Shown here: positions 1 to 64,000 of the stretch, in pieces
Layout of the letters: every line of letters starts with the position of its first letter
How positions within the stretch are numbered: the stretch's first letter is position 1
Origin: an uncultured Actinomycetes bacterium
GTDB taxonomy: Bacteria; Actinomycetota; UBA4738; HRBIN12
DNA length: 64,000 nucleotides
Assembly: GCA_963728665.1 (NCBI GenBank)
Contig: CAVSLG010000007.1
Coordinates: forward strand, 12,715-76,714
Reading direction: 5' to 3'
Notes under the pieces: model-generated
The model's input: only the letters and a program-made list of their open reading frames with translations
The model's database searches: none
Told to the model about the DNA's origin: nothing
Program-made: the position numbers and the translations under genes

Positions 1-527
1 GTGTCGACCCAGCGGGGCACCACCATCGCGGGCAGTCGGTTCACGAGGTCGGTCAGCATCGTGAACGACGCGCTGTCCGCGCTCACGACCATCGCCGCCC
101 GGAACTCCAGCAACGGCGGACCCGAATCTGCGAGGATGCGGCCCGTCTCGTGCCGGCTCGCGAGATGTTCGGAGAGGTCCGCGGCGTCATCGCCCAAGCC
201 GCCCAGGTAGATCACACGCTCGACCCGAGCTGCGCGCGCGGCCTCGCCGAAGAACGCCGCGCCTTCCGCGTCACGTTCGCGGAAGTCCCCGGCGGCCGCC
301 GGTTCCATCGAGTGCACCAGGTAATAGGCAGCCGTCACGCCCTCGAGCGCCGGTCCGATCGTCGCGGGACGCAGCACGTCGAGCTCGACCGCCGGCAGAT
401 CGGGCCATCGATCGTGCAGGCCGGAAGGGCGACGGGAGGCGACACGGGGCTCACGGCCCTCGCCCTGGAGTCGGTCCACGAGCCGCGCGCCGATCGCACC
501 GGTCGCACCGGTGACCAGGATCGTCAT
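1..527 (-). CDS. NAD(P)H-binding NmrA/atypical-SDR-like protein, partial (C-terminus lies left of the window)
   Basis: Manual minus-strand translation from ATG 527..525 gives MTILVTGATGAIGARLVDRLQGEG...YYLVHSM...VIYLGGLGD. It has an N-terminal TGxxGxxG Rossmann motif. The frame stays open to base 1, so it is absent from the ORF track. Confidence 0.6.
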   Translation of the reverse strand, partial: MTILVTGATGAIGARLVDRLQGEGREPRVASRRPSGLHDRWPDLPAVELDVLRPATIGPALEGVTAAYYLVHSMEPAAAGDFRERDAEGAAFFGEAARAARVERVIYLGGLGDDAADLSEHLASRHETGRILADSGPPLLEFRAAMVVSADSASFTMLTDLVNRLPAMVVPRWVD

Positions 528-596
528 GGCTCGACGCTACCCGGTCGCCGTCTCGGCGACACGGGGGAACCGATGCGTGCGGGTCGTCGGACGCCG

Positions 597-2405
597 CTAC
601 GGCTTCTGGACGCCGGGCACGTTCCCCTCGAGGAAGCCCAGGATCGCTCGCATCTGGCGGATCTCTTCGTCGATGTCGTTCGAGCCGTGGCCTGTGCCGA
701 AGAGCACCACCTCGTGCGGGTGGTTCCGCTCACGGAGCTTGTCGACGAACGCCATCGCCTGACGCAGGGGACACCGCGAATCGTTCTCCCCGATCAGGAA
801 GATCATCGGCGCCTTCACGTCGTCGGCGAAATTGATCGGGTTGCGGTCCCGCATCAGCTCGGGCACCTGATCGGGGGTGCCGCCGAGTAGGGCCCGATCG
901 TAAGCCTGGAGGTCCGGCGAGAGGTCCTCGTAGCCGAGCTCGTAGTCGCCGACCGGGACACCCGCAACCCCCGCCAGCCACATGTCGGGGTGCTTGCAGA
1001 GCTCCATCACGGTGATGTAGCCACCCCACGACCATCCACCGACGACGGCACGATCGGGATCGGCGATGCCGCGCGCGACGAGGTCGGCGAGGCCGGCGTT
1101 CACGTCGACGAGCTCGGGGCCGCCGATGTCGCCGATCAGGCGGTCGCGCCACTCGCGCCCGTACCCCGTGGACCCCCGATAGTTCACCATGCCGACCGCG
1201 AACCCCATGTCGATGTACGCCAGGACCTCGGGGTCCCACTCATCGGTGTCCTGTCCCGTGGGGCCGCCGTGCACGAGCATCATCACCGGGAACGGGCCGT
1301 CGCCTTCGGGGGTGACGTAGAACCCGTGCACACGATCGCCCTCGCCGTTGTCGAAGTGCCACGAGTGGAACGGTCGTCCGGCCGGCGCGCGATCACCGTC
1401 GGCGCGCACCACGTCGGCGCCGGCCGCATCGAGCGTGACCGGAGGATGCTCCCCGCTCGAGAGCCGGAACCACACGTCGCCGTCGGGACGCACGCGCGCC
1501 GCGCCGATCGTGCCCCGATCGTGCTCGATCGGGGCGAGAGAGCCAGACGCGAGCTCGTATCGGTAGAGGCGGTCGCGCCCTTCGTCGTTGTGCACGACGA
1601 GCACCGAGGATGCGTCTGGCCACCAGTCCACGGCTTCCACCGGGCCGGCGAGACCGAACTCGAGGTCCGTCCACTCGCCGCTCGCGAGGTCCCAGATCGC
1701 GGGACGCTCCTCACCCTCGCGCTCATGGGTCACCACGAGCCGTTGGTCGCCGGGCAGCGGGGACCAGCACGACGCGAGCAGCGCCATGCCCTCGTCGATC
1801 TGGTCGGCGACCGTCGCCCCGGTCCGAGGATCGACCACCCGAAGCGCCGGGTGCAGGACGTCACCGTGCTCGGCGTGCTCGAGCGCGAGCATCGACCCGT
1901 CGGCCGAGAGCCCGCCGCTCTCCCCGCGACCGAACTCCGAACCCCCGATGCCGATGTGCTCGGTGCTGCGCCAGATCTCCTTCGCGGGCTCGCCGTCGAC
2001 CGAGACGAACAGCGCGAAGCCGTCGGCGTCGCTGATGGCGGCCGCAACGAGCCCCGGCGCCTGAGAGAGGCCCTGGTTCCAGCCCGTCGGCACCGCGGTG
2101 AGGAACGGCACCGCCTCACCGCCCGAGAATGGCTCGGCGTACCACTGCCCCGCCTCGCTGCCCGTCTCGTCCTGCCAGAAGAGCACGCGCTCGCCGTCAG
2201 GGGTGAGCTCCCCTGCTGTCACCCCGACGGGATGGTCGGTCACCCGTCGTCGCTGACCCGTCCCCCGGTCCCAGACGTGCACCTGATAGACGCCGCTCTC
2301 CGTGCTCCAGAAGACGAGGCGCTCGGGGGCGGATCGCGCCCAGCGTGGCAGGGAGGCCGTCGGCGCGCGGAACCGACGTTCCCAGGCAGGAAGGTGATCG
2401 CTCAT
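597..2405 (-). CDS. S9 family serine peptidase (prolyl oligopeptidase / acylaminoacyl-peptidase type)
   Basis: C-terminal 602 codons of ORF 597..3179. Start placed at ATG 2405..2403 (MSDHLPAWERRF), which overlaps the upstream stop as ATGA. Propeller-like N-half plus alpha/beta-hydrolase C-half with the GGWSWGG nucleophile motif and later D and H (GTGHGS). The upstream 258 codons are R/G-rich and overlap the neighbouring gene out of frame. Confidence 0.85.
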   Translation of the reverse strand: MSDHLPAWERRFRAPTASLPRWARSAPERLVFWSTESGVYQVHVWDRGTGQRRRVTDHPVGVTAGELTPDGERVLFWQDETGSEAGQWYAEPFSGGEAVPFLTAVPTGWNQGLSQAPGLVAAAISDADGFALFVSVDGEPAKEIWRSTEHIGIGGSEFGRGESGGLSADGSMLALEHAEHGDVLHPALRVVDPRTGATVADQIDEGMALLASCWSPLPGDQRLVVTHEREGEERPAIWDLASGEWTDLEFGLAGPVEAVDWWPDASSVLVVHNDEGRDRLYRYELASGSLAPIEHDRGTIGAARVRPDGDVWFRLSSGEHPPVTLDAAGADVVRADGDRAPAGRPFHSWHFDNGEGDRVHGFYVTPEGDGPFPVMMLVHGGPTGQDTDEWDPEVLAYIDMGFAVGMVNYRGSTGYGREWRDRLIGDIGGPELVDVNAGLADLVARGIADPDRAVVGGWSWGGYITVMELCKHPDMWLAGVAGVPVGDYELGYEDLSPDLQAYDRALLGGTPDQVPELMRDRNPINFADDVKAPMIFLIGENDSRCPLRQAMAFVDKLRERNHPHEVVLFGTGHGSNDIDEEIRQMRAILGFLEGNVPGVQKP

Positions 2406-4768
2406 GACGGCGAGCCTACCGATGACGAGGCGTCCGCGTTCCGCTTCTTTGCTCGTGCCGCCTCCAAGGCCCGCCAGACCCGCTCCGGCGTGAGCGGCAG
2501 ATCGAGGTGGCGGATCCTCCACGGCGACAGCGCATCGATCACCGCGTTCTGCACCGCGGGCGTCGACCCGATCGTGGCGGACTCGCCGATGCCTTTCGCG
2601 CCCAGCGGATTCACCGGCGTCGGCGTCTCGGTGCGCGCCGTTTCGAACCGAGGGAACTCGGCCGCCGACGGCATCGCATAGGTCGTGAGCGTCGACGTGA
2701 TCGGGTTGCCCGCCTCGTCGTAGCGGACCTCTTCGTACAGGGCCTGCGCGATGCCCTGTGCGAGGCCGCCGTGTACCTGTCCTTCCACGAGCGCCGGGTT
2801 CAGCACGCGGCCGCAGTCGTCGATCGCCACGTGACGCACGAGCCGCACGTCGCCGGTCTCGGTGTCGACCTCGACCACCGCGACGTGTGCGCCGAACGGG
2901 AACGTGGACCCCGGTTCGCGATACACGCCCTCGGCGCGCAGCCCCGGTTCCACCCCCGGTGGCAGCCTCGTCGCGTCGTGCGACGCGGCGGCGAGCTCGG
3001 CGAGCGTCAGCGTTCGTTCGGGCGCGCCGCGCACCGCGAACCCGCCGCCGATGGCCTGCTCGACGTCGGATTGGTCGGCCTCGAGCAGGTGCGCGGCCAA
3101 CGCGCGAGCCTGCTCGAGCACCTCTCCGCTGCGTTCGAACACCGACGAACCGCCTGCCTGCAGCGACCGGGAGCCCCACGTTCCGGCGCCCCGCCTGACG
3201 AGTCCAGTATCGGAATGGACGACTCGGATCGCCTCGAACGGCACGCCGAGCACGCCGGACACGAGCTGGGCGAACGCCGTCTCGTGGCCCTGTCCGTGCG
3301 GCGAGGTGCCCGTCACGACCGTGACCGTGCCGTCGGCATGCGCCTCGACCGAGGCGAACTCCTTCGAGCTGAACGACGTGATCTCGACGTAGGTGGAGAC
3401 TCCGATGCCGAGCGCCAGGTGGTCGCCCCGCTCCCGGCGAGCGGATCGCTCGGCGCGAAGAGCGTCGATCCCGGCGATCCGCTCCGCCTCGCCCAGTGCG
3501 CGCTCGTACTCGCCGACGTCGTAGACCGTGCCCGATGCGGTCCGGTAGGGGAAGGCGTCGGACGGGATCAGGTTCCTGCGGCGCACGGCGAGCGGGTCCA
3601 TGCCGAGCTCGGCGGCGACGAGGTCGATCGCCCGCTCGATCAGAGCGGTGGCCTCCGGTCGGCCCGCCCCCCGGTACGGCGCGATGGGCGTCGCGTTCGT
3701 GACGACGCTGCGACCTCGCGAGGCGATGCGGGGGATCGTGTAGACGCCCGCCAACATCTCGTGGGTCGTGTTCGGCAGGAAGGCCCCGATCGGGTAGGCG
3801 CCCATGTCGGCGATCAGGTCCGCCCGAAGACCGACGAGCGTGCCGTCACGGCGGGCGCCGATCTCGACATGCTGCACCTGCCCCCGACCGTGCGTGAGCG
3901 CGAGGAGGCCTTCGGATCGCATCTCGATCCAGCGCACCGGTCGCCCGAGCCTCGCCGAGACGGCGGCGACCACCAGGTACTCCGGATAGACCTGCAGCTT
4001 CGCGCCGAATCCTCCGCCGACGTCGGGGGCGATCGTGCGGACTGCCTGCTTCTGCACCCCCAGGGCGTCGGCGAGGTCGTCGCGGACGTCGAACGGAACC
4101 TGCGTCGAGACCCACGCCGTGAACGTGCCGTCCCCGTGCGGTTGCACCGCGATCGCGTTGCCTTCCATGGGCACCGGCGCGAGGCGCTGGTTCACGAACC
4201 GTCCGCGTGCGACGACCTCGGCCTCCGCGAGCACGTCGTCGTCCCAGCTCGCCTCGAACGACGCCACCACGTTCGAGCCGTGCTCCGGCCACAGCCGCGG
4301 CGCGCCGGTGTCGAGGGCCGCCTCCACATCGGTCACCGACGGCAGCGGGTCGTAGTCGCCGGCGACCGCCTCGGCGGCGTCCTCTGCGTGGGCGAGGGTG
4401 TCGGCCACGACGACCGCGATCGCCTCGCCGACGAAGCGCACCACGTCGCGGGCCAACGCCTCCCGCCCGAACGGGCCTCCCAGCACGTCGCTCGAGCCCT
4501 CCACCACGCCGCTGGCGGGCAGGCGAGGGAGGTCGAGGTCGGCGGCCGTGAACGCGCCCGCCACGCCGGGCATCGCCCGGGCTGCATCGACCTCCACGGC
4601 GTTCAGCCGCGCGTGCGGCATGATGGAGCGCACGAACACGGCGCGCAGCGCGTCCTCGATCGGCAGGTTCTCCACGTACCGGCCCCGACCTGACAGGAAC
4701 CGCGGGTCTTCAGAACGAAGGGCCGGCACGCCGAACATCGATGGTGGCTGCGTCGTCACGGGAGCCAT
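2402..4768 (-). CDS. Molybdopterin-binding large subunit of the xanthine dehydrogenase / aerobic CO dehydrogenase (CoxL form II-like) family
   Basis: ORF 2402..4831. N-terminus MAPVTTQPPSMFGVPALRSEDPRFLSGRGRYVENL and active-site loop IAPYRGAGRPEA (AYRGAGR type), about 790 aa. Start ATG 4768 chosen; alternative ATG 4738. Confidence 0.85.
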   Translation of the reverse strand: MAPVTTQPPSMFGVPALRSEDPRFLSGRGRYVENLPIEDALRAVFVRSIMPHARLNAVEVDAARAMPGVAGAFTAADLDLPRLPASGVVEGSSDVLGGPFGREALARDVVRFVGEAIAVVVADTLAHAEDAAEAVAGDYDPLPSVTDVEAALDTGAPRLWPEHGSNVVASFEASWDDDVLAEAEVVARGRFVNQRLAPVPMEGNAIAVQPHGDGTFTAWVSTQVPFDVRDDLADALGVQKQAVRTIAPDVGGGFGAKLQVYPEYLVVAAVSARLGRPVRWIEMRSEGLLALTHGRGQVQHVEIGARRDGTLVGLRADLIADMGAYPIGAFLPNTTHEMLAGVYTIPRIASRGRSVVTNATPIAPYRGAGRPEATALIERAIDLVAAELGMDPLAVRRRNLIPSDAFPYRTASGTVYDVGEYERALGEAERIAGIDALRAERSARRERGDHLALGIGVSTYVEITSFSSKEFASVEAHADGTVTVVTGTSPHGQGHETAFAQLVSGVLGVPFEAIRVVHSDTGLVRRGAGTWGSRSLQAGGSSVFERSGEVLEQARALAAHLLEADQSDVEQAIGGGFAVRGAPERTLTLAELAAASHDATRLPPGVEPGLRAEGVYREPGSTFPFGAHVAVVEVDTETGDVRLVRHVAIDDCGRVLNPALVEGQVHGGLAQGIAQALYEEVRYDEAGNPITSTLTTYAMPSAAEFPRFETARTETPTPVNPLGAKGIGESATIGSTPAVQNAVIDALSPWRIRHLDLPLTPERVWRALEAARAKKRNADASSSVGSPS

Positions 4769-4911
4769 GGTCCCAGAGGTGCAGGTGCGGGAGGGAACGA
4801 TCACGCGACGACGATGGAGAGCGTTCGGCATCGCCGCAGCGGCGATCGCGCTGGCGACGGCGCCGTCGACCGTGACCGTCGCTGGGAGGCGTCGCCCCGT
4901 CGGTCCGGGTC

Positions 4912-5937
4912 GTGACCGTCGCCGAGCTCGACCAACCGGTCGGGTTCACGTTCGCTCCCAACGGGCGCATCGTGTACCTGGAACGAGCGACGGGCCAGGT
5001 CCGCTCACTCGACCCGCGTTCCGGCCGCGATCGCCTGTGGCACCGCATCACCGGTGTGAACAGCGATGGGGAACGAGGCGCGCTCGGGGTCGCCCTGCAC
5101 CCTCGGTGGCCGCGTGAGCCCTGGGTCTACGCCTACGTCTCGAGGACACCGGCCGGCGGCGTGCTGCGGAACCAGCTGTTACGCCTGCGCATCCGCGACG
5201 GACGGGCGGTCTCGCGGCAGGTGCTCCTGAACTCGCCGATCGGCGGGCGCGCCAACCACAACGGCGGGCGCATCGCGTTCGGACCCGACGGCAAGCTCTA
5301 CGTGGTGATCGGCGACGGCGGCGAGGATCCCGCTACCGCGCAGGCCATCGTCGACGAGCCCCGCGGGAAGATCCTGCGTCTGAACCCGGACGGCTCGGTG
5401 CCCGCATCGAACCCGTTCGCCTCGCCCGTCTGGTCGTTCGGTCATCGCAACTCGATCGGATTCGCGTTCGACCCGGTCACCGGGCGCCTGTGGGAAAGCG
5501 AGAACGGCCCGGAGTGCAACGACGAGCTGAACCGCATCGTGAAGGGCGGGAACTTCGCGTGGGGACCCTCCCAGGCCTGTGGCACACCCGCCCTGCCCGA
5601 GGACACGAACCGTGACGGTCCCGACCCCAAGCGCCTTCCCCGGTTCACGTTCGCCGCCACCGTGGCGGCGACCGGCGTGGCGTTCTGCGACGGGTGTGGA
5701 CTGGGCTCCCATTACGACGGCACGCTGCTCGCGGGGTGCGCCAACGGCAACTGCAAGGCGACCATCGGCCCCGTCATGCACGCCTCGCTCGAGATCGGGC
5801 GGTGGTCGCTCGCCGGGCCACCCTCGCAGGTTCCCCTGACGAACTACGACGGACCGGTGTATTCCATGGAGGTCGCACCCAACGGTCGCATCTACTTCAG
5901 CGACGGGCGCGGCATCTACCGGCTGGCGCCGGCATGA
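4912..5937 (+). CDS. PQQ-dependent sugar dehydrogenase (soluble aldose/sorbosone dehydrogenase-like beta-propeller), paralog 1; N-terminal signal peptide is out of frame
   Basis: ORF 4912..5937 (GTG start) with motifs GERGALGVALHPRWP, HNGGRIAFGPDGKLY, GHRNSIGFAFDP and LWESENGPECNDELN. A signal-like sequence (RRRWRAFGIAAAAIALATAPSTVTVA) is encoded just upstream in another frame; see finding. Confidence 0.7.
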   Translation: MTVAELDQPVGFTFAPNGRIVYLERATGQVRSLDPRSGRDRLWHRITGVNSDGERGALGVALHPRWPREPWVYAYVSRTPAGGVLRNQLLRLRIRDGRAVSRQVLLNSPIGGRANHNGGRIAFGPDGKLYVVIGDGGEDPATAQAIVDEPRGKILRLNPDGSVPASNPFASPVWSFGHRNSIGFAFDPVTGRLWESENGPECNDELNRIVKGGNFAWGPSQACGTPALPEDTNRDGPDPKRLPRFTFAATVAATGVAFCDGCGLGSHYDGTLLAGCANGNCKATIGPVMHASLEIGRWSLAGPPSQVPLTNYDGPVYSMEVAPNGRIYFSDGRGIYRLAPA

Positions 5938-5987
5938 CGCCCGCCGACCCATCGACGACCATGCACCAGGAGGAGGCCGAAGACCCT

Positions 5988-7094
5988 ATGCACATCCCAG
6001 CCGCGACGAAGACCGCAGGAGCTCTGACGATCACGCTCGCCATCGCTCTGATCGCCGTCGTCTCGCTCCCCGCATCAGCCGGGACCGGCGTGCGCGCGGT
6101 GAAGGTGGCGGCCGGGCTGAACGGGCCTGCTGCCTTCACGTTCACGCCCAACGGCACGATCGTCTACCTCGAGCGCGCCACGGGCGAGGTTCGCTTCCGC
6201 AACCCGAAGACCGACTTCGACCGCCTGTTCTTCGACATCCAGGGCGTGAACGGCGAGGGCGAGCGCGGCGCGCTCGGGGTCGCGCTGCACCCCCGTTGGC
6301 CCGACAAGCCGTTCGTCTACGTCTACGTGACCCGCTCGGTGAAGGGGAAGCTCCGCAACCAGATCGTGCGCATCCGCGACCGAGGGGGCGAGGGACGCGG
6401 CCTCACGACGATCCTGACGACGCCCGCGAGCTCCAGCCCGTATCACAACGGGGGCCGCATCATGTTCGGCCCTGACAGCAAGCTCTACGCGATCGTCGGC
6501 GACGGCCATACCTCGTCGAACGCGCAGGACCTCACGGCGAACCTCCGCGGCAAGATCCTGCGCATGAACCCCGACGGCTCGGTTCCCGGCACGAATCCGA
6601 TGATCGACGGCAAGCGCGGCCGGATCTTCGCCTTCGGCATCCGCAACTCCTTCGGCTTCACGTTCGACCCCGAGAACGGCAACCTCTGGGAGACCGAGAA
6701 CGGCCCGGAATGCAACGACGAGATCAACTACGTGCAGCCCGGCGACAACTACGCGTGGGGACCGAACCAGAGCTGCCCCGACACGAACCGGGACGGGCCC
6801 GCCCCGCAGCGCCAGCCCGAGGTCACCTTCTCGAACACGATCGGCATCACCGGCACCGCGTTCTGCGACGGGTGCGGCCTCGCCGGACGCCAGGGCGACC
6901 TGCTGTTCAGCGCGTGCTGCGACGGGGGCGTGGTGCGGCGGGTCTCGCTCGACCCGGCGCGAGACGACGTCGTCGGCAACCCGATCACGATGCTCGACGC
7001 TCCGGGTGGGTCGGTGTTCTCGATGGAGGTCGCACCCAACGGCAGCATCTACTTCAGCGACAACAACTCGATCTACCGGCTCCGCAACGCGTAG
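5988..7094 (+). CDS. PQQ-dependent sugar dehydrogenase, paralog 2, with signal peptide
   Basis: ORF 5694..7094. Start placed at ATG 5988 (MHIPAATKTAGALTITLAIALIAVVSLPASA), preceded by GGAGGAGG 11 nt upstream. Alternative ATG 5934 overlaps the paralog 1 stop as ATGA. Same motif set as paralog 1 (GERGALGVALHPRWP, HNGGRIMFGPDSKLY, LWETENGPECNDEIN). Confidence 0.85.
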   Translation: MHIPAATKTAGALTITLAIALIAVVSLPASAGTGVRAVKVAAGLNGPAAFTFTPNGTIVYLERATGEVRFRNPKTDFDRLFFDIQGVNGEGERGALGVALHPRWPDKPFVYVYVTRSVKGKLRNQIVRIRDRGGEGRGLTTILTTPASSSPYHNGGRIMFGPDSKLYAIVGDGHTSSNAQDLTANLRGKILRMNPDGSVPGTNPMIDGKRGRIFAFGIRNSFGFTFDPENGNLWETENGPECNDEINYVQPGDNYAWGPNQSCPDTNRDGPAPQRQPEVTFSNTIGITGTAFCDGCGLAGRQGDLLFSACCDGGVVRRVSLDPARDDVVGNPITMLDAPGGSVFSMEVAPNGSIYFSDNNSIYRLRNA

Positions 7095-7597
7095 CTGCAC
7101 CACGACGGCCGGCCCCTGGCCGCCGCGCGCGAGCCCTCGGCGGCCAACGCGCGACCGAGCCGCATGCCGAAGCTCGCCCCGAACGCGCCTGGGCGGGCCG
7201 AGTTGTAGGCCCGCTCGTGCACGGCTCCCCCACCGTCGGCAGCTGCATCGTCGAGCACGGCCGCGATCAGCGCGCGGCCGATGCCATGGCGTCGGCACTC
7301 CGGCGCCACGAACGCTCGGATCGTCAACCGAGGTGGGTCTCGCGGTTGCGAGAGGTGCGCGTACCCGGCCCCGATCGTCGCCGAGGCGGTTCCTCCTCGT
7401 CGTGCGATCCCTCGATACGGATCGACGGGATCATCGGACCTCCAGCGCGGGACACCCGGGTTCACGACGCGATCGCGCACGGTACCGATACCCAGAACGG
7501 CGACATAGGGGTACCCTCGAGGCAGGCCCGCCGTGTGACCGCCCGAGGCAACCACCCCGAGGTGAGCGATGGACATCGGACAGCCCAAGCGCATCAT
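7073..7597 (-). CDS. GNAT family N-acetyltransferase (weak call)
   Basis: ORF 7073..7597. The acetyl-CoA motif A-like segment is IRAFVAPECRRHGIGRALIAAVLDDA. N-terminal half and start are uncertain; alternative ATG 7576. Confidence 0.45.
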   Translation of the reverse strand: MMRLGCPMSIAHLGVVASGGHTAGLPRGYPYVAVLGIGTVRDRVVNPGVPRWRSDDPVDPYRGIARRGGTASATIGAGYAHLSQPRDPPRLTIRAFVAPECRRHGIGRALIAAVLDDAAADGGGAVHERAYNSARPGAFGASFGMRLGRALAAEGSRAAARGRPSWCSYALRSR

Positions 7598-7712
7598 CGA
7601 GATCGAACCGGCGACGCTTCCCGTGCCCGGCGAGGTCCTGCCCGACCCTGAGCCGGCCGTTCGACCCGATCGCGACCCGGCGCCTGCCGCCCCCGAACGC
7701 CGTTCGTCGTGA
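7569..7712 (+). CDS. 47-codon small ORF translationally coupled to the downstream Cys-rich protein
   Basis: Manual translation gives MDIGQPKRIIEIEPATLPVPGEVLPDPEPAVRPDRDPAPAAPERRSS. GAGGTG lies 4 nt upstream of ATG 7569. Stop TGA 7710..7712 overlaps the GTG 7709 start of the next gene (GTGA). Below the ORF-track size cut-off. Confidence 0.3.
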   Translation: MDIGQPKRIIEIEPATLPVPGEVLPDPEPAVRPDRDPAPAAPERRSS

Positions 7713-8284
7713 TCGACCGAGCACCGACGCTCGAAGGTCTGGTCACCGACGTCTCCTCCGAGCCGATCCTGGCGTGGCGCGCGTGGGCCCTAACGGGCCA
7801 CCGCGACGGCACCGGCTTGCTGCTGCGACCGGTGGCCAAGCGCGCCCGCACCTGGCAGCCGCGCGAGATCGTGGAAGCCTCGTGCCGGACGTCTCGAAGG
7901 CACGAGGCGCCCGATCGACGATGCACGTGCGGGCTCCACGGCACGCACGGCATCGAGGTGCTCCGCCGGACCAAGAGTCCAGCCGTGCTGGGTCGCGTCG
8001 CCCTCTGGGGCCGGGTGATCGAGCACGAGCATGGGTACCGGGCGCAGTACGCCTACCCCCAGCGGTTGGCATTGATCTGCCAGTTCTGCTTCTGGATGAC
8101 CGATGCCCGCAGGGCAACGCCCGAGCACGTCGGTTGGTTCCCGCGCGACGAGCTGATCCCGTTGTGCGACGAACACCTGGCCGTGGCTCGGCGCAACGAC
8201 GTGTCGCCACGGCTCATGCTGTGCGCCTCCGAGGTGACCCAGGATCTGCGCGACGCCTACGCCGTCGACGCGCTGGCGATGTGA
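7709..8284 (+). CDS. Hypothetical Cys/His-rich protein
   Basis: ORF 7709..8284 with GC-rich third codon positions. Motifs AWRAWAL, APDRRCTCGLHG, ICQFCFW and PLCDEH suggest zinc-binding modules. No family recognised. Confidence 0.6.
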   Translation: MIDRAPTLEGLVTDVSSEPILAWRAWALTGHRDGTGLLLRPVAKRARTWQPREIVEASCRTSRRHEAPDRRCTCGLHGTHGIEVLRRTKSPAVLGRVALWGRVIEHEHGYRAQYAYPQRLALICQFCFWMTDARRATPEHVGWFPRDELIPLCDEHLAVARRNDVSPRLMLCASEVTQDLRDAYAVDALAM

Positions 8285-8285
8285 G

Positions 8286-8861
8286 CTAGCGGTCGCCCTT
8301 CGGGGGCCGCTTCCGTGCAGCGGTGCGGGCGAGTCGCTCGCGCAGATCGGCGGCCTGACGGGAAGCGGCATCGGATGGGACCGAAGGTGCGGCATCGGAC
8401 CCATCATGGGCCGTCGGCTCCGTCTCCGGCTCCCGAGTGGCGTCGGTGGCCGGCTCGGTCGCGGCGCGCGGGGCGGCGGTGACGCGTTCGCTGATCTCGT
8501 CCAGGCGACGCTCGGCGTCGCGCACCCGTCGCTCGGCGATCTCGACCCGCCGCTCGAGCGGGGCGAGCGACGCCAGGCGATCGCGGGCCAGGCGCTCGCG
8601 CTCCTCGGCCTCGGACGCGCGGGCGATCGACACGTCACGCTCGTGCGCGACCTCGACGAGCGCGATCGTCGTCTGATCGTCGAGCTGGTCGTCAGGCGAC
8701 TCGCCGCCAGCGGCGGGCGTATCGAACCCGGTGGGAGCCTGGACCTCGGTGGACGCCTCGTCGCTCGCCGGTGTTCGCGGTCGCGAACCCCGAGACCACC
8801 ACCGCCGTGCCACAGGGCGGTCGGGATCATCCATGGCTTCCATCATCGGCCTGGCGACCAC
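8286..8861 (-). CDS. Hypothetical acidic coiled-coil protein
   Basis: ORF 8286..8861. GTG start is preceded by GGAGGTGA 7 nt upstream. The central segment RASEAEERERLARDRLASLAPLERRVEIAERRVRDAERRLDEISERV looks coiled-coil. Confidence 0.6.
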   Translation of the reverse strand: MVARPMMEAMDDPDRPVARRWWSRGSRPRTPASDEASTEVQAPTGFDTPAAGGESPDDQLDDQTTIALVEVAHERDVSIARASEAEERERLARDRLASLAPLERRVEIAERRVRDAERRLDEISERVTAAPRAATEPATDATREPETEPTAHDGSDAAPSVPSDAASRQAADLRERLARTAARKRPPKGDR

Positions 8862-9006
8862 GATCCTTCACCTCCGAACGCGCCTTCCCCACGACCGAGC
8901 CTCCATGTGATGGACGTCACCGCACGGGTTCCCCGACCGGCTCAAGCTGCGATGCCTCCCCTCCGATACGGGAGCGGAGCACCAAGACGGAGGCACCCCG
9001 CAGTTC

Positions 9007-9816
9007 ATGACTTCCCCCCGATCGATCCGTCATGCCCTGACGGCCTTCACGCTCGTGACGGCCGTGCTTGCCCTTGCCGCCCCGGCGAAGGGCCGCTCCG
9101 TGCTTGACGGGCAGCTGGCTGAGCGCGCGTCGATCATCGGCACGATCGAGCAGATCCGTGATCGACGAGCCGTGAGCGTCGCCGAGCTGCGCTCGACGAT
9201 CGGCCACGCCTCGAGGCGATTGCGGCACATGCCCGGCCGCGGCGCGATCGCGAACCCCGAGCGGTTCAGGCATCTCCGCAAGGAGCTCCTGCACCAGCGT
9301 CGCGACGCGGCGCACCGCATCGAACGATCCAGCCGGTTCGTCGAGCGCAGGGTCCGCGCGCTCCAGGTCCGCCGGCGAACGATCGACGCCTGGGTCGCGA
9401 CCTGGGGCGTCTTCGAGCACTGCCCGATCCGCGGCTGGCACTCGATCTCCGACAACTTCGGCATCACGGTGCGCCTGCCGGGAGTCCCCATCCACCGACA
9501 CATGGGCAACGACATCCTCGCCTCCTCGGGCACCCCGATCGCGGCACCGTTCGACGGGTACGCGTCGGCCTCGTCGAGCGAGCTCGGAGGGCTCGAGGTG
9601 CGGATCACGGGGTCGCGTGGGTACGTCTACAACGCACACCTGTCGTCCTACGGCACGCTCGGGGACGTGCGGGCAGGCACGGTGGTCGGATACGTGGGTG
9701 CGACCGGCGATGCCACCACCGCCCATGATCACCTCGAGTGGCACCCGAACGGCGGCGAGGCCGTCGACCCCTACCCGTACCTCGCCGTCAGCTGTGACGC
9801 TCCCCCCGCCCAGTAG
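9007..9816 (+). CDS. M23 family metallopeptidase (LytM domain) with signal peptide and coiled-coil N-half
   Basis: ORF 9007..9816. Signal MTSPRSIRHALTAFTLVTAVLALAAPAKG. Motifs HRHMGNDI (HxxxD) and HDHLEWH (HxH). Confidence 0.85.
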   Translation: MTSPRSIRHALTAFTLVTAVLALAAPAKGRSVLDGQLAERASIIGTIEQIRDRRAVSVAELRSTIGHASRRLRHMPGRGAIANPERFRHLRKELLHQRRDAAHRIERSSRFVERRVRALQVRRRTIDAWVATWGVFEHCPIRGWHSISDNFGITVRLPGVPIHRHMGNDILASSGTPIAAPFDGYASASSSELGGLEVRITGSRGYVYNAHLSSYGTLGDVRAGTVVGYVGATGDATTAHDHLEWHPNGGEAVDPYPYLAVSCDAPPAQ

Positions 9817-9827
9817 TCCGTCGCAGA

Positions 9828-10481
9828 CTAGCGACCGTTGACCGAGAAGTGCTGGTAGTCCTTCTCGCCCGTCCAGTCGCCGCCCCACTTCCACCCCGCC
9901 GCGTGGAACGCCCACCACACCCGATCGTGATGGAACACCATGCCGCGTCGGCGGTCCGAGCGATCGAGGTAGTCCTCTCCCGCGGGCGGCGAGACCCCGC
10001 CGCTCCACACGAACGGGTTCTGCACCGGGTTCAGATCGAGAGCCCGTCCGTACGCGTGCTGCGACCACCGGCAGCACACCCCTGCGCGCCACCGGCAGTT
10101 GAACGCCGACGTGTTGTTCGCCTTCATCGAGCGCATATCGTCGGCGCCGTAGTGATCGACGAGCCGCATCCCTCTGATCGGGAACCGCTCGTCGAAGAGC
10201 CGGTGGAACGCCCGCGCGACGTCGTCGGCGTACCAGCGGTGCACGACCATGCGACCGGTGTGTGCCGCTCGATCGAACCCCCAGTACGACATGCGGACGA
10301 TCCGCAGATCGGCGAAGCCCACGGGGCACCCCGGCCGCCACGACCGCCCGGTCATCAGGTCGCGCGTTCTCGGGCCGATCGGCGAGACGCGAGATTCGTA
10401 CTCGGGCGCGCCGGCGCGGGCGGGCGATCCCCACGCCGCGATCGCGGCGGCGATGAGCGCGAGCGCGACGAGTCGACGCAT
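9828..10481 (-). CDS. M15 family metallopeptidase (VanY/D-Ala-D-Ala carboxypeptidase-like), secreted
   Basis: ORF 9828..10568. Start at ATG 10481 (MRRLVALALIAAAIAAWGSPARA signal). Motifs SQHAYGRALDLNP and DYQHFS match the zinc ligands of M15 enzymes. Confidence 0.8.
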   Translation of the reverse strand: MRRLVALALIAAAIAAWGSPARAGAPEYESRVSPIGPRTRDLMTGRSWRPGCPVGFADLRIVRMSYWGFDRAAHTGRMVVHRWYADDVARAFHRLFDERFPIRGMRLVDHYGADDMRSMKANNTSAFNCRWRAGVCCRWSQHAYGRALDLNPVQNPFVWSGGVSPPAGEDYLDRSDRRRGMVFHHDRVWWAFHAAGWKWGGDWTGEKDYQHFSVNGR

Positions 10482-10483
10482 GG

Positions 10484-11239
10484 TCAGCTTCGCACCTTCC
10501 CGAGCAGTCGCAGGATCTCGAGGTAGAGCCAGATCAGTGTCGCGATCAGGCCGAACGCGCAGTACCACGACATGTAGGTCGGCGCACCGGCCTTCGCGCC
10601 CTCCTCGATGAAGTAGAAGTCGACGAACAGGTTCAGCGCGGCGACGATGCAGATGCCGACGCTCACCGCGATGCCGAGCGGCGTCGGGTCGTTGATGAAC
10701 CCGAGCTCCACCCCGAACAGGCCGAGAACGATCGCCACGACGTACATCAGCAGGATGCCCAGGGTCGCCATCATCACGACCGCGACGAACTTCTTCGTCA
10801 CCTTCACGATGCGCGAGCCGTACAGGAACAGGGCCCCCGCGAACACGGCGAACGTCGCGAACACCGCCTGCAGCACGATGCCGTCGAACTCTTGCTCGTA
10901 GCCGAACGAGATCACACCTGCCCAGAAGCCCATCACGACGGAGTAGAGCGGCCCGGTGAACGGCGCGATCTGGGGCTTGAAGGCGGTGACGATCGACAGC
11001 ACGATGAGACCCAGGAGCCCGATCATCATGATCGTGCCGACGGTGCCCGAGATCTGGTCGCCGAACGACCAGCCGTACGTAGCGCTCGTGATCGCGAGCA
11101 CCAGCAGGAATGTCGAGCGCCAGATCGTGCCGTGAAGGGTCATGACCTTCGGTGCGACGTCGGGTCTGCCCGGGATGGTGATCGGTTCCAGGTGGGGCAC
11201 GTTCTGGAACGTCTTCTCGTTCAGCATCTGTCGTGACAT
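10484..11239 (-). CDS. Bax inhibitor-1/YccA-like integral membrane protein
   Basis: ORF 10484..11347. Start at ATG 11239 (MSRQMLNEKTF), preceded by AGGAGA. About 7 hydrophobic helices. The stop lies 2 nt upstream of the M15 gene start. Confidence 0.8.
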   Translation of the reverse strand: MSRQMLNEKTFQNVPHLEPITIPGRPDVAPKVMTLHGTIWRSTFLLVLAITSATYGWSFGDQISGTVGTIMMIGLLGLIVLSIVTAFKPQIAPFTGPLYSVVMGFWAGVISFGYEQEFDGIVLQAVFATFAVFAGALFLYGSRIVKVTKKFVAVVMMATLGILLMYVVAIVLGLFGVELGFINDPTPLGIAVSVGICIVAALNLFVDFYFIEEGAKAGAPTYMSWYCAFGLIATLIWLYLEILRLLGKVRS

Positions 11240-11306
11240 GTGGTCTCCTGTTCGGGCGAACGTGGCACTGCTCGCGCGGTGGTATGTCGCACGCGACGCA
11301 AGGTTG

Positions 11307-11379
11307 TGGAGACGACCGGGATCGAACCGGCGACCTCCGGCTTGCAAAGCCGGCGCTCTACCAACTGAGCTACGTCCCC
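11307..11379 (-). tRNA. tRNA-Ala (anticodon UGC)
   Basis: Reverse complement reads GGGGACGTAGCTCAGTTGGTAGAGCGCCGGCTTTGCAAGCCGGAGGTCGCCGGTTCGATCCCGGTCGTCTCCA. It has the G3:U70 identity pair and the T-loop GGTTCGATCC. CCA is not encoded. Confidence 0.95.
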
Positions 11380-11407
11380 TCGTCGCGCACCGAGTCTAGC
11401 CTCCGGG

Positions 11408-13456
11408 TCAGCCCTCGACGTGCCGATCGATGAGCGGGAACGTGGCCAGGCGACGCTCACCCTCGCCGTCGTAGGCGACGACCTCCACCCGGAGCGCGGT
11501 CAACGGCGCAACGTCGATCTGGACGCCGCGCATCCAGGCCTCGATCTCGGCCAACGGAGCCCCCTGGGCATCGATCGGGTAGGCGAGCGAGAGATGCGGG
11601 ATCCAATCGTCGACGGCGATGAAGTCGCTGTACCCCGGCACCAGCTCCGCGTCGACGGCCGCCGCTCGAAGCGTGGTCAACGCCTCCACGAACGACGCTG
11701 TTCGTTCCAGGCGGACGACGGGGATGCCGTCCTCCCCGAGGATCTGGAGCGCCGCGGCGCGCAGCTCGATCGCAGGTCGGGAGGCTGCCCATGCGCCCAC
11801 GACCTCGACGATCCGTTCCTCGTCGGATCTCGTGAGGGGTGTCCCCTCCGACCCGCTGGCCTTCAGCGTCGCGTGGGCGCTCGGGGCGACGCACGGCACA
11901 CCGAGGCGATCGAGCACCTCGCCTTGCCACCGCACGAACGCCTCGGCGAGGTCGCCCACAGGTCGCACGACCACGTACGCGGTGCCTGCGACCTGGCGCA
12001 GCTTCCGCTCGTCGACCACGATCGGGTCGTCGGAAGGCTTGAGGCGGTCCTCGACATCGAGCCATTGCACGCGACCATCGTGGTCCAATCCGACCTCGAC
12101 GCGGGCACCGCCTCCGGCAGTGGTGAACGAGCCACGCAGCGGCGTCTCGGCGTCGAGAGACTCGACCTGGAGCGGGCCCGACCGTGCGACGAGGAGCTCG
12201 GCCTCTCGTGCACGGCGATCGTACGGCTCGTCCGGTCCGACGTTGTCGGCGAAGAGCGCATCGGCATCGGCGTCACGCCACGACGACAGCAGCGCCGCGG
12301 CCCGTGCGGCAGCATCGGACAGGGCCGGCGATGGGCCGACCGGATACGCCGATCCGAGCTCATCGCGGTCGGCGAGCACCTCCAGCGCCTCGATGCATGC
12401 GCCGTGCATGTTCCCGTAGGTGACGTTCGAGAGTCCGATCACCCCGACCCCGCGATCGGGCAACCAGCGCATGTGCGAGCCGTAGCCCGGCAGCCCGCCG
12501 CTGTGGCCGACCGACACGCCGAGCCGCTCGTCGATACGGATGCCCAGCCCGATGCCGTAGCCGCTCGCGCTCACCCGTGACGGTCCGCCTGGGGCAGGAC
12601 GGTGTCGGTTCACCGCGTCGACACGCCGGAGCTGTTGCATCTCTCGGCGCGCCCACCGAGACAGCGGGCCGCCATCTGCGTCGTCGCGCGGGGGCCAGGC
12701 GTCGGTGAAGAACCCGACCCAGCGAGCGAGGTCGCGCACGGTCGTCCAGATGCCCCCCATCGGAGCGATCGTGCCGTCGCCGACCGGCTCGCCCTCGTGC
12801 AGCCACGCGCCGTCCTGCACGCGGTACGGCTCGGCGACAACGCCGGCCTCGGGTCGGACCCAGGTCGTCGAGACCATACCGAGTGGCTCGAGCAGCGCCT
12901 CGGTCACCAGTTCCTGCACGCGCCCGCCCGCGATCCGTTCGATCACCAGGCCGACCAAGCCCCAGCCGAGGTTCGAGTACTCGAACCGGGTACCGGGCGC
13001 CCATGCGGACTCGATGCCGGACTCGATCAGCGCATCCATCGCCTCGGGCGCCAGGTCGAGGTGGCGATCGGCCCACGCGTCATCGGTGGGCAGGCCGGCT
13101 TCCATCGAGACCAGGTGGCGCACGGTGAGCGGCGGACCGTCGGTCGTTGGCCCTCGCCAGCCCTCGAGCTCGGGCACGTGCATCGCGACTGGATCGTCGA
13201 GCCGCAGGCGGCCGTCGGCCACCAGCGTCATCAGAGCCGCACCCGTGAAGCTCTTGGTCATCGAGGCGATGCGGAACACACTGTCGGCGTCGGGGGTCCC
13301 GGGCCCATCGAGTCGCAGCGCGCCGAGACCGCCGGAAACCATGAGCTCCCCGTCGCGCACGAGGCCCCAGGCGACGCCCGGGATGCGCTCACGACGAGCC
13401 CATCGCGCGAACACCGCGGCGAGCGTTTCCTCGGTCGATGGCGTCGGGTCCGTCAC
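11408..13456 (-). CDS. Serine hydrolase (beta-lactamase/PBP4-like fold) fused to a C-terminal 2H-phosphoesterase-like domain
   Basis: ORF 11408..13456 (GTG start). SxxK motif in IASMTKSF. The C-terminal 200 aa carry two H-x-[ST]-x motifs (SAHATLKA and IPHLSLAY) about 95 residues apart. Confidence 0.8.
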   Translation of the reverse strand: MTDPTPSTEETLAAVFARWARRERIPGVAWGLVRDGELMVSGGLGALRLDGPGTPDADSVFRIASMTKSFTGAALMTLVADGRLRLDDPVAMHVPELEGWRGPTTDGPPLTVRHLVSMEAGLPTDDAWADRHLDLAPEAMDALIESGIESAWAPGTRFEYSNLGWGLVGLVIERIAGGRVQELVTEALLEPLGMVSTTWVRPEAGVVAEPYRVQDGAWLHEGEPVGDGTIAPMGGIWTTVRDLARWVGFFTDAWPPRDDADGGPLSRWARREMQQLRRVDAVNRHRPAPGGPSRVSASGYGIGLGIRIDERLGVSVGHSGGLPGYGSHMRWLPDRGVGVIGLSNVTYGNMHGACIEALEVLADRDELGSAYPVGPSPALSDAAARAAALLSSWRDADADALFADNVGPDEPYDRRAREAELLVARSGPLQVESLDAETPLRGSFTTAGGGARVEVGLDHDGRVQWLDVEDRLKPSDDPIVVDERKLRQVAGTAYVVVRPVGDLAEAFVRWQGEVLDRLGVPCVAPSAHATLKASGSEGTPLTRSDEERIVEVVGAWAASRPAIELRAAALQILGEDGIPVVRLERTASFVEALTTLRAAAVDAELVPGYSDFIAVDDWIPHLSLAYPIDAQGAPLAEIEAWMRGVQIDVAPLTALRVEVVAYDGEGERRLATFPLIDRHVEG

Positions 13457-13482
13457 AGCTGCGTAGCCTACGGGCCCACGCG

Positions 13483-14145
13483 ATGACGGACCGCTGCCAC
13501 GATGGCGGCGTGGAATTCGACGGGCACATCATGGGGGCGTCGTTCGCCTCGGGCGATCGCCTCGTCGTGGGTCGGTGGTTCCGCTCCCCGTTCGGGCCCT
13601 TCGCCGACGTGATGTGGTGCCGGCCCGACGGTCGCCGGGTACTACTCGCACCCGACGAGCACGTGCGCGACTTCGTGGGCGGGCACTATGCGTTCGACGA
13701 GCTACGGCTCGAGCCGGTGCGGGTCGAGCGGGTCGACGGTGCGATCGAGGCCGCAGCCGGACCGATCCGCCTGGTGCTGCGACCACGCGCTCGCGGCACG
13801 GCCTCGCGCCTGCTGGCGATGCGTCCTCGTCGCATCCGCACGGCGAAGGCATGGATCGTCGCCGAAGACCGCCTGCTCCGACCGGTCGTGCGTCCGATGT
13901 TCGCCGCGGCCGACGTGCGCACGACCGGCGTGACGCTCGCAGGCGTGCGCGAGTGGTACGCGATCCACGACTATCGCGACGCCGATGCGAGCGCCTCGGT
14001 CGACGGCGAGGATCTCGGCATCACCGCCCCCTGTCCCCCCGCGGGTTTCGGGTTCAGCGAGTTCCCGTCGAGACCCGCACTCGTCCGCGTGACGTCGTTG
14101 TTCGATCTGGACGGAGCATCAGCCCGCCCCGTGCTACGAACCTGA
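13483..14145 (+). CDS. Hypothetical protein
   Basis: ORF 13438..14145. Start placed at ATG 13483 to avoid overlapping the divergent gene. No recognisable motifs. Confidence 0.5.
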   Translation: MTDRCHDGGVEFDGHIMGASFASGDRLVVGRWFRSPFGPFADVMWCRPDGRRVLLAPDEHVRDFVGGHYAFDELRLEPVRVERVDGAIEAAAGPIRLVLRPRARGTASRLLAMRPRRIRTAKAWIVAEDRLLRPVVRPMFAAADVRTTGVTLAGVREWYAIHDYRDADASASVDGEDLGITAPCPPAGFGFSEFPSRPALVRVTSLFDLDGASARPVLRT

Positions 14146-14781
14146 CTCGCTCGGCGACGGGCTGTTCGTCGGGGTCGGCGACATGCCGGGCCGCCACTGT
14201 TCCACGGCGCCGTCGTCCGGGGCGCGGTCGAGGCAGGTGCGTCGGCACACCTCGCCGGTGAAGCTCGTCATCGTCCACCAGGCGTACGACGTGCGGAACC
14301 GCCCGAACTCGAGCGACTTGATCGGCACCGCGACCGACACCCCGTCGGATGACTTCCGCCGGACCGTCACGTTGCGCAGGAACTGGTCGCGCCGGTCCCG
14401 GCGATCGCGCCAGAGCGATCCCTGCAGGTCCGAGCCCGTGCTGCGCACGACCACGAAGTACTCGGGGTCCTCATCGCCCTCGGTGTCGAGGAAGACGTAG
14501 CCGTTGCCTCGATCCCAGATCGACGCGGGCGTCCAGTCGGCGAACGTGAGCACCGTGACCTCGGTGCCGCCGTCGTGAGCGAGCCGCACTCGCCGCACGT
14601 CGAGAAGACCCTTCGTGTCGTTCGGATCGTTGAAGTCGCTGTGGAACGACGGGGCAGCGATCGCGACGACCGCCACCAACGCGAGCAGGCCGGCCACGAC
14701 GAACGGTACGGCAGGGCGCAACGACGACGCGGCCCACCGGTTCCGGGTCGAGGTCACGTGGGCGCGCCCCGGCCCAGCCAT
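14134..14781 (-). CDS. Membrane-anchored hypothetical protein, last gene of the mau-like operon
   Basis: Distal part of ORF 14134..15279. ATG 14781 (alternative GTG 14757 overlapping the upstream stop as GTGA). One N-terminal TM helix (AVPFVVAGLLALVAVVAIAAP), a beta-rich domain, then an S/P-rich tail. Confidence 0.55.
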   Translation of the reverse strand: MAGPGRAHVTSTRNRWAASSLRPAVPFVVAGLLALVAVVAIAAPSFHSDFNDPNDTKGLLDVRRVRLAHDGGTEVTVLTFADWTPASIWDRGNGYVFLDTEGDEDPEYFVVVRSTGSDLQGSLWRDRRDRRDQFLRNVTVRRKSSDGVSVAVPIKSLEFGRFRTSYAWWTMTSFTGEVCRRTCLDRAPDDGAVEQWRPGMSPTPTNSPSPSESGS

Positions 14782-15878
14782 CTGATCGCCGTCCACGCGG
14801 TGAAGCCTGCCACGCCGAGCCCTGCGATGGCCAACACCATCGGCAGGAACTCTCCGGCATCGGGCCATCCGGGCCACGACAGCACGGGCTCGGGGGCCGG
14901 CCGCAGCACGACCGCGATCGCGAGGGCAGCCAATGCGGCGTTGCGCAGCAGCAGGGCGGGAGGCGCCACCGCCTCGCGACCGCCGAAACACCCGCACGGC
15001 ACCTGAGGACCGAACCGGCGCCACGCGCGCACGGCTTCCCCGGTGAACACGACCAACAGCACGAGCGCCCAGATGCCGGCGGCCCGGGTCCAACCTGACG
15101 CCGCCAGCAGCGGCACCACCGCCTCCGCCGTCGGCACGGCGAACGTTGCGACACTCTCGACCCCAGGCGGCAGCCCATGGGCACTCAGCGTGCCCCGCCA
15201 TCCGCCGATGTCGACCGCCTTCGACGTCGCGGCCCACGCGAACGCGAGCGCGAGCACCGCGGTCGCGAACGCGGCCCATCCGTCGGTGGCTCGGATCGCA
15301 GTCGCAACTGAGAGCGCGGCCACGGCCACGAGCGCAGCACCGTTCGCGACATGCCGCCGGCGTTCCGGCGAGCCGGCCAACCGGTCGACGAGCCCCTGGG
15401 ACTCTTCCTGGGTGCGGATGCCGGCTGCCCTCGCCGCCGAGAGGCCTCGCAGCAGCCCGAACGGCGCGACGATGAGCGCACCCACCAACGGATCACCCGA
15501 GGCGAGCGCAGCAACGGCCACCACCACGAGGGTGCCGTGGGACAGGTAGGTGAAGAACCCGATGCCGAGTCCGGCGCCGTACAGGGTGGCGGCGATCGGC
15601 CACGAGAAGTACTCACGCCACCAGTCGGGCACCTGCCGTCTGAGCTGCGGCACGGTGGCCGTCACCCTCGGGAGCTCGCCCGCCGCGTAGATGAGCGCCG
15701 CCAACGCGAGCGCCACCGCCCCGGCGCGTCCCCACGGTGCCTCGAGCAGCGCGCCGACCGCGGCGAGCGCGGCGCCGAAGAGCGCGGCGGTCACCGTCGC
15801 GCCGGCGACGTGCAGCGCGAGAGCGACGGCCCACCGGGTGCGCCCCCCGTACACGACGGGGGTGATGGTCTCCACCAT
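14754..15878 (-). CDS. Polytopic membrane protein with C-terminal MauE/DoxX-like domain
   Basis: ORF 14754..15878. The C-terminal half has MauE-like helices and the PCGCFGG motif. The N-terminal 190 aa form about 4-5 additional TM helices of unknown family. Confidence 0.75.
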   Translation of the reverse strand: MVETITPVVYGGRTRWAVALALHVAGATVTAALFGAALAAVGALLEAPWGRAGAVALALAALIYAAGELPRVTATVPQLRRQVPDWWREYFSWPIAATLYGAGLGIGFFTYLSHGTLVVVAVAALASGDPLVGALIVAPFGLLRGLSAARAAGIRTQEESQGLVDRLAGSPERRRHVANGAALVAVAALSVATAIRATDGWAAFATAVLALAFAWAATSKAVDIGGWRGTLSAHGLPPGVESVATFAVPTAEAVVPLLAASGWTRAAGIWALVLLVVFTGEAVRAWRRFGPQVPCGCFGGREAVAPPALLLRNAALAALAIAVVLRPAPEPVLSWPGWPDAGEFLPMVLAIAGLGVAGFTAWTAIRWLGRGAPT

Positions 15879-15887
15879 CGACAGCCC

Positions 15888-15992
15888 TCAGGGGCCGTAC
15901 AGCGCCGACCACCCGGCGATCGCCGACGCGGCGACGAGCACCAGCAGCAACGACGCCTCGAGCGCGTCGCCGCCGAACGGATCGATCAGCAC
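15888..15992 (-). CDS. 34-codon hydrophobic micro-ORF between the MauA-like and MauE-like genes
   Basis: Manual translation gives (GTG)LIDPFGGDALEASLLLVLVAASAIAGWSALYGP. 33 of 34 third positions are G/C. The GTG overlaps the upstream stop (GTGCTGA). The stop lies 9 nt before the MauE-like ATG. Confidence 0.3.
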   Translation of the reverse strand: MLIDPFGGDALEASLLLVLVAASAIAGWSALYGP

Positions 15993-16522
15993 GTCTTGTT
16001 GAGCTCCCGATACGTGATGCAGAAGACCTTCAGCGGGCGCGGGCAGTACCCACGCACCGCGTAGTCGCCGTTGATGCGGATATCCGACCTGGAGCAGCAG
16101 TCCTGGATGTGCCGCAGCCGGCCCGAGCAGCACCGCGTCCACCCGCCGCCGTAGCGGGGCGATCCGGTGAACGGGTACGCCTCGGGCACGACCTGTTCGC
16201 AGGTCTTTCGCCTGGTCTGGTTCCGCGGGTCGAGGTACTTCTCTCCCTCATCGTCGACCGGGTGCCCGTACTGCGGATGCATCGGGTAGCCGTAGCGGTC
16301 GGTACGCGACAGGGGCGCGTAGGGGTGGGGGCACGAACCCGTCGTGTAGGTGTGTCCGCAGATGTGATAGGCCTGTGCGCGATCGGGCGCGATCGCGGTG
16401 GCGACCAAGCCACCGCCCGCGAGCGCCACCACCCCGCGGCCGACGCGGCCGAGGAAGCTCCGGCGGGTGGTCTTCGTGGCGAGCGATCGTTCCGCCCGCT
16501 CGATCGAGGTCAGCTTGCCCAC
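15986..16522 (-). CDS. Tat-exported cysteine-rich protein, methylamine dehydrogenase light chain (MauA)-like
   Basis: Distal part of ORF 15986..17011. GTG 16522 is preceded by GGAGGA 9 nt upstream. Twin-arginine signal TKTTRRSFLGRVGRGVVALAGGGLVATAIAPDRAQA. The mature part of about 135 aa has 10 Cys, including GGGWTRCC and IQDCCS. Confidence 0.6.
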   Translation of the reverse strand: MGKLTSIERAERSLATKTTRRSFLGRVGRGVVALAGGGLVATAIAPDRAQAYHICGHTYTTGSCPHPYAPLSRTDRYGYPMHPQYGHPVDDEGEKYLDPRNQTRRKTCEQVVPEAYPFTGSPRYGGGWTRCCSGRLRHIQDCCSRSDIRINGDYAVRGYCPRPLKVFCITYRELNKTC

Positions 16523-17019
16523 TGCTCGCGATCCTCCGTGATCCGTCGGTTTGCGGTGTCCACGAGTCCTTCGACCTGCTCCAGGTTGTTCACGGTGCCC
16601 TTGGCTCGCACGACGCCCTGTTCGTCGAGGACGACGACGAACGGGGTTCCGGGTACCTCGAGGGTCCGCTCCGCATCGGGATCGTGCACGACGATCGGAT
16701 CCAGCCTCCCCGCGGCGGCCGCGGCCGGTACGCCCGGTGACACCTCGCGGCAGACGACGCAGGTCTCCGACGCGAACAGCACGAGGCGGGGTCGGCCGGC
16801 GCCACCGAGAACAACCTGCTCGCCGTCGGCGGCGTGCGCGGACACCGAGGGCAGCGGCTCGCCGAGCGCGGGGCCCTCGTCGTCGATCTCCAGAGCACCG
16901 CGCGGTCCCAGTCGCAGATGCAGGGTGCCGACCTGCCGGGCGAGCGCGACCACCACGATGCAGAGCACGACGACGAGCAGCCACAGCACGACGAAGGCGA
17001 GCGCCCACCACCCAGTCAT
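16510..17019 (-). CDS. Membrane-anchored thioredoxin-fold protein, MauD-like
   Basis: ORF 16510..17019. N-terminal TM helix then ALARQVGTLHLRLGPRGAL, a CVVC redox motif and VVLDEQGVVRAKGTVNN. This resembles the methylamine dehydrogenase accessory protein MauD as I recall it. Confidence 0.7.
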   Translation of the reverse strand: MTGWWALAFVVLWLLVVVLCIVVVALARQVGTLHLRLGPRGALEIDDEGPALGEPLPSVSAHAADGEQVVLGGAGRPRLVLFASETCVVCREVSPGVPAAAAAGRLDPIVVHDPDAERTLEVPGTPFVVVLDEQGVVRAKGTVNNLEQVEGLVDTANRRITEDREQWAS

Positions 17020-17055
17020 CCGGCCATCACCGTCCGTCCGGCGCTCCGCGCACCC

Positions 17056-17616
17056 TCAACGCATCGTCCACGTCGGCTGCTTCGTCTCGTCCAGGAACTG
17101 TACGAACGGTGAGCCGTCGCCGGCCAACCCGACGATCGCCCGGAGCTCGCCGGCGCGATCGAGCAGGCGGAGCACGGGCGAGCCTTCCGCAGCCAGCCCG
17201 AGCCGCACCCGCACCTTGCCCGCGTGGTCGTAGAGGCCGAGCGTCGGCGAGCCCTGCTCGGCGAGCGAGTAGACCTGCGACAGCTCGCCCTCGCTCACCT
17301 GCATTCCCATCGTGGGCGACGCCTCGGGTGCGAGTCCGAACTTCGCTCGGATGCGCCCGTTCTTGTCACCGAACGCCAGGCTCGCGCTCCCGTCGCTCGA
17401 CAGGCCGACCGTGGCACGGACCTTGCCGTTCTCGTCGCCGACCGCGAGCCCGGCGGCACCGTCGGCGGAGAGACCGAAACGCATGCGCACCTGCCCGTCA
17501 GGAGCGAGCAGTGAGAAGAACGGATCCTCGTCGTTCGAGAGCCCGATGCGGACCCTTACCCGACCGTCGTCGTCGACGACCTCGAACTCTCCCGCTTGCA
17601 CGACTCGCTTCTTCAT
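17056..17616 (-). CDS. Tandem-repeat protein (about 7.5 copies of a 23-residue unit), first gene of the mau-like operon
   Basis: ORF 17056..17727 with ATG at 17616 (MKKRVVQAGEFEVV). The repeat unit resembles LxxxDxxG+VRxxxGLxxDGSP. No signal peptide is evident. Confidence 0.65.
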   Translation of the reverse strand: MKKRVVQAGEFEVVDDDGRVRVRIGLSNDEDPFFSLLAPDGQVRMRFGLSADGAAGLAVGDENGKVRATVGLSSDGSASLAFGDKNGRIRAKFGLAPEASPTMGMQVSEGELSQVYSLAEQGSPTLGLYDHAGKVRVRLGLAAEGSPVLRLLDRAGELRAIVGLAGDGSPFVQFLDETKQPTWTMR

Positions 17617-17758
17617 GTCACCCCAGCCCGCTCGATGTGGGCAAGCGACGACCCGGCGGCGAGCCGAACGTCGCGGTACGCGGCGGACGCGTCTGCGTAT
17701 GGTCGCCCCTGCGAGCCCTCGGCTCAAGCACGTCGGGCGAAGGGAACGAGGCCGGAAC

Positions 17759-17800
17759 GTGAGAAACCGCCGGAACCCGGGGGCCCCAGCGGTCTCTCAC
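17759..17800 (-). terminator. GC-rich hairpin downstream of the OSBS/NSAR gene (terminator or 5' UTR structure of the mau-like operon)
   Basis: 12-bp arms gtgagaaaccgc / gcggtctctcac (one G-U pair in the minus-strand RNA) around an 18-nt GC-rich loop containing GGGGCCCC. No U-tract follows. Confidence 0.35.
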
Positions 17801-17805
17801 CGACG

Positions 17806-17835
17806 ACGTTACGGCGGGTCGGGTCATCTCGTCAA
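17806..17835 (-). promoter_or_regulatory. Candidate promoter for the mau-like operon
   Basis: On the minus strand, TTGACG (17835..17830), an 18-nt spacer, then TAACGT (17811..17806), which fits the actinobacterial TANNNT -10 pattern. Pattern match only. Confidence 0.3.
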
Positions 17836-17853
17836 ATCCGAACCAGATTCTTG

Positions 17854-18966
17854 TCACTCTTTCCCGAACGATTCGCTGCGGATCGTCGTCTCGACGAGGC
17901 GATCGGGGCGCGGGACGACGCCGATGCCCGGGCCTGTCGGGACCGCCATCGTGCCGTCGGGGGCCATCACGAACGGATCGGTGAGGTCGTCGAGGAAGTA
18001 CCGGGCACTCGCGCTGGTGTCGCCGGGGAGCGTGAACCCCGGCATCGCCGCGAGCGCCAGGTTCTGCGCCCGGCCGATGCCGGTTTCGAGCATGCCCCCG
18101 CACCACACGGGCACCCCGGCGGCCCGGCAGACGTCGTGCACCCGCCGGGCTTCGACGATGCCGCCCACCCGGCCCTGCTTGATGTTCACGATCCGGCAGC
18201 TGCCGAGTTCGATCGCCGCCACGGCGTCGGCGGCCGATCTGATCGACTCGTCGAGGCACAGGTCCGTGTGGATCGCGCGCTGCAGCTCGGCGTGGCGGAC
18301 GAGATCGGCGTGGTGCAGCGGCTGTTCGATCATCACCAGGTCGAAGGCGTCGAGCGCGCGGAAGACGTCGAGGTCGTCGATCGTGTACGCCGCATTGGCA
18401 TCGACGCTGAGCGCGATGTCGGGATGTGCGGCCCGCACCGCGCCGACCCGTTCGACGTCGATGCCGGGCTCGATCTTGAGCTTGATGCGCCGGTAGCCTT
18501 GGGCGAGATAGCCCTCGACCTGCTCGAGCAGCGCTTCGGTCGTCTCGGCGATGCCGATCGATACCCCACAGGCCACTCGGCCGCGCTCAGCGCCCAGCCA
18601 CCTCGCGAGCGAGACACGGTCCGCCCGGAGCTCGGCGTCGACGACCGCGTCGATCACGGCTGCCTTGGCCATCGGGTTGCCACGGACGTGTCCGAGTCGT
18701 CGATCGAGGTCGTCGATCGCGACGAGGTCGGCTCGCAAGAGCGCCGGGGCCAGGTGATCACGGATCACGAGCCATGCGCCCTCGTTGAACTCCTCGCTGT
18801 AGCCGGGATCGACGTCGGAGACGCACTCCCCCCAGCCCTCCCCCTCATCGGTCACGATCCGTACGAGCACGCACTCCTTCTCCGTCGACGTGCCGAAGCT
18901 GGTGCGGAACGGTCGCACCAGGGGCAACCTGATCAACCGCAGTTCGATGGTCCGCACGACGCTCAT
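17854..18966 (-). CDS. Enolase-superfamily o-succinylbenzoate synthase / N-acylamino acid racemase
   Basis: Distal part of ORF 17854..19782. ATG 18966 (MSVVRTIELRLIRLPLVRPFRTSFG) overlaps the upstream stop as ATGA. Motifs KLKIEPG, SVDANAAY, MIEQPL, LCLDES and NIKQGRVGG. Confidence 0.85.
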   Translation of the reverse strand: MSVVRTIELRLIRLPLVRPFRTSFGTSTEKECVLVRIVTDEGEGWGECVSDVDPGYSEEFNEGAWLVIRDHLAPALLRADLVAIDDLDRRLGHVRGNPMAKAAVIDAVVDAELRADRVSLARWLGAERGRVACGVSIGIAETTEALLEQVEGYLAQGYRRIKLKIEPGIDVERVGAVRAAHPDIALSVDANAAYTIDDLDVFRALDAFDLVMIEQPLHHADLVRHAELQRAIHTDLCLDESIRSAADAVAAIELGSCRIVNIKQGRVGGIVEARRVHDVCRAAGVPVWCGGMLETGIGRAQNLALAAMPGFTLPGDTSASARYFLDDLTDPFVMAPDGTMAVPTGPGIGVVPRPDRLVETTIRSESFGKE

Positions 18967-19850
18967 GCCGATGCCTCCTGGGTCAGGAGATACGTCGGTC
19001 GCCCGCCCTCTCGGTCGGGATCGAACGCGACGACGACGAAGCCGGATGCCATGCAAGCTCCGAGGGTGGCGCCGACCGCTTCGCGCCACGCCGAGCCGAG
19101 CGACGGGTCGGCGGCTCGCAGAGCCGCGTGATCGCGGGGGACCTGCACGCCGACGACCTCTCCTCGGTGCGGATCGCCCACGATCTCGGGCACGGGAGCG
19201 TCGACGGATCCCCCGCTCCGCACGATGAGCCTCGCGCCGTGGGGGATCGTGGGAGCGGTCGGGTCGGCGTCGAGCGACCATCGCACGACGAGCCGGTCGC
19301 TGCGGTCGCCCGCGTTGATCGCGTCGGGCATCTGCCCGTAGTAGTCGCGGTGGAACAGGTCGCACGTTGCTCCGAGCTTGTTGATGTTCAGGTGTGCGTT
19401 GCGTGCGACCAATGGGTCGAACGTCCACCGCACGAGATGGATGCCGCGATCGAGGCACGACGCCCGCTGGGCGAGCTTGAGCGCGTACCCGACGCCGACA
19501 TGCCGTCGATCCGGCAGAGCGGCGAGCATGTGCGAGTGTTCGTGCAATCCGTCGACCGTGGAGACGGCCGCCCAGCCGAGCACGTAGCCGATCAGTTCGT
19601 CGCCGTCGAACGCCCCCCACGGTACGTTGCCCGACCCTGCCAGCGCCCGGATCGTCTCGCGCGGGATCGCCTCCTGCCAGGTCGCCATCATCACGCGCAG
19701 GATCGCGTCGGCGTCGTCCAGTGAGGTGAGCGGGCGCAACCCAACATCCGCCTTCGCCGCAGCTTCGATGGCGCGTCCCCACGCGGGACCATCCACGCGG
19801 CGCAGTCTATCGGTGCCTCCCGCGCCGCCCGGAGCGCGACCACGGCCCAT
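18963..19850 (-). CDS. GNAT-like acetyltransferase commonly paired with OSBS/NSAR genes
   Basis: ORF 18963..19985. Segments HMLAALPDRRHVGVGYALKLAQR and WTFDPLVARNAHLNINKLG. Start is uncertain (ATG 19850 or GTG 19796). Confidence 0.6.
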   Translation of the reverse strand: MGRGRAPGGAGGTDRLRRVDGPAWGRAIEAAAKADVGLRPLTSLDDADAILRVMMATWQEAIPRETIRALAGSGNVPWGAFDGDELIGYVLGWAAVSTVDGLHEHSHMLAALPDRRHVGVGYALKLAQRASCLDRGIHLVRWTFDPLVARNAHLNINKLGATCDLFHRDYYGQMPDAINAGDRSDRLVVRWSLDADPTAPTIPHGARLIVRSGGSVDAPVPEIVGDPHRGEVVGVQVPRDHAALRAADPSLGSAWREAVGATLGACMASGFVVVAFDPDREGGRPTYLLTQEASA

Positions 19851-19926
19851 GCATGCGGAAGGCCCGCCGTGGCGGCGGGCCCTCCGTCTGATCGATCGCC
19901 GGTGGAACCGGCGCTGACGCCGCCGA

Positions 19927-20118
19927 TCAGCCGCCGGCGGGCGGCGGCAGCTCCTGCCATTCGACGTCATCGAGATCGTCGCCACGGCGGCGTTTCACGA
20001 ACGCCACGATGGCCGCGATCGCAGCGCCGATCACGGCGATCTTCATGAGCTTCTTCAAGAATCCGCCCTTCTTCTTCTCCTCGACGGCCTCGACCGTCAC
20101 GGTGGCTTCATCTGTCAT
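19927..20118 (-). CDS. Small single-pass membrane protein
   Basis: ORF 19927..20118. GGAAGGAGGG lies 7 nt upstream of the ATG. Acidic N-terminus, KKKGGFLKKLMK, TM helix IAVIGAAIAAIVAFV, then RRRGDDLDDVEWQEL. Confidence 0.65.
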   Translation of the reverse strand: MTDEATVTVEAVEEKKKGGFLKKLMKIAVIGAAIAAIVAFVKRRRGDDLDDVEWQELPPPAGG

Positions 20119-20140
20119 GGGGGAGCCCTCCTTCCGGGAG

Positions 20141-20215
20141 TGGGCCTGGATGGACTTGAACCATCGACCTCTTCCTTATCAGGGAAGCGCTCTAACCGGG
20201 CTGAGCTACAGGCCC
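20141..20215 (-). tRNA. tRNA-Ile (anticodon GAU)
   Basis: Reverse complement reads GGGCCTGTAGCTCAGCCCGGTTAGAGCGCTTCCCTGATAAGGAAGAGGTCGATGGTTCAAGTCCATCCAGGCCCA. The 7-bp acceptor stem pairs perfectly. CCA is not encoded. Confidence 0.95.
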
Positions 20216-20245
20216 CAACTCAACGGGGCCGCTCGCCCTCGTGGC

Positions 20246-20275
20246 AGCGTAGCCACGGCCCGAAACCGGTGTCAA
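20246..20275 (-). promoter_or_regulatory. Candidate promoter for tRNA-Ile
   Basis: On the minus strand, TTGACA (20275..20270), an 18-nt spacer, then TACGCT (20251..20246). It lies about 30 nt upstream of the tRNA 5' end. Confidence 0.4.
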
Positions 20276-20292
20276 ACGAAGGGCTGGAAGGC

Positions 20293-20940
20293 TCAGTGGT
20301 GTGGCCGCTCGGCAAGGGTGACCTCCACCCCGCCGATGATGTCGCTGATCAAGTTGTAGAGCATCGAGATGAAGACGTTGATCACCGACCACACCCCCAC
20401 GAAAAGCAGCCCGCCGAACAGCCCCCAGATGAAGAGCGACCCTCCGTCGATCTCGATGGGTTCCGCGCCTCCCGTCGACGTCGTGCCCGTGCCGAAGACG
20501 TACCCGAGCACGGTCTCGAGCGAGTCGATCGCACCTGCTGCCGACAGGACCCCGTAGACGATCACCATCGCGAACAGCACGATCAGCATCAGGCACAGGT
20601 AGAAGAGCAGTGAGAACTTCAGCACCGATAGCGGGCTCACCTTCCGCACGACCACTCGGGTGCGGCGCGGGGCGGAACGCACACGAGGCGAGTGGGCCGG
20701 CCGCGTCGCTCGGGTGGCGCGCGTCGCTTCCGTGTCGGCGTCGGACGCGCCCTTCGCGTCAGACGGCGGCGGAGCAGGGGTCGTCGCTGCGGGCGACGCC
20801 GAGGGGGTCGTCGCTACGGGCGACGGAGCGTCGACCGCCGCCGCGATCACGCGTGGCTGTGGCGGGGGGCCACCCGCGCCGGCGCCGCGCTGCTGCGAGC
20901 GCGGTTCGGCGGTCTCCGGTTGTTCGGCCGTATGCATCAT
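20293..20940 (-). CDS. DUF3566-type membrane protein (Rv0007-like, conserved downstream of gyrA)
   Basis: Distal part of ORF 20293..21261. ATG 20940 (MMHTAEQPE). Low-complexity A/P/T-rich N-half, then the conserved C-terminal TM domain VVVRKVSPLSVLKFSLLFYLCLMLIVLFAMVIVYGVL...INVFISMLYNLISDIIGGVEVTL. Confidence 0.75.
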   Translation of the reverse strand: MMHTAEQPETAEPRSQQRGAGAGGPPPQPRVIAAAVDAPSPVATTPSASPAATTPAPPPSDAKGASDADTEATRATRATRPAHSPRVRSAPRRTRVVVRKVSPLSVLKFSLLFYLCLMLIVLFAMVIVYGVLSAAGAIDSLETVLGYVFGTGTTSTGGAEPIEIDGGSLFIWGLFGGLLFVGVWSVINVFISMLYNLISDIIGGVEVTLAERPHH

Positions 20941-20995
20941 CTCCTCGGAACGAAGTTCTAAGGGTACGCCCTGGCCGAGGCAAGTACCCGGAGCA

Positions 20996-21253
20996 TCAGG
21001 TGCGGAACGGCCCGCCGGGTGCGAACACGACGCGGGCGTGCACGACCGCCAGGATCGCGCCGGCCACAGGAGCGATGATCCACGACGCGGTGTCGGGCTG
21101 GTCCTGCACGAGCAGGCAGCCGGCTGCGATGCCGGCACCCGAGAGCGCGAGCACTCCGGACCACAGGCCGATCGAGCGCCCCGACCGCATGCCGACGAGG
21201 CCTGCGAGGAACGCCAGCACCGACACCACGATCGTCGCGAGCCCGCCGTCCAT
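20996..21253 (-). CDS. Small hydrophobic membrane protein (3 predicted helices)
   Basis: ORF 20996..21253, MDGGLATIVVSVLAFLAGLVGMRSG... It occupies the space that the over-extended 20293..21261 ORF covers in another frame. Confidence 0.55.
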   Translation of the reverse strand: MDGGLATIVVSVLAFLAGLVGMRSGRSIGLWSGVLALSGAGIAAGCLLVQDQPDTASWIIAPVAGAILAVVHARVVFAPGGPFRT

Positions 21254-21394
21254 ATCGTCACATCATCCCCTACGTATCCCGGTCGGCATCACTTCGAGAT
21301 GACTACGTAGTTCTCACCCGCATCAGCTCAAGAGGCCCCGTCCTCCCTGCCGATACCGCAGTAGGACATCGAGGGGAGAGGGAGACACGAGCTG

Positions 21395-22177
21395 ATGCGG
21401 AACCGAACGGCACGGTTGCTGGCGATCGGGGTGGCAGGAAGCCTGGTGGCCGGTTTGGTCGTGGCTGCCAACGCCGAGTCGTCGGTGCAGGTGGCCCTGC
21501 GCCAGAAGCACGACCTGCAGCAACGGATCGAGGAACTCCAAGAGACGAGGCGCCTTCGCAGGGTCGGGCTGCACCAACGCATCCGGTTCTCGCAGGCGCG
21601 TCTTCGCAACGCGCCTGGCGCCGCCAAGGTGGGTGACCGCGCGCGCTACCACCGGTTCCGTCAACAGCAGGTCGACCGCATCGAGAACCTGCGCGCGCAG
21701 GAGCGGGAGCTCTTCCGCACGACGCGCGCGAGGATCCGCGACCTCAGGTCGAAGCGCACCGGTCTCGCGGAGTGGATCGAATCGCTTCCGCTGCAGCGGT
21801 GTCCGGTCGACGGTCCGGTGGTGGTTTCCGACGGCTTCGGTGACATCCGTGACATGCCGGGCACACCTCGCCACATCCACCAGGGCAACGACATCATGGC
21901 GCCGACCGGCGCGCCGATCATCGCACCGTTCGACGGCGAAGCCGTCGCCGGCTCCAGCGATCTCGGAGGCAACTCCGTCAAGGTCTACGGTGCGGGCGGT
22001 TACGTCTACAACGCCCATCTGTCGGCCTACGGCAAGCTGGGCCCCGTGCAGGCGGGCGACGTGATCGGCTACGTGGGCAGCACCGGCAATGCGACGGCGC
22101 CACACAACCACTTCGAGTGGCACCCGGGCGACGGCGCGGCGGTGGACCCCTACTTGTTCCTCGCGGCGGTCTGCTGA
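21395..22177 (+). CDS. M23 family metallopeptidase, paralog of 9007..9816
   Basis: ORF 21395..22177. Signal MRNRTARLLAIGVAGSLVAGLVVAANA. Motifs HIHQGNDI and HNHFEWH. The block GYVYNAHLSAYGKLG is shared with the paralog. Confidence 0.85.
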   Translation: MRNRTARLLAIGVAGSLVAGLVVAANAESSVQVALRQKHDLQQRIEELQETRRLRRVGLHQRIRFSQARLRNAPGAAKVGDRARYHRFRQQQVDRIENLRAQERELFRTTRARIRDLRSKRTGLAEWIESLPLQRCPVDGPVVVSDGFGDIRDMPGTPRHIHQGNDIMAPTGAPIIAPFDGEAVAGSSDLGGNSVKVYGAGGYVYNAHLSAYGKLGPVQAGDVIGYVGSTGNATAPHNHFEWHPGDGAAVDPYLFLAAVC

Positions 22178-22187
22178 CGACAGTGAC

Positions 22188-22211
22188 AGTAGGGCGGGGT
22201 TCGTCCCCGCC

Positions 22212-22216
<5 letters not shown>
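22188..22216. terminator. Bidirectional hairpin terminator between the convergent M23 and gyrA genes
   Basis: Perfect 12-bp stem agtagggcgggg / ccccgccctact with a 5-nt loop ttcgt. It overlaps the gyrA stop codon. Confidence 0.6.
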
Positions 22217-24659
<2,443 letters not shown>

Positions 24660-24711
24660 CCGCTACGCCTTCGGCTACTTGAGCGACGTGCCACGGTGTG
24701 TGATCAGCTCC

Positions 24712-28279
<3,568 letters not shown>

Positions 28280-28307
28280 CGCGAGACGGAGGCCCGCGTG
28301 CCGGCGG

Positions 28308-29411
28308 TCAGGAGACGACGGCCGGCAAGCGCACGGGCATCACGAGGTAGGTGAACTCGTCGCTCTCGCCGCGCACGACACCCGGCTTCAGCCCGTCGCG
28401 CACGTCGATGCGAACGCTCTCCCCGTTCGCGGCGCGCAACCCGTCGGCCAGGTACTGCGGATTGAAGGCGACCGTGAGGTCGTCGCCTTCGTACCGAGCC
28501 TCGACCGTCTCGACCGCCTGCCCCAGATCGGGGCTCGACGACGAGAGCTTGACCCCCAGTGCGTTGAACTCCAGCCGGACCGGCGTCGTGTCGCGGGCCA
28601 TGAGCCCGACGCGGCTCACCGCATCGAGCAGCTGCTGTCGGCTGATCGTCAGCCGGCTCTCGTGCTGGTCGGGCAGCAGCTGGCGGTAGTTCGGGAACTC
28701 GCCCTCGATCAGTCGCGACGTGAGCGTGAGCTCGCCTATGCGGAAGGCCACCTGCGACTCGTCGACGACGATCTCGAGCGTTCCCTTCTCGTCGGCTGAG
28801 GCGGCTCGGCCCGCTTCGCTCAGGGCCCGCTCGGGCACGATGGCCTTGCCTTCACCATCGGCGGTCGCCACGAGCTCGCGGACCGCGAGCCGGTACGAGT
28901 CGGTGGCGACCATCACGACGCCTTCGCGGCTGACCTCGATCAGCACGCCCGTGAGCACCGGACGGGCTTCGTCACGCGAGGCCCCCCGGGCGACCTGGTG
29001 CACCGCCTCGGCGAAAGCGCCGGCCTCGGCCGTGATCTTCGTGCCGCTGGGCTCCTGCAGGCCGGGGAAATCCTCGGCCGGCAGTAAGCGTAGCGTGCCT
29101 TCATATGCGGCACAACGGATATGGGCTTGCGACTGATCCGTCTCGACATCGACCGGAGCATCGGACAACGACTTCACCGTGTCGCCGAGCAGGCGAGCCG
29201 GCACGAGGGCGATGCCAGGCTCGCTCACCTGCACATCGGTCGCCAACCGCGCCGACACCTCGAGGTCGGTCGTCGTCAGCATGAGGCGGCCCTCATCGGT
29301 CGCCTCGATCAGTACGCCCGTGAGCGCCGGGATGCCCGGCCTCGACGACACCCCGCGCTGAACGGTCTGCAGTGCCTCGGACAACGCGTCTCGGTCACAC
29401 CGGAACTTCAC
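28308..29411 (-). CDS. dnaN: DNA polymerase III beta subunit (sliding clamp)
   Basis: ORF 28308..29429. GTG 29411 chosen because VKFRCDRDALSEAL aligns with the canonical MKF... N-terminus and follows GGGGGTGGA. Alternative ATG 29429. Confidence 0.93.
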   Translation of the reverse strand: MKFRCDRDALSEALQTVQRGVSSRPGIPALTGVLIEATDEGRLMLTTTDLEVSARLATDVQVSEPGIALVPARLLGDTVKSLSDAPVDVETDQSQAHIRCAAYEGTLRLLPAEDFPGLQEPSGTKITAEAGAFAEAVHQVARGASRDEARPVLTGVLIEVSREGVVMVATDSYRLAVRELVATADGEGKAIVPERALSEAGRAASADEKGTLEIVVDESQVAFRIGELTLTSRLIEGEFPNYRQLLPDQHESRLTISRQQLLDAVSRVGLMARDTTPVRLEFNALGVKLSSSSPDLGQAVETVEARYEGDDLTVAFNPQYLADGLRAANGESVRIDVRDGLKPGVVRGESDEFTYLVMPVRLPAVVS

Positions 29412-29651
29412 TCGGTCCACCCCCTGCATCTACTGTCTTGAAGAAGGAAAGAACATCGGTAGTAGGCACTGTGGAAACCTGCATGGACGTACCGTTCCCG
29501 CAGCGTAGACGGGCCGTCCGACATGTGGGAAACGCGTGGGGAAAACGTGTCGCTCCCCGGAAGACGCCGGAACGAGGACGCGGTTCCCACCGATCGCGAC
29601 GACTTGTGCACAGGTCGGTCCACAGACCGCCGAGGTCGCCCGCGGACGCGA
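29412..29651. other. Candidate oriC (dnaA-dnaN intergenic region with DnaA-box-like 9-mers and an AT-richer patch)
   Basis: Matches to TTGTCCACA with 1-3 mismatches: GTTTCCACA (29470..29478, minus), TTTCCCACA (29524..29532, minus), TTGTGCACA (29604..29612) and CGGTCCACA (29616..29624). The locally AT-richer stretch tcttgaagaaggaaagaacatcggtagtagg lies at 29436..29466. Confidence 0.5.
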
Positions 29652-31094
29652 TCATGCGGCACGCACCCGCCCTCGGATGATGCGCGTGAGGTCCTGCACC
29701 TGACGGAAGGTCGCGTCGCGTGCCCGCATCTCGTCCTCGACCTTGCGGATGCCGTGCAGCACGGTCGTGTGGTCGCGGCCGCCGAAGATCTCGCCGATCT
29801 TCAGCAGGGACAGGCCCGTGCACTCCCGCGTGAGGTACATCGCGATGTGTCGCGCCTGGGTAAGCGGGCGCGAGCGCGACTTGGACATCAGGTCGGCCGC
29901 CGAGAGCGAGAAGTACTTCGCCGTCTCGTCGAGGATCAACGGCGGCGGGATCTCGTTCTGGGTCTGCGGGATCAGGTCCTCGAGCGCACGTTCGGCGAGG
30001 GTGTTGTCGATCGGCTGGCCCGTGAGCTCGCTCCAGGCGACCACTCGCACGAGCGCCCCTTCGAGCTCACGCACGGATTGGTCGAACTTCGACGCCACGA
30101 ACTCGATCACGTCGGGCGGCACGGTGATGTGCTCGCGCTCGGCCTTCAACTGCAAGATCGCGATGCGGGTCTCGAGGTCGGGTGGCTGCACGTCGACGCA
30201 GAGCCCCCACCGGAACCGGTTCACCAGCCGCTCCTCGAGCCCGGAGAGCTCATGCGGGGGCCGGTCGGATGCGATCACGATCTGCTTCCCGGCCCCGTGC
30301 AGGTGGTTGAACGTGTGGAAGAACTCGGTCTGCGTCTCCTCGCGTTTGGCCAGGAACTGGATGTCGTCGACGAGCAGCACGTCGACCTCCCGGTACCGCT
30401 GGCGGAACGCATCTCCCCCTTGCCGCTCGCGAACCGCCTTGATGAACTCGGTCACGAACTGCTCGGAGGTGACGTACTTCACGCGGAGCGCAGGCGCGAG
30501 CCGGTACATGTGGTGACCCACCGCTATCAGGAGGTGGGTCTTGCCGAGCCCCACTCCCCCGTAGATGAACAGGGGGTTGTAGGCGGTCGAGGGCGGGGCC
30601 TCGGCCACGGCCATCGCGGCGGCGTGAGCGAACCGGTTGCTGGGCCCGGGCACGAACGCATCGAACGTGTAGCTCGGGAACGGCAGGCCCGGGGCGCCGA
30701 GTGACTCTCGCGCGGCCGACGGCGCCTCGGGGGCGCCGATCGAGGCGTACGAAGCGGGCGCTCCATCGACCGCCCGGTCGATCGGCGCGGTCTCGAACGA
30801 GCCGCCCGTGCCCGCCTGTTCACGCAGGGCCTCGTCGATCGAGAGCTCGATCTTCAGGGGCCGGCCGGCCGCTTCCTGCGCAGCTCGTTCGATCAGCGGA
30901 AGATGATTGTGTTGCAAACGTTCACGAACCAGAGGACTCGGCACGGCGAGCGTGATCGAATGCTCGGCCAGGCTCACCGGCCGGACGTCGGCGAACCACA
31001 TCACGACCGTCGTCTCGGGCAGCTCTTCGCGCGCCCGATCGAGCACGTGGGCCCACGCATCGCGAGCCTCGTGTTCAGGGGACGCTAACGCCAT
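29652..31094 (-). CDS. dnaA: Chromosomal replication initiator protein DnaA
   Basis: Distal part of ORF 29652..31343. ATG 31094 ([14 protein letters not shown]). AAA+ Walker [12 protein letters not shown]. Segments LLVDDIQFL and the C-terminal DNA-binding helix DHTTVLHG. Confidence 0.95.
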
Positions 31095-31097
31095 ATG

Positions 31098-31130
31098 GAA
31101 TCCACAACACCTTTCCACACCGGTGGAAAA
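31098..31130. promoter_or_regulatory. Cluster of three DnaA-box-like sites immediately upstream of dnaA
   Basis: GAATCCACA (31098..31106), CTTTCCACA (31111..31119) and TTTTCCACC on the minus strand (31122..31130), all within 33 bp. Confidence 0.5.
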
Positions 31131-31269
31131 CACGGGAAGGTTCGTCGTGGCGCCGCGCCGTGCGAGGGCTCGGGTCGCCGGGGGGAAGGCGGGGCGCACG
31201 TTAGCACACCGTTCTCCCCGCCTCCCGGCCGCCCACCGGGTCTTGACACTCTTTCTCGTGTCAAGGCCT

Positions 31270-31299
31270 TTGTCCTGCGGCGATGCGGGCTCGTATACT
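31270..31299 (+). promoter_or_regulatory. Candidate rpmH promoter
   Basis: TTGTCC (31270..31275), an 18-nt spacer, then TATACT (31294..31299), about 75 nt upstream of the rpmH ATG. Confidence 0.35.
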
Positions 31300-31373
31300 G
31301 CGACCCGGCCGGCCGCGTGCCGGCCTTTCACACGACCGATCACGCGATCCGATCACGAAGGACCACGTTCTCG

Positions 31374-31517
31374 ATGGCCAAGGGCAAGCGTACCTACCAG
31401 CCGAACAACCGCCGCCGCGCACGCCGCCACGGCTTCCGTCTGCGCATGCGCACCCGCGCCGGCCGCTCGATCATCTCGTCGCGGCGCCGCAAGGGCCGCG
31501 CCCGCCTGTCCGCCTGA
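31374..31517 (+). CDS. rpmH: 50S ribosomal protein L34
   Basis: [47 protein letters not shown], 47 aa, inside ORF 31095..31517. Confidence 0.95.
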
Positions 31518-31530
31518 GGGCGAGCGCCGC

Positions 31531-31845
31531 GTGCGCTCCCGCGCGGTCCGACGGGTGCTCGATCGGGCCCGACCCCGTCGCGGAAGGCGGGTGGTACTGT
31601 TCCTTGCGCCCGGCTCCGGCGACTGGGCGGTCGTGGCCACGCGCCGCGTGGGCGGGGCCGTCGAGCGGAACCGGGCCAAACGGATCCTGCGGGAGGCTTG
31701 GAGACAGGTATCGCCGCAGGTCACAGGAGATTTCGACGCCGTCCTGGTGGCCCGCGAGGCGATCCGGGGCGCAACGACGCAGGATCTGGTGAGCGAGATG
31801 AGCGAGTTACTGCCTCGAGAGGTTGTGCGCGATGACGGTGCATGA
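31531..31845 (+). CDS. rnpA: Ribonuclease P protein component
   Basis: Distal part of ORF 30907..31845. GTG 31531. Segments [25 protein letters not shown]...[18 protein letters not shown]. Conserved position after rpmH. Confidence 0.85.
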
Positions 31846-32146
31846 GCTCGCCTGGCGCGCCGGCGCCCCGACGCGGACCCTGCTGGCGGGGGCGATCCAC
31901 GTGTACCGAGCGGTCTTCTCCGGATGGCTCGGTGGGCAATGTCGGTACTACCCGACCTGCAGCCACTATGCGGAGGACGCGATCCGTCACCACGGAGCCT
32001 TGCGAGGTTCCGCCCTCGCCACCTGGCGCATCGCGCGATGCAACCCGTACGGCCGCGGTGGCTTCGACCCGGTGCCGCAGACCCGTCACGGACAGCACAG
32101 TGTGTATGACGATGTCGTACACTCTGGCGAGGAGGCTCGCGCCTAG
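31832..32146 (+). CDS. yidD: Membrane protein insertion efficiency factor YidD
   Basis: ORF 31823..32146. Segments [46 protein letters not shown]. Start ATG 31832 or GTG 31823. Confidence 0.85.
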
Positions 32147-33277
32147 ATGCTCGCCGAGATCCCCGTCATCTCCCCGATCTTCCAGGGTCTGCTCGACACG
32201 ATCGGCTGGGTCCTCGCTTGGCTGTATGACGTCATCCCCAACTACGGCGTCGCGATCATCATCCTCACGCTGGTGCTGCGCTTCCTGCTCTTCCCGCTCG
32301 GCATGAAGCAGATCAAGTCGATGCAAGCGATGCAGGCGCTGCAACCGAAGATCAAAGAGATCCAGAAGAAGTACAGGGGCAACAAGCAGAAGGCCCAGGA
32401 AGAGACGATGCGCCTGTACAAGGAGGCGGGGGTCAATCCCCTGGGCGGGTGTCTGCCGGTCCTGGCGCAGTTCCCGTTGCTGATCGCGATGTACGCCGTG
32501 ATCAGGGCGCCGGGGTATGAGCCCGTCACGGAGAACGATCAGGTGACGGCATACGCGATCACGAACAACCACCTCCCCACCGACAGCACGCTCTTCGCCA
32601 GTGTCGTGACTCACGAGAACACGGGGTTCCTCGGCTTGAACCTTCAGTGCTCCGCATCCCAGGCCGGAAGCGTCGAGAACAGCACGATCAAGGACACACA
32701 GGGCAACGTAGTGAAGCCGGGGCTGCCGCTCGAGGGCGACGACGGACAGGCCCTCGACTCCTTTGAATCCAAGCCGGTGCTCCCGTGTGGAACCGATGGG
32801 CTCACGTCGAAGATCGGCTACGTGCTGCTGCTCGGCCTGATGATCGCGACGTCGTTCTATCAGACCATTCAGACCCAGCGGGCGAGCCCTCAAGGGGCCG
32901 CGTCGAACCAGCAGCAGATGATCCTGCGGATCATGCCGTTGTTCTTCGGGTTCATCGGGTTCAGCTTCCCGGCCGGCCTGGTGTTGTATTGGACGGTCTC
33001 CAACCTGTTCATGATCGGCCAGCAGACCCTGCTGCTCCGGGCAGGCCACATCGGACCCGATGCCCTCGAGCGGCGCATGGCCGAACAGAAGGCGAAGATG
33101 ACGGCGCAAGCCGACAAACCCCAGAAGAAGGGATTCATGGCGGGCATGATGGAACGCGCCGACGAGGAGCGGAAGCGGCGCGAGGCCGATGCCAAGAAGA
33201 ACCCTCCCCCGAAGAAGGGCAGCTCGCCCCAGCGGAAGCCAAAGAAGCCTGGTTCGGGAGGCAAGGGTGGCTCCTGA
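32147..33277 (+). CDS. yidC: Membrane protein insertase YidC
   Basis: ORF 32147..33277. Segments YGVAIIILTLVLRFLLFPL, MQALQPKIKEIQKKY and GCLPVLAQFPLLIAMY. The ATG directly abuts the yidD stop. Confidence 0.95.
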   Translation: MLAEIPVISPIFQGLLDTIGWVLAWLYDVIPNYGVAIIILTLVLRFLLFPLGMKQIKSMQAMQALQPKIKEIQKKYRGNKQKAQEETMRLYKEAGVNPLGGCLPVLAQFPLLIAMYAVIRAPGYEPVTENDQVTAYAITNNHLPTDSTLFASVVTHENTGFLGLNLQCSASQAGSVENSTIKDTQGNVVKPGLPLEGDDGQALDSFESKPVLPCGTDGLTSKIGYVLLLGLMIATSFYQTIQTQRASPQGAASNQQQMILRIMPLFFGFIGFSFPAGLVLYWTVSNLFMIGQQTLLLRAGHIGPDALERRMAEQKAKMTAQADKPQKKGFMAGMMERADEERKRREADAKKNPPPKKGSSPQRKPKKPGSGGKGGS

Positions 33278-33764
33278 GCGCGACGACCCGCCGAACCTCG
33301 ACGAGCTCGAGGAACAGGCCGATGCGGCCGCAGACTTCCTCGATGAGCTTCTGTCGCGCATGGACATCGATGCGATCGCGGAGCCGAACCCGCACGAGGG
33401 GCACATGTACGTCGATATCGTCGACGGTCCAGAAGAGGACATGTCCCTGCTGATCGGACGTCACGGCCAGACGCTGGAAGCCATCCAGGAGCTCACCCGC
33501 ATGGTGGTCGGGCGTCGGCTCGATCAGCGGGTGCGGGTGATCGTCGACGTCGAGGACTACCGCAAGCGGCGGGAGGCTAGGCTCGAGGAGCACGCCCGCG
33601 AGGTCGCCGAGCGGGTGCGCGACACCGGTCGAGAGGAAGAGCTCGAGCCGATGAACTCCTACGAGCGCAAGCTGGTGCACGACGCCGTCGCCGACGTCGA
33701 CGGTGTCGAGACGGAGTCCCGCGGCCTCGACCCCGAGCGGTTCGTCGTCATCGTTCCCTCCTGA
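33267..33764 (+). CDS. jag: Jag/KhpB RNA-binding protein (KH and R3H domains)
   Basis: Distal part of ORF 33189..33764. GTG 33267 is preceded by GGGAGG 5 nt upstream. Segments LLIGRHGQTLEAIQELT (KH) and SYERKLVHDAV (R3H). Confidence 0.85.
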   Translation: MAPERDDPPNLDELEEQADAAADFLDELLSRMDIDAIAEPNPHEGHMYVDIVDGPEEDMSLLIGRHGQTLEAIQELTRMVVGRRLDQRVRVIVDVEDYRKRREARLEEHAREVAERVRDTGREEELEPMNSYERKLVHDAVADVDGVETESRGLDPERFVVIVPS

Positions 33765-33818
33765 CCTCCGCCGTCGGTTCCCTTCCTGGGAGAAGGCTCG
33801 ATCGGGGCACGAACCGTC

Positions 33819-34457
33819 GTGTCGTACGCTGCCGAGATGCGTGAAGAGGCGATGTTTCACGTGAAACATGAGGGTTGGGCACCGGCCGCAGCCCTCGAGG
33901 TGGAACTCGATGAGACCGCCATCGAGCGTCTCGAGCGTCTCGAGCGGTTGCTGCGCGAGAAAGCCGCCCCCATGGGCATGGTCGCCTCGTCGGACATGAC
34001 GCGGCTCCGCGAACGCCACATCCTCGACAGCCTGAGGGCCACTCCCCTGCTCCCGGACGCAGGAACCGTCTGTGACATGGGGTCGGGAGCCGGATTGCCG
34101 GGCATCGTCCTCGCCATCGCAAGGCCCGACCTCCGATTCGTGCTCGTCGAGGTACGGCGGAACCGTGCGAGCTTCCTCGAGGAGGCCACCGCGGACCTCG
34201 GGAATGTGGCCGTATACGGGCGGCGTCTGGAGACCTTCCGCGAGAAGGTCGAAGCATGTACCGCAAGGGCGTTCGCTCCTGCGTCGAGGTCGTGGGAAGC
34301 CGCCGAACATCTCCTCGGAGGGTCCGGATACCTGATCTACTGGGCGGGCGGGACCTTCGATCTCGCCAGCGACATGCCGAGCGGAGTGTCGGGAACGCTT
34401 TTCACGACGTCTGCGCTTGCACGGTCGGGCCCGCTGGTTATCATGACTCGGCAGTGA
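33819..34457 (+). CDS. rsmG: 16S rRNA (guanine527-N7)-methyltransferase RsmG (GidB)
   Basis: ORF 33819..34457. Segments RHILDSL and the SAM motif DMGSGAGLPGIVLAI. Start uncertain (33819, 33837 or 33852). Confidence 0.9.
   Translation: MSYAAEMREEAMFHVKHEGWAPAAALEVELDETAIERLERLERLLREKAAPMGMVASSDMTRLRERHILDSLRATPLLPDAGTVCDMGSGAGLPGIVLAIARPDLRFVLVEVRRNRASFLEEATADLGNVAVYGRRLETFREKVEACTARAFAPASRSWEAAEHLLGGSGYLIYWAGGTFDLASDMPSGVSGTLFTTSALARSGPLVIMTRQ
33853..33868. promoter_or_regulatory. parS centromere-like site
   Basis: Perfect 16-bp palindrome TGTTTCACGTGAAACA, identical to the ParB-binding consensus. It encodes FHVKH in the rsmG 5' end. Confidence 0.85.
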
Positions 34458-35722
34458 CCAAGGCTTCCGCCGGCGCCGGCGCCGCCCCGGGCACCTCTTC
34501 TCGCTCGACTTCCAAGGGCGGTTCATCCAGCGCATCCAGCGCCAACCATCCGAGACGAGAGAAGAAGAAGCCCATCCCCGTGCCGCCGGAAACGCCCGGC
34601 ATCGCCCGCGTGATCGCGATCGCGAACCAGAAGGGCGGGGTGGGCAAGAGCACGACCGCAGTCAGCCTCGGGGCGGCGCTCGCCGATCTGGGGTACCGCG
34701 TGCTCGTGATCGACCTGGACCCCCAGGGAAACGCGTCCACCGGCTTGGGGATCCGACACGAGGCACGCGAGATCACCGTGTATGACGTCATCGTGTCCGA
34801 GGCCGCCGTCGGGGACGCGATCGTGCAGACCGCGGTGCCACACCTGTCGGCCCTACCCTCCACGATCGACCTGGCCGGAGCGGAGATCGAGCTGGTCAGC
34901 CAGTTCTCGCGCGAGACGCGGTTGAAGAAGGCGTTGGCCTCGATACGTGAGGGGGTCTACGACTTCATCCTGGTCGACTGCCCGCCCTCGCTGGGTCTGC
35001 TGACGATCAACGCTCTCACCGCCGCGGAGGAACTGATCGTGCCGATCCAGTGCGAGTACTACGCCCTGGAGGGCCTCGGGCAGCTCCTGCGCAACGTCTC
35101 GCTCGTGCAGCAGAACATCAACCCGGGCTTGCGGCTCTCCGGCATCGTGATGACGATGTTCGACCCCCGGACCAAGCTGTCCGAGCAGGTCGTCGAGGAG
35201 GTCAGGCGGTACTTCGGGGAGCTCGTCTACGACGTCATCATCCCGAGGACGGTTCGACTATCGGAGGCACCGGGGTTCGGTCAGCCGATCACTGTGTACG
35301 ACCCGAAGTCCAAGGGTGCGGCCAGCTACCGCGAGCTCGGTCGAGAGGTCGCGATTCGACCGCCGCCGACCGAACCCATGCCGGTCTTCGACGACCTCCC
35401 GACGGTGGTCGTGCCGGCGATCGACGCCTCCCCCGCTCCCGCGGATCCGCTTGAGGAGGACGAACTGGGCGAGGTGCCGATGGTGCACGACCTGACCGAA
35501 GAGCCGGAACCAGAGCAGGAGCCGGAGCCGGAACCGGAACCGGAGACGGAGCAGGAGCAGGAGCAGGAAGCAGAAGCAGGAGCAGGGATTAGCTTCCGTG
35601 CCGGAACCGACTCCTGTGCCAGCTCCCGCGCCGGAACCGACTCCCGAACCGCCTCCGGAACCGGTTCCACCGACGGTTCCTCCCCCTGCTCTCGAAGAAG
35701 AGGATGTGTGGGAAGAGGCTGA
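34454..35722 (+). CDS. parA: Chromosome partitioning ATPase ParA/Soj with N-terminal extension; 3' end uncertain (see frameshift finding)
   Basis: Distal part of ORF 34256..35722. GTG 34454 overlaps the rsmG stop (GTGA); alternative GTG 34610. Deviant Walker A NQKGGVGKSTT. The core ends near 35360, followed by an E/P-rich tail. Confidence 0.85.
   Translation: MTKASAGAGAAPGTSSRSTSKGGSSSASSANHPRREKKKPIPVPPETPGIARVIAIANQKGGVGKSTTAVSLGAALADLGYRVLVIDLDPQGNASTGLGIRHEAREITVYDVIVSEAAVGDAIVQTAVPHLSALPSTIDLAGAEIELVSQFSRETRLKKALASIREGVYDFILVDCPPSLGLLTINALTAAEELIVPIQCEYYALEGLGQLLRNVSLVQQNINPGLRLSGIVMTMFDPRTKLSEQVVEEVRRYFGELVYDVIIPRTVRLSEAPGFGQPITVYDPKSKGAASYRELGREVAIRPPPTEPMPVFDDLPTVVVPAIDASPAPADPLEEDELGEVPMVHDLTEEPEPEQEPEPEPEPETEQEQEQEAEAGAGISFRAGTDSCASSRAGTDSRTASGTGSTDGSSPCSRRRGCVGRG
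35498..35587. repeat. Low-complexity hexanucleotide repeat tract (GAGCCG/GAACCG/GAGCAG units) encoding an (EP)n(EQ)n tail
   Basis: The sequence is gaagagccggaaccagagcaggagccggagccggaaccggaaccggagacggagcaggagcaggagcaggaagcagaagcaggagcaggg. A further 15-nt direct repeat gccggaaccgactcc occurs twice, 29 nt apart, just downstream (about 35600 and 35629). Confidence 0.8.
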
Positions 35723-35969
35723 TGCCGCGTCCGAGCCACCTCGGGTCGCCCCGCCGAGTTCCCCGGCCCCACCCGGGCACCTTCCCGAACGTCGGGTGGT
35801 GGTCATCGACGAAGACGCCGAACCACAGGCGCCCTCGCAGCCGAGCCGTCCCGATCCCGAGGCTGATGCACCGGAGGGCCACGCCGTAGCCGACATCGGC
35901 GCCACCCTCGAGGACGACGAAGGCTCTCACAAGCGACGATGGCGACTGTTCCGCAAGGGAGGCGAGTGA
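35598..35969 (+). CDS. P/E-rich ORF, either the frameshifted continuation of the ParA tail or a separate acidic protein coupled to parB
   Basis: ORF 35598..35969, VPEPTPVPAPAPEPTPEPPPEPVPP...RRWRLFRKGGE. Its TGA shares a base with the parB ATG (TGATG). The composition continues the parA tail from another frame. Confidence 0.4.
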   Translation: MPEPTPVPAPAPEPTPEPPPEPVPPTVPPPALEEEDVWEEADAASEPPRVAPPSSPAPPGHLPERRVVVIDEDAEPQAPSQPSRPDPEADAPEGHAVADIGATLEDDEGSHKRRWRLFRKGGE

Positions 35970-36862
35970 TGTCGAAACGAGGTGGTCTGGGGCGGGGTCT
36001 GTCCGCACTGATCCCGGGGGCTCCCGAGGCCGGTGACGGCATCTCGGGGTTGCTGGAGGTCCCGGTGAACGCCGTCGCTCCGAATCCGAAGCAGCCCCGG
36101 ACCCACTGGGACGAGGAGGAGATCAAGGCGCTCGCGGCGTCGATCAGGGAGGTCGGCATCCTGCAGCCGATCGTGGTCCGGCGGTCGGGTGAGGACGGCT
36201 ACGAGCTCGTCGCCGGGGAGCGCCGACTCCGGGCGGCCAAGGTGGCCGGTCTCGCCACAGTACCCGTCGTGCTCCGCGATACCGAAGATGCGGACCTCCT
36301 GCGCGAGGCGCTGATCGAGAACATCCACCGGCAGGACCTGGGGCCGATCGAGCTCGCCGAGGCGTTCAGGCAGCTGCTCGAAGACCTCGGCTTGAAGCAG
36401 GAGGAGCTCGCGGATCGGGTCGGTGTGTCACGGTCACACATAGCGAACACCATCCGCCTGCTGCAGCTCCCCCTCGAGACCCAGCAGCTGCTCACCGATG
36501 CCAGGATCCAGGCGGGACACGCCCGCGCGCTGCTGGCTCTCGGTGACGCCGACGCCGTCAACACCCTCGCACTCCGGGTTGCCGCCGAAGACCTCTCCGT
36601 CCGCGAGACCGAGGATCTCGTACGGCGCTACCTCGAGCCCCCTCCGGAAGTCGAAGCCTCCACCGACGTCGCCACGACGCCCGCGACCGACGCCGGCATG
36701 GCCGAGGTGGAGGAGATCCTGTCGGAGCAACTCGCCACCCGTGTCCAGATCCAGTACGGGAAGAAGCGCGGCCGCGTGATCATCGAGTTCGGATCCGTGG
36801 ACGACCTAGAACGGATCGTCTCGGAGATCGTCGGATCGGGACCCGGGCTCGCCCCGGATTGA
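35969..36862 (+). CDS. parB: Chromosome partitioning protein ParB
   Basis: ORF 35939..36862 with ATG 35969 (MSKRGGLGRGLSALIP), preceded by GGGAGG. Segments GERRLRAAKVAGL and an HTH region. Confidence 0.95.
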   Translation: MSKRGGLGRGLSALIPGAPEAGDGISGLLEVPVNAVAPNPKQPRTHWDEEEIKALAASIREVGILQPIVVRRSGEDGYELVAGERRLRAAKVAGLATVPVVLRDTEDADLLREALIENIHRQDLGPIELAEAFRQLLEDLGLKQEELADRVGVSRSHIANTIRLLQLPLETQQLLTDARIQAGHARALLALGDADAVNTLALRVAAEDLSVRETEDLVRRYLEPPPEVEASTDVATTPATDAGMAEVEEILSEQLATRVQIQYGKKRGRVIIEFGSVDDLERIVSEIVGSGPGLAPD

Positions 36863-36886
36863 CCCACCGACCAGGTCCCAGAGGAC

Positions 36887-37831
36887 TCAGGCGCTCGAGC
36901 GTCTGCTCTCCACCGATTGGGTGACCGCGTCACACAGCTCGGGGAGGCCCATCCCCGCAGCGCTTGCGCCCATCGGCAGCAGACTCGTCTCCGTCATGCC
37001 GGGTGAGACGCTGACCTCGAGCACCCACGGCAGGCCGTCGCTGTCGACGATCATGTCGACCCTGGTCACATCTCGTAGACCGAGGGCGGCCCAGGCGGCC
37101 ATGGCCGCATCGCGGCAGGCTGCGGTGACGTCGTCACCGAGCCGTGCGGGGGCGAAGTATTCGGTCGCACCCGCCGTGTAGCGCGCGGCGTAGTCGTAGG
37201 TGCCGCCCTTCGGCACGATCTCGACCGCGGGCAGCGTGTCGCCCGGAGTGCCGACGACGCCGACGGCGACCTCGGTGCCGACGATCGCCGTCTCCACCAC
37301 GACTCCCCCGCTGAACGAAAGCGCCGCCATCACGGCCGCCGGTAGGTCGGCCTCCCGTGAGACGGTCGTGACGCCGAGGGCAGAGCCGCTCCTCGAGGGT
37401 TTGACGACGCATGGCAGGCCGACCCGTTCGATCGCCCGCCCGAGGGCTGCACCGGCGCCGAGGTCTCGCAACGCCGCGCCCTCGATCGGGGCCCACGCAG
37501 GGGTCCGCACTCCGGCTCTGGCGAGAGCGTCCTTGGCCAGCAGCTTGTCGAATGCGACCTCGCAGTCGAACGGCGCCGTGCCTGTGTAGACGAGGCCGAG
37601 CAGGTCGAGCAGACGCTGCACGGTGCCGTCCTCGCCTTCCTTTCCGTGCAGCGTCAGGTAACAGAGGTCGGGGGATCGCTCCAGCAGGGCTTCGGCCAGC
37701 GCCGTCTCCCCCGGGTCCACCAACGTGGCGTCGTGCCCGAGTTCGTGCAGGGCCCCCAGCACCCGATGTCCGCCTCTGATCGACACATCGCGCTCGGGCG
37801 TGCGCCCCCCGGCGAGCACCGCGACGTTCAC
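36887..37831 (-). CDS. ddl: D-alanine--D-alanine ligase
   Basis: ORF 36887..37831 (GTG start overlapping the upstream stop as GTGA). Segments VAVLAGGRTPERDVSIRGG, LHGKEGEDGTVQ and VVKPSRSGSALGV, with an ATP-grasp layout. Confidence 0.9.
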   Translation of the reverse strand: MNVAVLAGGRTPERDVSIRGGHRVLGALHELGHDATLVDPGETALAEALLERSPDLCYLTLHGKEGEDGTVQRLLDLLGLVYTGTAPFDCEVAFDKLLAKDALARAGVRTPAWAPIEGAALRDLGAGAALGRAIERVGLPCVVKPSRSGSALGVTTVSREADLPAAVMAALSFSGGVVVETAIVGTEVAVGVVGTPGDTLPAVEIVPKGGTYDYAARYTAGATEYFAPARLGDDVTAACRDAAMAAWAALGLRDVTRVDMIVDSDGLPWVLEVSVSPGMTETSLLPMGASAAGMGLPELCDAVTQSVESRRSSA

Positions 37832-39057
37832 GGGTGAAGGCTCCGGTACAGGGCCTGCTCATCCTCCAGCAGACTGCCCAGCCGGGCGATGCCCTCGCGG
37901 ATCCGGTCCTCGGGCGGGTAGCAGAACGCCAGTCGCATCTGGTTGCCGCCGCGACCGTCGGGGTAGAAGGCCGTGCCGGGCACGTAGGCGACGCGGCGTT
38001 CGACGGCCGCGGCGAGCATCGCGCGGGTGTCGAACCACTCCGGCAGGGTGACCCAGACGTAGAAGCCGCCGGCGGGGTTCGTCCACAGGGTCCCGTCGGG
38101 GAAATGATCGTCGATCGACTCGAGCATCGCGTCGCGCCGCGAGCGGTAGATATCGGTGAGGGAGGCGAGGTTGCCGCGCCACCGTTCCTCGTCGGCGAAG
38201 TACCGCTCGGTGACGAGCATCGTGAACGAGGAACCACAGAGGTCGGCCGCTTCCTTGGCGAGCACCAGGCGTTGCACCACCGACTGCTCGGCGAGAGCCC
38301 ACCCGACGCGGACGCCGGGGGAGAAGACCTTCGAGACCGTGCCGAGGTAGATCACGTTGGCGGGGTCGAGGGTTCGCAGCGCCGGGAGCGGCTCGCCCTC
38401 GAACCGGAGCATGCCGTACGGGTTGTCCTCGACGATCGGGATGCCTGCTTCCCGGCACAGCGAGACCAGGTGATCCCGCCTATCGTATGATAACGTCACA
38501 CCAGCCGGATTCCCGAAGTTCGGGCACGTGTAAACGAACTTCGGTCGCTCGCCGCGAACCAACGCCTCTTCGAGCTGGTCGACGAGCATGCCATCGTCGT
38601 CGATCTCGATCTGCAGGTAGCGCGGCTCGTACTGCCCGAACGCCGTGAGGGCCCCGACGTACGCGGGCGCTTCGACCGCGATCAGGTCGCCGGGGTCGAT
38701 GAAGATCTTGCCCACGAGGTCGAGCGCTTGTTGCGCGCCGGTCGTGACCACCATGTCCTCGGGGTCTCCATCGACGCCCTCGGCAGCCATCAAGCCGGCG
38801 AGTCGATCCCGCAGCCCGAGGTGCCCCTGGCCCCCGCCGTACTGCAGCGACATCGACCCGTGCTCGTCCAGGACCCCGCGGACGACGTCGAGCACGTCGT
38901 CGAGGGGGAGCGCCTGCACGAACGGCATGCCGCCCGCGAGCGATACCACCTCGGGGCGTGAGGCCACGGCGAACAACGCCCGCACCTCCGAGGCGGACAT
39001 GCCCGACGTGCGGTGGGCGTAGAGGTCGACGAATCGATCGATCGAGAACTCGGCCAT
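37828..39057 (-). CDS. PLP-dependent aminotransferase, class I/II (ARO8/LysN-like)
   Basis: ORF 37828..39057. Segments SLAGGMPF, QYGGGQG, YTCPNFGNPAGVTL and LGTVSKVFSPGVRVGW (PLP lysine). Confidence 0.85.
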   Translation of the reverse strand: MAEFSIDRFVDLYAHRTSGMSASEVRALFAVASRPEVVSLAGGMPFVQALPLDDVLDVVRGVLDEHGSMSLQYGGGQGHLGLRDRLAGLMAAEGVDGDPEDMVVTTGAQQALDLVGKIFIDPGDLIAVEAPAYVGALTAFGQYEPRYLQIEIDDDGMLVDQLEEALVRGERPKFVYTCPNFGNPAGVTLSYDRRDHLVSLCREAGIPIVEDNPYGMLRFEGEPLPALRTLDPANVIYLGTVSKVFSPGVRVGWALAEQSVVQRLVLAKEAADLCGSSFTMLVTERYFADEERWRGNLASLTDIYRSRRDAMLESIDDHFPDGTLWTNPAGGFYVWVTLPEWFDTRAMLAAAVERRVAYVPGTAFYPDGRGGNQMRLAFCYPPEDRIREGIARLGSLLEDEQALYRSLHP

Positions 39058-39116
39058 GGGAGGGTCCCAAGGCTAGCATCGGCATGCTCAACGATCGTGT
39101 CGTCGGGGGGACGCGC

Positions 39117-40077
39117 TCATCCCTCCACGTGCGGGAACACGCGCTCGGCGAGCACGTCGAGCATCTCCAGGTCGTCGAAGAGCTCGTGGTTCAGCATGAT
39201 GCGCTGCACCCCGGCCGCCGCGTACTCGTTCAGCCGCTCGACGGCGTCGTCGACCGACCCGACGACGCAGTGTGCGCGCAGCTCATCGAGTTCGTCCTCG
39301 AACCTCGCGACGCGCATCGCTCGGGCGCGAGCCTTCTCGATCACGCGCATCGCGTCCTGCTCGGTCTCTCCCACGTAGCACCACGTCATCACCGAGGTCG
39401 TGAGGGTGTCTTGAGATCGGCCGTCGGCGTCGAGCCGTTCACGCACCCTGCCGAAGCGCTCACGCGCTTGCTCCGGTGAGGGACCGACGGTGTTGAACTC
39501 ATCGGCCCAGCGCGAGACGAGCGCAGCGATGCGCCGACCGCCGTTGCCGCCGATCACGATCGGCGGATGCGGCTCCTGCACACCCTTGGGCGCGAAGGGC
39601 ACATCGTTGAGCTGATAGTGCTTGCCCTGGAAGGTAAAGCGGTCCTTCGTCAGCAGGCCGTGCACGATCTCGAGCTGCTCTTCGAGCATGTCGAACCGCA
39701 TGGGTGTGTCGGGGAACGGGAATCCGTGAGTGCGATGCTCGTCCTCCCACCACCCCGCGCCCATGCCGATCTCAACCCGCCCACCGCTCACCCGGTCGAC
39801 CGTGACCGCCGCCTTCGCCAGCACGGCGGGCAGCCGGAACGTGACGGGGGAGACCATCGTGCCGAGTCGGATCGTCTGGGTCGAGGCGGCGAGCGCCGAG
39901 AGCATCGTCCACGCATCGGAGGAACCACGGTCGCGGTCGCGATGACGGATCACGCTCAGGTAGTGGTCGGAGGTGAAGATCGCCTCGAATCCCGAGCCGC
40001 TCGGCGGCCCGCGCCGCCGCGAGCCAGTCGGGCCACGTGACGCCTTCCTGTCCCTCGAGCATCAGGCAGAACCGCAT
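39117..40077 (-). pseudogene. LLM-class (luciferase-like) F420-dependent oxidoreductase interrupted by a +1 frameshift
   Basis: The N-terminus MRFCLMLEGQEGVTWPDWLAAARAAERLG lies in the frame of ORF 39772..40155. The rest (FEAIFTSDHYLSVIRHRDR...DAWTMLSALAASTQTIRLGTMVSPV...) lies in the frame of ORF 39117..39953. The switch is at the CCC run 39991..39993 (minus strand CTCGGGATTCGAG). Confidence 0.7.
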
Positions 40078-40225
40078 CGGCGCGTAGCATAGCCCGCGAT
40101 GTCGAACGAACCCGAGGCACCCTCGGCCGATCGATCCGACGACTCGGACCGCCACCCGACAGAACTGGAGCGCGCGGGCCGCGCGTCGGTGGTCGGTCTC
40201 GCGCTCGGGGTGTTCCTGCGGCTCG

Positions 40226-41254
40226 TCAGTCGTCGAAGAAGCGCCTGACCCCGACCGCCACGGCGCGGCCGACCCGCCCGGCGAATTCTGGGTCGTCGAT
40301 CTGGGCGGCCTCCCGCTCGTTCGTGATGAACGCCGGCTCGACCTGCACCGCCGGCATGCGCGTCTCGCGCAGCATCGAGACGGCCAGGCGCTGCAAGCGG
40401 CCGCGCGTGCCGAGCGTCGCCTCGACCTCCTCGAGGATCAGCTGGGCCAACAGCATGCCGGCGGGCGAGTGGGTCTGGTCGCTGCCGAAGTAGGAGACGG
40501 TCGGTCCCGACGCCTCGGGCAGGCCGGCCGCGAGCTCGATCGAGACGCACATCGATGCGCCCATCTCGTTGGCCACCCGCGCACGTTCCGTGGGCCCGAG
40601 CTGCTCGTCGCGCGCCCGGAGCAACGATGGCTTCGCGCCCATCGCCGCCAACTCGTCTCGCAGCACCTCTGCGACCGAGTACGTGCAGGCGCTCCCGACC
40701 TCGTTCGGGTCGCCGGGGTCGATCGCGAGCACCTGGGCGTCGATCGAGGCCCGCATCTGCCGGAGCTCTTCCTCTTCGCGGACCAAGGCGCGGCTCGGCC
40801 CGGACTCGTTCGGGCGCATCCGCTCGAGCGTCTCGATCGCGTGCAGGCCCACGATGCCGTCGGGCGTCTCGCCGACGTTGCGCTGGAAGTCGCGCATCGC
40901 ACGGTCGGTGTTCACACCGAACATGCCGTCCTCGCGACCAGCGTCGAAGCCGAGGGCATTCAGCTTGCGCTGCAACGCTCGTACGTCGTCGCCACGGAAG
41001 AACGGCGAGTGCAGGTACAGCGTGCGATCTCCGAGCCGGTATCCGGCTTCGACGAGTTGGCCCCAGGTGTCGGGCCCGACGAGGCCGTCGACCCGCAGAC
41101 TGCGTCGTGCCTGGAAACCCCGAACGGCTGCGTCGGTCGACGGTCCGAAGCGACCGTGGGTCTCCTCGTCATCGATCGCGAGGCCGAGCCCGGTCAGCCG
41201 CTCTTGGATGTCGCCGACCTCGGGGCCTTCGTCGCCGAGGTGGTAGATGCGCAC
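40226..41254 (-). CDS. cwlM: N-acetylmuramoyl-L-alanine amidase-like regulator CwlM (two PG-binding repeats plus Amidase_3 domain)
   Basis: Distal part of ORF 40226..41602. GTG 41254 (VRIYHLGDEGPEVGDIQERL). Repeated GxxGPxTxxAVRxFQ motifs. Conserved position next to trxA/trxB. Confidence 0.8.
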   Translation of the reverse strand: MRIYHLGDEGPEVGDIQERLTGLGLAIDDEETHGRFGPSTDAAVRGFQARRSLRVDGLVGPDTWGQLVEAGYRLGDRTLYLHSPFFRGDDVRALQRKLNALGFDAGREDGMFGVNTDRAMRDFQRNVGETPDGIVGLHAIETLERMRPNESGPSRALVREEEELRQMRASIDAQVLAIDPGDPNEVGSACTYSVAEVLRDELAAMGAKPSLLRARDEQLGPTERARVANEMGASMCVSIELAAGLPEASGPTVSYFGSDQTHSPAGMLLAQLILEEVEATLGTRGRLQRLAVSMLRETRMPAVQVEPAFITNEREAAQIDDPEFAGRVGRAVAVGVRRFFDD

Positions 41255-41364
41255 ACGACGAGTCTGCCCCGCTCTCGTACGCGGCGGCAACCGGTCGGGT
41301 GGGGAGGGCGGAGTCGAGGCTCCGCCCTCCACCGGGTTCGGACGCCCGTTCGAGGACGAGCTGG

Positions 41365-41691
41365 TCAGGCCAGGTGCGGCTCGATGTCGCGCAGGATCGC
41401 GTCCTTCGGCTTCGCGCCGATCACGCGCGCGACCTCCTGTCCGCCCTTGAACAGGATCAGGCTCGGGATGCTCATCACGCCGTAGGTGCGGGTCGCCTGC
41501 GGGTTCTCGTCGATATTGAGCTTCACGACCTTCAAGGCCTCGCCCTTGTCCTGGCCGATCTCCTCGACCACCGGCGAGACCATGTGGCAGGGCACGCACC
41601 ACTCTGCCCAGAAATCCACGAGCACCGGGGTCTCGGAGTCCAGCACCGAGGCCTGGAACTCCTGGTCGTTCACGCTGTTCAGGTTCGCCAT
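41365..41691 (-). CDS. trxA: Thioredoxin with variant WCVPC active site
   Basis: Distal 108 codons of ORF 41365..41787. MANLNSVNDQEFQASVLDSETPVLVDFWAEWCVPCHMVSP. Confidence 0.93.
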   Translation of the reverse strand: MANLNSVNDQEFQASVLDSETPVLVDFWAEWCVPCHMVSPVVEEIGQDKGEALKVVKLNIDENPQATRTYGVMSIPSLILFKGGQEVARVIGAKPKDAILRDIEPHLA

Positions 41692-41783
41692 CGTCGCTCT
41701 CCTCGTCGGTGTGTGCGGCCGGTCGTCATGCGGTCTGACCGCCGAGACGTGCAACGCGCGCACGGGCCTGAGTGATTCCCGGT

Positions 41784-42722
41784 TCAACCCTCCGCGTGGG
41801 CCAGCTCCTCGAGGAACCGCTCGGCGTCGATCGCCGCCTTGCAGCCCTGTCCTGCGGCCGTGACCGCCTGCTTGTAGATCGTGTCGGTGACGTCGCCGGC
41901 CGCGAACACGCCTGGCACGCTGGTGTTCGTGCGAGGCTCCTGCACCACCACGTAGCCGTTCCCGTCGAGTTCCAGCTGACCCGTGAACAGCGACGTGTTG
42001 GGGTCGTGGCCGATCGCCATGAACACCCCGTCGGTCGCCATCTCGCGTTCCTCGCCCGTCACCGTGTCGCGGAGCCGGACACCGCTGACCGCCCCGTCGC
42101 CGAGGATCTCGATCACGCCGGCGTTCCAGGCCACCTCGATCTTGGGGTTCGCGAGGGCGCGCTCCTGCATGATCTTCGAGGCGCGGAACTCGGCACGGCG
42201 ATGCACGATCGTCACCTTCGACGCGAACTTCGTGAGGAACGTGGCCTCCTCCATCGCGGAGTCGCCGCCGCCCACGACGACCAGCTCCCGGTCTCGGAAG
42301 AAGAACCCGTCACAGGTCGCGCAGGCGCTCACGCCACGACCTCGGAGCTGTTCCTCGCCCGGCACGCCGAGCCAACGGGCGCTGGCCCCGGTCGAGATGA
42401 TCACGGTCATCGCTCGCCAGACTTGGTCGCCCGCCTTCACCGTGAACGGCCGGCTCGACAGGTCGACCTCGGTGGCGTGCACGGGCAGGATCTGGGCACC
42501 GAAGCGTGCGGCCTGCTTCTCGAATCGTTCCATCAGCTCCGGCCCCATCAGGCCGTCGGGGAAGCCGGGATAGTTCTCGACGTCGGTCGTCAGCATGAGC
42601 TGACCGCCCGCGTCGAGGCCTTTGAGCACCAGGGGTTCCAGGTTCGCCCGGCCCGCGTACAGGGCCGCCGTATAGCCGGCCGGCCCGGAGCCGATCACGA
42701 TCACGTTGCGTGCCTCTTCCAT
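41784..42722 (-). CDS. trxB: Thioredoxin-disulfide reductase
   Basis: ORF 41784..42761 with ATG 42722 (MEEARNVIVIGSGPAGYTAALYA). Redox centre CATCDG. NADPH motif VVGGGDSAMEEA. Confidence 0.95.
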   Translation of the reverse strand: MEEARNVIVIGSGPAGYTAALYAGRANLEPLVLKGLDAGGQLMLTTDVENYPGFPDGLMGPELMERFEKQAARFGAQILPVHATEVDLSSRPFTVKAGDQVWRAMTVIISTGASARWLGVPGEEQLRGRGVSACATCDGFFFRDRELVVVGGGDSAMEEATFLTKFASKVTIVHRRAEFRASKIMQERALANPKIEVAWNAGVIEILGDGAVSGVRLRDTVTGEEREMATDGVFMAIGHDPNTSLFTGQLELDGNGYVVVQEPRTNTSVPGVFAAGDVTDTIYKQAVTAAGQGCKAAIDAERFLEELAHAEG

Positions 42723-42793
42723 CGTCCGCAAATCCTCCCACAGGCACGAACGCGCGAGCATCCCCGGACATGCCCTGCTCGGCCCATGCTCCC

Positions 42794-43570
42794 TCAGATG
42801 CGTGCGGACGTGACCGTCAGGATCGAACAGTCCTCGGCGACGGCCACCCAGACCGACACCGCGTTCGGAGGCGTGTCGGCGCCCGGACTCTCGAGCACGT
42901 AGGCGATGAAGACCGGTGTGCCCTCGAACGTTGCTCGCTGCACGCGCACGATCTCGCCCGGATAGCCGGGGAATGCCTGCTCCAGGCAGCCCACGGCCCG
43001 CGCCGTCCGGGCGGGTCCCGCGATCCGGGCCTGATCGGGTGCGGCCGCCGGTGACGCCACGGCTCCGGCCGCGTCCGAGACGGCCTCCCCGTTCGGGTCC
43101 TGCGTGTACGAGGCGGCGAAGGCCGTGGCGGCGTCCTGCAGCGCCGGTGCGTCGTAGTCGGTCTCGATCAGCTCGAGCTGTGGGTGGGTCTCGGCGTCAT
43201 CGCCCGCTTCCGCGACGCCGTCGGCCGCGACGCCGGCGTCGTTCGAACCGTCGCCGAGCCGGGGAACGACGAGGGCGACGACCGCGACGACCGCCGCCGC
43301 CGCGAGTACGGGCGCGAGCTTCGACCATGGCGCCTTCGACGAGGCGCGCGGGGCCGCGAGTCGTGCCAGGTGCTCGGGTGCGAACCGCGCCGCGAGGTCC
43401 GGGCTCAAAGGCGCCGGCAGCGCTCGGAGGGCGGCGCGGGCCGTACCGGCCGCGTCGGCCTCGCCACGACAGCGCGAGCACGAACGCAGGTGCTCGTCGA
43501 CCACGGCACGCTCGGTGGGATCGAGGGTGTCGTCGACGAACGGGGCAAGCTGATCGAGAGGATGGGTCAC
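42794..43570 (-). CDS. Anti-sigma factor (zf-HC2 type) with one TM helix
   Basis: ORF 42794..43570. GTG start overlaps the sigma gene stop (GTGA). The HLRSCSRC motif and the TM helix LAPVLAAAAVVAVVALVV. Confidence 0.8.
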   Translation of the reverse strand: MTHPLDQLAPFVDDTLDPTERAVVDEHLRSCSRCRGEADAAGTARAALRALPAPLSPDLAARFAPEHLARLAAPRASSKAPWSKLAPVLAAAAVVAVVALVVPRLGDGSNDAGVAADGVAEAGDDAETHPQLELIETDYDAPALQDAATAFAASYTQDPNGEAVSDAAGAVASPAAAPDQARIAGPARTARAVGCLEQAFPGYPGEIVRVQRATFEGTPVFIAYVLESPGADTPPNAVSVWVAVAEDCSILTVTSARI

Positions 43571-44184
43571 GGTTCCTGCTCCGACGTCTGCGGGGGGGCG
43601 AGCGGTTCCCGCACACCGGGCTCGATGCCGAGGGCGGTCGCGAGGGCGAGGCGGCCACGATGCACCCGGGACTTCACCGTGCCGATCGGCACGTCGAGCA
43701 CCTGCGCGATCTGGTCGTACGCCATGTCCTGCACGTCGGCCAGCACCAACGCGACCCGGAACTCCTCGGGGATAGAGCCCAGCGCGGCCGCGGCATCGCG
43801 GGTTCCTGCCACCTCATCGGCATGATCGACGGTCGGTGGTCCTGGCTCGTGCTCGAGGTCGTCGTCGGCCGCGACGTGCAGCATCGGTCGGCGCCGTTTC
43901 CTACGCAGCTCGTCATAGCAAGCGTTCACCGCCACCCGGTGCAGCCACGTCGTGAACGCCGCGTCGCCCCGGAAGCCGTCGAGCTTGCGCAGCACGGTCA
44001 GGAACGTGTCCTGTGCCACGTCGGCCGCAGCATCGGCGTCACCCAGGACCCGCAGGCACAGGGAGTACACGCGCTGCTGGTGGCGTCGGACGAGATCGGT
44101 GAACGCGTCGGGCTCACCCGCTCGGAAGCGCCGGACGAGATCCTCGTCGCGCTCGGCCTCGGTCACGGCCGGAACGCTACACAC
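43567..44184 (-). CDS. ECF (sigma-70 family) RNA polymerase sigma factor, SigM-like by position
   Basis: ORF 43567..44184. Region 2 DVAQDTFLTVLRKLDGFRGDAAFTTWLHRVAVNACYD and region 4 AYDQIAQVLDVPIGTVKSRVHRGR. Confidence 0.9.
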   Translation of the reverse strand: MCSVPAVTEAERDEDLVRRFRAGEPDAFTDLVRRHQQRVYSLCLRVLGDADAAADVAQDTFLTVLRKLDGFRGDAAFTTWLHRVAVNACYDELRRKRRRPMLHVAADDDLEHEPGPPTVDHADEVAGTRDAAAALGSIPEEFRVALVLADVQDMAYDQIAQVLDVPIGTVKSRVHRGRLALATALGIEPGVREPLAPPQTSEQEP

Positions 44185-44605
44185 CGGAGGGGCCGTTGGC
44201 CTCCGTCACGACGACCGCGGTGTACTCGGCGGTCGGACCGAAGCGGCCCGCGACCAGCGTGTCGGCGGTGGCGCGCAGCGTGACGGCGACTCGGCCCGTC
44301 GTCTCGTCGACGGCGCAGCCGGTCTTCCCCAGCTTGAGGGCCTGGTCCTGGGCCTCGATGCTGATCGCGACGGCTTCGCACGCCTTGGTCACGCTGCGAC
44401 CCTCGGTGCGGAACGCCGCCGCCCCATCGCTCGCGGCCTCGGTCGCGACCTCGGACAGATGCAGGGTGGTGCGTCCGATCGACACGGCGTCGACCACGCC
44501 CACGCCGAGCACGGCGAGGATCAACAGCCAGAGCACCGCCGCCTTGCCGACCATGCCGGCCTCGCCGGTGCGTTCGGGCTCGATGTGGTGGAGCATGCCA
44601 GTCAT
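44177..44605 (-). CDS. Hypothetical membrane-anchored protein
   Basis: ORF 44177..44605. Overlaps murJ by 4 nt (44602..44605) and the sigma factor ORF as drawn by 8 nt (44177..44184). One TM helix AAVLWLLILAVLGVGVV. Confidence 0.55.
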   Translation of the reverse strand: MTGMLHHIEPERTGEAGMVGKAAVLWLLILAVLGVGVVDAVSIGRTTLHLSEVATEAASDGAAAFRTEGRSVTKACEAVAISIEAQDQALKLGKTGCAVDETTGRVAVTLRATADTLVAGRFGPTAEYTAVVVTEANGPSGV

Positions 44606-46329
44606 CCGCGGAACCTCCTGCGTACCGCGCCGATCACTTCATCGACCTCTTCCATGCCCAACATGAGCGCCTCCAGGAGATACACAGCGACCCCCACGAT
44701 GACCGCGAGCCCGACCTGAACGAGCCGCCAGACCACCATCTGGGTGTCGACCGCCGACGCCACCCCGGCAGCGACCAGCCATGCGACGACCGCCGTGACG
44801 GCGGCCGCCGGCACGGCGCGAGCGATCGTGGCGCCGACATGCCGGCCGTCGAGCGAGTGGAGCTTCGGGCGGAGCAGCGAGAGCCCCACGGCGGTCGCGA
44901 ACACGTACGACACCGCGTGGCCGAGGGCGAGGGCGGGCACGTCCCATCCGACCGCGCTCACCAGCGTCACGTCGACCGCCACCGTGACGATCGCCGCCCC
45001 GATGTTGACGAGGGCCGGCGTTCGGCTGTCCTGCGTCGCGTAGAACGTGCGCGTGATCAGCTGGAAGGCCGAGAAGAACGGCAGCCCGACCGCGAACCCC
45101 TGCAGCGTGCGCGCGATCAACGGCACATCGGACTCCAGGACCCATCCGTATTCCAGCAGCAACGACACGATCGGCTGCGCCAGCGCGAGGAACGCGAACG
45201 ACGCCGGCACGATCACCACGATCGTGTCGCGCAGCCCGAGCGAGAATCGGTCTCGCACCCCGTCGATGTCGCCGTCGCTCCATCGCTCGGCCATCGCCGG
45301 CAGCAGCGCGGTGAAGATCGAGACCGCGAAGATCGAGTGCGGCAGCAGGAAGACGATGAAGGCCGTGGCGTAGATCTGGTAGCAGGCGTCGCAGATCCCG
45401 CCCGCGAGGATGATGATCGCGACGTAGGCGAGCTGGTTCGCTGCGACGTAGACGAAGACCCATCCCGAGAGACGCACGATGCGGCGGATGCCGGGGTGGC
45501 CCCATCCACCGGCCAGCCGCCACCGGAAGCCCGTTCCTCGCAGCGATGGCCAGAGGGCGACGGTCATGGCGACGACGCCGAGGGTGGTGCCGGCGCCGAG
45601 CACGGTCTTCTCCAGCCACGTGATGTCTCCGACCGACGGCGCCGCGTCGGCTCGGAGCATCGCGTAGGCCGCGAACGCCGCGATGGCGACGAGGTTGTTG
45701 ACGATCGGCGCGAACATCGGGGCGGCGAACCGGCGCTCGGTGTTGAGCAGCCCCGAGGCGATCGCGCCGATGCCGTAGAAGACGATCTGGGGCATGAACC
45801 AACGGAGCAGGAACACCCCGAGCTCGATCTGGGCCTCGCGGTCGACGGCCTCGGAGGCGACGAGGTACAGGCGCATGATCTGTGGCGCGAAGACGAAACC
45901 GACGATCGCCACGGCGGACAGTAAGACGAGCGCCAGCGTGAGGACTCGCCGCCCGAGGTCGAAGGCGGCTTCGCGCCCATTCCGTCGCTGGTGATCGACG
46001 AACACGGGCACGAACACCGAGGTCAGGATGCCCCCCAGGATCAGCTCGTAGACGATGTTGGGGGTGGTGTTGGCCTGCGTGTAGACGTTGCCGAGCGGCG
46101 CGATCGTGACGCCGAGGGCCGCGGTCTGCGCGGCGATGCGCACGTACCCGGTCAGACGCGACAGGGTCGTGCCGACGGTCATGAGCGCGGTGTTCCGCAC
46201 GTAGGCGCTCGTCGTGTCGGGGGGGAGCCCCTCCGCCGGCCCCTGCCGAGGTGTCAGTGCTTCGGGCGTCGGACCAACCTCCTCGACCAGAGCAGCAGCA
46301 GCAGCAGCCCGGCGCCGATCGTGATCCAC
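44602..46329 (-). CDS. murJ: Lipid II flippase MurJ (MviN)
   Basis: ORF 44602..46329. Segments RNTALMTVGTTLSRLTGYVR, NTTPNIVYELILGGILTSVFVP and about 14 TM helices. Start uncertain: ATG 46329 overlaps the upstream gene by 76 nt, and a GTG near 46197 is possible. Confidence 0.9.
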   Translation of the reverse strand: MDHDRRRAAAAAALVEEVGPTPEALTPRQGPAEGLPPDTTSAYVRNTALMTVGTTLSRLTGYVRIAAQTAALGVTIAPLGNVYTQANTTPNIVYELILGGILTSVFVPVFVDHQRRNGREAAFDLGRRVLTLALVLLSAVAIVGFVFAPQIMRLYLVASEAVDREAQIELGVFLLRWFMPQIVFYGIGAIASGLLNTERRFAAPMFAPIVNNLVAIAAFAAYAMLRADAAPSVGDITWLEKTVLGAGTTLGVVAMTVALWPSLRGTGFRWRLAGGWGHPGIRRIVRLSGWVFVYVAANQLAYVAIIILAGGICDACYQIYATAFIVFLLPHSIFAVSIFTALLPAMAERWSDGDIDGVRDRFSLGLRDTIVVIVPASFAFLALAQPIVSLLLEYGWVLESDVPLIARTLQGFAVGLPFFSAFQLITRTFYATQDSRTPALVNIGAAIVTVAVDVTLVSAVGWDVPALALGHAVSYVFATAVGLSLLRPKLHSLDGRHVGATIARAVPAAAVTAVVAWLVAAGVASAVDTQMVVWRLVQVGLAVIVGVAVYLLEALMLGMEEVDEVIGAVRRRFRG

Positions 46330-48311
46330 AGCGCCACGCTATTCACCGCCGTCGTACGCACGGCGAGGTTCTGATCCTCGCCGAGATCGCGCCCCGAGGG
46401 TGCCCGGGTCTTCACCCTGATCGTCTGAGGGCCGCCTGCCTTGGCCACCACGTCGAACGTGACGATCTCGTCGGGCCCCTCGATGGTGATGGTCTGCTGC
46501 GCGCCGTCGGGGAACTCGAACGAGGCCGAGCGAAGCACGACCTGCACGGTGAGCGGGGTGGTGCCTGGATCGCCCATGCGCAGCGGGATCGAGCCCTCGC
46601 TCGAGGTCAGCAGGAACTCCTGCTGCACGTCCGGTAGCACGTCCCGGAAGATCGAACCGGTGACGGCGTTCACCTGGTCGTACCAACGACGCCCCGCGAT
46701 CGTGTCGGACACGTATTCGCCGGCTTCCGCAAAGAGCAGGTTGCGCTCGAGCCGTGCCGGTTGCGGGCTCGGACCGGCGAGCATCGACCGGTAGGCGGTC
46801 ACGTTGCGGCGTTGATCCCGGATCGCATCGACATAGTCACGGGGGAACCGTGCCAGCGACGGCGTTGCCACCGCGCCCTCCTGCGTGGGGTGCACCTGCT
46901 CCGCGAAGGTTGCCGCCTGGGTGCGTCGCAGGAAGGGCGCCTCGGAGAGCCGGCGCACGAGCGGTGCCCAGATCGCCGGGGGCAGCGCGGCGGGCATCTG
47001 CACAGCGATCCCCCGCACGGTCTGGGTGCCGTCTGGCTGAAGGCCGGGCACGGGCTGCTCCCGCCAGATCGTCGCCAGCTCCCCGAGCACCGCCTGAGCC
47101 GCCCTCACCGGATCTTCGAGCAGGGTCGGGTCTCCCAGCAGACCCTGTACACCGGGGTCGGGCAGCACGAGGTCGAGGGTCGCGCCGTCGGCCGTCGCGA
47201 CGGTCGCGACGGGCAGGGGTGCGAAGTCATTGGGCTGCGATGGTCGCTCCACGGTATCGGCCTGCGCCAGGAGCGTCGTGGCGCCCCGGTCGGCGAGCCA
47301 CTGCAGGCTCGGTTCATCGAGGGCTCCTTGCGGGGGCCTCGCGGTCGTCGGCGACGGCTCGTGGTCGAGCTGAGCGGAGACGACCGCATCGCCCAGCGCC
47401 TGTTGGCGGGCGAGGTCGGGAGCCAGACCGCCCGAGGCCAACGACGGGAGGAGCGGGGCCGCGAAGGGTGCGACCACGAGCTGCACATCGGGGTCGGCCG
47501 CGAGCTCGCGCAGCCGGGTGAGCAACACGGCGGCGTTCGTCGCGGGGGGCTGGCCGGGGTCGATCCTCTCGCCTGAGGCGCGCTCGTACCCGTCGGCCAT
47601 GCGAGCGAGCTGATCCACCAGCATCGGAACGATGACCAGGTCGACGGCGACGGTGCCATCGTCGGGCCTCACCGCTGCGAGGAGGGATTCGACCTGCTGC
47701 GTCAGACCTCCCTCGGGCCCGATCGCGGCCTCGAACGTGGGATCGGCGAGCCGGCCCTGCGGGTCCATCGCGATCGGGGCATCGAACTCCGCCCACCACG
47801 CGAGCTCGATCGGAACCTCCGGCGCGCGAACGAGGTGCACCAGCGGCGTGTCGATGAGGGCGATCTGCGCGCCCCCGCTCCGCAGGTCGACACGTGCCGG
47901 GTACACGAGGGAGTCGACCTCGCTCACCTCACCGATCGAGCCCAGGTCGATCGAGATGGTGAACTCGCGCGTCGCGCCGGCCTCGAGTGTGCCGGTCTGC
48001 TCGAGGGTGTTGCCCGCGATGGGAAGGGCCCCCGGTCCCTCGACGAGGGAGGTCTCGTAGTCCACCCGCGACCGGATCGCCGGCCCGACGACGAACCCGA
48101 CGGACAGATCGCCGACCGCCTCGTCACCCTGGTTCTGGGCGCGGAACTTGATCGTGACCTCGGGCTCGTCGAGCGTGGTGAACGGGGTCTGTGCCTTCAA
48201 CCTCAGCGTCACGGTTGGCTCCTGGGCGCCGGCAGGCGTGCTCGCGACGAACGAGTTCGTGACGACGAGCGCGAGCGGCAGGAGCGCGCCGAGCGCGCGG
48301 AGGGTCCTCAT
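46254..48311 (-). CDS. Large secreted protein with C-terminal membrane anchor (Rv3909/DUF6049-like by position)
   Basis: ORF 46254..48311. Signal MRTLRALGALLPLALVVTNSFVASTPAGA and C-terminal helix VALWITIGAGLLLLLLW. It lies directly upstream of murJ, as in mycobacteria. Confidence 0.65.
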   Translation of the reverse strand: MRTLRALGALLPLALVVTNSFVASTPAGAQEPTVTLRLKAQTPFTTLDEPEVTIKFRAQNQGDEAVGDLSVGFVVGPAIRSRVDYETSLVEGPGALPIAGNTLEQTGTLEAGATREFTISIDLGSIGEVSEVDSLVYPARVDLRSGGAQIALIDTPLVHLVRAPEVPIELAWWAEFDAPIAMDPQGRLADPTFEAAIGPEGGLTQQVESLLAAVRPDDGTVAVDLVIVPMLVDQLARMADGYERASGERIDPGQPPATNAAVLLTRLRELAADPDVQLVVAPFAAPLLPSLASGGLAPDLARQQALGDAVVSAQLDHEPSPTTARPPQGALDEPSLQWLADRGATTLLAQADTVERPSQPNDFAPLPVATVATADGATLDLVLPDPGVQGLLGDPTLLEDPVRAAQAVLGELATIWREQPVPGLQPDGTQTVRGIAVQMPAALPPAIWAPLVRRLSEAPFLRRTQAATFAEQVHPTQEGAVATPSLARFPRDYVDAIRDQRRNVTAYRSMLAGPSPQPARLERNLLFAEAGEYVSDTIAGRRWYDQVNAVTGSIFRDVLPDVQQEFLLTSSEGSIPLRMGDPGTTPLTVQVVLRSASFEFPDGAQQTITIEGPDEIVTFDVVAKAGGPQTIRVKTRAPSGRDLGEDQNLAVRTTAVNSVALWITIGAGLLLLLLWSRRLVRRPKH

Positions 48312-48364
48312 GGCGGTTCCTCATCGTAGCCCCGAGGGGTCGGTGCCCACGGAGCTCGCGGGGG

Positions 48365-49132
48365 TCAGCGCGCGAGCACTTCGAGCGCTTCCGAGACGCC
48401 GTACGCGGTGGCCACGATGAGCAGGAAGCTGCCCACGAGCATCCGCAGGGTGCGTTCATGGGTGCCCAGCGCCACCGTGGCTCCGATCAGCGCTCCGGGC
48501 ACCGCGCCGATCGCCACGATCGCGACCAACGTCCAGTCGATGTGACCGAGCGCCGCGTGTGTGATCGTGCCCGGGATCACCAGCGCCACGATCGCGAGCA
48601 ATGATGTGCCGAGAGCGCGTTTCAGGGGCATGCCGAGCCAACCCGCCAGCAGCGGCACGATCACGAGGCCGCCTCCGATGCCCAGCAGGCCGCTCACGAA
48701 CCCCGCGAAGATCCCGATACCGATGTACATCGAGGGGGTGGCCTCGAACGACGGGCCTCGCCGGTCCCGCGACCCACGAAGGATGCCGACCGATTGGTAG
48801 GCGAGGAGCGCCGCCGTGATCACCAGCAACACATGGGTGTCGACGAACGTCGTGAGCAGGGCGCCGACGATCGATGCGGGCACGCCGGGTCCGATCATCC
48901 AGGCGGCCGCTCGCTCGTCGAGTTCGCCGGCACGGCGGTAGGTGAGGGCTCCCGTCAGGGCGGTTGGAAGGATCACCGGCAGCGGCGTCGCGAGTGCCAC
49001 GATCGGCGCGGCGTCGAGCACCACCTGCAGGCCGGGCGTCATCACGATGCCGCCGCCGACACCGAACAGGCCGGAGAGCACCCCGGACACGAGGCCGATG
49101 AGGATGCCGAGCGCGACCTCGAGGGGCGTCAT
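48365..49132 (-). CDS. TauE/SafE (TSUP) family anion exporter
   Basis: ORF 48365..49132. Internally duplicated motif GVGGGIVMTP / GIGGGLVIVP and about 8 TM helices. Confidence 0.85.
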   Translation of the reverse strand: MTPLEVALGILIGLVSGVLSGLFGVGGGIVMTPGLQVVLDAAPIVALATPLPVILPTALTGALTYRRAGELDERAAAWMIGPGVPASIVGALLTTFVDTHVLLVITAALLAYQSVGILRGSRDRRGPSFEATPSMYIGIGIFAGFVSGLLGIGGGLVIVPLLAGWLGMPLKRALGTSLLAIVALVIPGTITHAALGHIDWTLVAIVAIGAVPGALIGATVALGTHERTLRMLVGSFLLIVATAYGVSEALEVLAR

Positions 49133-49145
49133 CGCGGGGCGTCCC

Positions 49146-49730
49146 TCACCTGAGCAGCTCGGCTGCCCGACCGAGCACCTCGCGTTCCCCTCGGTAGGCG
49201 GCCCGCTTCAAAGCTCGATCGAGCGGGAACCAGCGGACCTCCTCCATCTCGTCATCTCGGTCGTCGGGGTCGCCTCCCGTGCACCGCATCAGGAAGAAGT
49301 GCACGGTCTTGCGGATGCGGGCGTCCTCCCAGACGTAGAAGTAGCGGGTATCGCCGAGCGACGCCTCGATCTCGGCGGTGTAGCCGGTCTCCTCGAGTAC
49401 CTCGCGTATCGCCGCGTCCTCGTGGGACTCGCCGGGCTCGATGCCCCCCTTCGCCAGCCCCCATGCGAGGTCTCCTCGGCGGGTGCGCCGCGACGCGAGC
49501 ACGACCTCGATATCGTCGCCGTCGCGGCGGTACACGACCCCCCCGGCCGAGACCTCGCGCTGGACCGGTGACGCGGAGCGCCGGCCCCCCGGGGCCTTCT
49601 TCTTCGATGACGTGCGCTTCGATCGTTCCCCGGCCGGCTGCGACGCCGCGGTGGCCGCGGGCTTACGTCGTCGTCGTCGTCGGCGCTTCTTCGGCGGCGG
49701 ACTCCCCTCGGCGGCGGACTCGTCGGTCAC
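49146..49730 (-). CDS. NUDIX hydrolase with K/R-rich N-terminal extension (MutT4-like position)
   Basis: ORF 49146..49730. Nudix box GGIEPGESHEDAAIREVLEETGY. The N-terminus contains PPPKKRRRRRRRKP. Confidence 0.85.
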   Translation of the reverse strand: MTDESAAEGSPPPKKRRRRRRRKPAATAASQPAGERSKRTSSKKKAPGGRRSASPVQREVSAGGVVYRRDGDDIEVVLASRRTRRGDLAWGLAKGGIEPGESHEDAAIREVLEETGYTAEIEASLGDTRYFYVWEDARIRKTVHFFLMRCTGGDPDDRDDEMEEVRWFPLDRALKRAAYRGEREVLGRAAELLR

Positions 49731-49829
49731 GTGAGAATCCTAGCCGCAGCACTCAGGTGCGCCCGGGTGAGGGCCGATGGAACCACGTACCCGCGAGGGT
49801 CGTGGGTCGAACGGAGGCTTCCGTCGGAG

Positions 49830-50933
49830 ATGGATGTCAACGAACTGCTACGCCACACGGTGGAACGGGGTGCGAGCGACCTGCACCTGAAGGTCGGCAA
49901 CGTGCCGTTCGTGCGTGTCGACGGTCAGCTGATACCCGGCGAGTTCGACGTGCTCACCGCGACCGACACGGAGGTCGCGGCCGCGTCGCTGATGTCCGAT
50001 CACAAGAAGCGTGAGTTCGCCGAGACGAGCGAGGCGGACCTCGGATACACGCTGGCGGGTGTCGGTCGCTTCCGCGTGAACGTGTTCCGCCAGCGCGGTG
50101 TCGTCGGCCTGGCGATCAGGCGTGTGCGCAGCGAGGTTCCGACGTTCGAGGAACTGCGACTACCACGTGTCATGGCCAACCTGGCCGACGCGCCCCGCGG
50201 GCTCGTGCTCGTTACCGGCCCGACCGGCACCGGCAAGACCACGACGATCGCCTCGATGATCGGTCACATCAACCGGACCCGTCGTGCCCACATCGTCACG
50301 ATCGAGGACCCGATCGAGGTGATGCACGACGACATCCTCTCGATCGTGCAGCAGCGCGAGATCGGCATCGACACCGATTCCTACGCCAACGCCTTGCGCC
50401 ACGTGATCCGCCAGGACCCCGACGTGATCTTCGTGGGTGAGATCCGCGACGGCGACTCCGCGATGTCGGCGATCCAGGCGGCAGAGACGGGCCACCTCGT
50501 GATCTCGACACTGCACACGATCGACTGCATGGAGACGATCAACCGCATCCTCGACCTGTTCCCGCCGCATCAGCAGAAGGAGGTGCGCACGTCGTTCGCG
50601 GGGTCGCTGCGCGGCATCGTGTCGCAGCGGCTCGTCGCCAAAGCCGACGGCAAGGGGCGCGTGCCCGCCGTCGAGGTGCTGATCAACACCGGCCGGGTCT
50701 TCGATCGCATCGTGGATCCGGCGACCACCGACCAGATCGTCGACGTGATCGCCGAAGGCGACTTCTATGGCATGCAGACCTTCGATCAATCGCTCGTGCA
50801 GCTCACGAAGGAAGGTCTCGTGACCGAGGACGAGGCGCGGCGTGCTGCGTCGAACCCGCACGACTTCGACCTCATGATGCGTGGTGTGCTCGATCGGCTG
50901 TCGGTCGCCGACGGCGAGGGTCTGCCCTTCTAG
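49830..50933 (+). CDS. pilT: Type IV pilus retraction ATPase PilT family
   Basis: ORF 49731..50933 with ATG 49830 (MDVNELLRHTVERGASDLHL). Walker A GPTGTGKTTT. Segments IVTIEDPIE, RQDPDVIFVGEIRD and GHLVISTLHT. Confidence 0.9.
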   Translation: MDVNELLRHTVERGASDLHLKVGNVPFVRVDGQLIPGEFDVLTATDTEVAAASLMSDHKKREFAETSEADLGYTLAGVGRFRVNVFRQRGVVGLAIRRVRSEVPTFEELRLPRVMANLADAPRGLVLVTGPTGTGKTTTIASMIGHINRTRRAHIVTIEDPIEVMHDDILSIVQQREIGIDTDSYANALRHVIRQDPDVIFVGEIRDGDSAMSAIQAAETGHLVISTLHTIDCMETINRILDLFPPHQQKEVRTSFAGSLRGIVSQRLVAKADGKGRVPAVEVLINTGRVFDRIVDPATTDQIVDVIAEGDFYGMQTFDQSLVQLTKEGLVTEDEARRAASNPHDFDLMMRGVLDRLSVADGEGLPF

Positions 50934-50990
50934 CCGCCTTCCACCGGAAGGGGTGATGGCGACCGAGCGCGGTCGTGGCATGCTCCGGCG

Positions 50991-52727
50991 ATGGATCGAT
51001 CGACCGGGACCCCGATTCCCGGGCTGGGGGCGCTTCGCGGCTACCGCCGTGAGTGGCTCGGGAAGGACATCGTCGCCGGGCTCGTGCTCACGGCGTTGTT
51101 GGTGCCGCAGGGCATGGCGTACGCGGAGCTCGCCGGCCTGCCCGCGATCACCGGTCTCTACACATCGATCCTCTGCCTGACCGGATACGCGCTGTTCGGA
51201 CCGTCGCGCATCCTCGTACTCGGGCCGGATTCCTCGCTCGGTCCGATGATCGCCGCCACGATCGCCCCTCTGCTGGTGGCCAACGGCGACCCGGCGCGCG
51301 CGGTGGCGCTCGCATCGATGCTCGCGCTGATCGTGGGAGCCGTGATGATCGTGGCCGGCGTGGCGAAGCTCGGCTTCGTGGCGGACCTGCTCTCCAAGCC
51401 CACCCAGATCGGCTACATGAACGGGCTCGCCCTCACGATCCTCGTGGGGCAGCTTCCGAAGCTCTTCGGCTTCTCGGTCGACGCGGACGGCTTGATCGAC
51501 GAGACGCGCGGCTTCGTCCAAGGGGTCGCCGACGGCGAGACCGTGAGCGCCGCCCTCGCGATCGGGGTCGTGAGCCTCCTGATCATCATCGTGCTGCAGC
51601 GGCGCCTACCGAAGGTGCCGGCGGTGCTGGTCGCCGTCGTGCTCGCGATCGTGGCCGTCGATCTCTTCGATCTGGTCGATCGTGGGGTCTCGGTCGTGGG
51701 ACCGCTGCCCGGTGGCGTCCCGCCGTTCACGATCCCCGACATCTCGTTCTCCGATGTCCCGCTCTTGATCGGCGGCGCCCTCGGCATCGCGCTCGTCGCC
51801 TTGGCCGACACGATCTCGACGGCCTCGGCGTTCGCGGCCCGGCAGGGGCAGCACGTGCACGGCAACCAGGAGATGATCGGGATCGGTGTCTCCAACGTGG
51901 CCGCTGGGTTCTTCCAGGGGTTCCCGGTGAGCACGAGCGGCTCGCGGACCGCGGTGGCCGAGCAGGCCGGTGCCAAGACCCAGATCACAGGTGTCGTGGG
52001 GGCACTCGCGATCCTGCTGTTGCTGGTGGTCGCGCCCGACTTGCTCCGCAACCTGCCACAGCCGGCGCTCGCGGCCGTCGTGATCGCGGCATCGATCTCG
52101 CTCGCCGACATCCCGGCCACCGTGCGCCTGTGGAAGCAGCGACGCACCGAGTTCTTCCTGTCGATCGCCGCCTTCCTCGGTGTGGCGCTGCTCGGCGTGC
52201 TGCCGGGGATCCTCGTCGCCGTTGCCCTCTCGATCTTCAACGTGTTCCGGCGATCGTGGTGGCCATATCAGACTCGACTCGGCAAGGTCGAGGGCCTGCC
52301 CGGGTTCCACGACGTGACCCAGTACCCCGACGGAGCCCAACTCCCGGGGCTCCTCATCTACCGGTTCGACGCCCCACTCTTCTTCGCGAACAGCCGAACG
52401 TTCCGGGAGGAGATCACCGAGCTCGTTGGCACCACCCCCGACCTGCGATGGATCGTGTTGGCGTCGGAGCCCATCACCGACGTCGACACGACGGCGGCCG
52501 ACATGTTGGAGGACCTGGACGAGTGGTTGAATGCCCGCGGCATCTCTCTCGTGTTCGCAGAGATGAAGAACCCCGTCCGCATGAAGATCGAGCGGTACGA
52601 GCTCACGCGCACGATCGATCCTCACCACTTCTTCCCGACGGTGGATGCCGCGGTCGAGGCGTACCAGGCGGAGTTCGATGAGCGATGGCAGTCCGGAGGA
52701 GAGGATCCACATGACGACGACCGATGA
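50991..52727 (+). CDS. SulP family anion transporter with C-terminal STAS domain
   Basis: ORF 50991..52727. Segments VAGLVLTALLVPQGMAYAELAGLP and the STAS tail LLIYRFDAPLFFANSRTF. Confidence 0.9.
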   Translation: MDRSTGTPIPGLGALRGYRREWLGKDIVAGLVLTALLVPQGMAYAELAGLPAITGLYTSILCLTGYALFGPSRILVLGPDSSLGPMIAATIAPLLVANGDPARAVALASMLALIVGAVMIVAGVAKLGFVADLLSKPTQIGYMNGLALTILVGQLPKLFGFSVDADGLIDETRGFVQGVADGETVSAALAIGVVSLLIIIVLQRRLPKVPAVLVAVVLAIVAVDLFDLVDRGVSVVGPLPGGVPPFTIPDISFSDVPLLIGGALGIALVALADTISTASAFAARQGQHVHGNQEMIGIGVSNVAAGFFQGFPVSTSGSRTAVAEQAGAKTQITGVVGALAILLLLVVAPDLLRNLPQPALAAVVIAASISLADIPATVRLWKQRRTEFFLSIAAFLGVALLGVLPGILVAVALSIFNVFRRSWWPYQTRLGKVEGLPGFHDVTQYPDGAQLPGLLIYRFDAPLFFANSRTFREEITELVGTTPDLRWIVLASEPITDVDTTAADMLEDLDEWLNARGISLVFAEMKNPVRMKIERYELTRTIDPHHFFPTVDAAVEAYQAEFDERWQSGGEDPHDDDR

Positions 52728-54081
52728 CCGGGTGGCCAGGCCGACGACGCTCGAACGTCTCGCGGCGGTGACGGCCATCGTCGCCCTCGTCGTTGCGATC
52801 GTGATCCTGGTGCTGGTCGCCCTCGAGAACCTCGGGAACATCCTCGTCGCGAGCGTGGGGCTCGCGATCGCGGTGGTGGGGGGGTGGTACCTGCTCTCGC
52901 ACCGGGGGATCGTGCGTCTGGTGGCGCTCGTGCTGGTCGTGGCGGGGCTCGGGCTCGTGATCGCGGTGATCTTCGGGAACGACGAGATCAAGCTGTGGCC
53001 GTGGGTGGCCGTAGCTGCATCGGCCGCGTTCTCGGTCGGGGCCGCCGGCTACGCCCTGCGGAGCTCGAGGAGCGACGCGAACGTGGGAGAGGAGCCGGCG
53101 GTGCCGAAGCCCCGGCATCCGGTGCTGCTGATGAATCCCAAGTCGGGCGGTGGCAAGGCCGAGAAGTTCGAGTTGGAGCGGGAGTGTCGCGAGCGAGACA
53201 TCGAGCCGATCGTGCTGCGACCGGGTGACGACCTGCTCGAGCTGGCAGAGGACGCCGTCGCGCGCGGCGCCGACGTGATCGGCATGGCGGGGGGCGACGG
53301 ATCGCAGGCGCTCGTCGGGACCGTGGCGAGCGCCCACGGTCTCCCGCACGTGGTGGTCCCTGCCGGCACCCGTAATCACTTCGCGCTCGACCTGGGGCTC
53401 GACCGCGACGACGTCGTGGGTGCGCTCGACGCCTACTTCGACGGCGTCGAGCGCTCGATCGACCTCGCGGAGGTGAACGGGCGGGTCTTCGTGAACAACG
53501 CATCGCTCGGCCTGTACGCGAAGATCGTGCAGTCGCCCGAGTACCGCGACGCGAAGGTGCAGACCACGGCCGAGATGCTGCCCGAACTCGTGGGTCCCGA
53601 TGCGAAGCCGCTCGACCTTCGGTTCACCGGGCCGGACGGGGAAGAGGTGCCGACGGCGGCGGTGATCCAGGTCTCGAACGATCCCTACGAGCTGCGCCAC
53701 GCGAAGGGTCGCGGCACCCGGGAACGCATCGACCGGGGGGTGTTGGGCGTGGTCGCGGTGAACCTCTCGAGCGCCTCCGACGTGCAGCGGTTCCTGTCGC
53801 TGCAGGCGATCGGACGGCTCGACCGGTTCGAGGGGTGGCGCGAGTGGTCCACCGAGCGCTTCGAGGTGCGATCGGACGGCCCGATCGAGATCGGCGTCGA
53901 CGGCGAGGCGCTCACGATGGAGCCGCCGCTCGTGTTCACCACGAAGCCGGGTGTCTTGCGTGTGCGCCTGCCCAGGCACGCATCGGGGATGTCACCGGCA
54001 GCGTCGGCGGTGCGCGTCACGGAGAGGTCGACGATCCACGCGTTGCTCCGCATCGCGGCGGGTCACTCGGTGGCAGCGTGA
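52711..54081 (+). CDS. Diacylglycerol/lipid kinase family protein with N-terminal TM helices
   Basis: ORF 52645..54081 with ATG 52711, preceded by GGAGAGGA. Segments LLMNPKSGGGKA, GGDGSQALV and PAGTRNHFALDLGL. Confidence 0.85.
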   Translation: MTTTDDRVARPTTLERLAAVTAIVALVVAIVILVLVALENLGNILVASVGLAIAVVGGWYLLSHRGIVRLVALVLVVAGLGLVIAVIFGNDEIKLWPWVAVAASAAFSVGAAGYALRSSRSDANVGEEPAVPKPRHPVLLMNPKSGGGKAEKFELERECRERDIEPIVLRPGDDLLELAEDAVARGADVIGMAGGDGSQALVGTVASAHGLPHVVVPAGTRNHFALDLGLDRDDVVGALDAYFDGVERSIDLAEVNGRVFVNNASLGLYAKIVQSPEYRDAKVQTTAEMLPELVGPDAKPLDLRFTGPDGEEVPTAAVIQVSNDPYELRHAKGRGTRERIDRGVLGVVAVNLSSASDVQRFLSLQAIGRLDRFEGWREWSTERFEVRSDGPIEIGVDGEALTMEPPLVFTTKPGVLRVRLPRHASGMSPAASAVRVTERSTIHALLRIAAGHSVAA

Positions 54082-54737
54082 GCGGCAGCCGAGAACCCGA
54101 GGCCTTCGAACCGCCGTCGGAGCGGCTCGCCGAACGTCTGGAAGCTCGGCCGAGCGCGACGATCGATCGCCGGCTCGTGCGGATGCTGCGCGAGGCGGCG
54201 GCCGTCGACAAGGCCGTGTACCGGGCGGTCGCCGCCACCCCGACCCCCACGATCGACGGACCGCTCCGGAGGCTGACGAGCGCCGCGGACCACTCCAAGC
54301 TCTGGATCGGTACCGCGGCAGTGTTGTTCGCAGTGGGAGGACGGAAGGGTCGTCGTGCGGCCATGACCGGTGTCGCCGCGATCGCAGCAACGTCGGCGAT
54401 CGTGAACCTGCCGATGAAGCTTGCCGGCGCTCGCCGCCGACCCGACGCCGATGCGGCGGGCGTGCCCGAGTCACGTCGGGTCGAGATGCCGACGTCGGCC
54501 TCGTTCCCCTCGGGCCACTCGGCGTCAGCAGCCGCGTTCACCGCCGGCGTATCGTCGATCGTGCCGGCCCTCGGCGCTCCGCTTGGCTGCGCAGCGGCCG
54601 TGGTCGGGTACTCACGAGTCCACTCCGGCGTGCACTACCCGGGTGACGTGATCGCCGGGGTCGTCGTGGGCGCCTCGGTCGGAGAGGCGGTCTCGTGGAT
54701 CGGCGAACGGATCGCGGCGCGACGGTCGGCTCGTTGA
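54078..54737 (+). CDS. PAP2 family phosphatase
   Basis: Distal part of ORF 53835..54737. GTG 54078 overlaps the kinase stop (GTGA). Motifs PSGHSASAAAF and SRVHSGVHYPGDV. Confidence 0.85.
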   Translation: MSGSREPEAFEPPSERLAERLEARPSATIDRRLVRMLREAAAVDKAVYRAVAATPTPTIDGPLRRLTSAADHSKLWIGTAAVLFAVGGRKGRRAAMTGVAAIAATSAIVNLPMKLAGARRRPDADAAGVPESRRVEMPTSASFPSGHSASAAAFTAGVSSIVPALGAPLGCAAAVVGYSRVHSGVHYPGDVIAGVVVGASVGEAVSWIGERIAARRSAR

Positions 54738-54744
54738 CGCGCGG

Positions 54745-55137
54745 CTAGGTCTGAAAGTGCGTGTCCGGCCGTTCTGGTGCGCGTTCCCCGGCCGCGATCT
54801 GCGCCCGGATCTCCATGGGATGCAGGCGGTAGCCGAAGGGGATCGCCAACAGGAAGTAGACGGGGATGAACAGCGGTCCCCAGGCGCAGAACTGTCGGAT
54901 GTGCCATTGCTCGTGGGCGAGGAGCCTGCCGTCAACGGGCTGCGCCGAGAGGATCACGAACCCGACCGTCATCGCCGTGCGATGGAGATGGGGCATGAGC
55001 CACGTGAGGCCCCGTGGCGCCTTGTCGAAGATCAGCGCTCCGTCGCGCACGGTCGGTAGCTGGAACGTGAGCAGCCCGAGCACGAGGCCGATCAGCGTGT
55101 TCGGCGAGGTCCAGATGAATCCGAGCCAGGTGGGCAT
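54745..55137 (-). CDS. Small membrane protein with HExxH motif
   Basis: Distal 130 codons of ORF 54745..55692. ATG 55137 (MPTWLGFIWTSPNTLIGLVLGLL). LAHEQWHIRQ lies between hydrophobic helices. Confidence 0.5.
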   Translation of the reverse strand: MPTWLGFIWTSPNTLIGLVLGLLTFQLPTVRDGALIFDKAPRGLTWLMPHLHRTAMTVGFVILSAQPVDGRLLAHEQWHIRQFCAWGPLFIPVYFLLAIPFGYRLHPMEIRAQIAAGERAPERPDTHFQT

Positions 55138-55248
55138 CGCCCGGCCACGGTAGCGCGGGGAGGGGAGGCACGTGGTTGCCGCAACCGACCCGGCACGCGC
55201 ATGGTCCAACCCCGATCGGCACGATGCCCCGGGGTAAGCTCGGGCCGA

Positions 55249-56634
55249 ATGGTCGACCGAACCCCTTCCGGCGCCGTGCTCGACGTGCCCTCGATCGCCA
55301 AGGAGCTCGGCGTGCGGTTCGTCGACGCGGGGCACGAGCTCTTCCTCGTGGGAGGAAGCGTGCGCGACCTGGTGCTCGGGCGTCCCTCCCCCGATCTCGA
55401 CTTCACGACCAGCGCGCATCCCGACGAGACGACGCGCATCCTCCGGGGCTGGGCCGAGCGCCGGTACCTCGTCGGCGTGAGGTTCGGCACGGTCGGTGCC
55501 CTGAAGGACGGCGAGCGCCTCGAGATCACGACGTTCCGTCAGGAGGTCTACGCCCCCGAGCATCGCAAGCCCACCGTGACGTTCGGCGACGACGTCGAGA
55601 CCGATCTCTCGCGTCGCGACTTCACGATCAACGCGATGGCCGTGCGTCTTCCCGACGGGGGCCTGGTCGATCCGCACGGCGGCGTGCGCCATCTCGCGGC
55701 CAAGGTGCTCGATACGCCGCTCGAGCCCGAGCTCTCGTTCGGCGACGACCCGCTCCGCATGCTCCGCGCCGCCCGGTTCGTCTCCCAGCTCGACGTGGAG
55801 CCCGCGCCGCGGCTCGTGGCCGCGATCGCCGAGATGCGCGACCGCATGGAGATCGTCTCGGCCGAGCGCATCGGCGAGGAGCTCGCGAAGCTCCTGACGG
55901 GCGCGTACCCCTCGAAGGGCCTCTCCCTACTGGTGTCCACCCAGCTCGCCGACACGTTCCTGCCCGAGCTCGCCGCCCTCGAGCTCGAACAGGACCCGGT
56001 GCACCAACACAAGGACGTGCTACGCCACACGTACGCGGTCGTCGAGAACTGCGAGGCCGACGAGGTGCTGCGGCTCGCGGCGCTGCTGCACGACATCGGC
56101 AAGCCCGCTACCCGCCAGATCACGCCCGAGGGGGTGCAGTTCCATCACCACGAGGTCGTGGGTGCGCGTATGGCCGACACGCGCCTGCGCGAGCTTCGCT
56201 ACCCGAACCACGTTGTCGACGACGTGCGAAAGCTCGTCGAGATGCACCTGCGCTTCCATGGGTACGGGGAAGGGTGGAGCGACGCCGCAGTGCGACGCTA
56301 CGTGCGCGACGCGGGCCCGCTGCTCGACAAGTTGAACCAGCTCACGCGCGCCGACGTGACCACACGCAACGAACGCCGGGCTGCCAAGTTCCAGGCCCTG
56401 CAGGACGACCTCGAGGAGCGCATCGCGCGCCTCGCCGAGCAGGAGAACCTCGACGCGCTGCGCCCGCCCCTCGACGGGAGGCGGGTGATGGATCGTCTCG
56501 GCGTCGAGCCGGGCCCGGTCGTGGGCCAGGCGCTCGAGTTCCTGATGGAGCTGCGTCTCGAGCGGGGTCCGATCCCAGAGCATGAGGCCGAGGAGTTGCT
56601 CGACGCGTGGGCGAGGGAGCGCGGGCTGCGCTGA
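55249..56634 (+). CDS. cca: CCA tRNA nucleotidyltransferase with HD domain
   Basis: ORF 55201..56634. Segments LVGGSVRDLVLGRPSPDLDFTT, RRDFTINAMA and LLHDIGKP. Start ATG 55249 (alternative 55201). Confidence 0.9.
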   Translation: MVDRTPSGAVLDVPSIAKELGVRFVDAGHELFLVGGSVRDLVLGRPSPDLDFTTSAHPDETTRILRGWAERRYLVGVRFGTVGALKDGERLEITTFRQEVYAPEHRKPTVTFGDDVETDLSRRDFTINAMAVRLPDGGLVDPHGGVRHLAAKVLDTPLEPELSFGDDPLRMLRAARFVSQLDVEPAPRLVAAIAEMRDRMEIVSAERIGEELAKLLTGAYPSKGLSLLVSTQLADTFLPELAALELEQDPVHQHKDVLRHTYAVVENCEADEVLRLAALLHDIGKPATRQITPEGVQFHHHEVVGARMADTRLRELRYPNHVVDDVRKLVEMHLRFHGYGEGWSDAAVRRYVRDAGPLLDKLNQLTRADVTTRNERRAAKFQALQDDLEERIARLAEQENLDALRPPLDGRRVMDRLGVEPGPVVGQALEFLMELRLERGPIPEHEAEELLDAWARERGLR

Positions 56635-56646
56635 GGGTCTCGCCGG

Positions 56647-57285
56647 TCACTCGTGACCGTGCGGCTCGGCTTCGCGTCCGACCACGAACCAGACCGCCTC
56701 GACGGGCACGTCCCCCGAGTTGAAGAGCCGGTGCGGGGTGGTCGAGTCGAAGCCGATCGAGTCGCCAGGGTGCAGCCGATGCTCGGAGAAGCCGATCTGG
56801 ACGCTCAACGTGCCGCTGATGACGTAGCCGTACTCCCGGCCGTGGTGGCGCATCAGCGACCGGTCGGGGGTCGACGCACCCCCCACTTCGTAGATCGCGA
56901 TCAGGAAGTCGACGCCCTCCTGTTGATCGGGCGCCAGCTCTTCCCAGCGCACGCCCGAGTCCAGATCGATCGACGGCCGTTCCCCGGGGTGCACGACCGG
57001 TGAGCGGTCGTCGAGGTCGACCTCGCCGTGGTCGCCGGGCTCCGGGAAGTCTCCGCCCCTGATCACTCGGTCGAGCGAGACGCCGAGCTCCGTGACGATC
57101 GAGTACAGCGTGCCGACCGACGGCCGGGACTGCCCGCTCTCCAGTTGCGAGATGAGGCTGGCGGAGAGGCCGACGCGGCGCGCCAGCTCGCGCTGGCTGA
57201 GGCCCGCCCGGACGCGTTCTTCGCGCAGGCGTTGGCCGATCGCGTCGAGCGCCTCGGGTTCACCGTGAGCGGCGGTCTCGCGCAT
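56647..57285 (-). CDS. XRE family transcriptional regulator with C-terminal cupin domain
   Basis: ORF 56647..57300. HTH LSQRELARRVGLSASLISQLESGQSRPSVGTL. Cupin GDSIGFDSTTPHRLFN. ATG 57285 shares a base with the SDR stop. Confidence 0.85.
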   Translation of the reverse strand: MRETAAHGEPEALDAIGQRLREERVRAGLSQRELARRVGLSASLISQLESGQSRPSVGTLYSIVTELGVSLDRVIRGGDFPEPGDHGEVDLDDRSPVVHPGERPSIDLDSGVRWEELAPDQQEGVDFLIAIYEVGGASTPDRSLMRHHGREYGYVISGTLSVQIGFSEHRLHPGDSIGFDSTTPHRLFNSGDVPVEAVWFVVGREAEPHGHE

Positions 57286-57965
57286 CACATCAGCATCCAA
57301 CCGCCGTCGACGTAGAGGTTCACCCCGTTCATCGCCCGGTTCTCGAGCAGGAACACGGTGGCGTCGACCACCTCGGCCATCGTCGCGAGGCGCCCCGTGG
57401 GCGTGCGGGCCACGACCGCGTCCAGCGGCTTCCCTTCCCAGAACGGGCTGTCCCCGACGATGCCGGGATGGATCGCGTTGAACCTGATCGGAGCGAGCTC
57501 GATCGCGAGCGTGCGGATCACGCTGCTGATGCCGCCGTTGACGGTCGTCACCGTGGTCGAGCCTGGGTAGGGGCGATCCTTCGCTCGGCCTCCGAACAGC
57601 ACGACCGAGGAGTCGTCGGCGAGCCGATCGAGCACCACGTGAACCGTCGCCGTGTAGCCGACGAGCTTCATCGTCGTGAGGTCGATCGCTTGCGCGATGT
57701 CATAGTCTCGTACCGGGTTGTTGTCGCGGGCGATCGCCGCCAGCACCAGCCTCGAGATCGGGCCGACGTCGGCCAGCGCCGGGCCGATCGTCTCCGGCCG
57801 GCTGAGGTCGAAGCCGAGGCCGGTGACGCGCTCGCCGATCTCGGCCGCCACGGCGCTCGCACGGTCGGCGTCGCGTCCGGTGACGATCACCCGGTCACCT
57901 CGCTCCGCGTAGCGGGCGGCCACCTCGCGGCCGAGGCCATCCGTGCCACCCACGATCAACACCAA
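57285..57965 (-). CDS. SDR family oxidoreductase
   Basis: ORF 57285..57965 (TTG start). Segments VGGTDGLGREVA and an IHPGIV-type C-terminal region. Confidence 0.85.
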   Translation of the reverse strand: MVLIVGGTDGLGREVAARYAERGDRVIVTGRDADRASAVAAEIGERVTGLGFDLSRPETIGPALADVGPISRLVLAAIARDNNPVRDYDIAQAIDLTTMKLVGYTATVHVVLDRLADDSSVVLFGGRAKDRPYPGSTTVTTVNGGISSVIRTLAIELAPIRFNAIHPGIVGDSPFWEGKPLDAVVARTPTGRLATMAEVVDATVFLLENRAMNGVNLYVDGGWMLM

Positions 57966-58102
57966 CCCGTCGGGAATCTCGATCGGCCTCCTCGGTCGAC
58001 GTCAGGCCGACTTTACTAGATGCCGCTGAGGTGTGCAGCGAGGCTGAACTGGTGCCGGACTGCCTAGCGCGGACCCCGCGATGTGTGTAGTGTCGCTGAA
58101 CG

Positions 58103-58990
58103 GTGGGGGCGAACGGCGGAACAGTCGCAATGATCGGCACCGGGCGCATGGGCGCCGCGATGGTCACGACCATCAGCCGGGCCGGCTTCGACACGCTGGT
58201 GTGGAACCGTGACCGGTCGAAGGCCGAGCGCGTCGCCGGCGCCCTCGGGGTGCCGGTCGCGTCCTCCGCCGCGGAGGCGGCGAAGGCAGACGTGGTCCTC
58301 ACGAGCCTCGCGGACGACGCGGCCCTGGAGCGCGTCTACCTCGGGCCGGAAGGCATCGTCGAGGGGATCGGAGCCGGATCCGTCGCCGTCGACACGAGCA
58401 CCGTGGATCCCCGCTCGATCGAACGTGTGGGCGCGGCCGTCGACGCGACCGGTGCCGGGTTCCTCGACGGACCCGTCTCCGGAAGCGTGAGCACCGTCGA
58501 GGCCGGTGCGCTCACGATCATGGTCGGAGGGGACACCCAGCTGCTCGAGCGGGTCCGTCCGGTGCTCGACGCACTCGCCTCTCGGGTGATCCACGTGGGG
58601 GGCAGGGGCGCGGGCGCGGCTACGAAGCTCGCGGTGAACGACCTGGTGCACGGCCTGAACGTCGCCCTGTCCGAGGCGCTCGTGCTCGCGGAACGCGCCG
58701 GCGTCGACCGCGAGACCGCGTACGAGGTCTTCGCGAGCGGCGCCGCCGGCGCCCCGTTCGTGCAGTACAAGCGGGAGGCCTACGAGCATCCCGGCACGAC
58801 CCCCGTCGCGTTCAGCCTCGATCTCGTCGCGAAGGACCTGGAGCTCATCACCGAGCTGGGCGAACGCGTCGGCGCGCCGATGCGCCAGGCGCAGACCTCG
58901 CTCGAGGTCGTGCGCAGCGCGATCGCCGCCGGCTACGGCGAGCGCGATCTCAGCCAGATCGCGGTCTTCCTGCGGGGGGGCGAGCGCTGA
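58103..58990 (+). CDS. NAD(P)-dependent beta-hydroxyacid dehydrogenase (3-hydroxyisobutyrate/6-phosphogluconate dehydrogenase family)
   Basis: ORF 58103..58990. Segments VAMIGTGRMGAAM, VDTSTVDP, DGPVSGS and GAGAATKLAVN. Confidence 0.85.
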   Translation: MGANGGTVAMIGTGRMGAAMVTTISRAGFDTLVWNRDRSKAERVAGALGVPVASSAAEAAKADVVLTSLADDAALERVYLGPEGIVEGIGAGSVAVDTSTVDPRSIERVGAAVDATGAGFLDGPVSGSVSTVEAGALTIMVGGDTQLLERVRPVLDALASRVIHVGGRGAGAATKLAVNDLVHGLNVALSEALVLAERAGVDRETAYEVFASGAAGAPFVQYKREAYEHPGTTPVAFSLDLVAKDLELITELGERVGAPMRQAQTSLEVVRSAIAAGYGERDLSQIAVFLRGGER

Positions 58991-59904
58991 TGTCCGCGCA
59001 CATCGTGAGGATCAAGGATCGGCTCTCCTTCGTCACCCCTGCGGAGTTCGAGAAACGGAGCGAGGGTTACGCCGGCGCCCCGATCGTCGACGAGCCGAGC
59101 GGCGGCGTGCAGATGGGGTTCCGCCTCGCGCGACTCGAGGCGGGAGGCCGCGTCGCCGCGCATGTCCACTCGTTCGAGGAGTCGATCTACATGACCGACG
59201 GCTCGCTCACGGTCGACACGGCTGAGGGGAGCGTCGAGCTCGTCGCCGGCGACTACGCGCTGCTCCCGCTCGGCGTCACGCACGCGTTCCGCAACACGTC
59301 CGACACGGTGGCGGCCTTCGCCGAGATGAAGGCGCCGCTCCCGCGCGAGCGGTTCGGCTTCGACACACGATTCCCACCGCAACAGCTCGAGACCGGCCCG
59401 GCCCGCACGATCGACGTGCGCGACCCGCGCACCCGCTCGTTCGGCCACATCGACGCCGAGTCGATGGATCCGGCGATGCAGACCCAGGATCGGCTCGCCG
59501 TCAGTGCCAGCATGCGGACCGCCCTGCTCGTATACAGCGGCATCACCGTGAAGATGATGGTGGACTCCGACATGGGCGCAGACCTCTCGACGATGTTCAT
59601 GGTGCAGTACGAGCCGAACGGATTCGCAGGTCCCCACGACCATCCGCTCGAGGAGGCCTACCTGATCCTCGACGGCGAAGTCGACGGCGTCTTCGACGGC
59701 GAGACGTATCGCCTCGGCCCCGGCGACGTTGCGTGGGCGGGGGTCGGGTGCGTGCACGAGTTCCGCAACGCCGGAGAAGGCCGCGTCCGGTGGCTCGAGA
59801 CCCAGGCACCGCAGCCTCCGGGCCGCCACTCCTACCGATTCGCACGCGACTGGTCCTACCTTGAGCAGGCACTGGCCGACGAGGCTGCCGCCCGCACGCC
59901 GTGA
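58990..59904 (+). CDS. Bicupin protein
   Basis: ORF 58990..59904. Two cupin modules (AAHVHSFEESIYMTDG...VTHAFRN and GPHDHPLEEAYLILDG...CVHEFRN). The ATG shares a base with the upstream stop. Confidence 0.7.
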   Translation: MSAHIVRIKDRLSFVTPAEFEKRSEGYAGAPIVDEPSGGVQMGFRLARLEAGGRVAAHVHSFEESIYMTDGSLTVDTAEGSVELVAGDYALLPLGVTHAFRNTSDTVAAFAEMKAPLPRERFGFDTRFPPQQLETGPARTIDVRDPRTRSFGHIDAESMDPAMQTQDRLAVSASMRTALLVYSGITVKMMVDSDMGADLSTMFMVQYEPNGFAGPHDHPLEEAYLILDGEVDGVFDGETYRLGPGDVAWAGVGCVHEFRNAGEGRVRWLETQAPQPPGRHSYRFARDWSYLEQALADEAAARTP

Positions 59905-59917
59905 GGAGGAGCACGTG

Positions 59918-61171
59918 ATGGACGAGTTTCCCGTAGCGACCAGCCCGGCACCGGGGGTCATGGGGGTCGACTGGGAGATGCGGGTCGACTTCGAACGCCT
60001 GCGCAGGTACCGCCTCGACCGCGTGCACCGGATGCTGGAGGAGTTCGATCTCGGCGCCGTGCTTCTCTTCGAGACGTCGAACATCCGGTACGCGACGGCG
60101 ACGCAGATCGGCTACTGGGCGTTCAACAAGGGGGAGCGGTGGGCGCTCGTCACACGCGAGGGCCGGCCGAAGATCTGGGACTTCGGCTCCGCGGCGAAGG
60201 CGCACCGGCTGCAGCTTCCGCACATGTATGACACCGAGAACTCCGTCGGCGGGAACACCGGGCTGCAGGGCGCGATCGGACCGGAGACCGGCCTGCACGC
60301 GCGAGCGGTGCGCGAGATCAAGGCCACTCTCGAGGACGCCGGCGTCGTGGCGGACAAGCTCGGCGTCGACCTCGCGGAGACCGCCGTGCTCCTCGCGCTG
60401 CAGGAAGGCGGACTCCGGGTCGTCGACGGCCAGCAGGCGATGATGCGCGCCCGCGAGATCAAGAGCCCTGACGAGATCGTGTTGCTGACGCAGGCGTGCG
60501 CGATGGTCGACGGCGTCTACCAGGACATCTTCGAGATGCTGAAGCCCGGCGTCCGGGAGTCCGACGTCGTCGGCCTTGCTCACGCGCGCCTGTTCGAGAT
60601 GGGCTCGGAATTCGTCGAGGCGGTGAACTCGATCGCCGGCGAGCGCTGCAGCCCGCATCCGCACGTGTTCAGCGACCGCATCATCAGGCCGGGCGACCAG
60701 GCGTACTTCGACATCATCCACGTCTTCAACGGCTATCGGACCTGCTACTACCGCACGTTCGTCGTCGGCCGCGCGACACAGGCCCAGCGAGACGCCTTCA
60801 AGCGCTCGCGCGAATGGATGGACGCCGCGATCGACCTCGTGCGACCCGGAACGACGACCGACCAGATCGCGAAGGTCTGGCCGCGCGCCGAGGAGTTCGG
60901 CTTCGCCGATGAGATGGACGCCTTCGGGCTGCAGTTCGGCCACGGCGTGGGCGTCGGCCTGCATGAACGCCCGATCATCAGCCGACTGAACTCGCTCGAG
61001 ACCCCGGTAGAGATCCAGGAGGGCATGCTCTTCGCGCTCGAGACATACGCCCCCGCCGCCGACGGACGTTCCGCCGCACGTATAGAGGAAGAGGTCGTCG
61101 TGACCGCCGACGGGTGCAAAGTCATCACCCTGTTCCCCTGCGAGGAGCTGATGGTTGCCAATGAGTACTGA
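59918..61171 (+). CDS. M24 family metallopeptidase-fold protein (creatinase/prolidase/DddP-like)
   Basis: ORF 59729..61171 with ATG 59918, preceded by GAGGAGGAG. Segments YFDIIHVFNGY, FGHGVGVGLHERP and FALETY. Confidence 0.8.
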   Translation: MDEFPVATSPAPGVMGVDWEMRVDFERLRRYRLDRVHRMLEEFDLGAVLLFETSNIRYATATQIGYWAFNKGERWALVTREGRPKIWDFGSAAKAHRLQLPHMYDTENSVGGNTGLQGAIGPETGLHARAVREIKATLEDAGVVADKLGVDLAETAVLLALQEGGLRVVDGQQAMMRAREIKSPDEIVLLTQACAMVDGVYQDIFEMLKPGVRESDVVGLAHARLFEMGSEFVEAVNSIAGERCSPHPHVFSDRIIRPGDQAYFDIIHVFNGYRTCYYRTFVVGRATQAQRDAFKRSREWMDAAIDLVRPGTTTDQIAKVWPRAEEFGFADEMDAFGLQFGHGVGVGLHERPIISRLNSLETPVEIQEGMLFALETYAPAADGRSAARIEEEVVVTADGCKVITLFPCEELMVANEY

Positions 61172-62234
61172 GGCCCACATCGACGACCGGTACGACTACG
61201 CGCTGAGGGAGCCTCGGCTCCCGGCGCCGATCGACCATTCTCTCGCCGAGGCGCCGATCGACCTCGACGTGCGACTCGGCATGTACCGCACCCTGCACCA
61301 GTTGCGCGGGTTCGGGAAGCGAGCCCACGACCTGTTCCTGCAGAACCTCGTGAAGGGCACGACGCATCTCTCGCTGGGCCAGGAAGCGGTCGCCGCGGGC
61401 TTCGGAGCGGCCTTACGGCCCCACGACTACACGTTCGCCACCTACCGGGGCCACGCGCATTCCCTCGCGCGCGGCATGGATCCCGGTGCGGCGATGGCCG
61501 AGCTGCTCGGTCGCGAGAACGGCATCCTCGGCGGCAAGGGCGGATCGATGCACCTCACCGATGCGTCGAAGGGCATGATGGGCTCCTACGCGATCATCGG
61601 CGCGCATCTGTGCACCGCGAACGGCGCGGCCTGGTCCGCCCTGATGCGGGGCACCGACCAGGTGGCGGTCGCGTTCTTCGGCGACGGCACCACGAACATC
61701 GGTGCGTTCCACGAGGCCCTCAACCTGGCGAAGGTCTGGAACCTGCCGAGCGTCTTCGTCTGCGAGAACAACCTCTACATGGAGTACACGCCGATCGACG
61801 CGGTCACCGCGGTCGAGCATCCCGCGGCGGGCCGGGCGGCCGCCTACGGCCTCGACGAGATCCTGATCGACGGCAACGACCCCGACGCCGTGCACCTGGC
61901 CGCCCGGGACGCGGTCGAGAAGGCCCGATCGGGAGGCGGGCCCTCGCTGATCGAGGCGATCACCTATCGGTCCGGCGGCCATTCCCGAGCAGATCCGGGG
62001 AAGTACCGCCCACCGGAAGAGGTTGGCGCCTGGGCCGAGCGCGATCCGATCCCGCTCTACCACGCACGGCTGCTGTCGCTGGGGGTGGAGGAGGAACGCC
62101 TCGAGTCGATCCAGGAAGAGGTCGCCCAGGCGATCGACGCCGCCACCGAGTTCGCGAAAGCGGGCGCCGAGCCGGGCGAGGGGTCGCTCATGACCGAGGT
62201 CTACGCCGACGGAGGTTCCCGATGGCGGAACTGA
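61161..62234 (+). CDS. TPP-dependent 2-oxoacid dehydrogenase E1 component, alpha subunit
   Basis: ORF 61155..62234. Segments MYRTLHQLRGFGKRAHDLFLQNLVKGTTHLSLGQEAV, GGKGGSMH, GDGTTNIG and VCENNLY. Confidence 0.9.
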   Translation: MSTEAHIDDRYDYALREPRLPAPIDHSLAEAPIDLDVRLGMYRTLHQLRGFGKRAHDLFLQNLVKGTTHLSLGQEAVAAGFGAALRPHDYTFATYRGHAHSLARGMDPGAAMAELLGRENGILGGKGGSMHLTDASKGMMGSYAIIGAHLCTANGAAWSALMRGTDQVAVAFFGDGTTNIGAFHEALNLAKVWNLPSVFVCENNLYMEYTPIDAVTAVEHPAAGRAAAYGLDEILIDGNDPDAVHLAARDAVEKARSGGGPSLIEAITYRSGGHSRADPGKYRPPEEVGAWAERDPIPLYHARLLSLGVEEERLESIQEEVAQAIDAATEFAKAGAEPGEGSLMTEVYADGGSRWRN

Positions 62235-63211
62235 CGTACCGCGAAGCTGTCGCCCACGGCATCGCACAGGAGATGCGGCGGGACCCGAGCCTCGTGATGC
62301 TGGGCGAGGACATCGCGGCCGCGGGCGGCGTCTTCAAGACCACGGTTGGGCTGCTCGACGAGTTCGGGCCCGACCGGGTCCGCGACACCCCGATCTCGGA
62401 GCAGGCGATCCTGGGCGCCGCGATGGGGGCGGCGATGACCGGCGTGCCGGTGATCGCCGAGATCATGTTCAGCGACTTCCTCGCGGTGTGCTGGGACATC
62501 GTCGCGAACGAGATCGCGAAGAGCCGGTACATGACGAACGGACAGGTGAGCTTCCCGCTCGTGATCAGGACGGCGAACGGGGGCGGCGTCCGCTTCGGCG
62601 CGCAGCACTCCCAGAGCGTAGAGAACTGGGCGATGATGATCCCGGGCCTCAAGGTCGTCGCGCCGTCGACACCCGAGGACGTCGTCGGGCTGATGGCCGC
62701 CTCGATCAGGGACCCCGACCCGGTCGTCTTCTTCGAGCACAAGGCCTTGATGGGCGCGAAGGCCGAGATCCCCGACGGTGAGATCGTCGACGAGCTCGGC
62801 ACGGCGAGGGTGGTCAGGGAGGGAACCGACGTCACGATCGCCGCCCTCGCGTCGATGGTGCCGCGCGCCGTCGAGGCGGCCGAGCGCCTGCACCTCGACG
62901 GCATCTCGGCGGAGGTGATCGACGTGCGGACGCTCGTGCCGCTCGACACGCGCGCCCTGCTCGCCTCGGTCGAGAAGACCGGCCGGTTCTTCACGGTGGA
63001 GGAGAACCCCCGGTTGTGCGGCTGGGGCGCCGAACTCGTGTCGATCGTCGCCGAGGAGGGCTTCTGGAACCTCGACGGCCCGAGCGTCCGCATCACCACG
63101 CCCCACATCCCGCTGCCCGCAGCAGCGTCGCTCGAGGATCTCGCGTTGCCGTCGGTCGACCGGATCTACGAAACGGTGTGCAAGGCCGCCGAGATCGGAG
63201 GCGGTGCGTGA
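62222..63211 (+). CDS. 2-oxoacid dehydrogenase E1 component, beta subunit
   Basis: Distal part of ORF 61610..63211. ATG 62222 (MAELTYREAVAHGIAQEMRRDPSLVMLGEDI). Segments DTPISEQAILGAAMGAAMTG. Confidence 0.9.
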   Translation: MAELTYREAVAHGIAQEMRRDPSLVMLGEDIAAAGGVFKTTVGLLDEFGPDRVRDTPISEQAILGAAMGAAMTGVPVIAEIMFSDFLAVCWDIVANEIAKSRYMTNGQVSFPLVIRTANGGGVRFGAQHSQSVENWAMMIPGLKVVAPSTPEDVVGLMAASIRDPDPVVFFEHKALMGAKAEIPDGEIVDELGTARVVREGTDVTIAALASMVPRAVEAAERLHLDGISAEVIDVRTLVPLDTRALLASVEKTGRFFTVEENPRLCGWGAELVSIVAEEGFWNLDGPSVRITTPHIPLPAAASLEDLALPSVDRIYETVCKAAEIGGGA

Positions 63212-64000
63212 GCGGGAAGCTCCACCTCCGCGGCGGGTGCATCCTCACCCTGGGCGCGAAGACGCCCAACCTCGCCGACGGTGACGTCGTGGTCGACGAC
63301 GGCATCGTGGCGGAGGTCGGCCGCGGGCTGCGCGCCCGCGACGCCGAGGTGGTCGACGCGACGGACACGATCGTGATGCCGGGATTCGTCGACACCCATA
63401 GGCATGCGTGGACGTCGCTCTTCCGCAACCTCGGCGAGCGTGGTGGGGACACACCGAGGTTGACGGCCGACGTGCGCGACCACTACACGCCCGACGACGT
63501 CTACGCCGCTGCGCTCGTCGGCCTGCTGGGTGCGGCGGAAGCGGGCATCACGACGGTGGTGGACTGGTGCGACCTTCCGCTCGACGACGCATCGGTCGAC
63601 GCCCTGCTGCGCGCCCACGCCGACTCCGGGATGCGCACGGTGGTCGTGCCCGCTTCGCAGGAACCTCCGACGCGAGAGCTCCTCACCCGTCTCCTCGGCG
63701 GAGCGGGATCTTCGACCACGGTCGCGTACGGGTCCGGGCAGACCGATCTCGACCGACTCGCGAGCGAGTGGGCCCTCGCCCGCGAGCTCGGCTTGCGCAT
63801 CCACGCGCACGCCGGCGCCGATGCCCCCGGCCCCGGGTGGGTCGCCGCGCTCGCCGAGCGAGGGCTCCTCGGTGAGGACGTCACGCTCGTGCATCACACG
63901 GCGCTCGCCGAGGCCGACATCGCGGCGATCGCGGCGTCCGGCGCGGCGGTCGCGTTCACGCCGTCGAGCGAGATGGCCACCGGGCACGGCGCGCCACCGA
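63208..64000 (+). CDS. Amidohydrolase family protein (cytosine/guanine deaminase-like), partial at window end
   Basis: Manual translation from GTG 63208 (overlaps the E1 beta stop as GTGA) gives VSGKLHLRGGCILTLGAKTPNLADGDVVVDDGIVAEVG...IVMPGFVDTHRHAWTS. The frame is open to base 64000, so it is absent from the ORF track. Confidence 0.8.
   Translation, partial: MSGKLHLRGGCILTLGAKTPNLADGDVVVDDGIVAEVGRGLRARDAEVVDATDTIVMPGFVDTHRHAWTSLFRNLGERGGDTPRLTADVRDHYTPDDVYAAALVGLLGAAEAGITTVVDWCDLPLDDASVDALLRAHADSGMRTVVVPASQEPPTRELLTRLLGGAGSSTTVAYGSGQTDLDRLASEWALARELGLRIHAHAGADAPGPGWVAALAERGLLGEDVTLVHHTALAEADIAAIAASGAAVAFTPSSEMATGHGAPP

Follow-up and report, generated by a model that had tools for sequence, protein, structure and literature searches.

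The window analyzed here is a 64,000-nt stretch of contig CAVSLG010000007.1 (GenBank assembly GCA_963728665.1) from an uncultured member of the Actinomycetota. Its minus strand carries six co-directional ORFs, described previously from the letters alone (further referred to as the sequence-only reading) as having overlapping or nearly abutting junctions. Their coordinates, direction and tight coupling were verified, and each frame is backed by GC3 periodicity. The first gene (17616..17056) encodes a 186-aa protein with seven 23-residue tandem repeats. It is followed by the gene of a 169-aa membrane-anchored MauD-like protein with a CVVC motif (17019..16510), the gene of a 178-aa Cys-rich Tat protein with a GTG start and 10 Cys (16522..15986), a 34-codon ORF with a GTG start (15992..15888), a 374-aa ORF containing PCGCFG (15878..14754), and the last gene, ending at 14134. 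The latter starts either at 14757, in a GTGA overlap with the preceding gene (207 aa), or at the ATG at 14781 (215 aa). The repeat and MauD-like genes are separated by a 36-nt gap; the MauD-like and Cys-rich genes overlap by 13 nt, and the Cys-rich gene and the 34-codon ORF, by 7 nt (GTGCTGA).

Comparison of gene neighborhoods, proposed in the sequence-only reading, showed that the entire gene order is syntenic in 77–85 of 85 related loci, far above chance. The MauD-like gene adjoins the Cys-rich gene in 85/85 loci and is adjacent to the gene encoding the N-terminal membrane domain described below (N-domain) in 83/85. The operon is kept across hundreds of uncultured soil Actinomycetota; here it lies about 15 kb from dnaA, within a conserved housekeeping neighborhood. 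A Pfam sweep of 50 ORFs of the window revealed no MauB, MauG or cupredoxin domains, in agreement with the earlier statement that MauB, MauG and amicyanin were not seen in these 64 kb.

The profile searches suggested earlier matched two of the three candidate Mau proteins. The PCGCFG region (14904..15272, minus strand) is a MauE domain, as had been supposed (PF07291, E=1.2e-21, 77.8 bits at a cut-off of 27), and its CGC is conserved in 63/63 loci. Other MauE proteins have a CXC active site and complement dsbB mutants via this motif, and MauE is described as a DsbB-like oxidase; MauA is present in only about 10% of MauE-bearing species, MauE without methylamine dehydrogenase (MADH) being the common case, and MauE-Trx fusions account for 8.2% of MauE entries (bioRxiv 10.64898/2026.03.05.709764). 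Since MauE without MADH is already documented, the finding is less novel than had been assumed. The MauD resemblance held in part: TIGR02661 (MauD) matches the 169-aa CVVC protein with E=3.1e-23, but the score of 82.2 bits is far below the equivalog cut-off of 188.6 bits, and by its sequence the protein may be called a MauD relative only. It also has weak Pfam matches to Redoxin/Thioredoxin, and its CxxC is kept in 82/82 loci.

The repeat protein looks cytoplasmic, and its repeats are of the beta-hairpin type. Pfam and NCBIfam give no match for it, and phmmer relates it weakly (E=0.0018) to the engineered OspA single-layer beta-sheet proteins. Its gene is found upstream of the MauD-like gene in 77/85 loci at 57–97% identity, and this synteny suggests that the protein belongs to the same functional system. 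The last protein is membrane-anchored and extracytoplasmic, as had been proposed, and has no match in Pfam, NCBIfam or PDB. Its gene was found in 64 loci; a CxxxC motif and W168 are each kept in 62/62.

The 34-codon ORF had been taken for a separate hydrophobic ORF, the in-frame UGA/Cys pair having been overlooked. It shares the frame with the 374-aa ORF, from which it is parted only by a TGA codon (15888..15890, minus strand) and 9 nt. Most likely, as judged from sequence comparison, it is the start of one membrane-protein gene of 412 codons (14754..15992, minus strand) comprising TM1, the UGA, a novel polytopic N-domain and the MauE domain. The product is probably a 412-aa selenoprotein, in which the UGA would be read as selenocysteine 35 (Sec35) in the motif GP-U-GLSMVETITP. 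The site codon is TGA in 82/82 loci of the window's clade. In a sister clade, whose gene runs without interruption, it is TGC or TGT (Cys) in 78/78 loci. The N-domain and this Cys-clade protein are homologous (E=2e-12 in BLASTP), the UGA falling opposite Cys25, and the start junction xTGCTGA is common to both clades. In the same loci, the Cys-rich gene ends with TGA in 68 and TAG in 15 cases, and the last gene with TGA in 30, TAG in 24 and TAA in 6. Against the selenocysteine reading, TGG stands at this position in one long-read contig, a noisy one.

Two hairpins (15844..15879, minus strand), located 11–47 nt 3' of the UGA, form a candidate bacterial SECIS element as predicted from the alignment. 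The first (nt 12–17/22–27 after UGA, loop GGAG) does not change in any of the 71 aligned sequences, not even at third codon positions, which leaves no room for covariation. The second (nt 29–36/40–47) has three pairs with compensatory changes; in its loop G37 is invariant and U38 nearly so. Synonymous entropy in the hairpin region is about zero at four codons vs 0.6–1.9 bits (mostly above 1) elsewhere; this suppression, like the covarying hairpins, is restricted to the TGA clade. At +7, Thr is always encoded by ACC in the Sec clade (100% of sequences), and in the Cys clade by ACG in 65/71. All six pairs of the first hairpin are formed in 71/76 Sec-clade vs 6/72 Cys-clade sequences, and all seven counted for the second, in 53/76 vs 1/72. 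The folding energy (z = −1.28) is not exceptional at 70% GC, and Rfam SECIS models do not match the region. Features such as the UGA/Cys pairing, constrained synonymous sites and hairpins 3' of the UGA are the standard ones by which bacterial selenoprotein genes are recognized (PMC1088965).

Alternatively, the TGA could be a true stop terminating a 34-aa single-helix micropeptide, with coupled re-initiation at the ATG that follows after 9 nt yielding the 374-aa protein, and the hairpins serving translational coupling. We consider this unlikely. TGAGG followed by ATG 7 nt on does resemble a stop, a Shine-Dalgarno sequence (GAGG) and a restart at ideal spacing, public gene callers annotate the locus in this way, the Sec machinery of the host is only presumed, and two other operon stops located in overlaps (those of the MauD-like and MauE-fusion genes) are likewise invariantly TGA. 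However, the break would fall exactly at the invariant sister-clade Cys, deleting this residue; the 9-nt "spacer" evolves as Gly-Leu/Phe/Met-Ser codons, varying at third positions with few first-position Leu/Phe/Met changes; and Cys-clade proteins have a conserved Met inside the chain where this reading places the start. Moreover, TAG or TAA occurs at the site in 0/82 loci vs 9–50% non-TGA codons at free nearby stops, and the hairpins are missing where the codon is Cys. No selA, selB, selC or selD was found in the window (where none of the 50 swept ORFs has a sel-gene domain) or in the 1.3 Mb that the related loci comprise; this absence carries no information.

The selenoprotein family is probably new: no model in NCBIfam release 20 matches the N-domain/Sec family, and the family is absent by term from the text and table of a 2026 review (PMC13188914). 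The known thiol-disulfide selenoproteins include DsbA-like proteins, TlpA-like proteins with 'UGC' and the rhodanese/DsbD-fusion TsoB (PMC13188914). The operon resembles them in the proposed Sec for redox Cys in an extracytoplasmic thiol-redox setting, the UGA/Cys pair and a hairpin shortly 3' of the UGA. It differs from them in that the proposed Sec lies in a polytopic membrane domain for which neither Pfam nor NCBIfam has a model, and is solitary, with no CxxU/UxxC partner nearby.

The Cys-rich protein is the presumed cargo of the system. Its GTG start is preceded by a GGAGGA Shine-Dalgarno sequence 8 nt upstream, and the Tat signal noted earlier contains the twin-arginine motif TRRSFLG (TIGR01409, 14.9 bits vs a cut-off of 16.7). 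The mature form of about 127 aa ends with Cys. The 10 Cys, W128 and H57 are invariant in both clades and in 83/83 loci, Trp128 being the sole invariant Trp (in G-W-x-R-C-C); there are also many invariant charged residues and a conserved C-G-H...C-P motif. Homologues (646 + 1237) carry no functional name, most being "hypothetical protein" or unnamed. This unannotated family is present in at least 441 species-level genomes, always beside MauD/MauE homologues, and its members from hundreds of species are about 70% identical. The mature domain is modeled by AF2 with pLDDT >90, and neither profile search nor Foldseek with the confident model found a match in PDB; the fold is taken to be novel.

The sequence-only reading had likened this protein to the MADH light chain MauA and considered a crosslinked or disulfide-rich product. 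The likeness was not borne out: PF02975 gives no match, TIGR02659 aligns to the signal peptide only (E=0.018), the PDB-library profile search recovers none of its MADH/AADH light chains, hhalign gives a probability of 1.5%, and Foldseek with the predicted structure finds no match. A Trp-Trp cofactor is impossible because there is a single invariant Trp. One may still suppose a very remote analogue of the TTQ/CTQ small subunits in which Trp128 becomes a cofactor resembling cysteine-tryptophylquinone; the operon would then mature a new dehydrogenase, for amines or another substrate, with the sister-clade propeller or another partner as large subunit. The Trp beside an invariant Cys pair and the charged residues would fit, as would the combination of Tat signal, many Cys and MauE/MauD, which parallels MauA biogenesis; in the sister clade, a beta-propeller encoded beside the small Cys-rich protein recalls the MADH heavy/light pair. 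Nevertheless, this is very unlikely, given the lack of light-chain similarity and the absence of MauG-like di-haem peroxidase, LodB-like flavoprotein and radical-SAM maturase from the window and four annotated loci, and the propeller is a generic TolB-like one absent from the window's clade. Even further from probable is a RiPP or bacteriocin-type cluster with MauE/MauD tailoring a Cys-rich precursor peptide. The decRiPPter Streptomyces candidates (PMC7794033) do have mauE/mauD homologues outside mau clusters, beside small ORFs for precursors with at least 8 Cys. Here, in contrast, the Cys-rich gene encodes a large folded domain that carries a Tat signal and is strongly conserved, its surroundings are of housekeeping type, and there are no protease, transporter or immunity genes.

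A dedicated system maturing a disulfide-rich secreted protein, as proposed earlier, remains the best functional reading of MauE, the MauD-like protein and the Tat Cys-rich protein in one operon. The linkage within the system is further indicated by "Rosetta-stone" fusions: MauD-like with MauE in the sister clade (loci L004, L005), MauE, MauD and cargo in one ORF (L088), N-domain with MauE in the window, and N-domain with a TolB-like beta-propeller, which replaces the last gene in the sister clade. The direction of electron flow would be oxidative. MauD/TlpA-type proteins can be reductants, which counts against this. Tat export of a cargo still needing extracytoplasmic disulfides is a further difficulty, and MauA poses the same puzzle. 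The opposite possibility is that the N-domain acts like CcdA/DsbD, passing reducing equivalents via Sec/Cys to the MauD-like protein, which keeps chosen cargo Cys reduced, e.g. for metal or cofactor binding. As in CcdA/DsbD relays, a polytopic membrane domain whose TM1 ends in Pro-Cys(Sec) is encoded beside a TlpA/ResA-type thioredoxin-fold protein. Several points favor such a reductive or isomerase pathway. MauD has the TlpA/ResA-type fold shared with many reductants (the Redoxin match being weak). One JGI record labels a Cys-clade homologue "CcdA", the positive-inside pattern (by inspection) suggests that Sec/Cys may sit near the cytoplasmic face, and the C-G-H...C-P motif could bind metal. 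The N-domain model itself is of low confidence (pLDDT 45–70). Still, we regard it as quite unlikely: the N-domain has no Pfam, NCBIfam or PDB similarity to DsbD_TM, DsbD_2 or CcdA and one conserved Cys/Sec vs the two PC motifs of CcdA, and MauE, an oxidase elsewhere, is directly fused to MauD in the sister clade.

Like the mau clusters of Paracoccus denitrificans and Methylobacterium extorquens, the operon combines a PCGCFG MauE-domain membrane protein and a thioredoxin-fold MauD relative, which has CxxC and an N-terminal anchor, with a small Tat-signal Cys-rich secreted protein encoded next to them. It differs from them in its cargo (set apart from MauA by sequence, by profile and by fold; one Trp vs two), its MauD-like protein scoring far below the equivalog cut-off, the lack of detected MauB, MauG, amicyanin and MauF domains, the fusion of MauE to a novel domain with the proposed Sec, and its actinobacterial host and site near oriC. 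With DsbB-DsbA, VKOR-thioredoxin and generalist MauE systems it shares a membrane disulfide generator and a thioredoxin-fold carrier, and the sister-clade MauE-MauD fusions have counterparts among the MauE-Trx fusions noted above. Unlike in those systems, generator and carrier are tied by their operon to a single specific cargo, along with two or three more conserved proteins, and an additional redox residue (Sec/Cys) is placed on a separate membrane domain.

On balance, we favor, with moderate confidence, a dedicated extracytoplasmic oxidative-folding operon for one Tat-exported 10-Cys cargo, the Sec35-MauE protein included. The CGC loop of MauE would generate disulfides, presumably passing electrons to membrane quinone, as DsbB and VKOR do, and the membrane-anchored MauD-like CxxC would carry them to the cargo, with the CxxxC product of the last gene as a putative extracytoplasmic partner. 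The MauE-domain gene would start 114 nt upstream of the annotated ATG and give a polytopic protein of 412 aa. Its new N-terminal domain would bear a single invariant redox residue, Sec35, with Cys as the sister-clade counterpart; this residue may be a further thiol/selenol relay or a resolving or isomerizing site coupled to MauE.

The G+C content of the window is about 70%, and GC3 along the minus-strand stretch 17616..14134 is 0.82–0.96 in exactly one frame per gene. The first gene (17616..17056) encodes a repeat protein of 186 aa with seven 23-residue repeats and is followed, after a 36-nt gap, by the gene of a 169-aa MauD-like protein with an N-terminal hydrophobic anchor and a CVVC motif (17019..16510). 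The gene of the Cys-rich protein (178 aa), the presumed cargo of the system and further referred to as the cargo, extends from a GTG codon at 16522 to 15986; it is preceded by GGAGGA 8 nt upstream and overlaps the preceding stop by 13 nt. The GTG codon of a 34-codon ORF (15992..15888) overlaps the Cys-stop of the cargo gene as GTGCTGA. Next are a 374-aa ORF whose C-terminal half is a MauE domain (15878..14754) and an anchored protein of 207–215 aa, which starts either at 14757 with a GTGA overlap or at ATG 14781 and ends at 14134. As this gene list follows from GC3 per frame and the reading of the junctions, the ORF inventory of the sequence-only reading is correct. Promoter and terminator scans found nothing.

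The window proteins were compared with 85 related loci by tblastn. The genes of the MauD-like and Cys-rich proteins are adjacent in all 85 loci. The next in order is a novel polytopic membrane domain composed of the 34-codon ORF and the N-terminal half of the 374-aa ORF (the N-domain), found in 83 loci, the remaining two being truncated. On contigs that extend far enough, the MauE domain (65 loci) and the last protein (64 loci) are always present as well. Upstream lie the gene of the repeat protein (77 of the 85 loci) and, beyond it, that of an MR_MLE enzyme (71 loci).

The window represents the chromosomal origin region, with gyrA, gyrB, recF, dnaN and dnaA at 22–31 kb (22212-31352, minus strand) followed by yidC, a gene for a jag-type KH/R3H protein and parB (31802-36862, plus strand). 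The operon lies approximately 15 kb from dnaA, and its placement relative to gyrB and gyrA is the same in the related locus L001. Just downstream of the block, a minus-strand gene (11408-13456) unusually combines a beta-lactamase-family domain with a following region that weakly matches the 2',5'-RNA-ligase superfamily (E=8.6e-4); its synteny is limited to 7 loci of the closest relatives. Single minus-strand genes of tRNA-Ala(TGC) (11307-11379) and tRNA-Ile(GAT) (20141-20215) flank the region about 9 kb apart and do not belong to an rRNA operon, the usual place of this pair.

The boundary between the 34-codon ORF and the 374-aa ORF is an in-frame UGA codon. In the sister, divergent clade the membrane domain reads ...GAWSP-C-GFSMVDTIGS... 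in one ORF, and the same stretch of the window reads, in frame, ...AGWSALYGP-TGA-GLS-MVETITP.... TGA is present in every locus of the window's clade that reaches the site (82 loci with 76 distinct sequences, including an outgroup at 58% identity), and in the sister clade the aligned codon encodes Cys in 78 cases of 78, as TGC (68) or TGT (10). The flanks AG..P-[U/C]-G-x-S-x-V-x-T-I are invariant. The gene start overlaps the Cys-stop of the cargo gene identically (xTGCTGA) in both clades. Unlike the in-frame TGA, the true stops of the neighboring genes in the same loci drift, with TGA (68) and TAG (15) for the cargo gene, and TGA (30), TAG (24) and TAA (6) for the last gene. The sole locus with another codon at this position is L089, a long-read contig of the TGA clade with TGG (Trp) in protein P0138 (L089:305-1750); as the Cys-rich gene of this contig contains several frameshifts, the TGG probably results from misreading of a G-run and is not taken as a Trp variant.

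The UGA could also be a real stop separating two ORFs, given that TGAGG-N7-ATG would equally serve as a stop, a Shine-Dalgarno sequence and a restart. We consider this split gene unlikely. In the 9-nt segment that separates the TGA from the annotated ATG, positions 6 and 9 vary freely and position 7 varies only as Leu/Phe/Met, hence this segment evolves as Gly-Leu-Ser codons; the annotated start Met is conserved in the Cys clade, where it lies inside the protein.

Two hairpins were found 3' of the UGA. H1 (nt 12-17/22-27, GAUGGU-GGAG-ACCAUC) has a 6-bp stem and a GGAG loop and starts 11 nt from the U of the UGA. H2 (nt 29-36/40-47) has an invariant G37 and a nearly invariant U38 in the loop. 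The third-position entropy of the conserved four-fold codons Ser+3, Thr+7, Pro+10 and Gly+14 is 0–0.12 bits, compared to 0.6–1.9 bits, mostly above 1, elsewhere in the gene. Compensatory changes affect three pairs of H2: C-G is replaced by G-C in 18 sequences and by U-A in two, and G-C is replaced by A-U in one. H1 is invariant and thus yields no covariation. For both helices, 94% of cells are paired, versus 33–64% for slid partners. All pairs of H1 form in 71 of the 76 sequences of the TGA clade versus 6 of 72 in the Cys clade, and all pairs of H2, in 53 of 76 versus 1 of 72; the mean folding energy is −20.4 and −13.1 kcal/mol, respectively. At Thr+7 the TGA clade uses ACC without exception, and the Cys clade mostly uses ACG. 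The hairpin energy is not unusual for this G+C content (z=−1.28), therefore the case for a SECIS element rests on the comparative evidence. Rfam yielded no match of a SECIS model to the hairpins. In form, H1 and H2 agree with bacterial SECIS elements, that is, a stem-loop directly 3' of the UGA with a small G-containing apical loop, and we consider them candidate SECIS elements.

By the accepted computational criteria (PMC1088965), a bacterial selenoprotein gene has a UGA that pairs with Cys in homologues, conserved sequence on either side of it and, downstream, a stem-loop whose apical loop contains G. The UGA/Cys pair, the flanks and the hairpins described here fit these criteria. Judging by this comparative pattern, the UGA is probably read as selenocysteine, and 15992..14754 would encode a single 412-aa protein with Sec at position 35. 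Some Actinobacteria decode Sec (PMC5029168), which makes it plausible for the phylum. Neither the window nor 1.3 Mb of related loci contained tRNA-Sec or sel genes, but 64 kb of this genome and loci of 2–20 kb from relatives are uninformative in this respect: tRNA-Sec was detected neither by Rfam nor by ARAGORN (0.95 Mb of loci), tblastn with Escherichia coli SelA, SelB and SelD queries matched only LepA, and the Pfam sweep of 50 window ORFs contained no SelA, SelB or SelD domains. The scan of the window for in-frame TGA codons with a coding signal on both sides produced no second selenoprotein candidate. No NCBIfam model, the curated selenoproteins of release 20 among them, matches the recoded protein or its Cys homologue, and no Pfam model matches either of them outside the MauE domain. 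A keyword search of the text and table of a 2026 review of the prokaryotic selenoproteome (PMC13188914) found no MauE or comparable membrane family.

The C-terminal half of the 374-aa ORF had been called MauE-like, and it is a bona fide MauE domain: PF07291 matches residues 203-325 with E=1.2e-21 and 77.8 bits against the gathering score of 27, and the PCGCFG motif is present, its CGC being kept in 63 of 63 loci. The MauE motif consists of a CXC active site followed by Phe-Gly; MauE replaces DsbB via this CXC motif and occurs mostly without MauA, with dsbB complementation shown only for the Caldithrix and Desulfatibacillum proteins (bioRxiv 10.64898/2026.03.05.709764). The assignment of the CVVC protein to MauD holds in part. 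It has hydrophobic residues 4-27, CVVC at 87-90, weak Redoxin/Thioredoxin matches and a CxxC kept in 82 of 82 loci, and the TIGR02661 equivalog model matches it with E=3.1e-23. The score of 82.2 bits is far under the cut-off of 188.6, hence the protein is MauD-like and not MauD. Genes mauE and mauD beside Cys-rich ORFs were reported in Streptomyces by decRiPPter (PMC7794033). Given this precedent and the usual occurrence of MauE without MauA, the presence of MauE and MauD without methylamine dehydrogenase (MADH) is as such no novelty; what is new here is the specific cargo, the additional membrane domain with Sec/Cys and the conserved operon.

The proposed resemblance of the cargo to the MADH light chain MauA was not supported by any of the searches (Pfam, NCBIfam, phmmer, PDB profile, hhalign and Foldseek). 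PF02975 did not match the cargo at E≤1, and TIGR02659 matched with E=0.018 only the signal peptide (residues 10-39). Phmmer and a 32-sequence profile retrieved no PDB chains, although the MADH and AADH light chains were in the library. The hhalign comparison of the family alignment A2 with the MauA sequence (identical to 2BBK_L) gave a probability of 1.5%. The mature domain was modeled by AF2 with pLDDT above 90; the best Foldseek match of this model in PDB had E=0.27 and TM below 0.2, and no MADH or AADH chain was listed. The TTQ cofactor of MauA is formed by two conserved Trp, beta-Trp57 and beta-Trp108. W128 is the sole invariant Trp of the cargo family and the sole Trp of the mature window protein, hence, judging by sequence, a TTQ-type cofactor is excluded. 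The reported absence of MauB, MauG and amicyanin was borne out for the window only: no MauB, MauG or cupredoxin domain is among the Pfam matches of the 50 window ORFs. None of the three proteins was found in the annotated related loci L001, L002, L004 and L005.

The cargo N-terminus contains T-R-R-S-F-L-G followed by a putative AQA|Y cleavage site, to be compared with the Tat reference S/T-R-R-x-F-L-K, a hydrophobic stretch and an A-x-A cleavage site; TIGR01409 scores 14.9 against the cut-off of 16.7. In both clades R20 is invariant and R21 is nearly invariant (Arg/Lys). The window form has 646 homologues and the divergent form 1237, none with a functional name (most are hypothetical or unnamed proteins) or a Pfam domain. 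The family comprises 192 clusters at 50% identity, and relatives occur in at least 441 species-representative genomes; the best 80 loci are nearly all from uncultured Actinomycetota MAGs. Ten Cys, the Trp of G-W-x-R-C-C, His57 and a set of Arg, Asp and Asn residues are invariant across both clades, and the C-terminal residue is always Cys. Being highly conserved, confidently modeled, devoid of a structural relative and always encoded beside MauD/MauE-type genes, the cargo is a good target for structural and biochemical study.

In the divergent clade (Solirubrobacteraceae-type MAGs) the operon consists of three genes encoding a MauE-MauD fusion (296 aa), the Cys-rich protein and a protein of about 500 aa. 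The N-terminus of the latter is homologous to the window 34-codon ORF and the N-terminal half of the 374-aa ORF (BLASTP E=2e-12; alignment A5), and the C-terminus is a TolB-like beta-propeller (pLDDT about 90; Foldseek E=4e-8). Thus, in L004:10588-12081, L005:10570-12084 and about 2100 homologues, the N-domain is fused to the propeller instead of MauE, and MauE is fused to MauD. Several of these Cys-clade proteins carry an extra C-terminal beta-lactamase domain (PF13354) and are 745–795 aa long. On one metagenomic contig, a single 453-aa ORF (L088:6001-7362, protein P0137) runs through MauE, MauD and the Cys-rich protein, twin-arginine motif included; either all three are genuinely fused, with a Tat-like signal inside the product, or neighboring genes happen to share a frame without a stop. 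Through these alternative fusions MauE, MauD, the N-domain and the cargo are linked in a single pathway.

The N-domain has no Pfam match at E≤10 in either clade, nor has any of the 32 members of alignment A4; it has none in NCBIfam, and the A5 profile has no match in PDB. The AF2 model of the Cys-clade protein has low confidence in this domain, hence the Foldseek matches reflect only the TolB-like propeller. CcdA/DsbD proteins (PF02683, PF13386) have two Pro-Cys motifs, whereas the N-domain of both clades has a single invariant Cys/Sec and no match to these profiles.

The repeat protein (17056-17616, minus strand) is the best-conserved gene product of the block, with 57–97% identity, often above its neighbors. 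It has no signal peptide and no Pfam or NCBIfam match. The sole hint comes from engineered single-layer beta-sheet proteins derived from OspA, which it matches weakly; their hairpin unit also has 23 residues. The last protein (14134-14757, minus strand) has no match in Pfam or NCBIfam. It was considered as a homologue of the sister-clade propeller, and no homology was found. A C-x-x-x-C motif and a Trp near its C-terminus are invariant in 62 of 62 loci, hence, instead of being a passive scaffold, it may act as a redox partner or as a second client.

Redox Cys residues are invariant throughout the system (MauE CGC in 63/63 loci, MauD-like CxxC in 82/82, cargo Cys in 83/83). From family knowledge and the fusions, we suggest that the CGC of MauE would oxidize the CxxC of the MauD-like carrier, which in turn would introduce or shuffle five potential disulfides of the presumably Tat-exported cargo. 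The Sec/Cys domain, physically coupled to MauE, may be a further redox module, its Sec/Cys site acting as a relay akin to the second Cys pair of DsbB or as a resolving or isomerizing site. The last protein with its CxxxC, or the propeller of the sister clade, would likely be an extracytoplasmic scaffold. A reductive role like that of CcdA has a lower probability, as does a cofactor-forming role of Trp128. More far-reaching, and in our estimate quite improbable, is an unrecognized extracytoplasmic redox system formed by a new family of membrane selenoproteins, in which MauE is joined to a polytopic domain bearing one catalytic Sec, and a novel-fold secreted protein with a new cross-linked or quinone-type cofactor or a metal site at the invariant Trp-x-Arg-Cys-Cys. 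The membrane selenoprotein would then mature the secreted protein or work with it, and such a two-part system, if true, would be a new enzyme activity for uncultured soil Actinomycetota.

Three natural domain fusions map the proposed disulfide pathway, and MauE, lately recognized as a DsbB-like oxidase, would gain here a concrete dedicated client. If the UGA encodes Sec, a membrane-embedded, MauE-fused family would be added to the prokaryotic selenoproteome, and the gene calls would be wrong, as a truncated protein and an uncalled micro-ORF, in at least 82 related loci, 80 of which each represent a different species-level genome. The Sec clade and its Cys counterpart would then provide a ready-made natural experiment on the use of selenium at this site.
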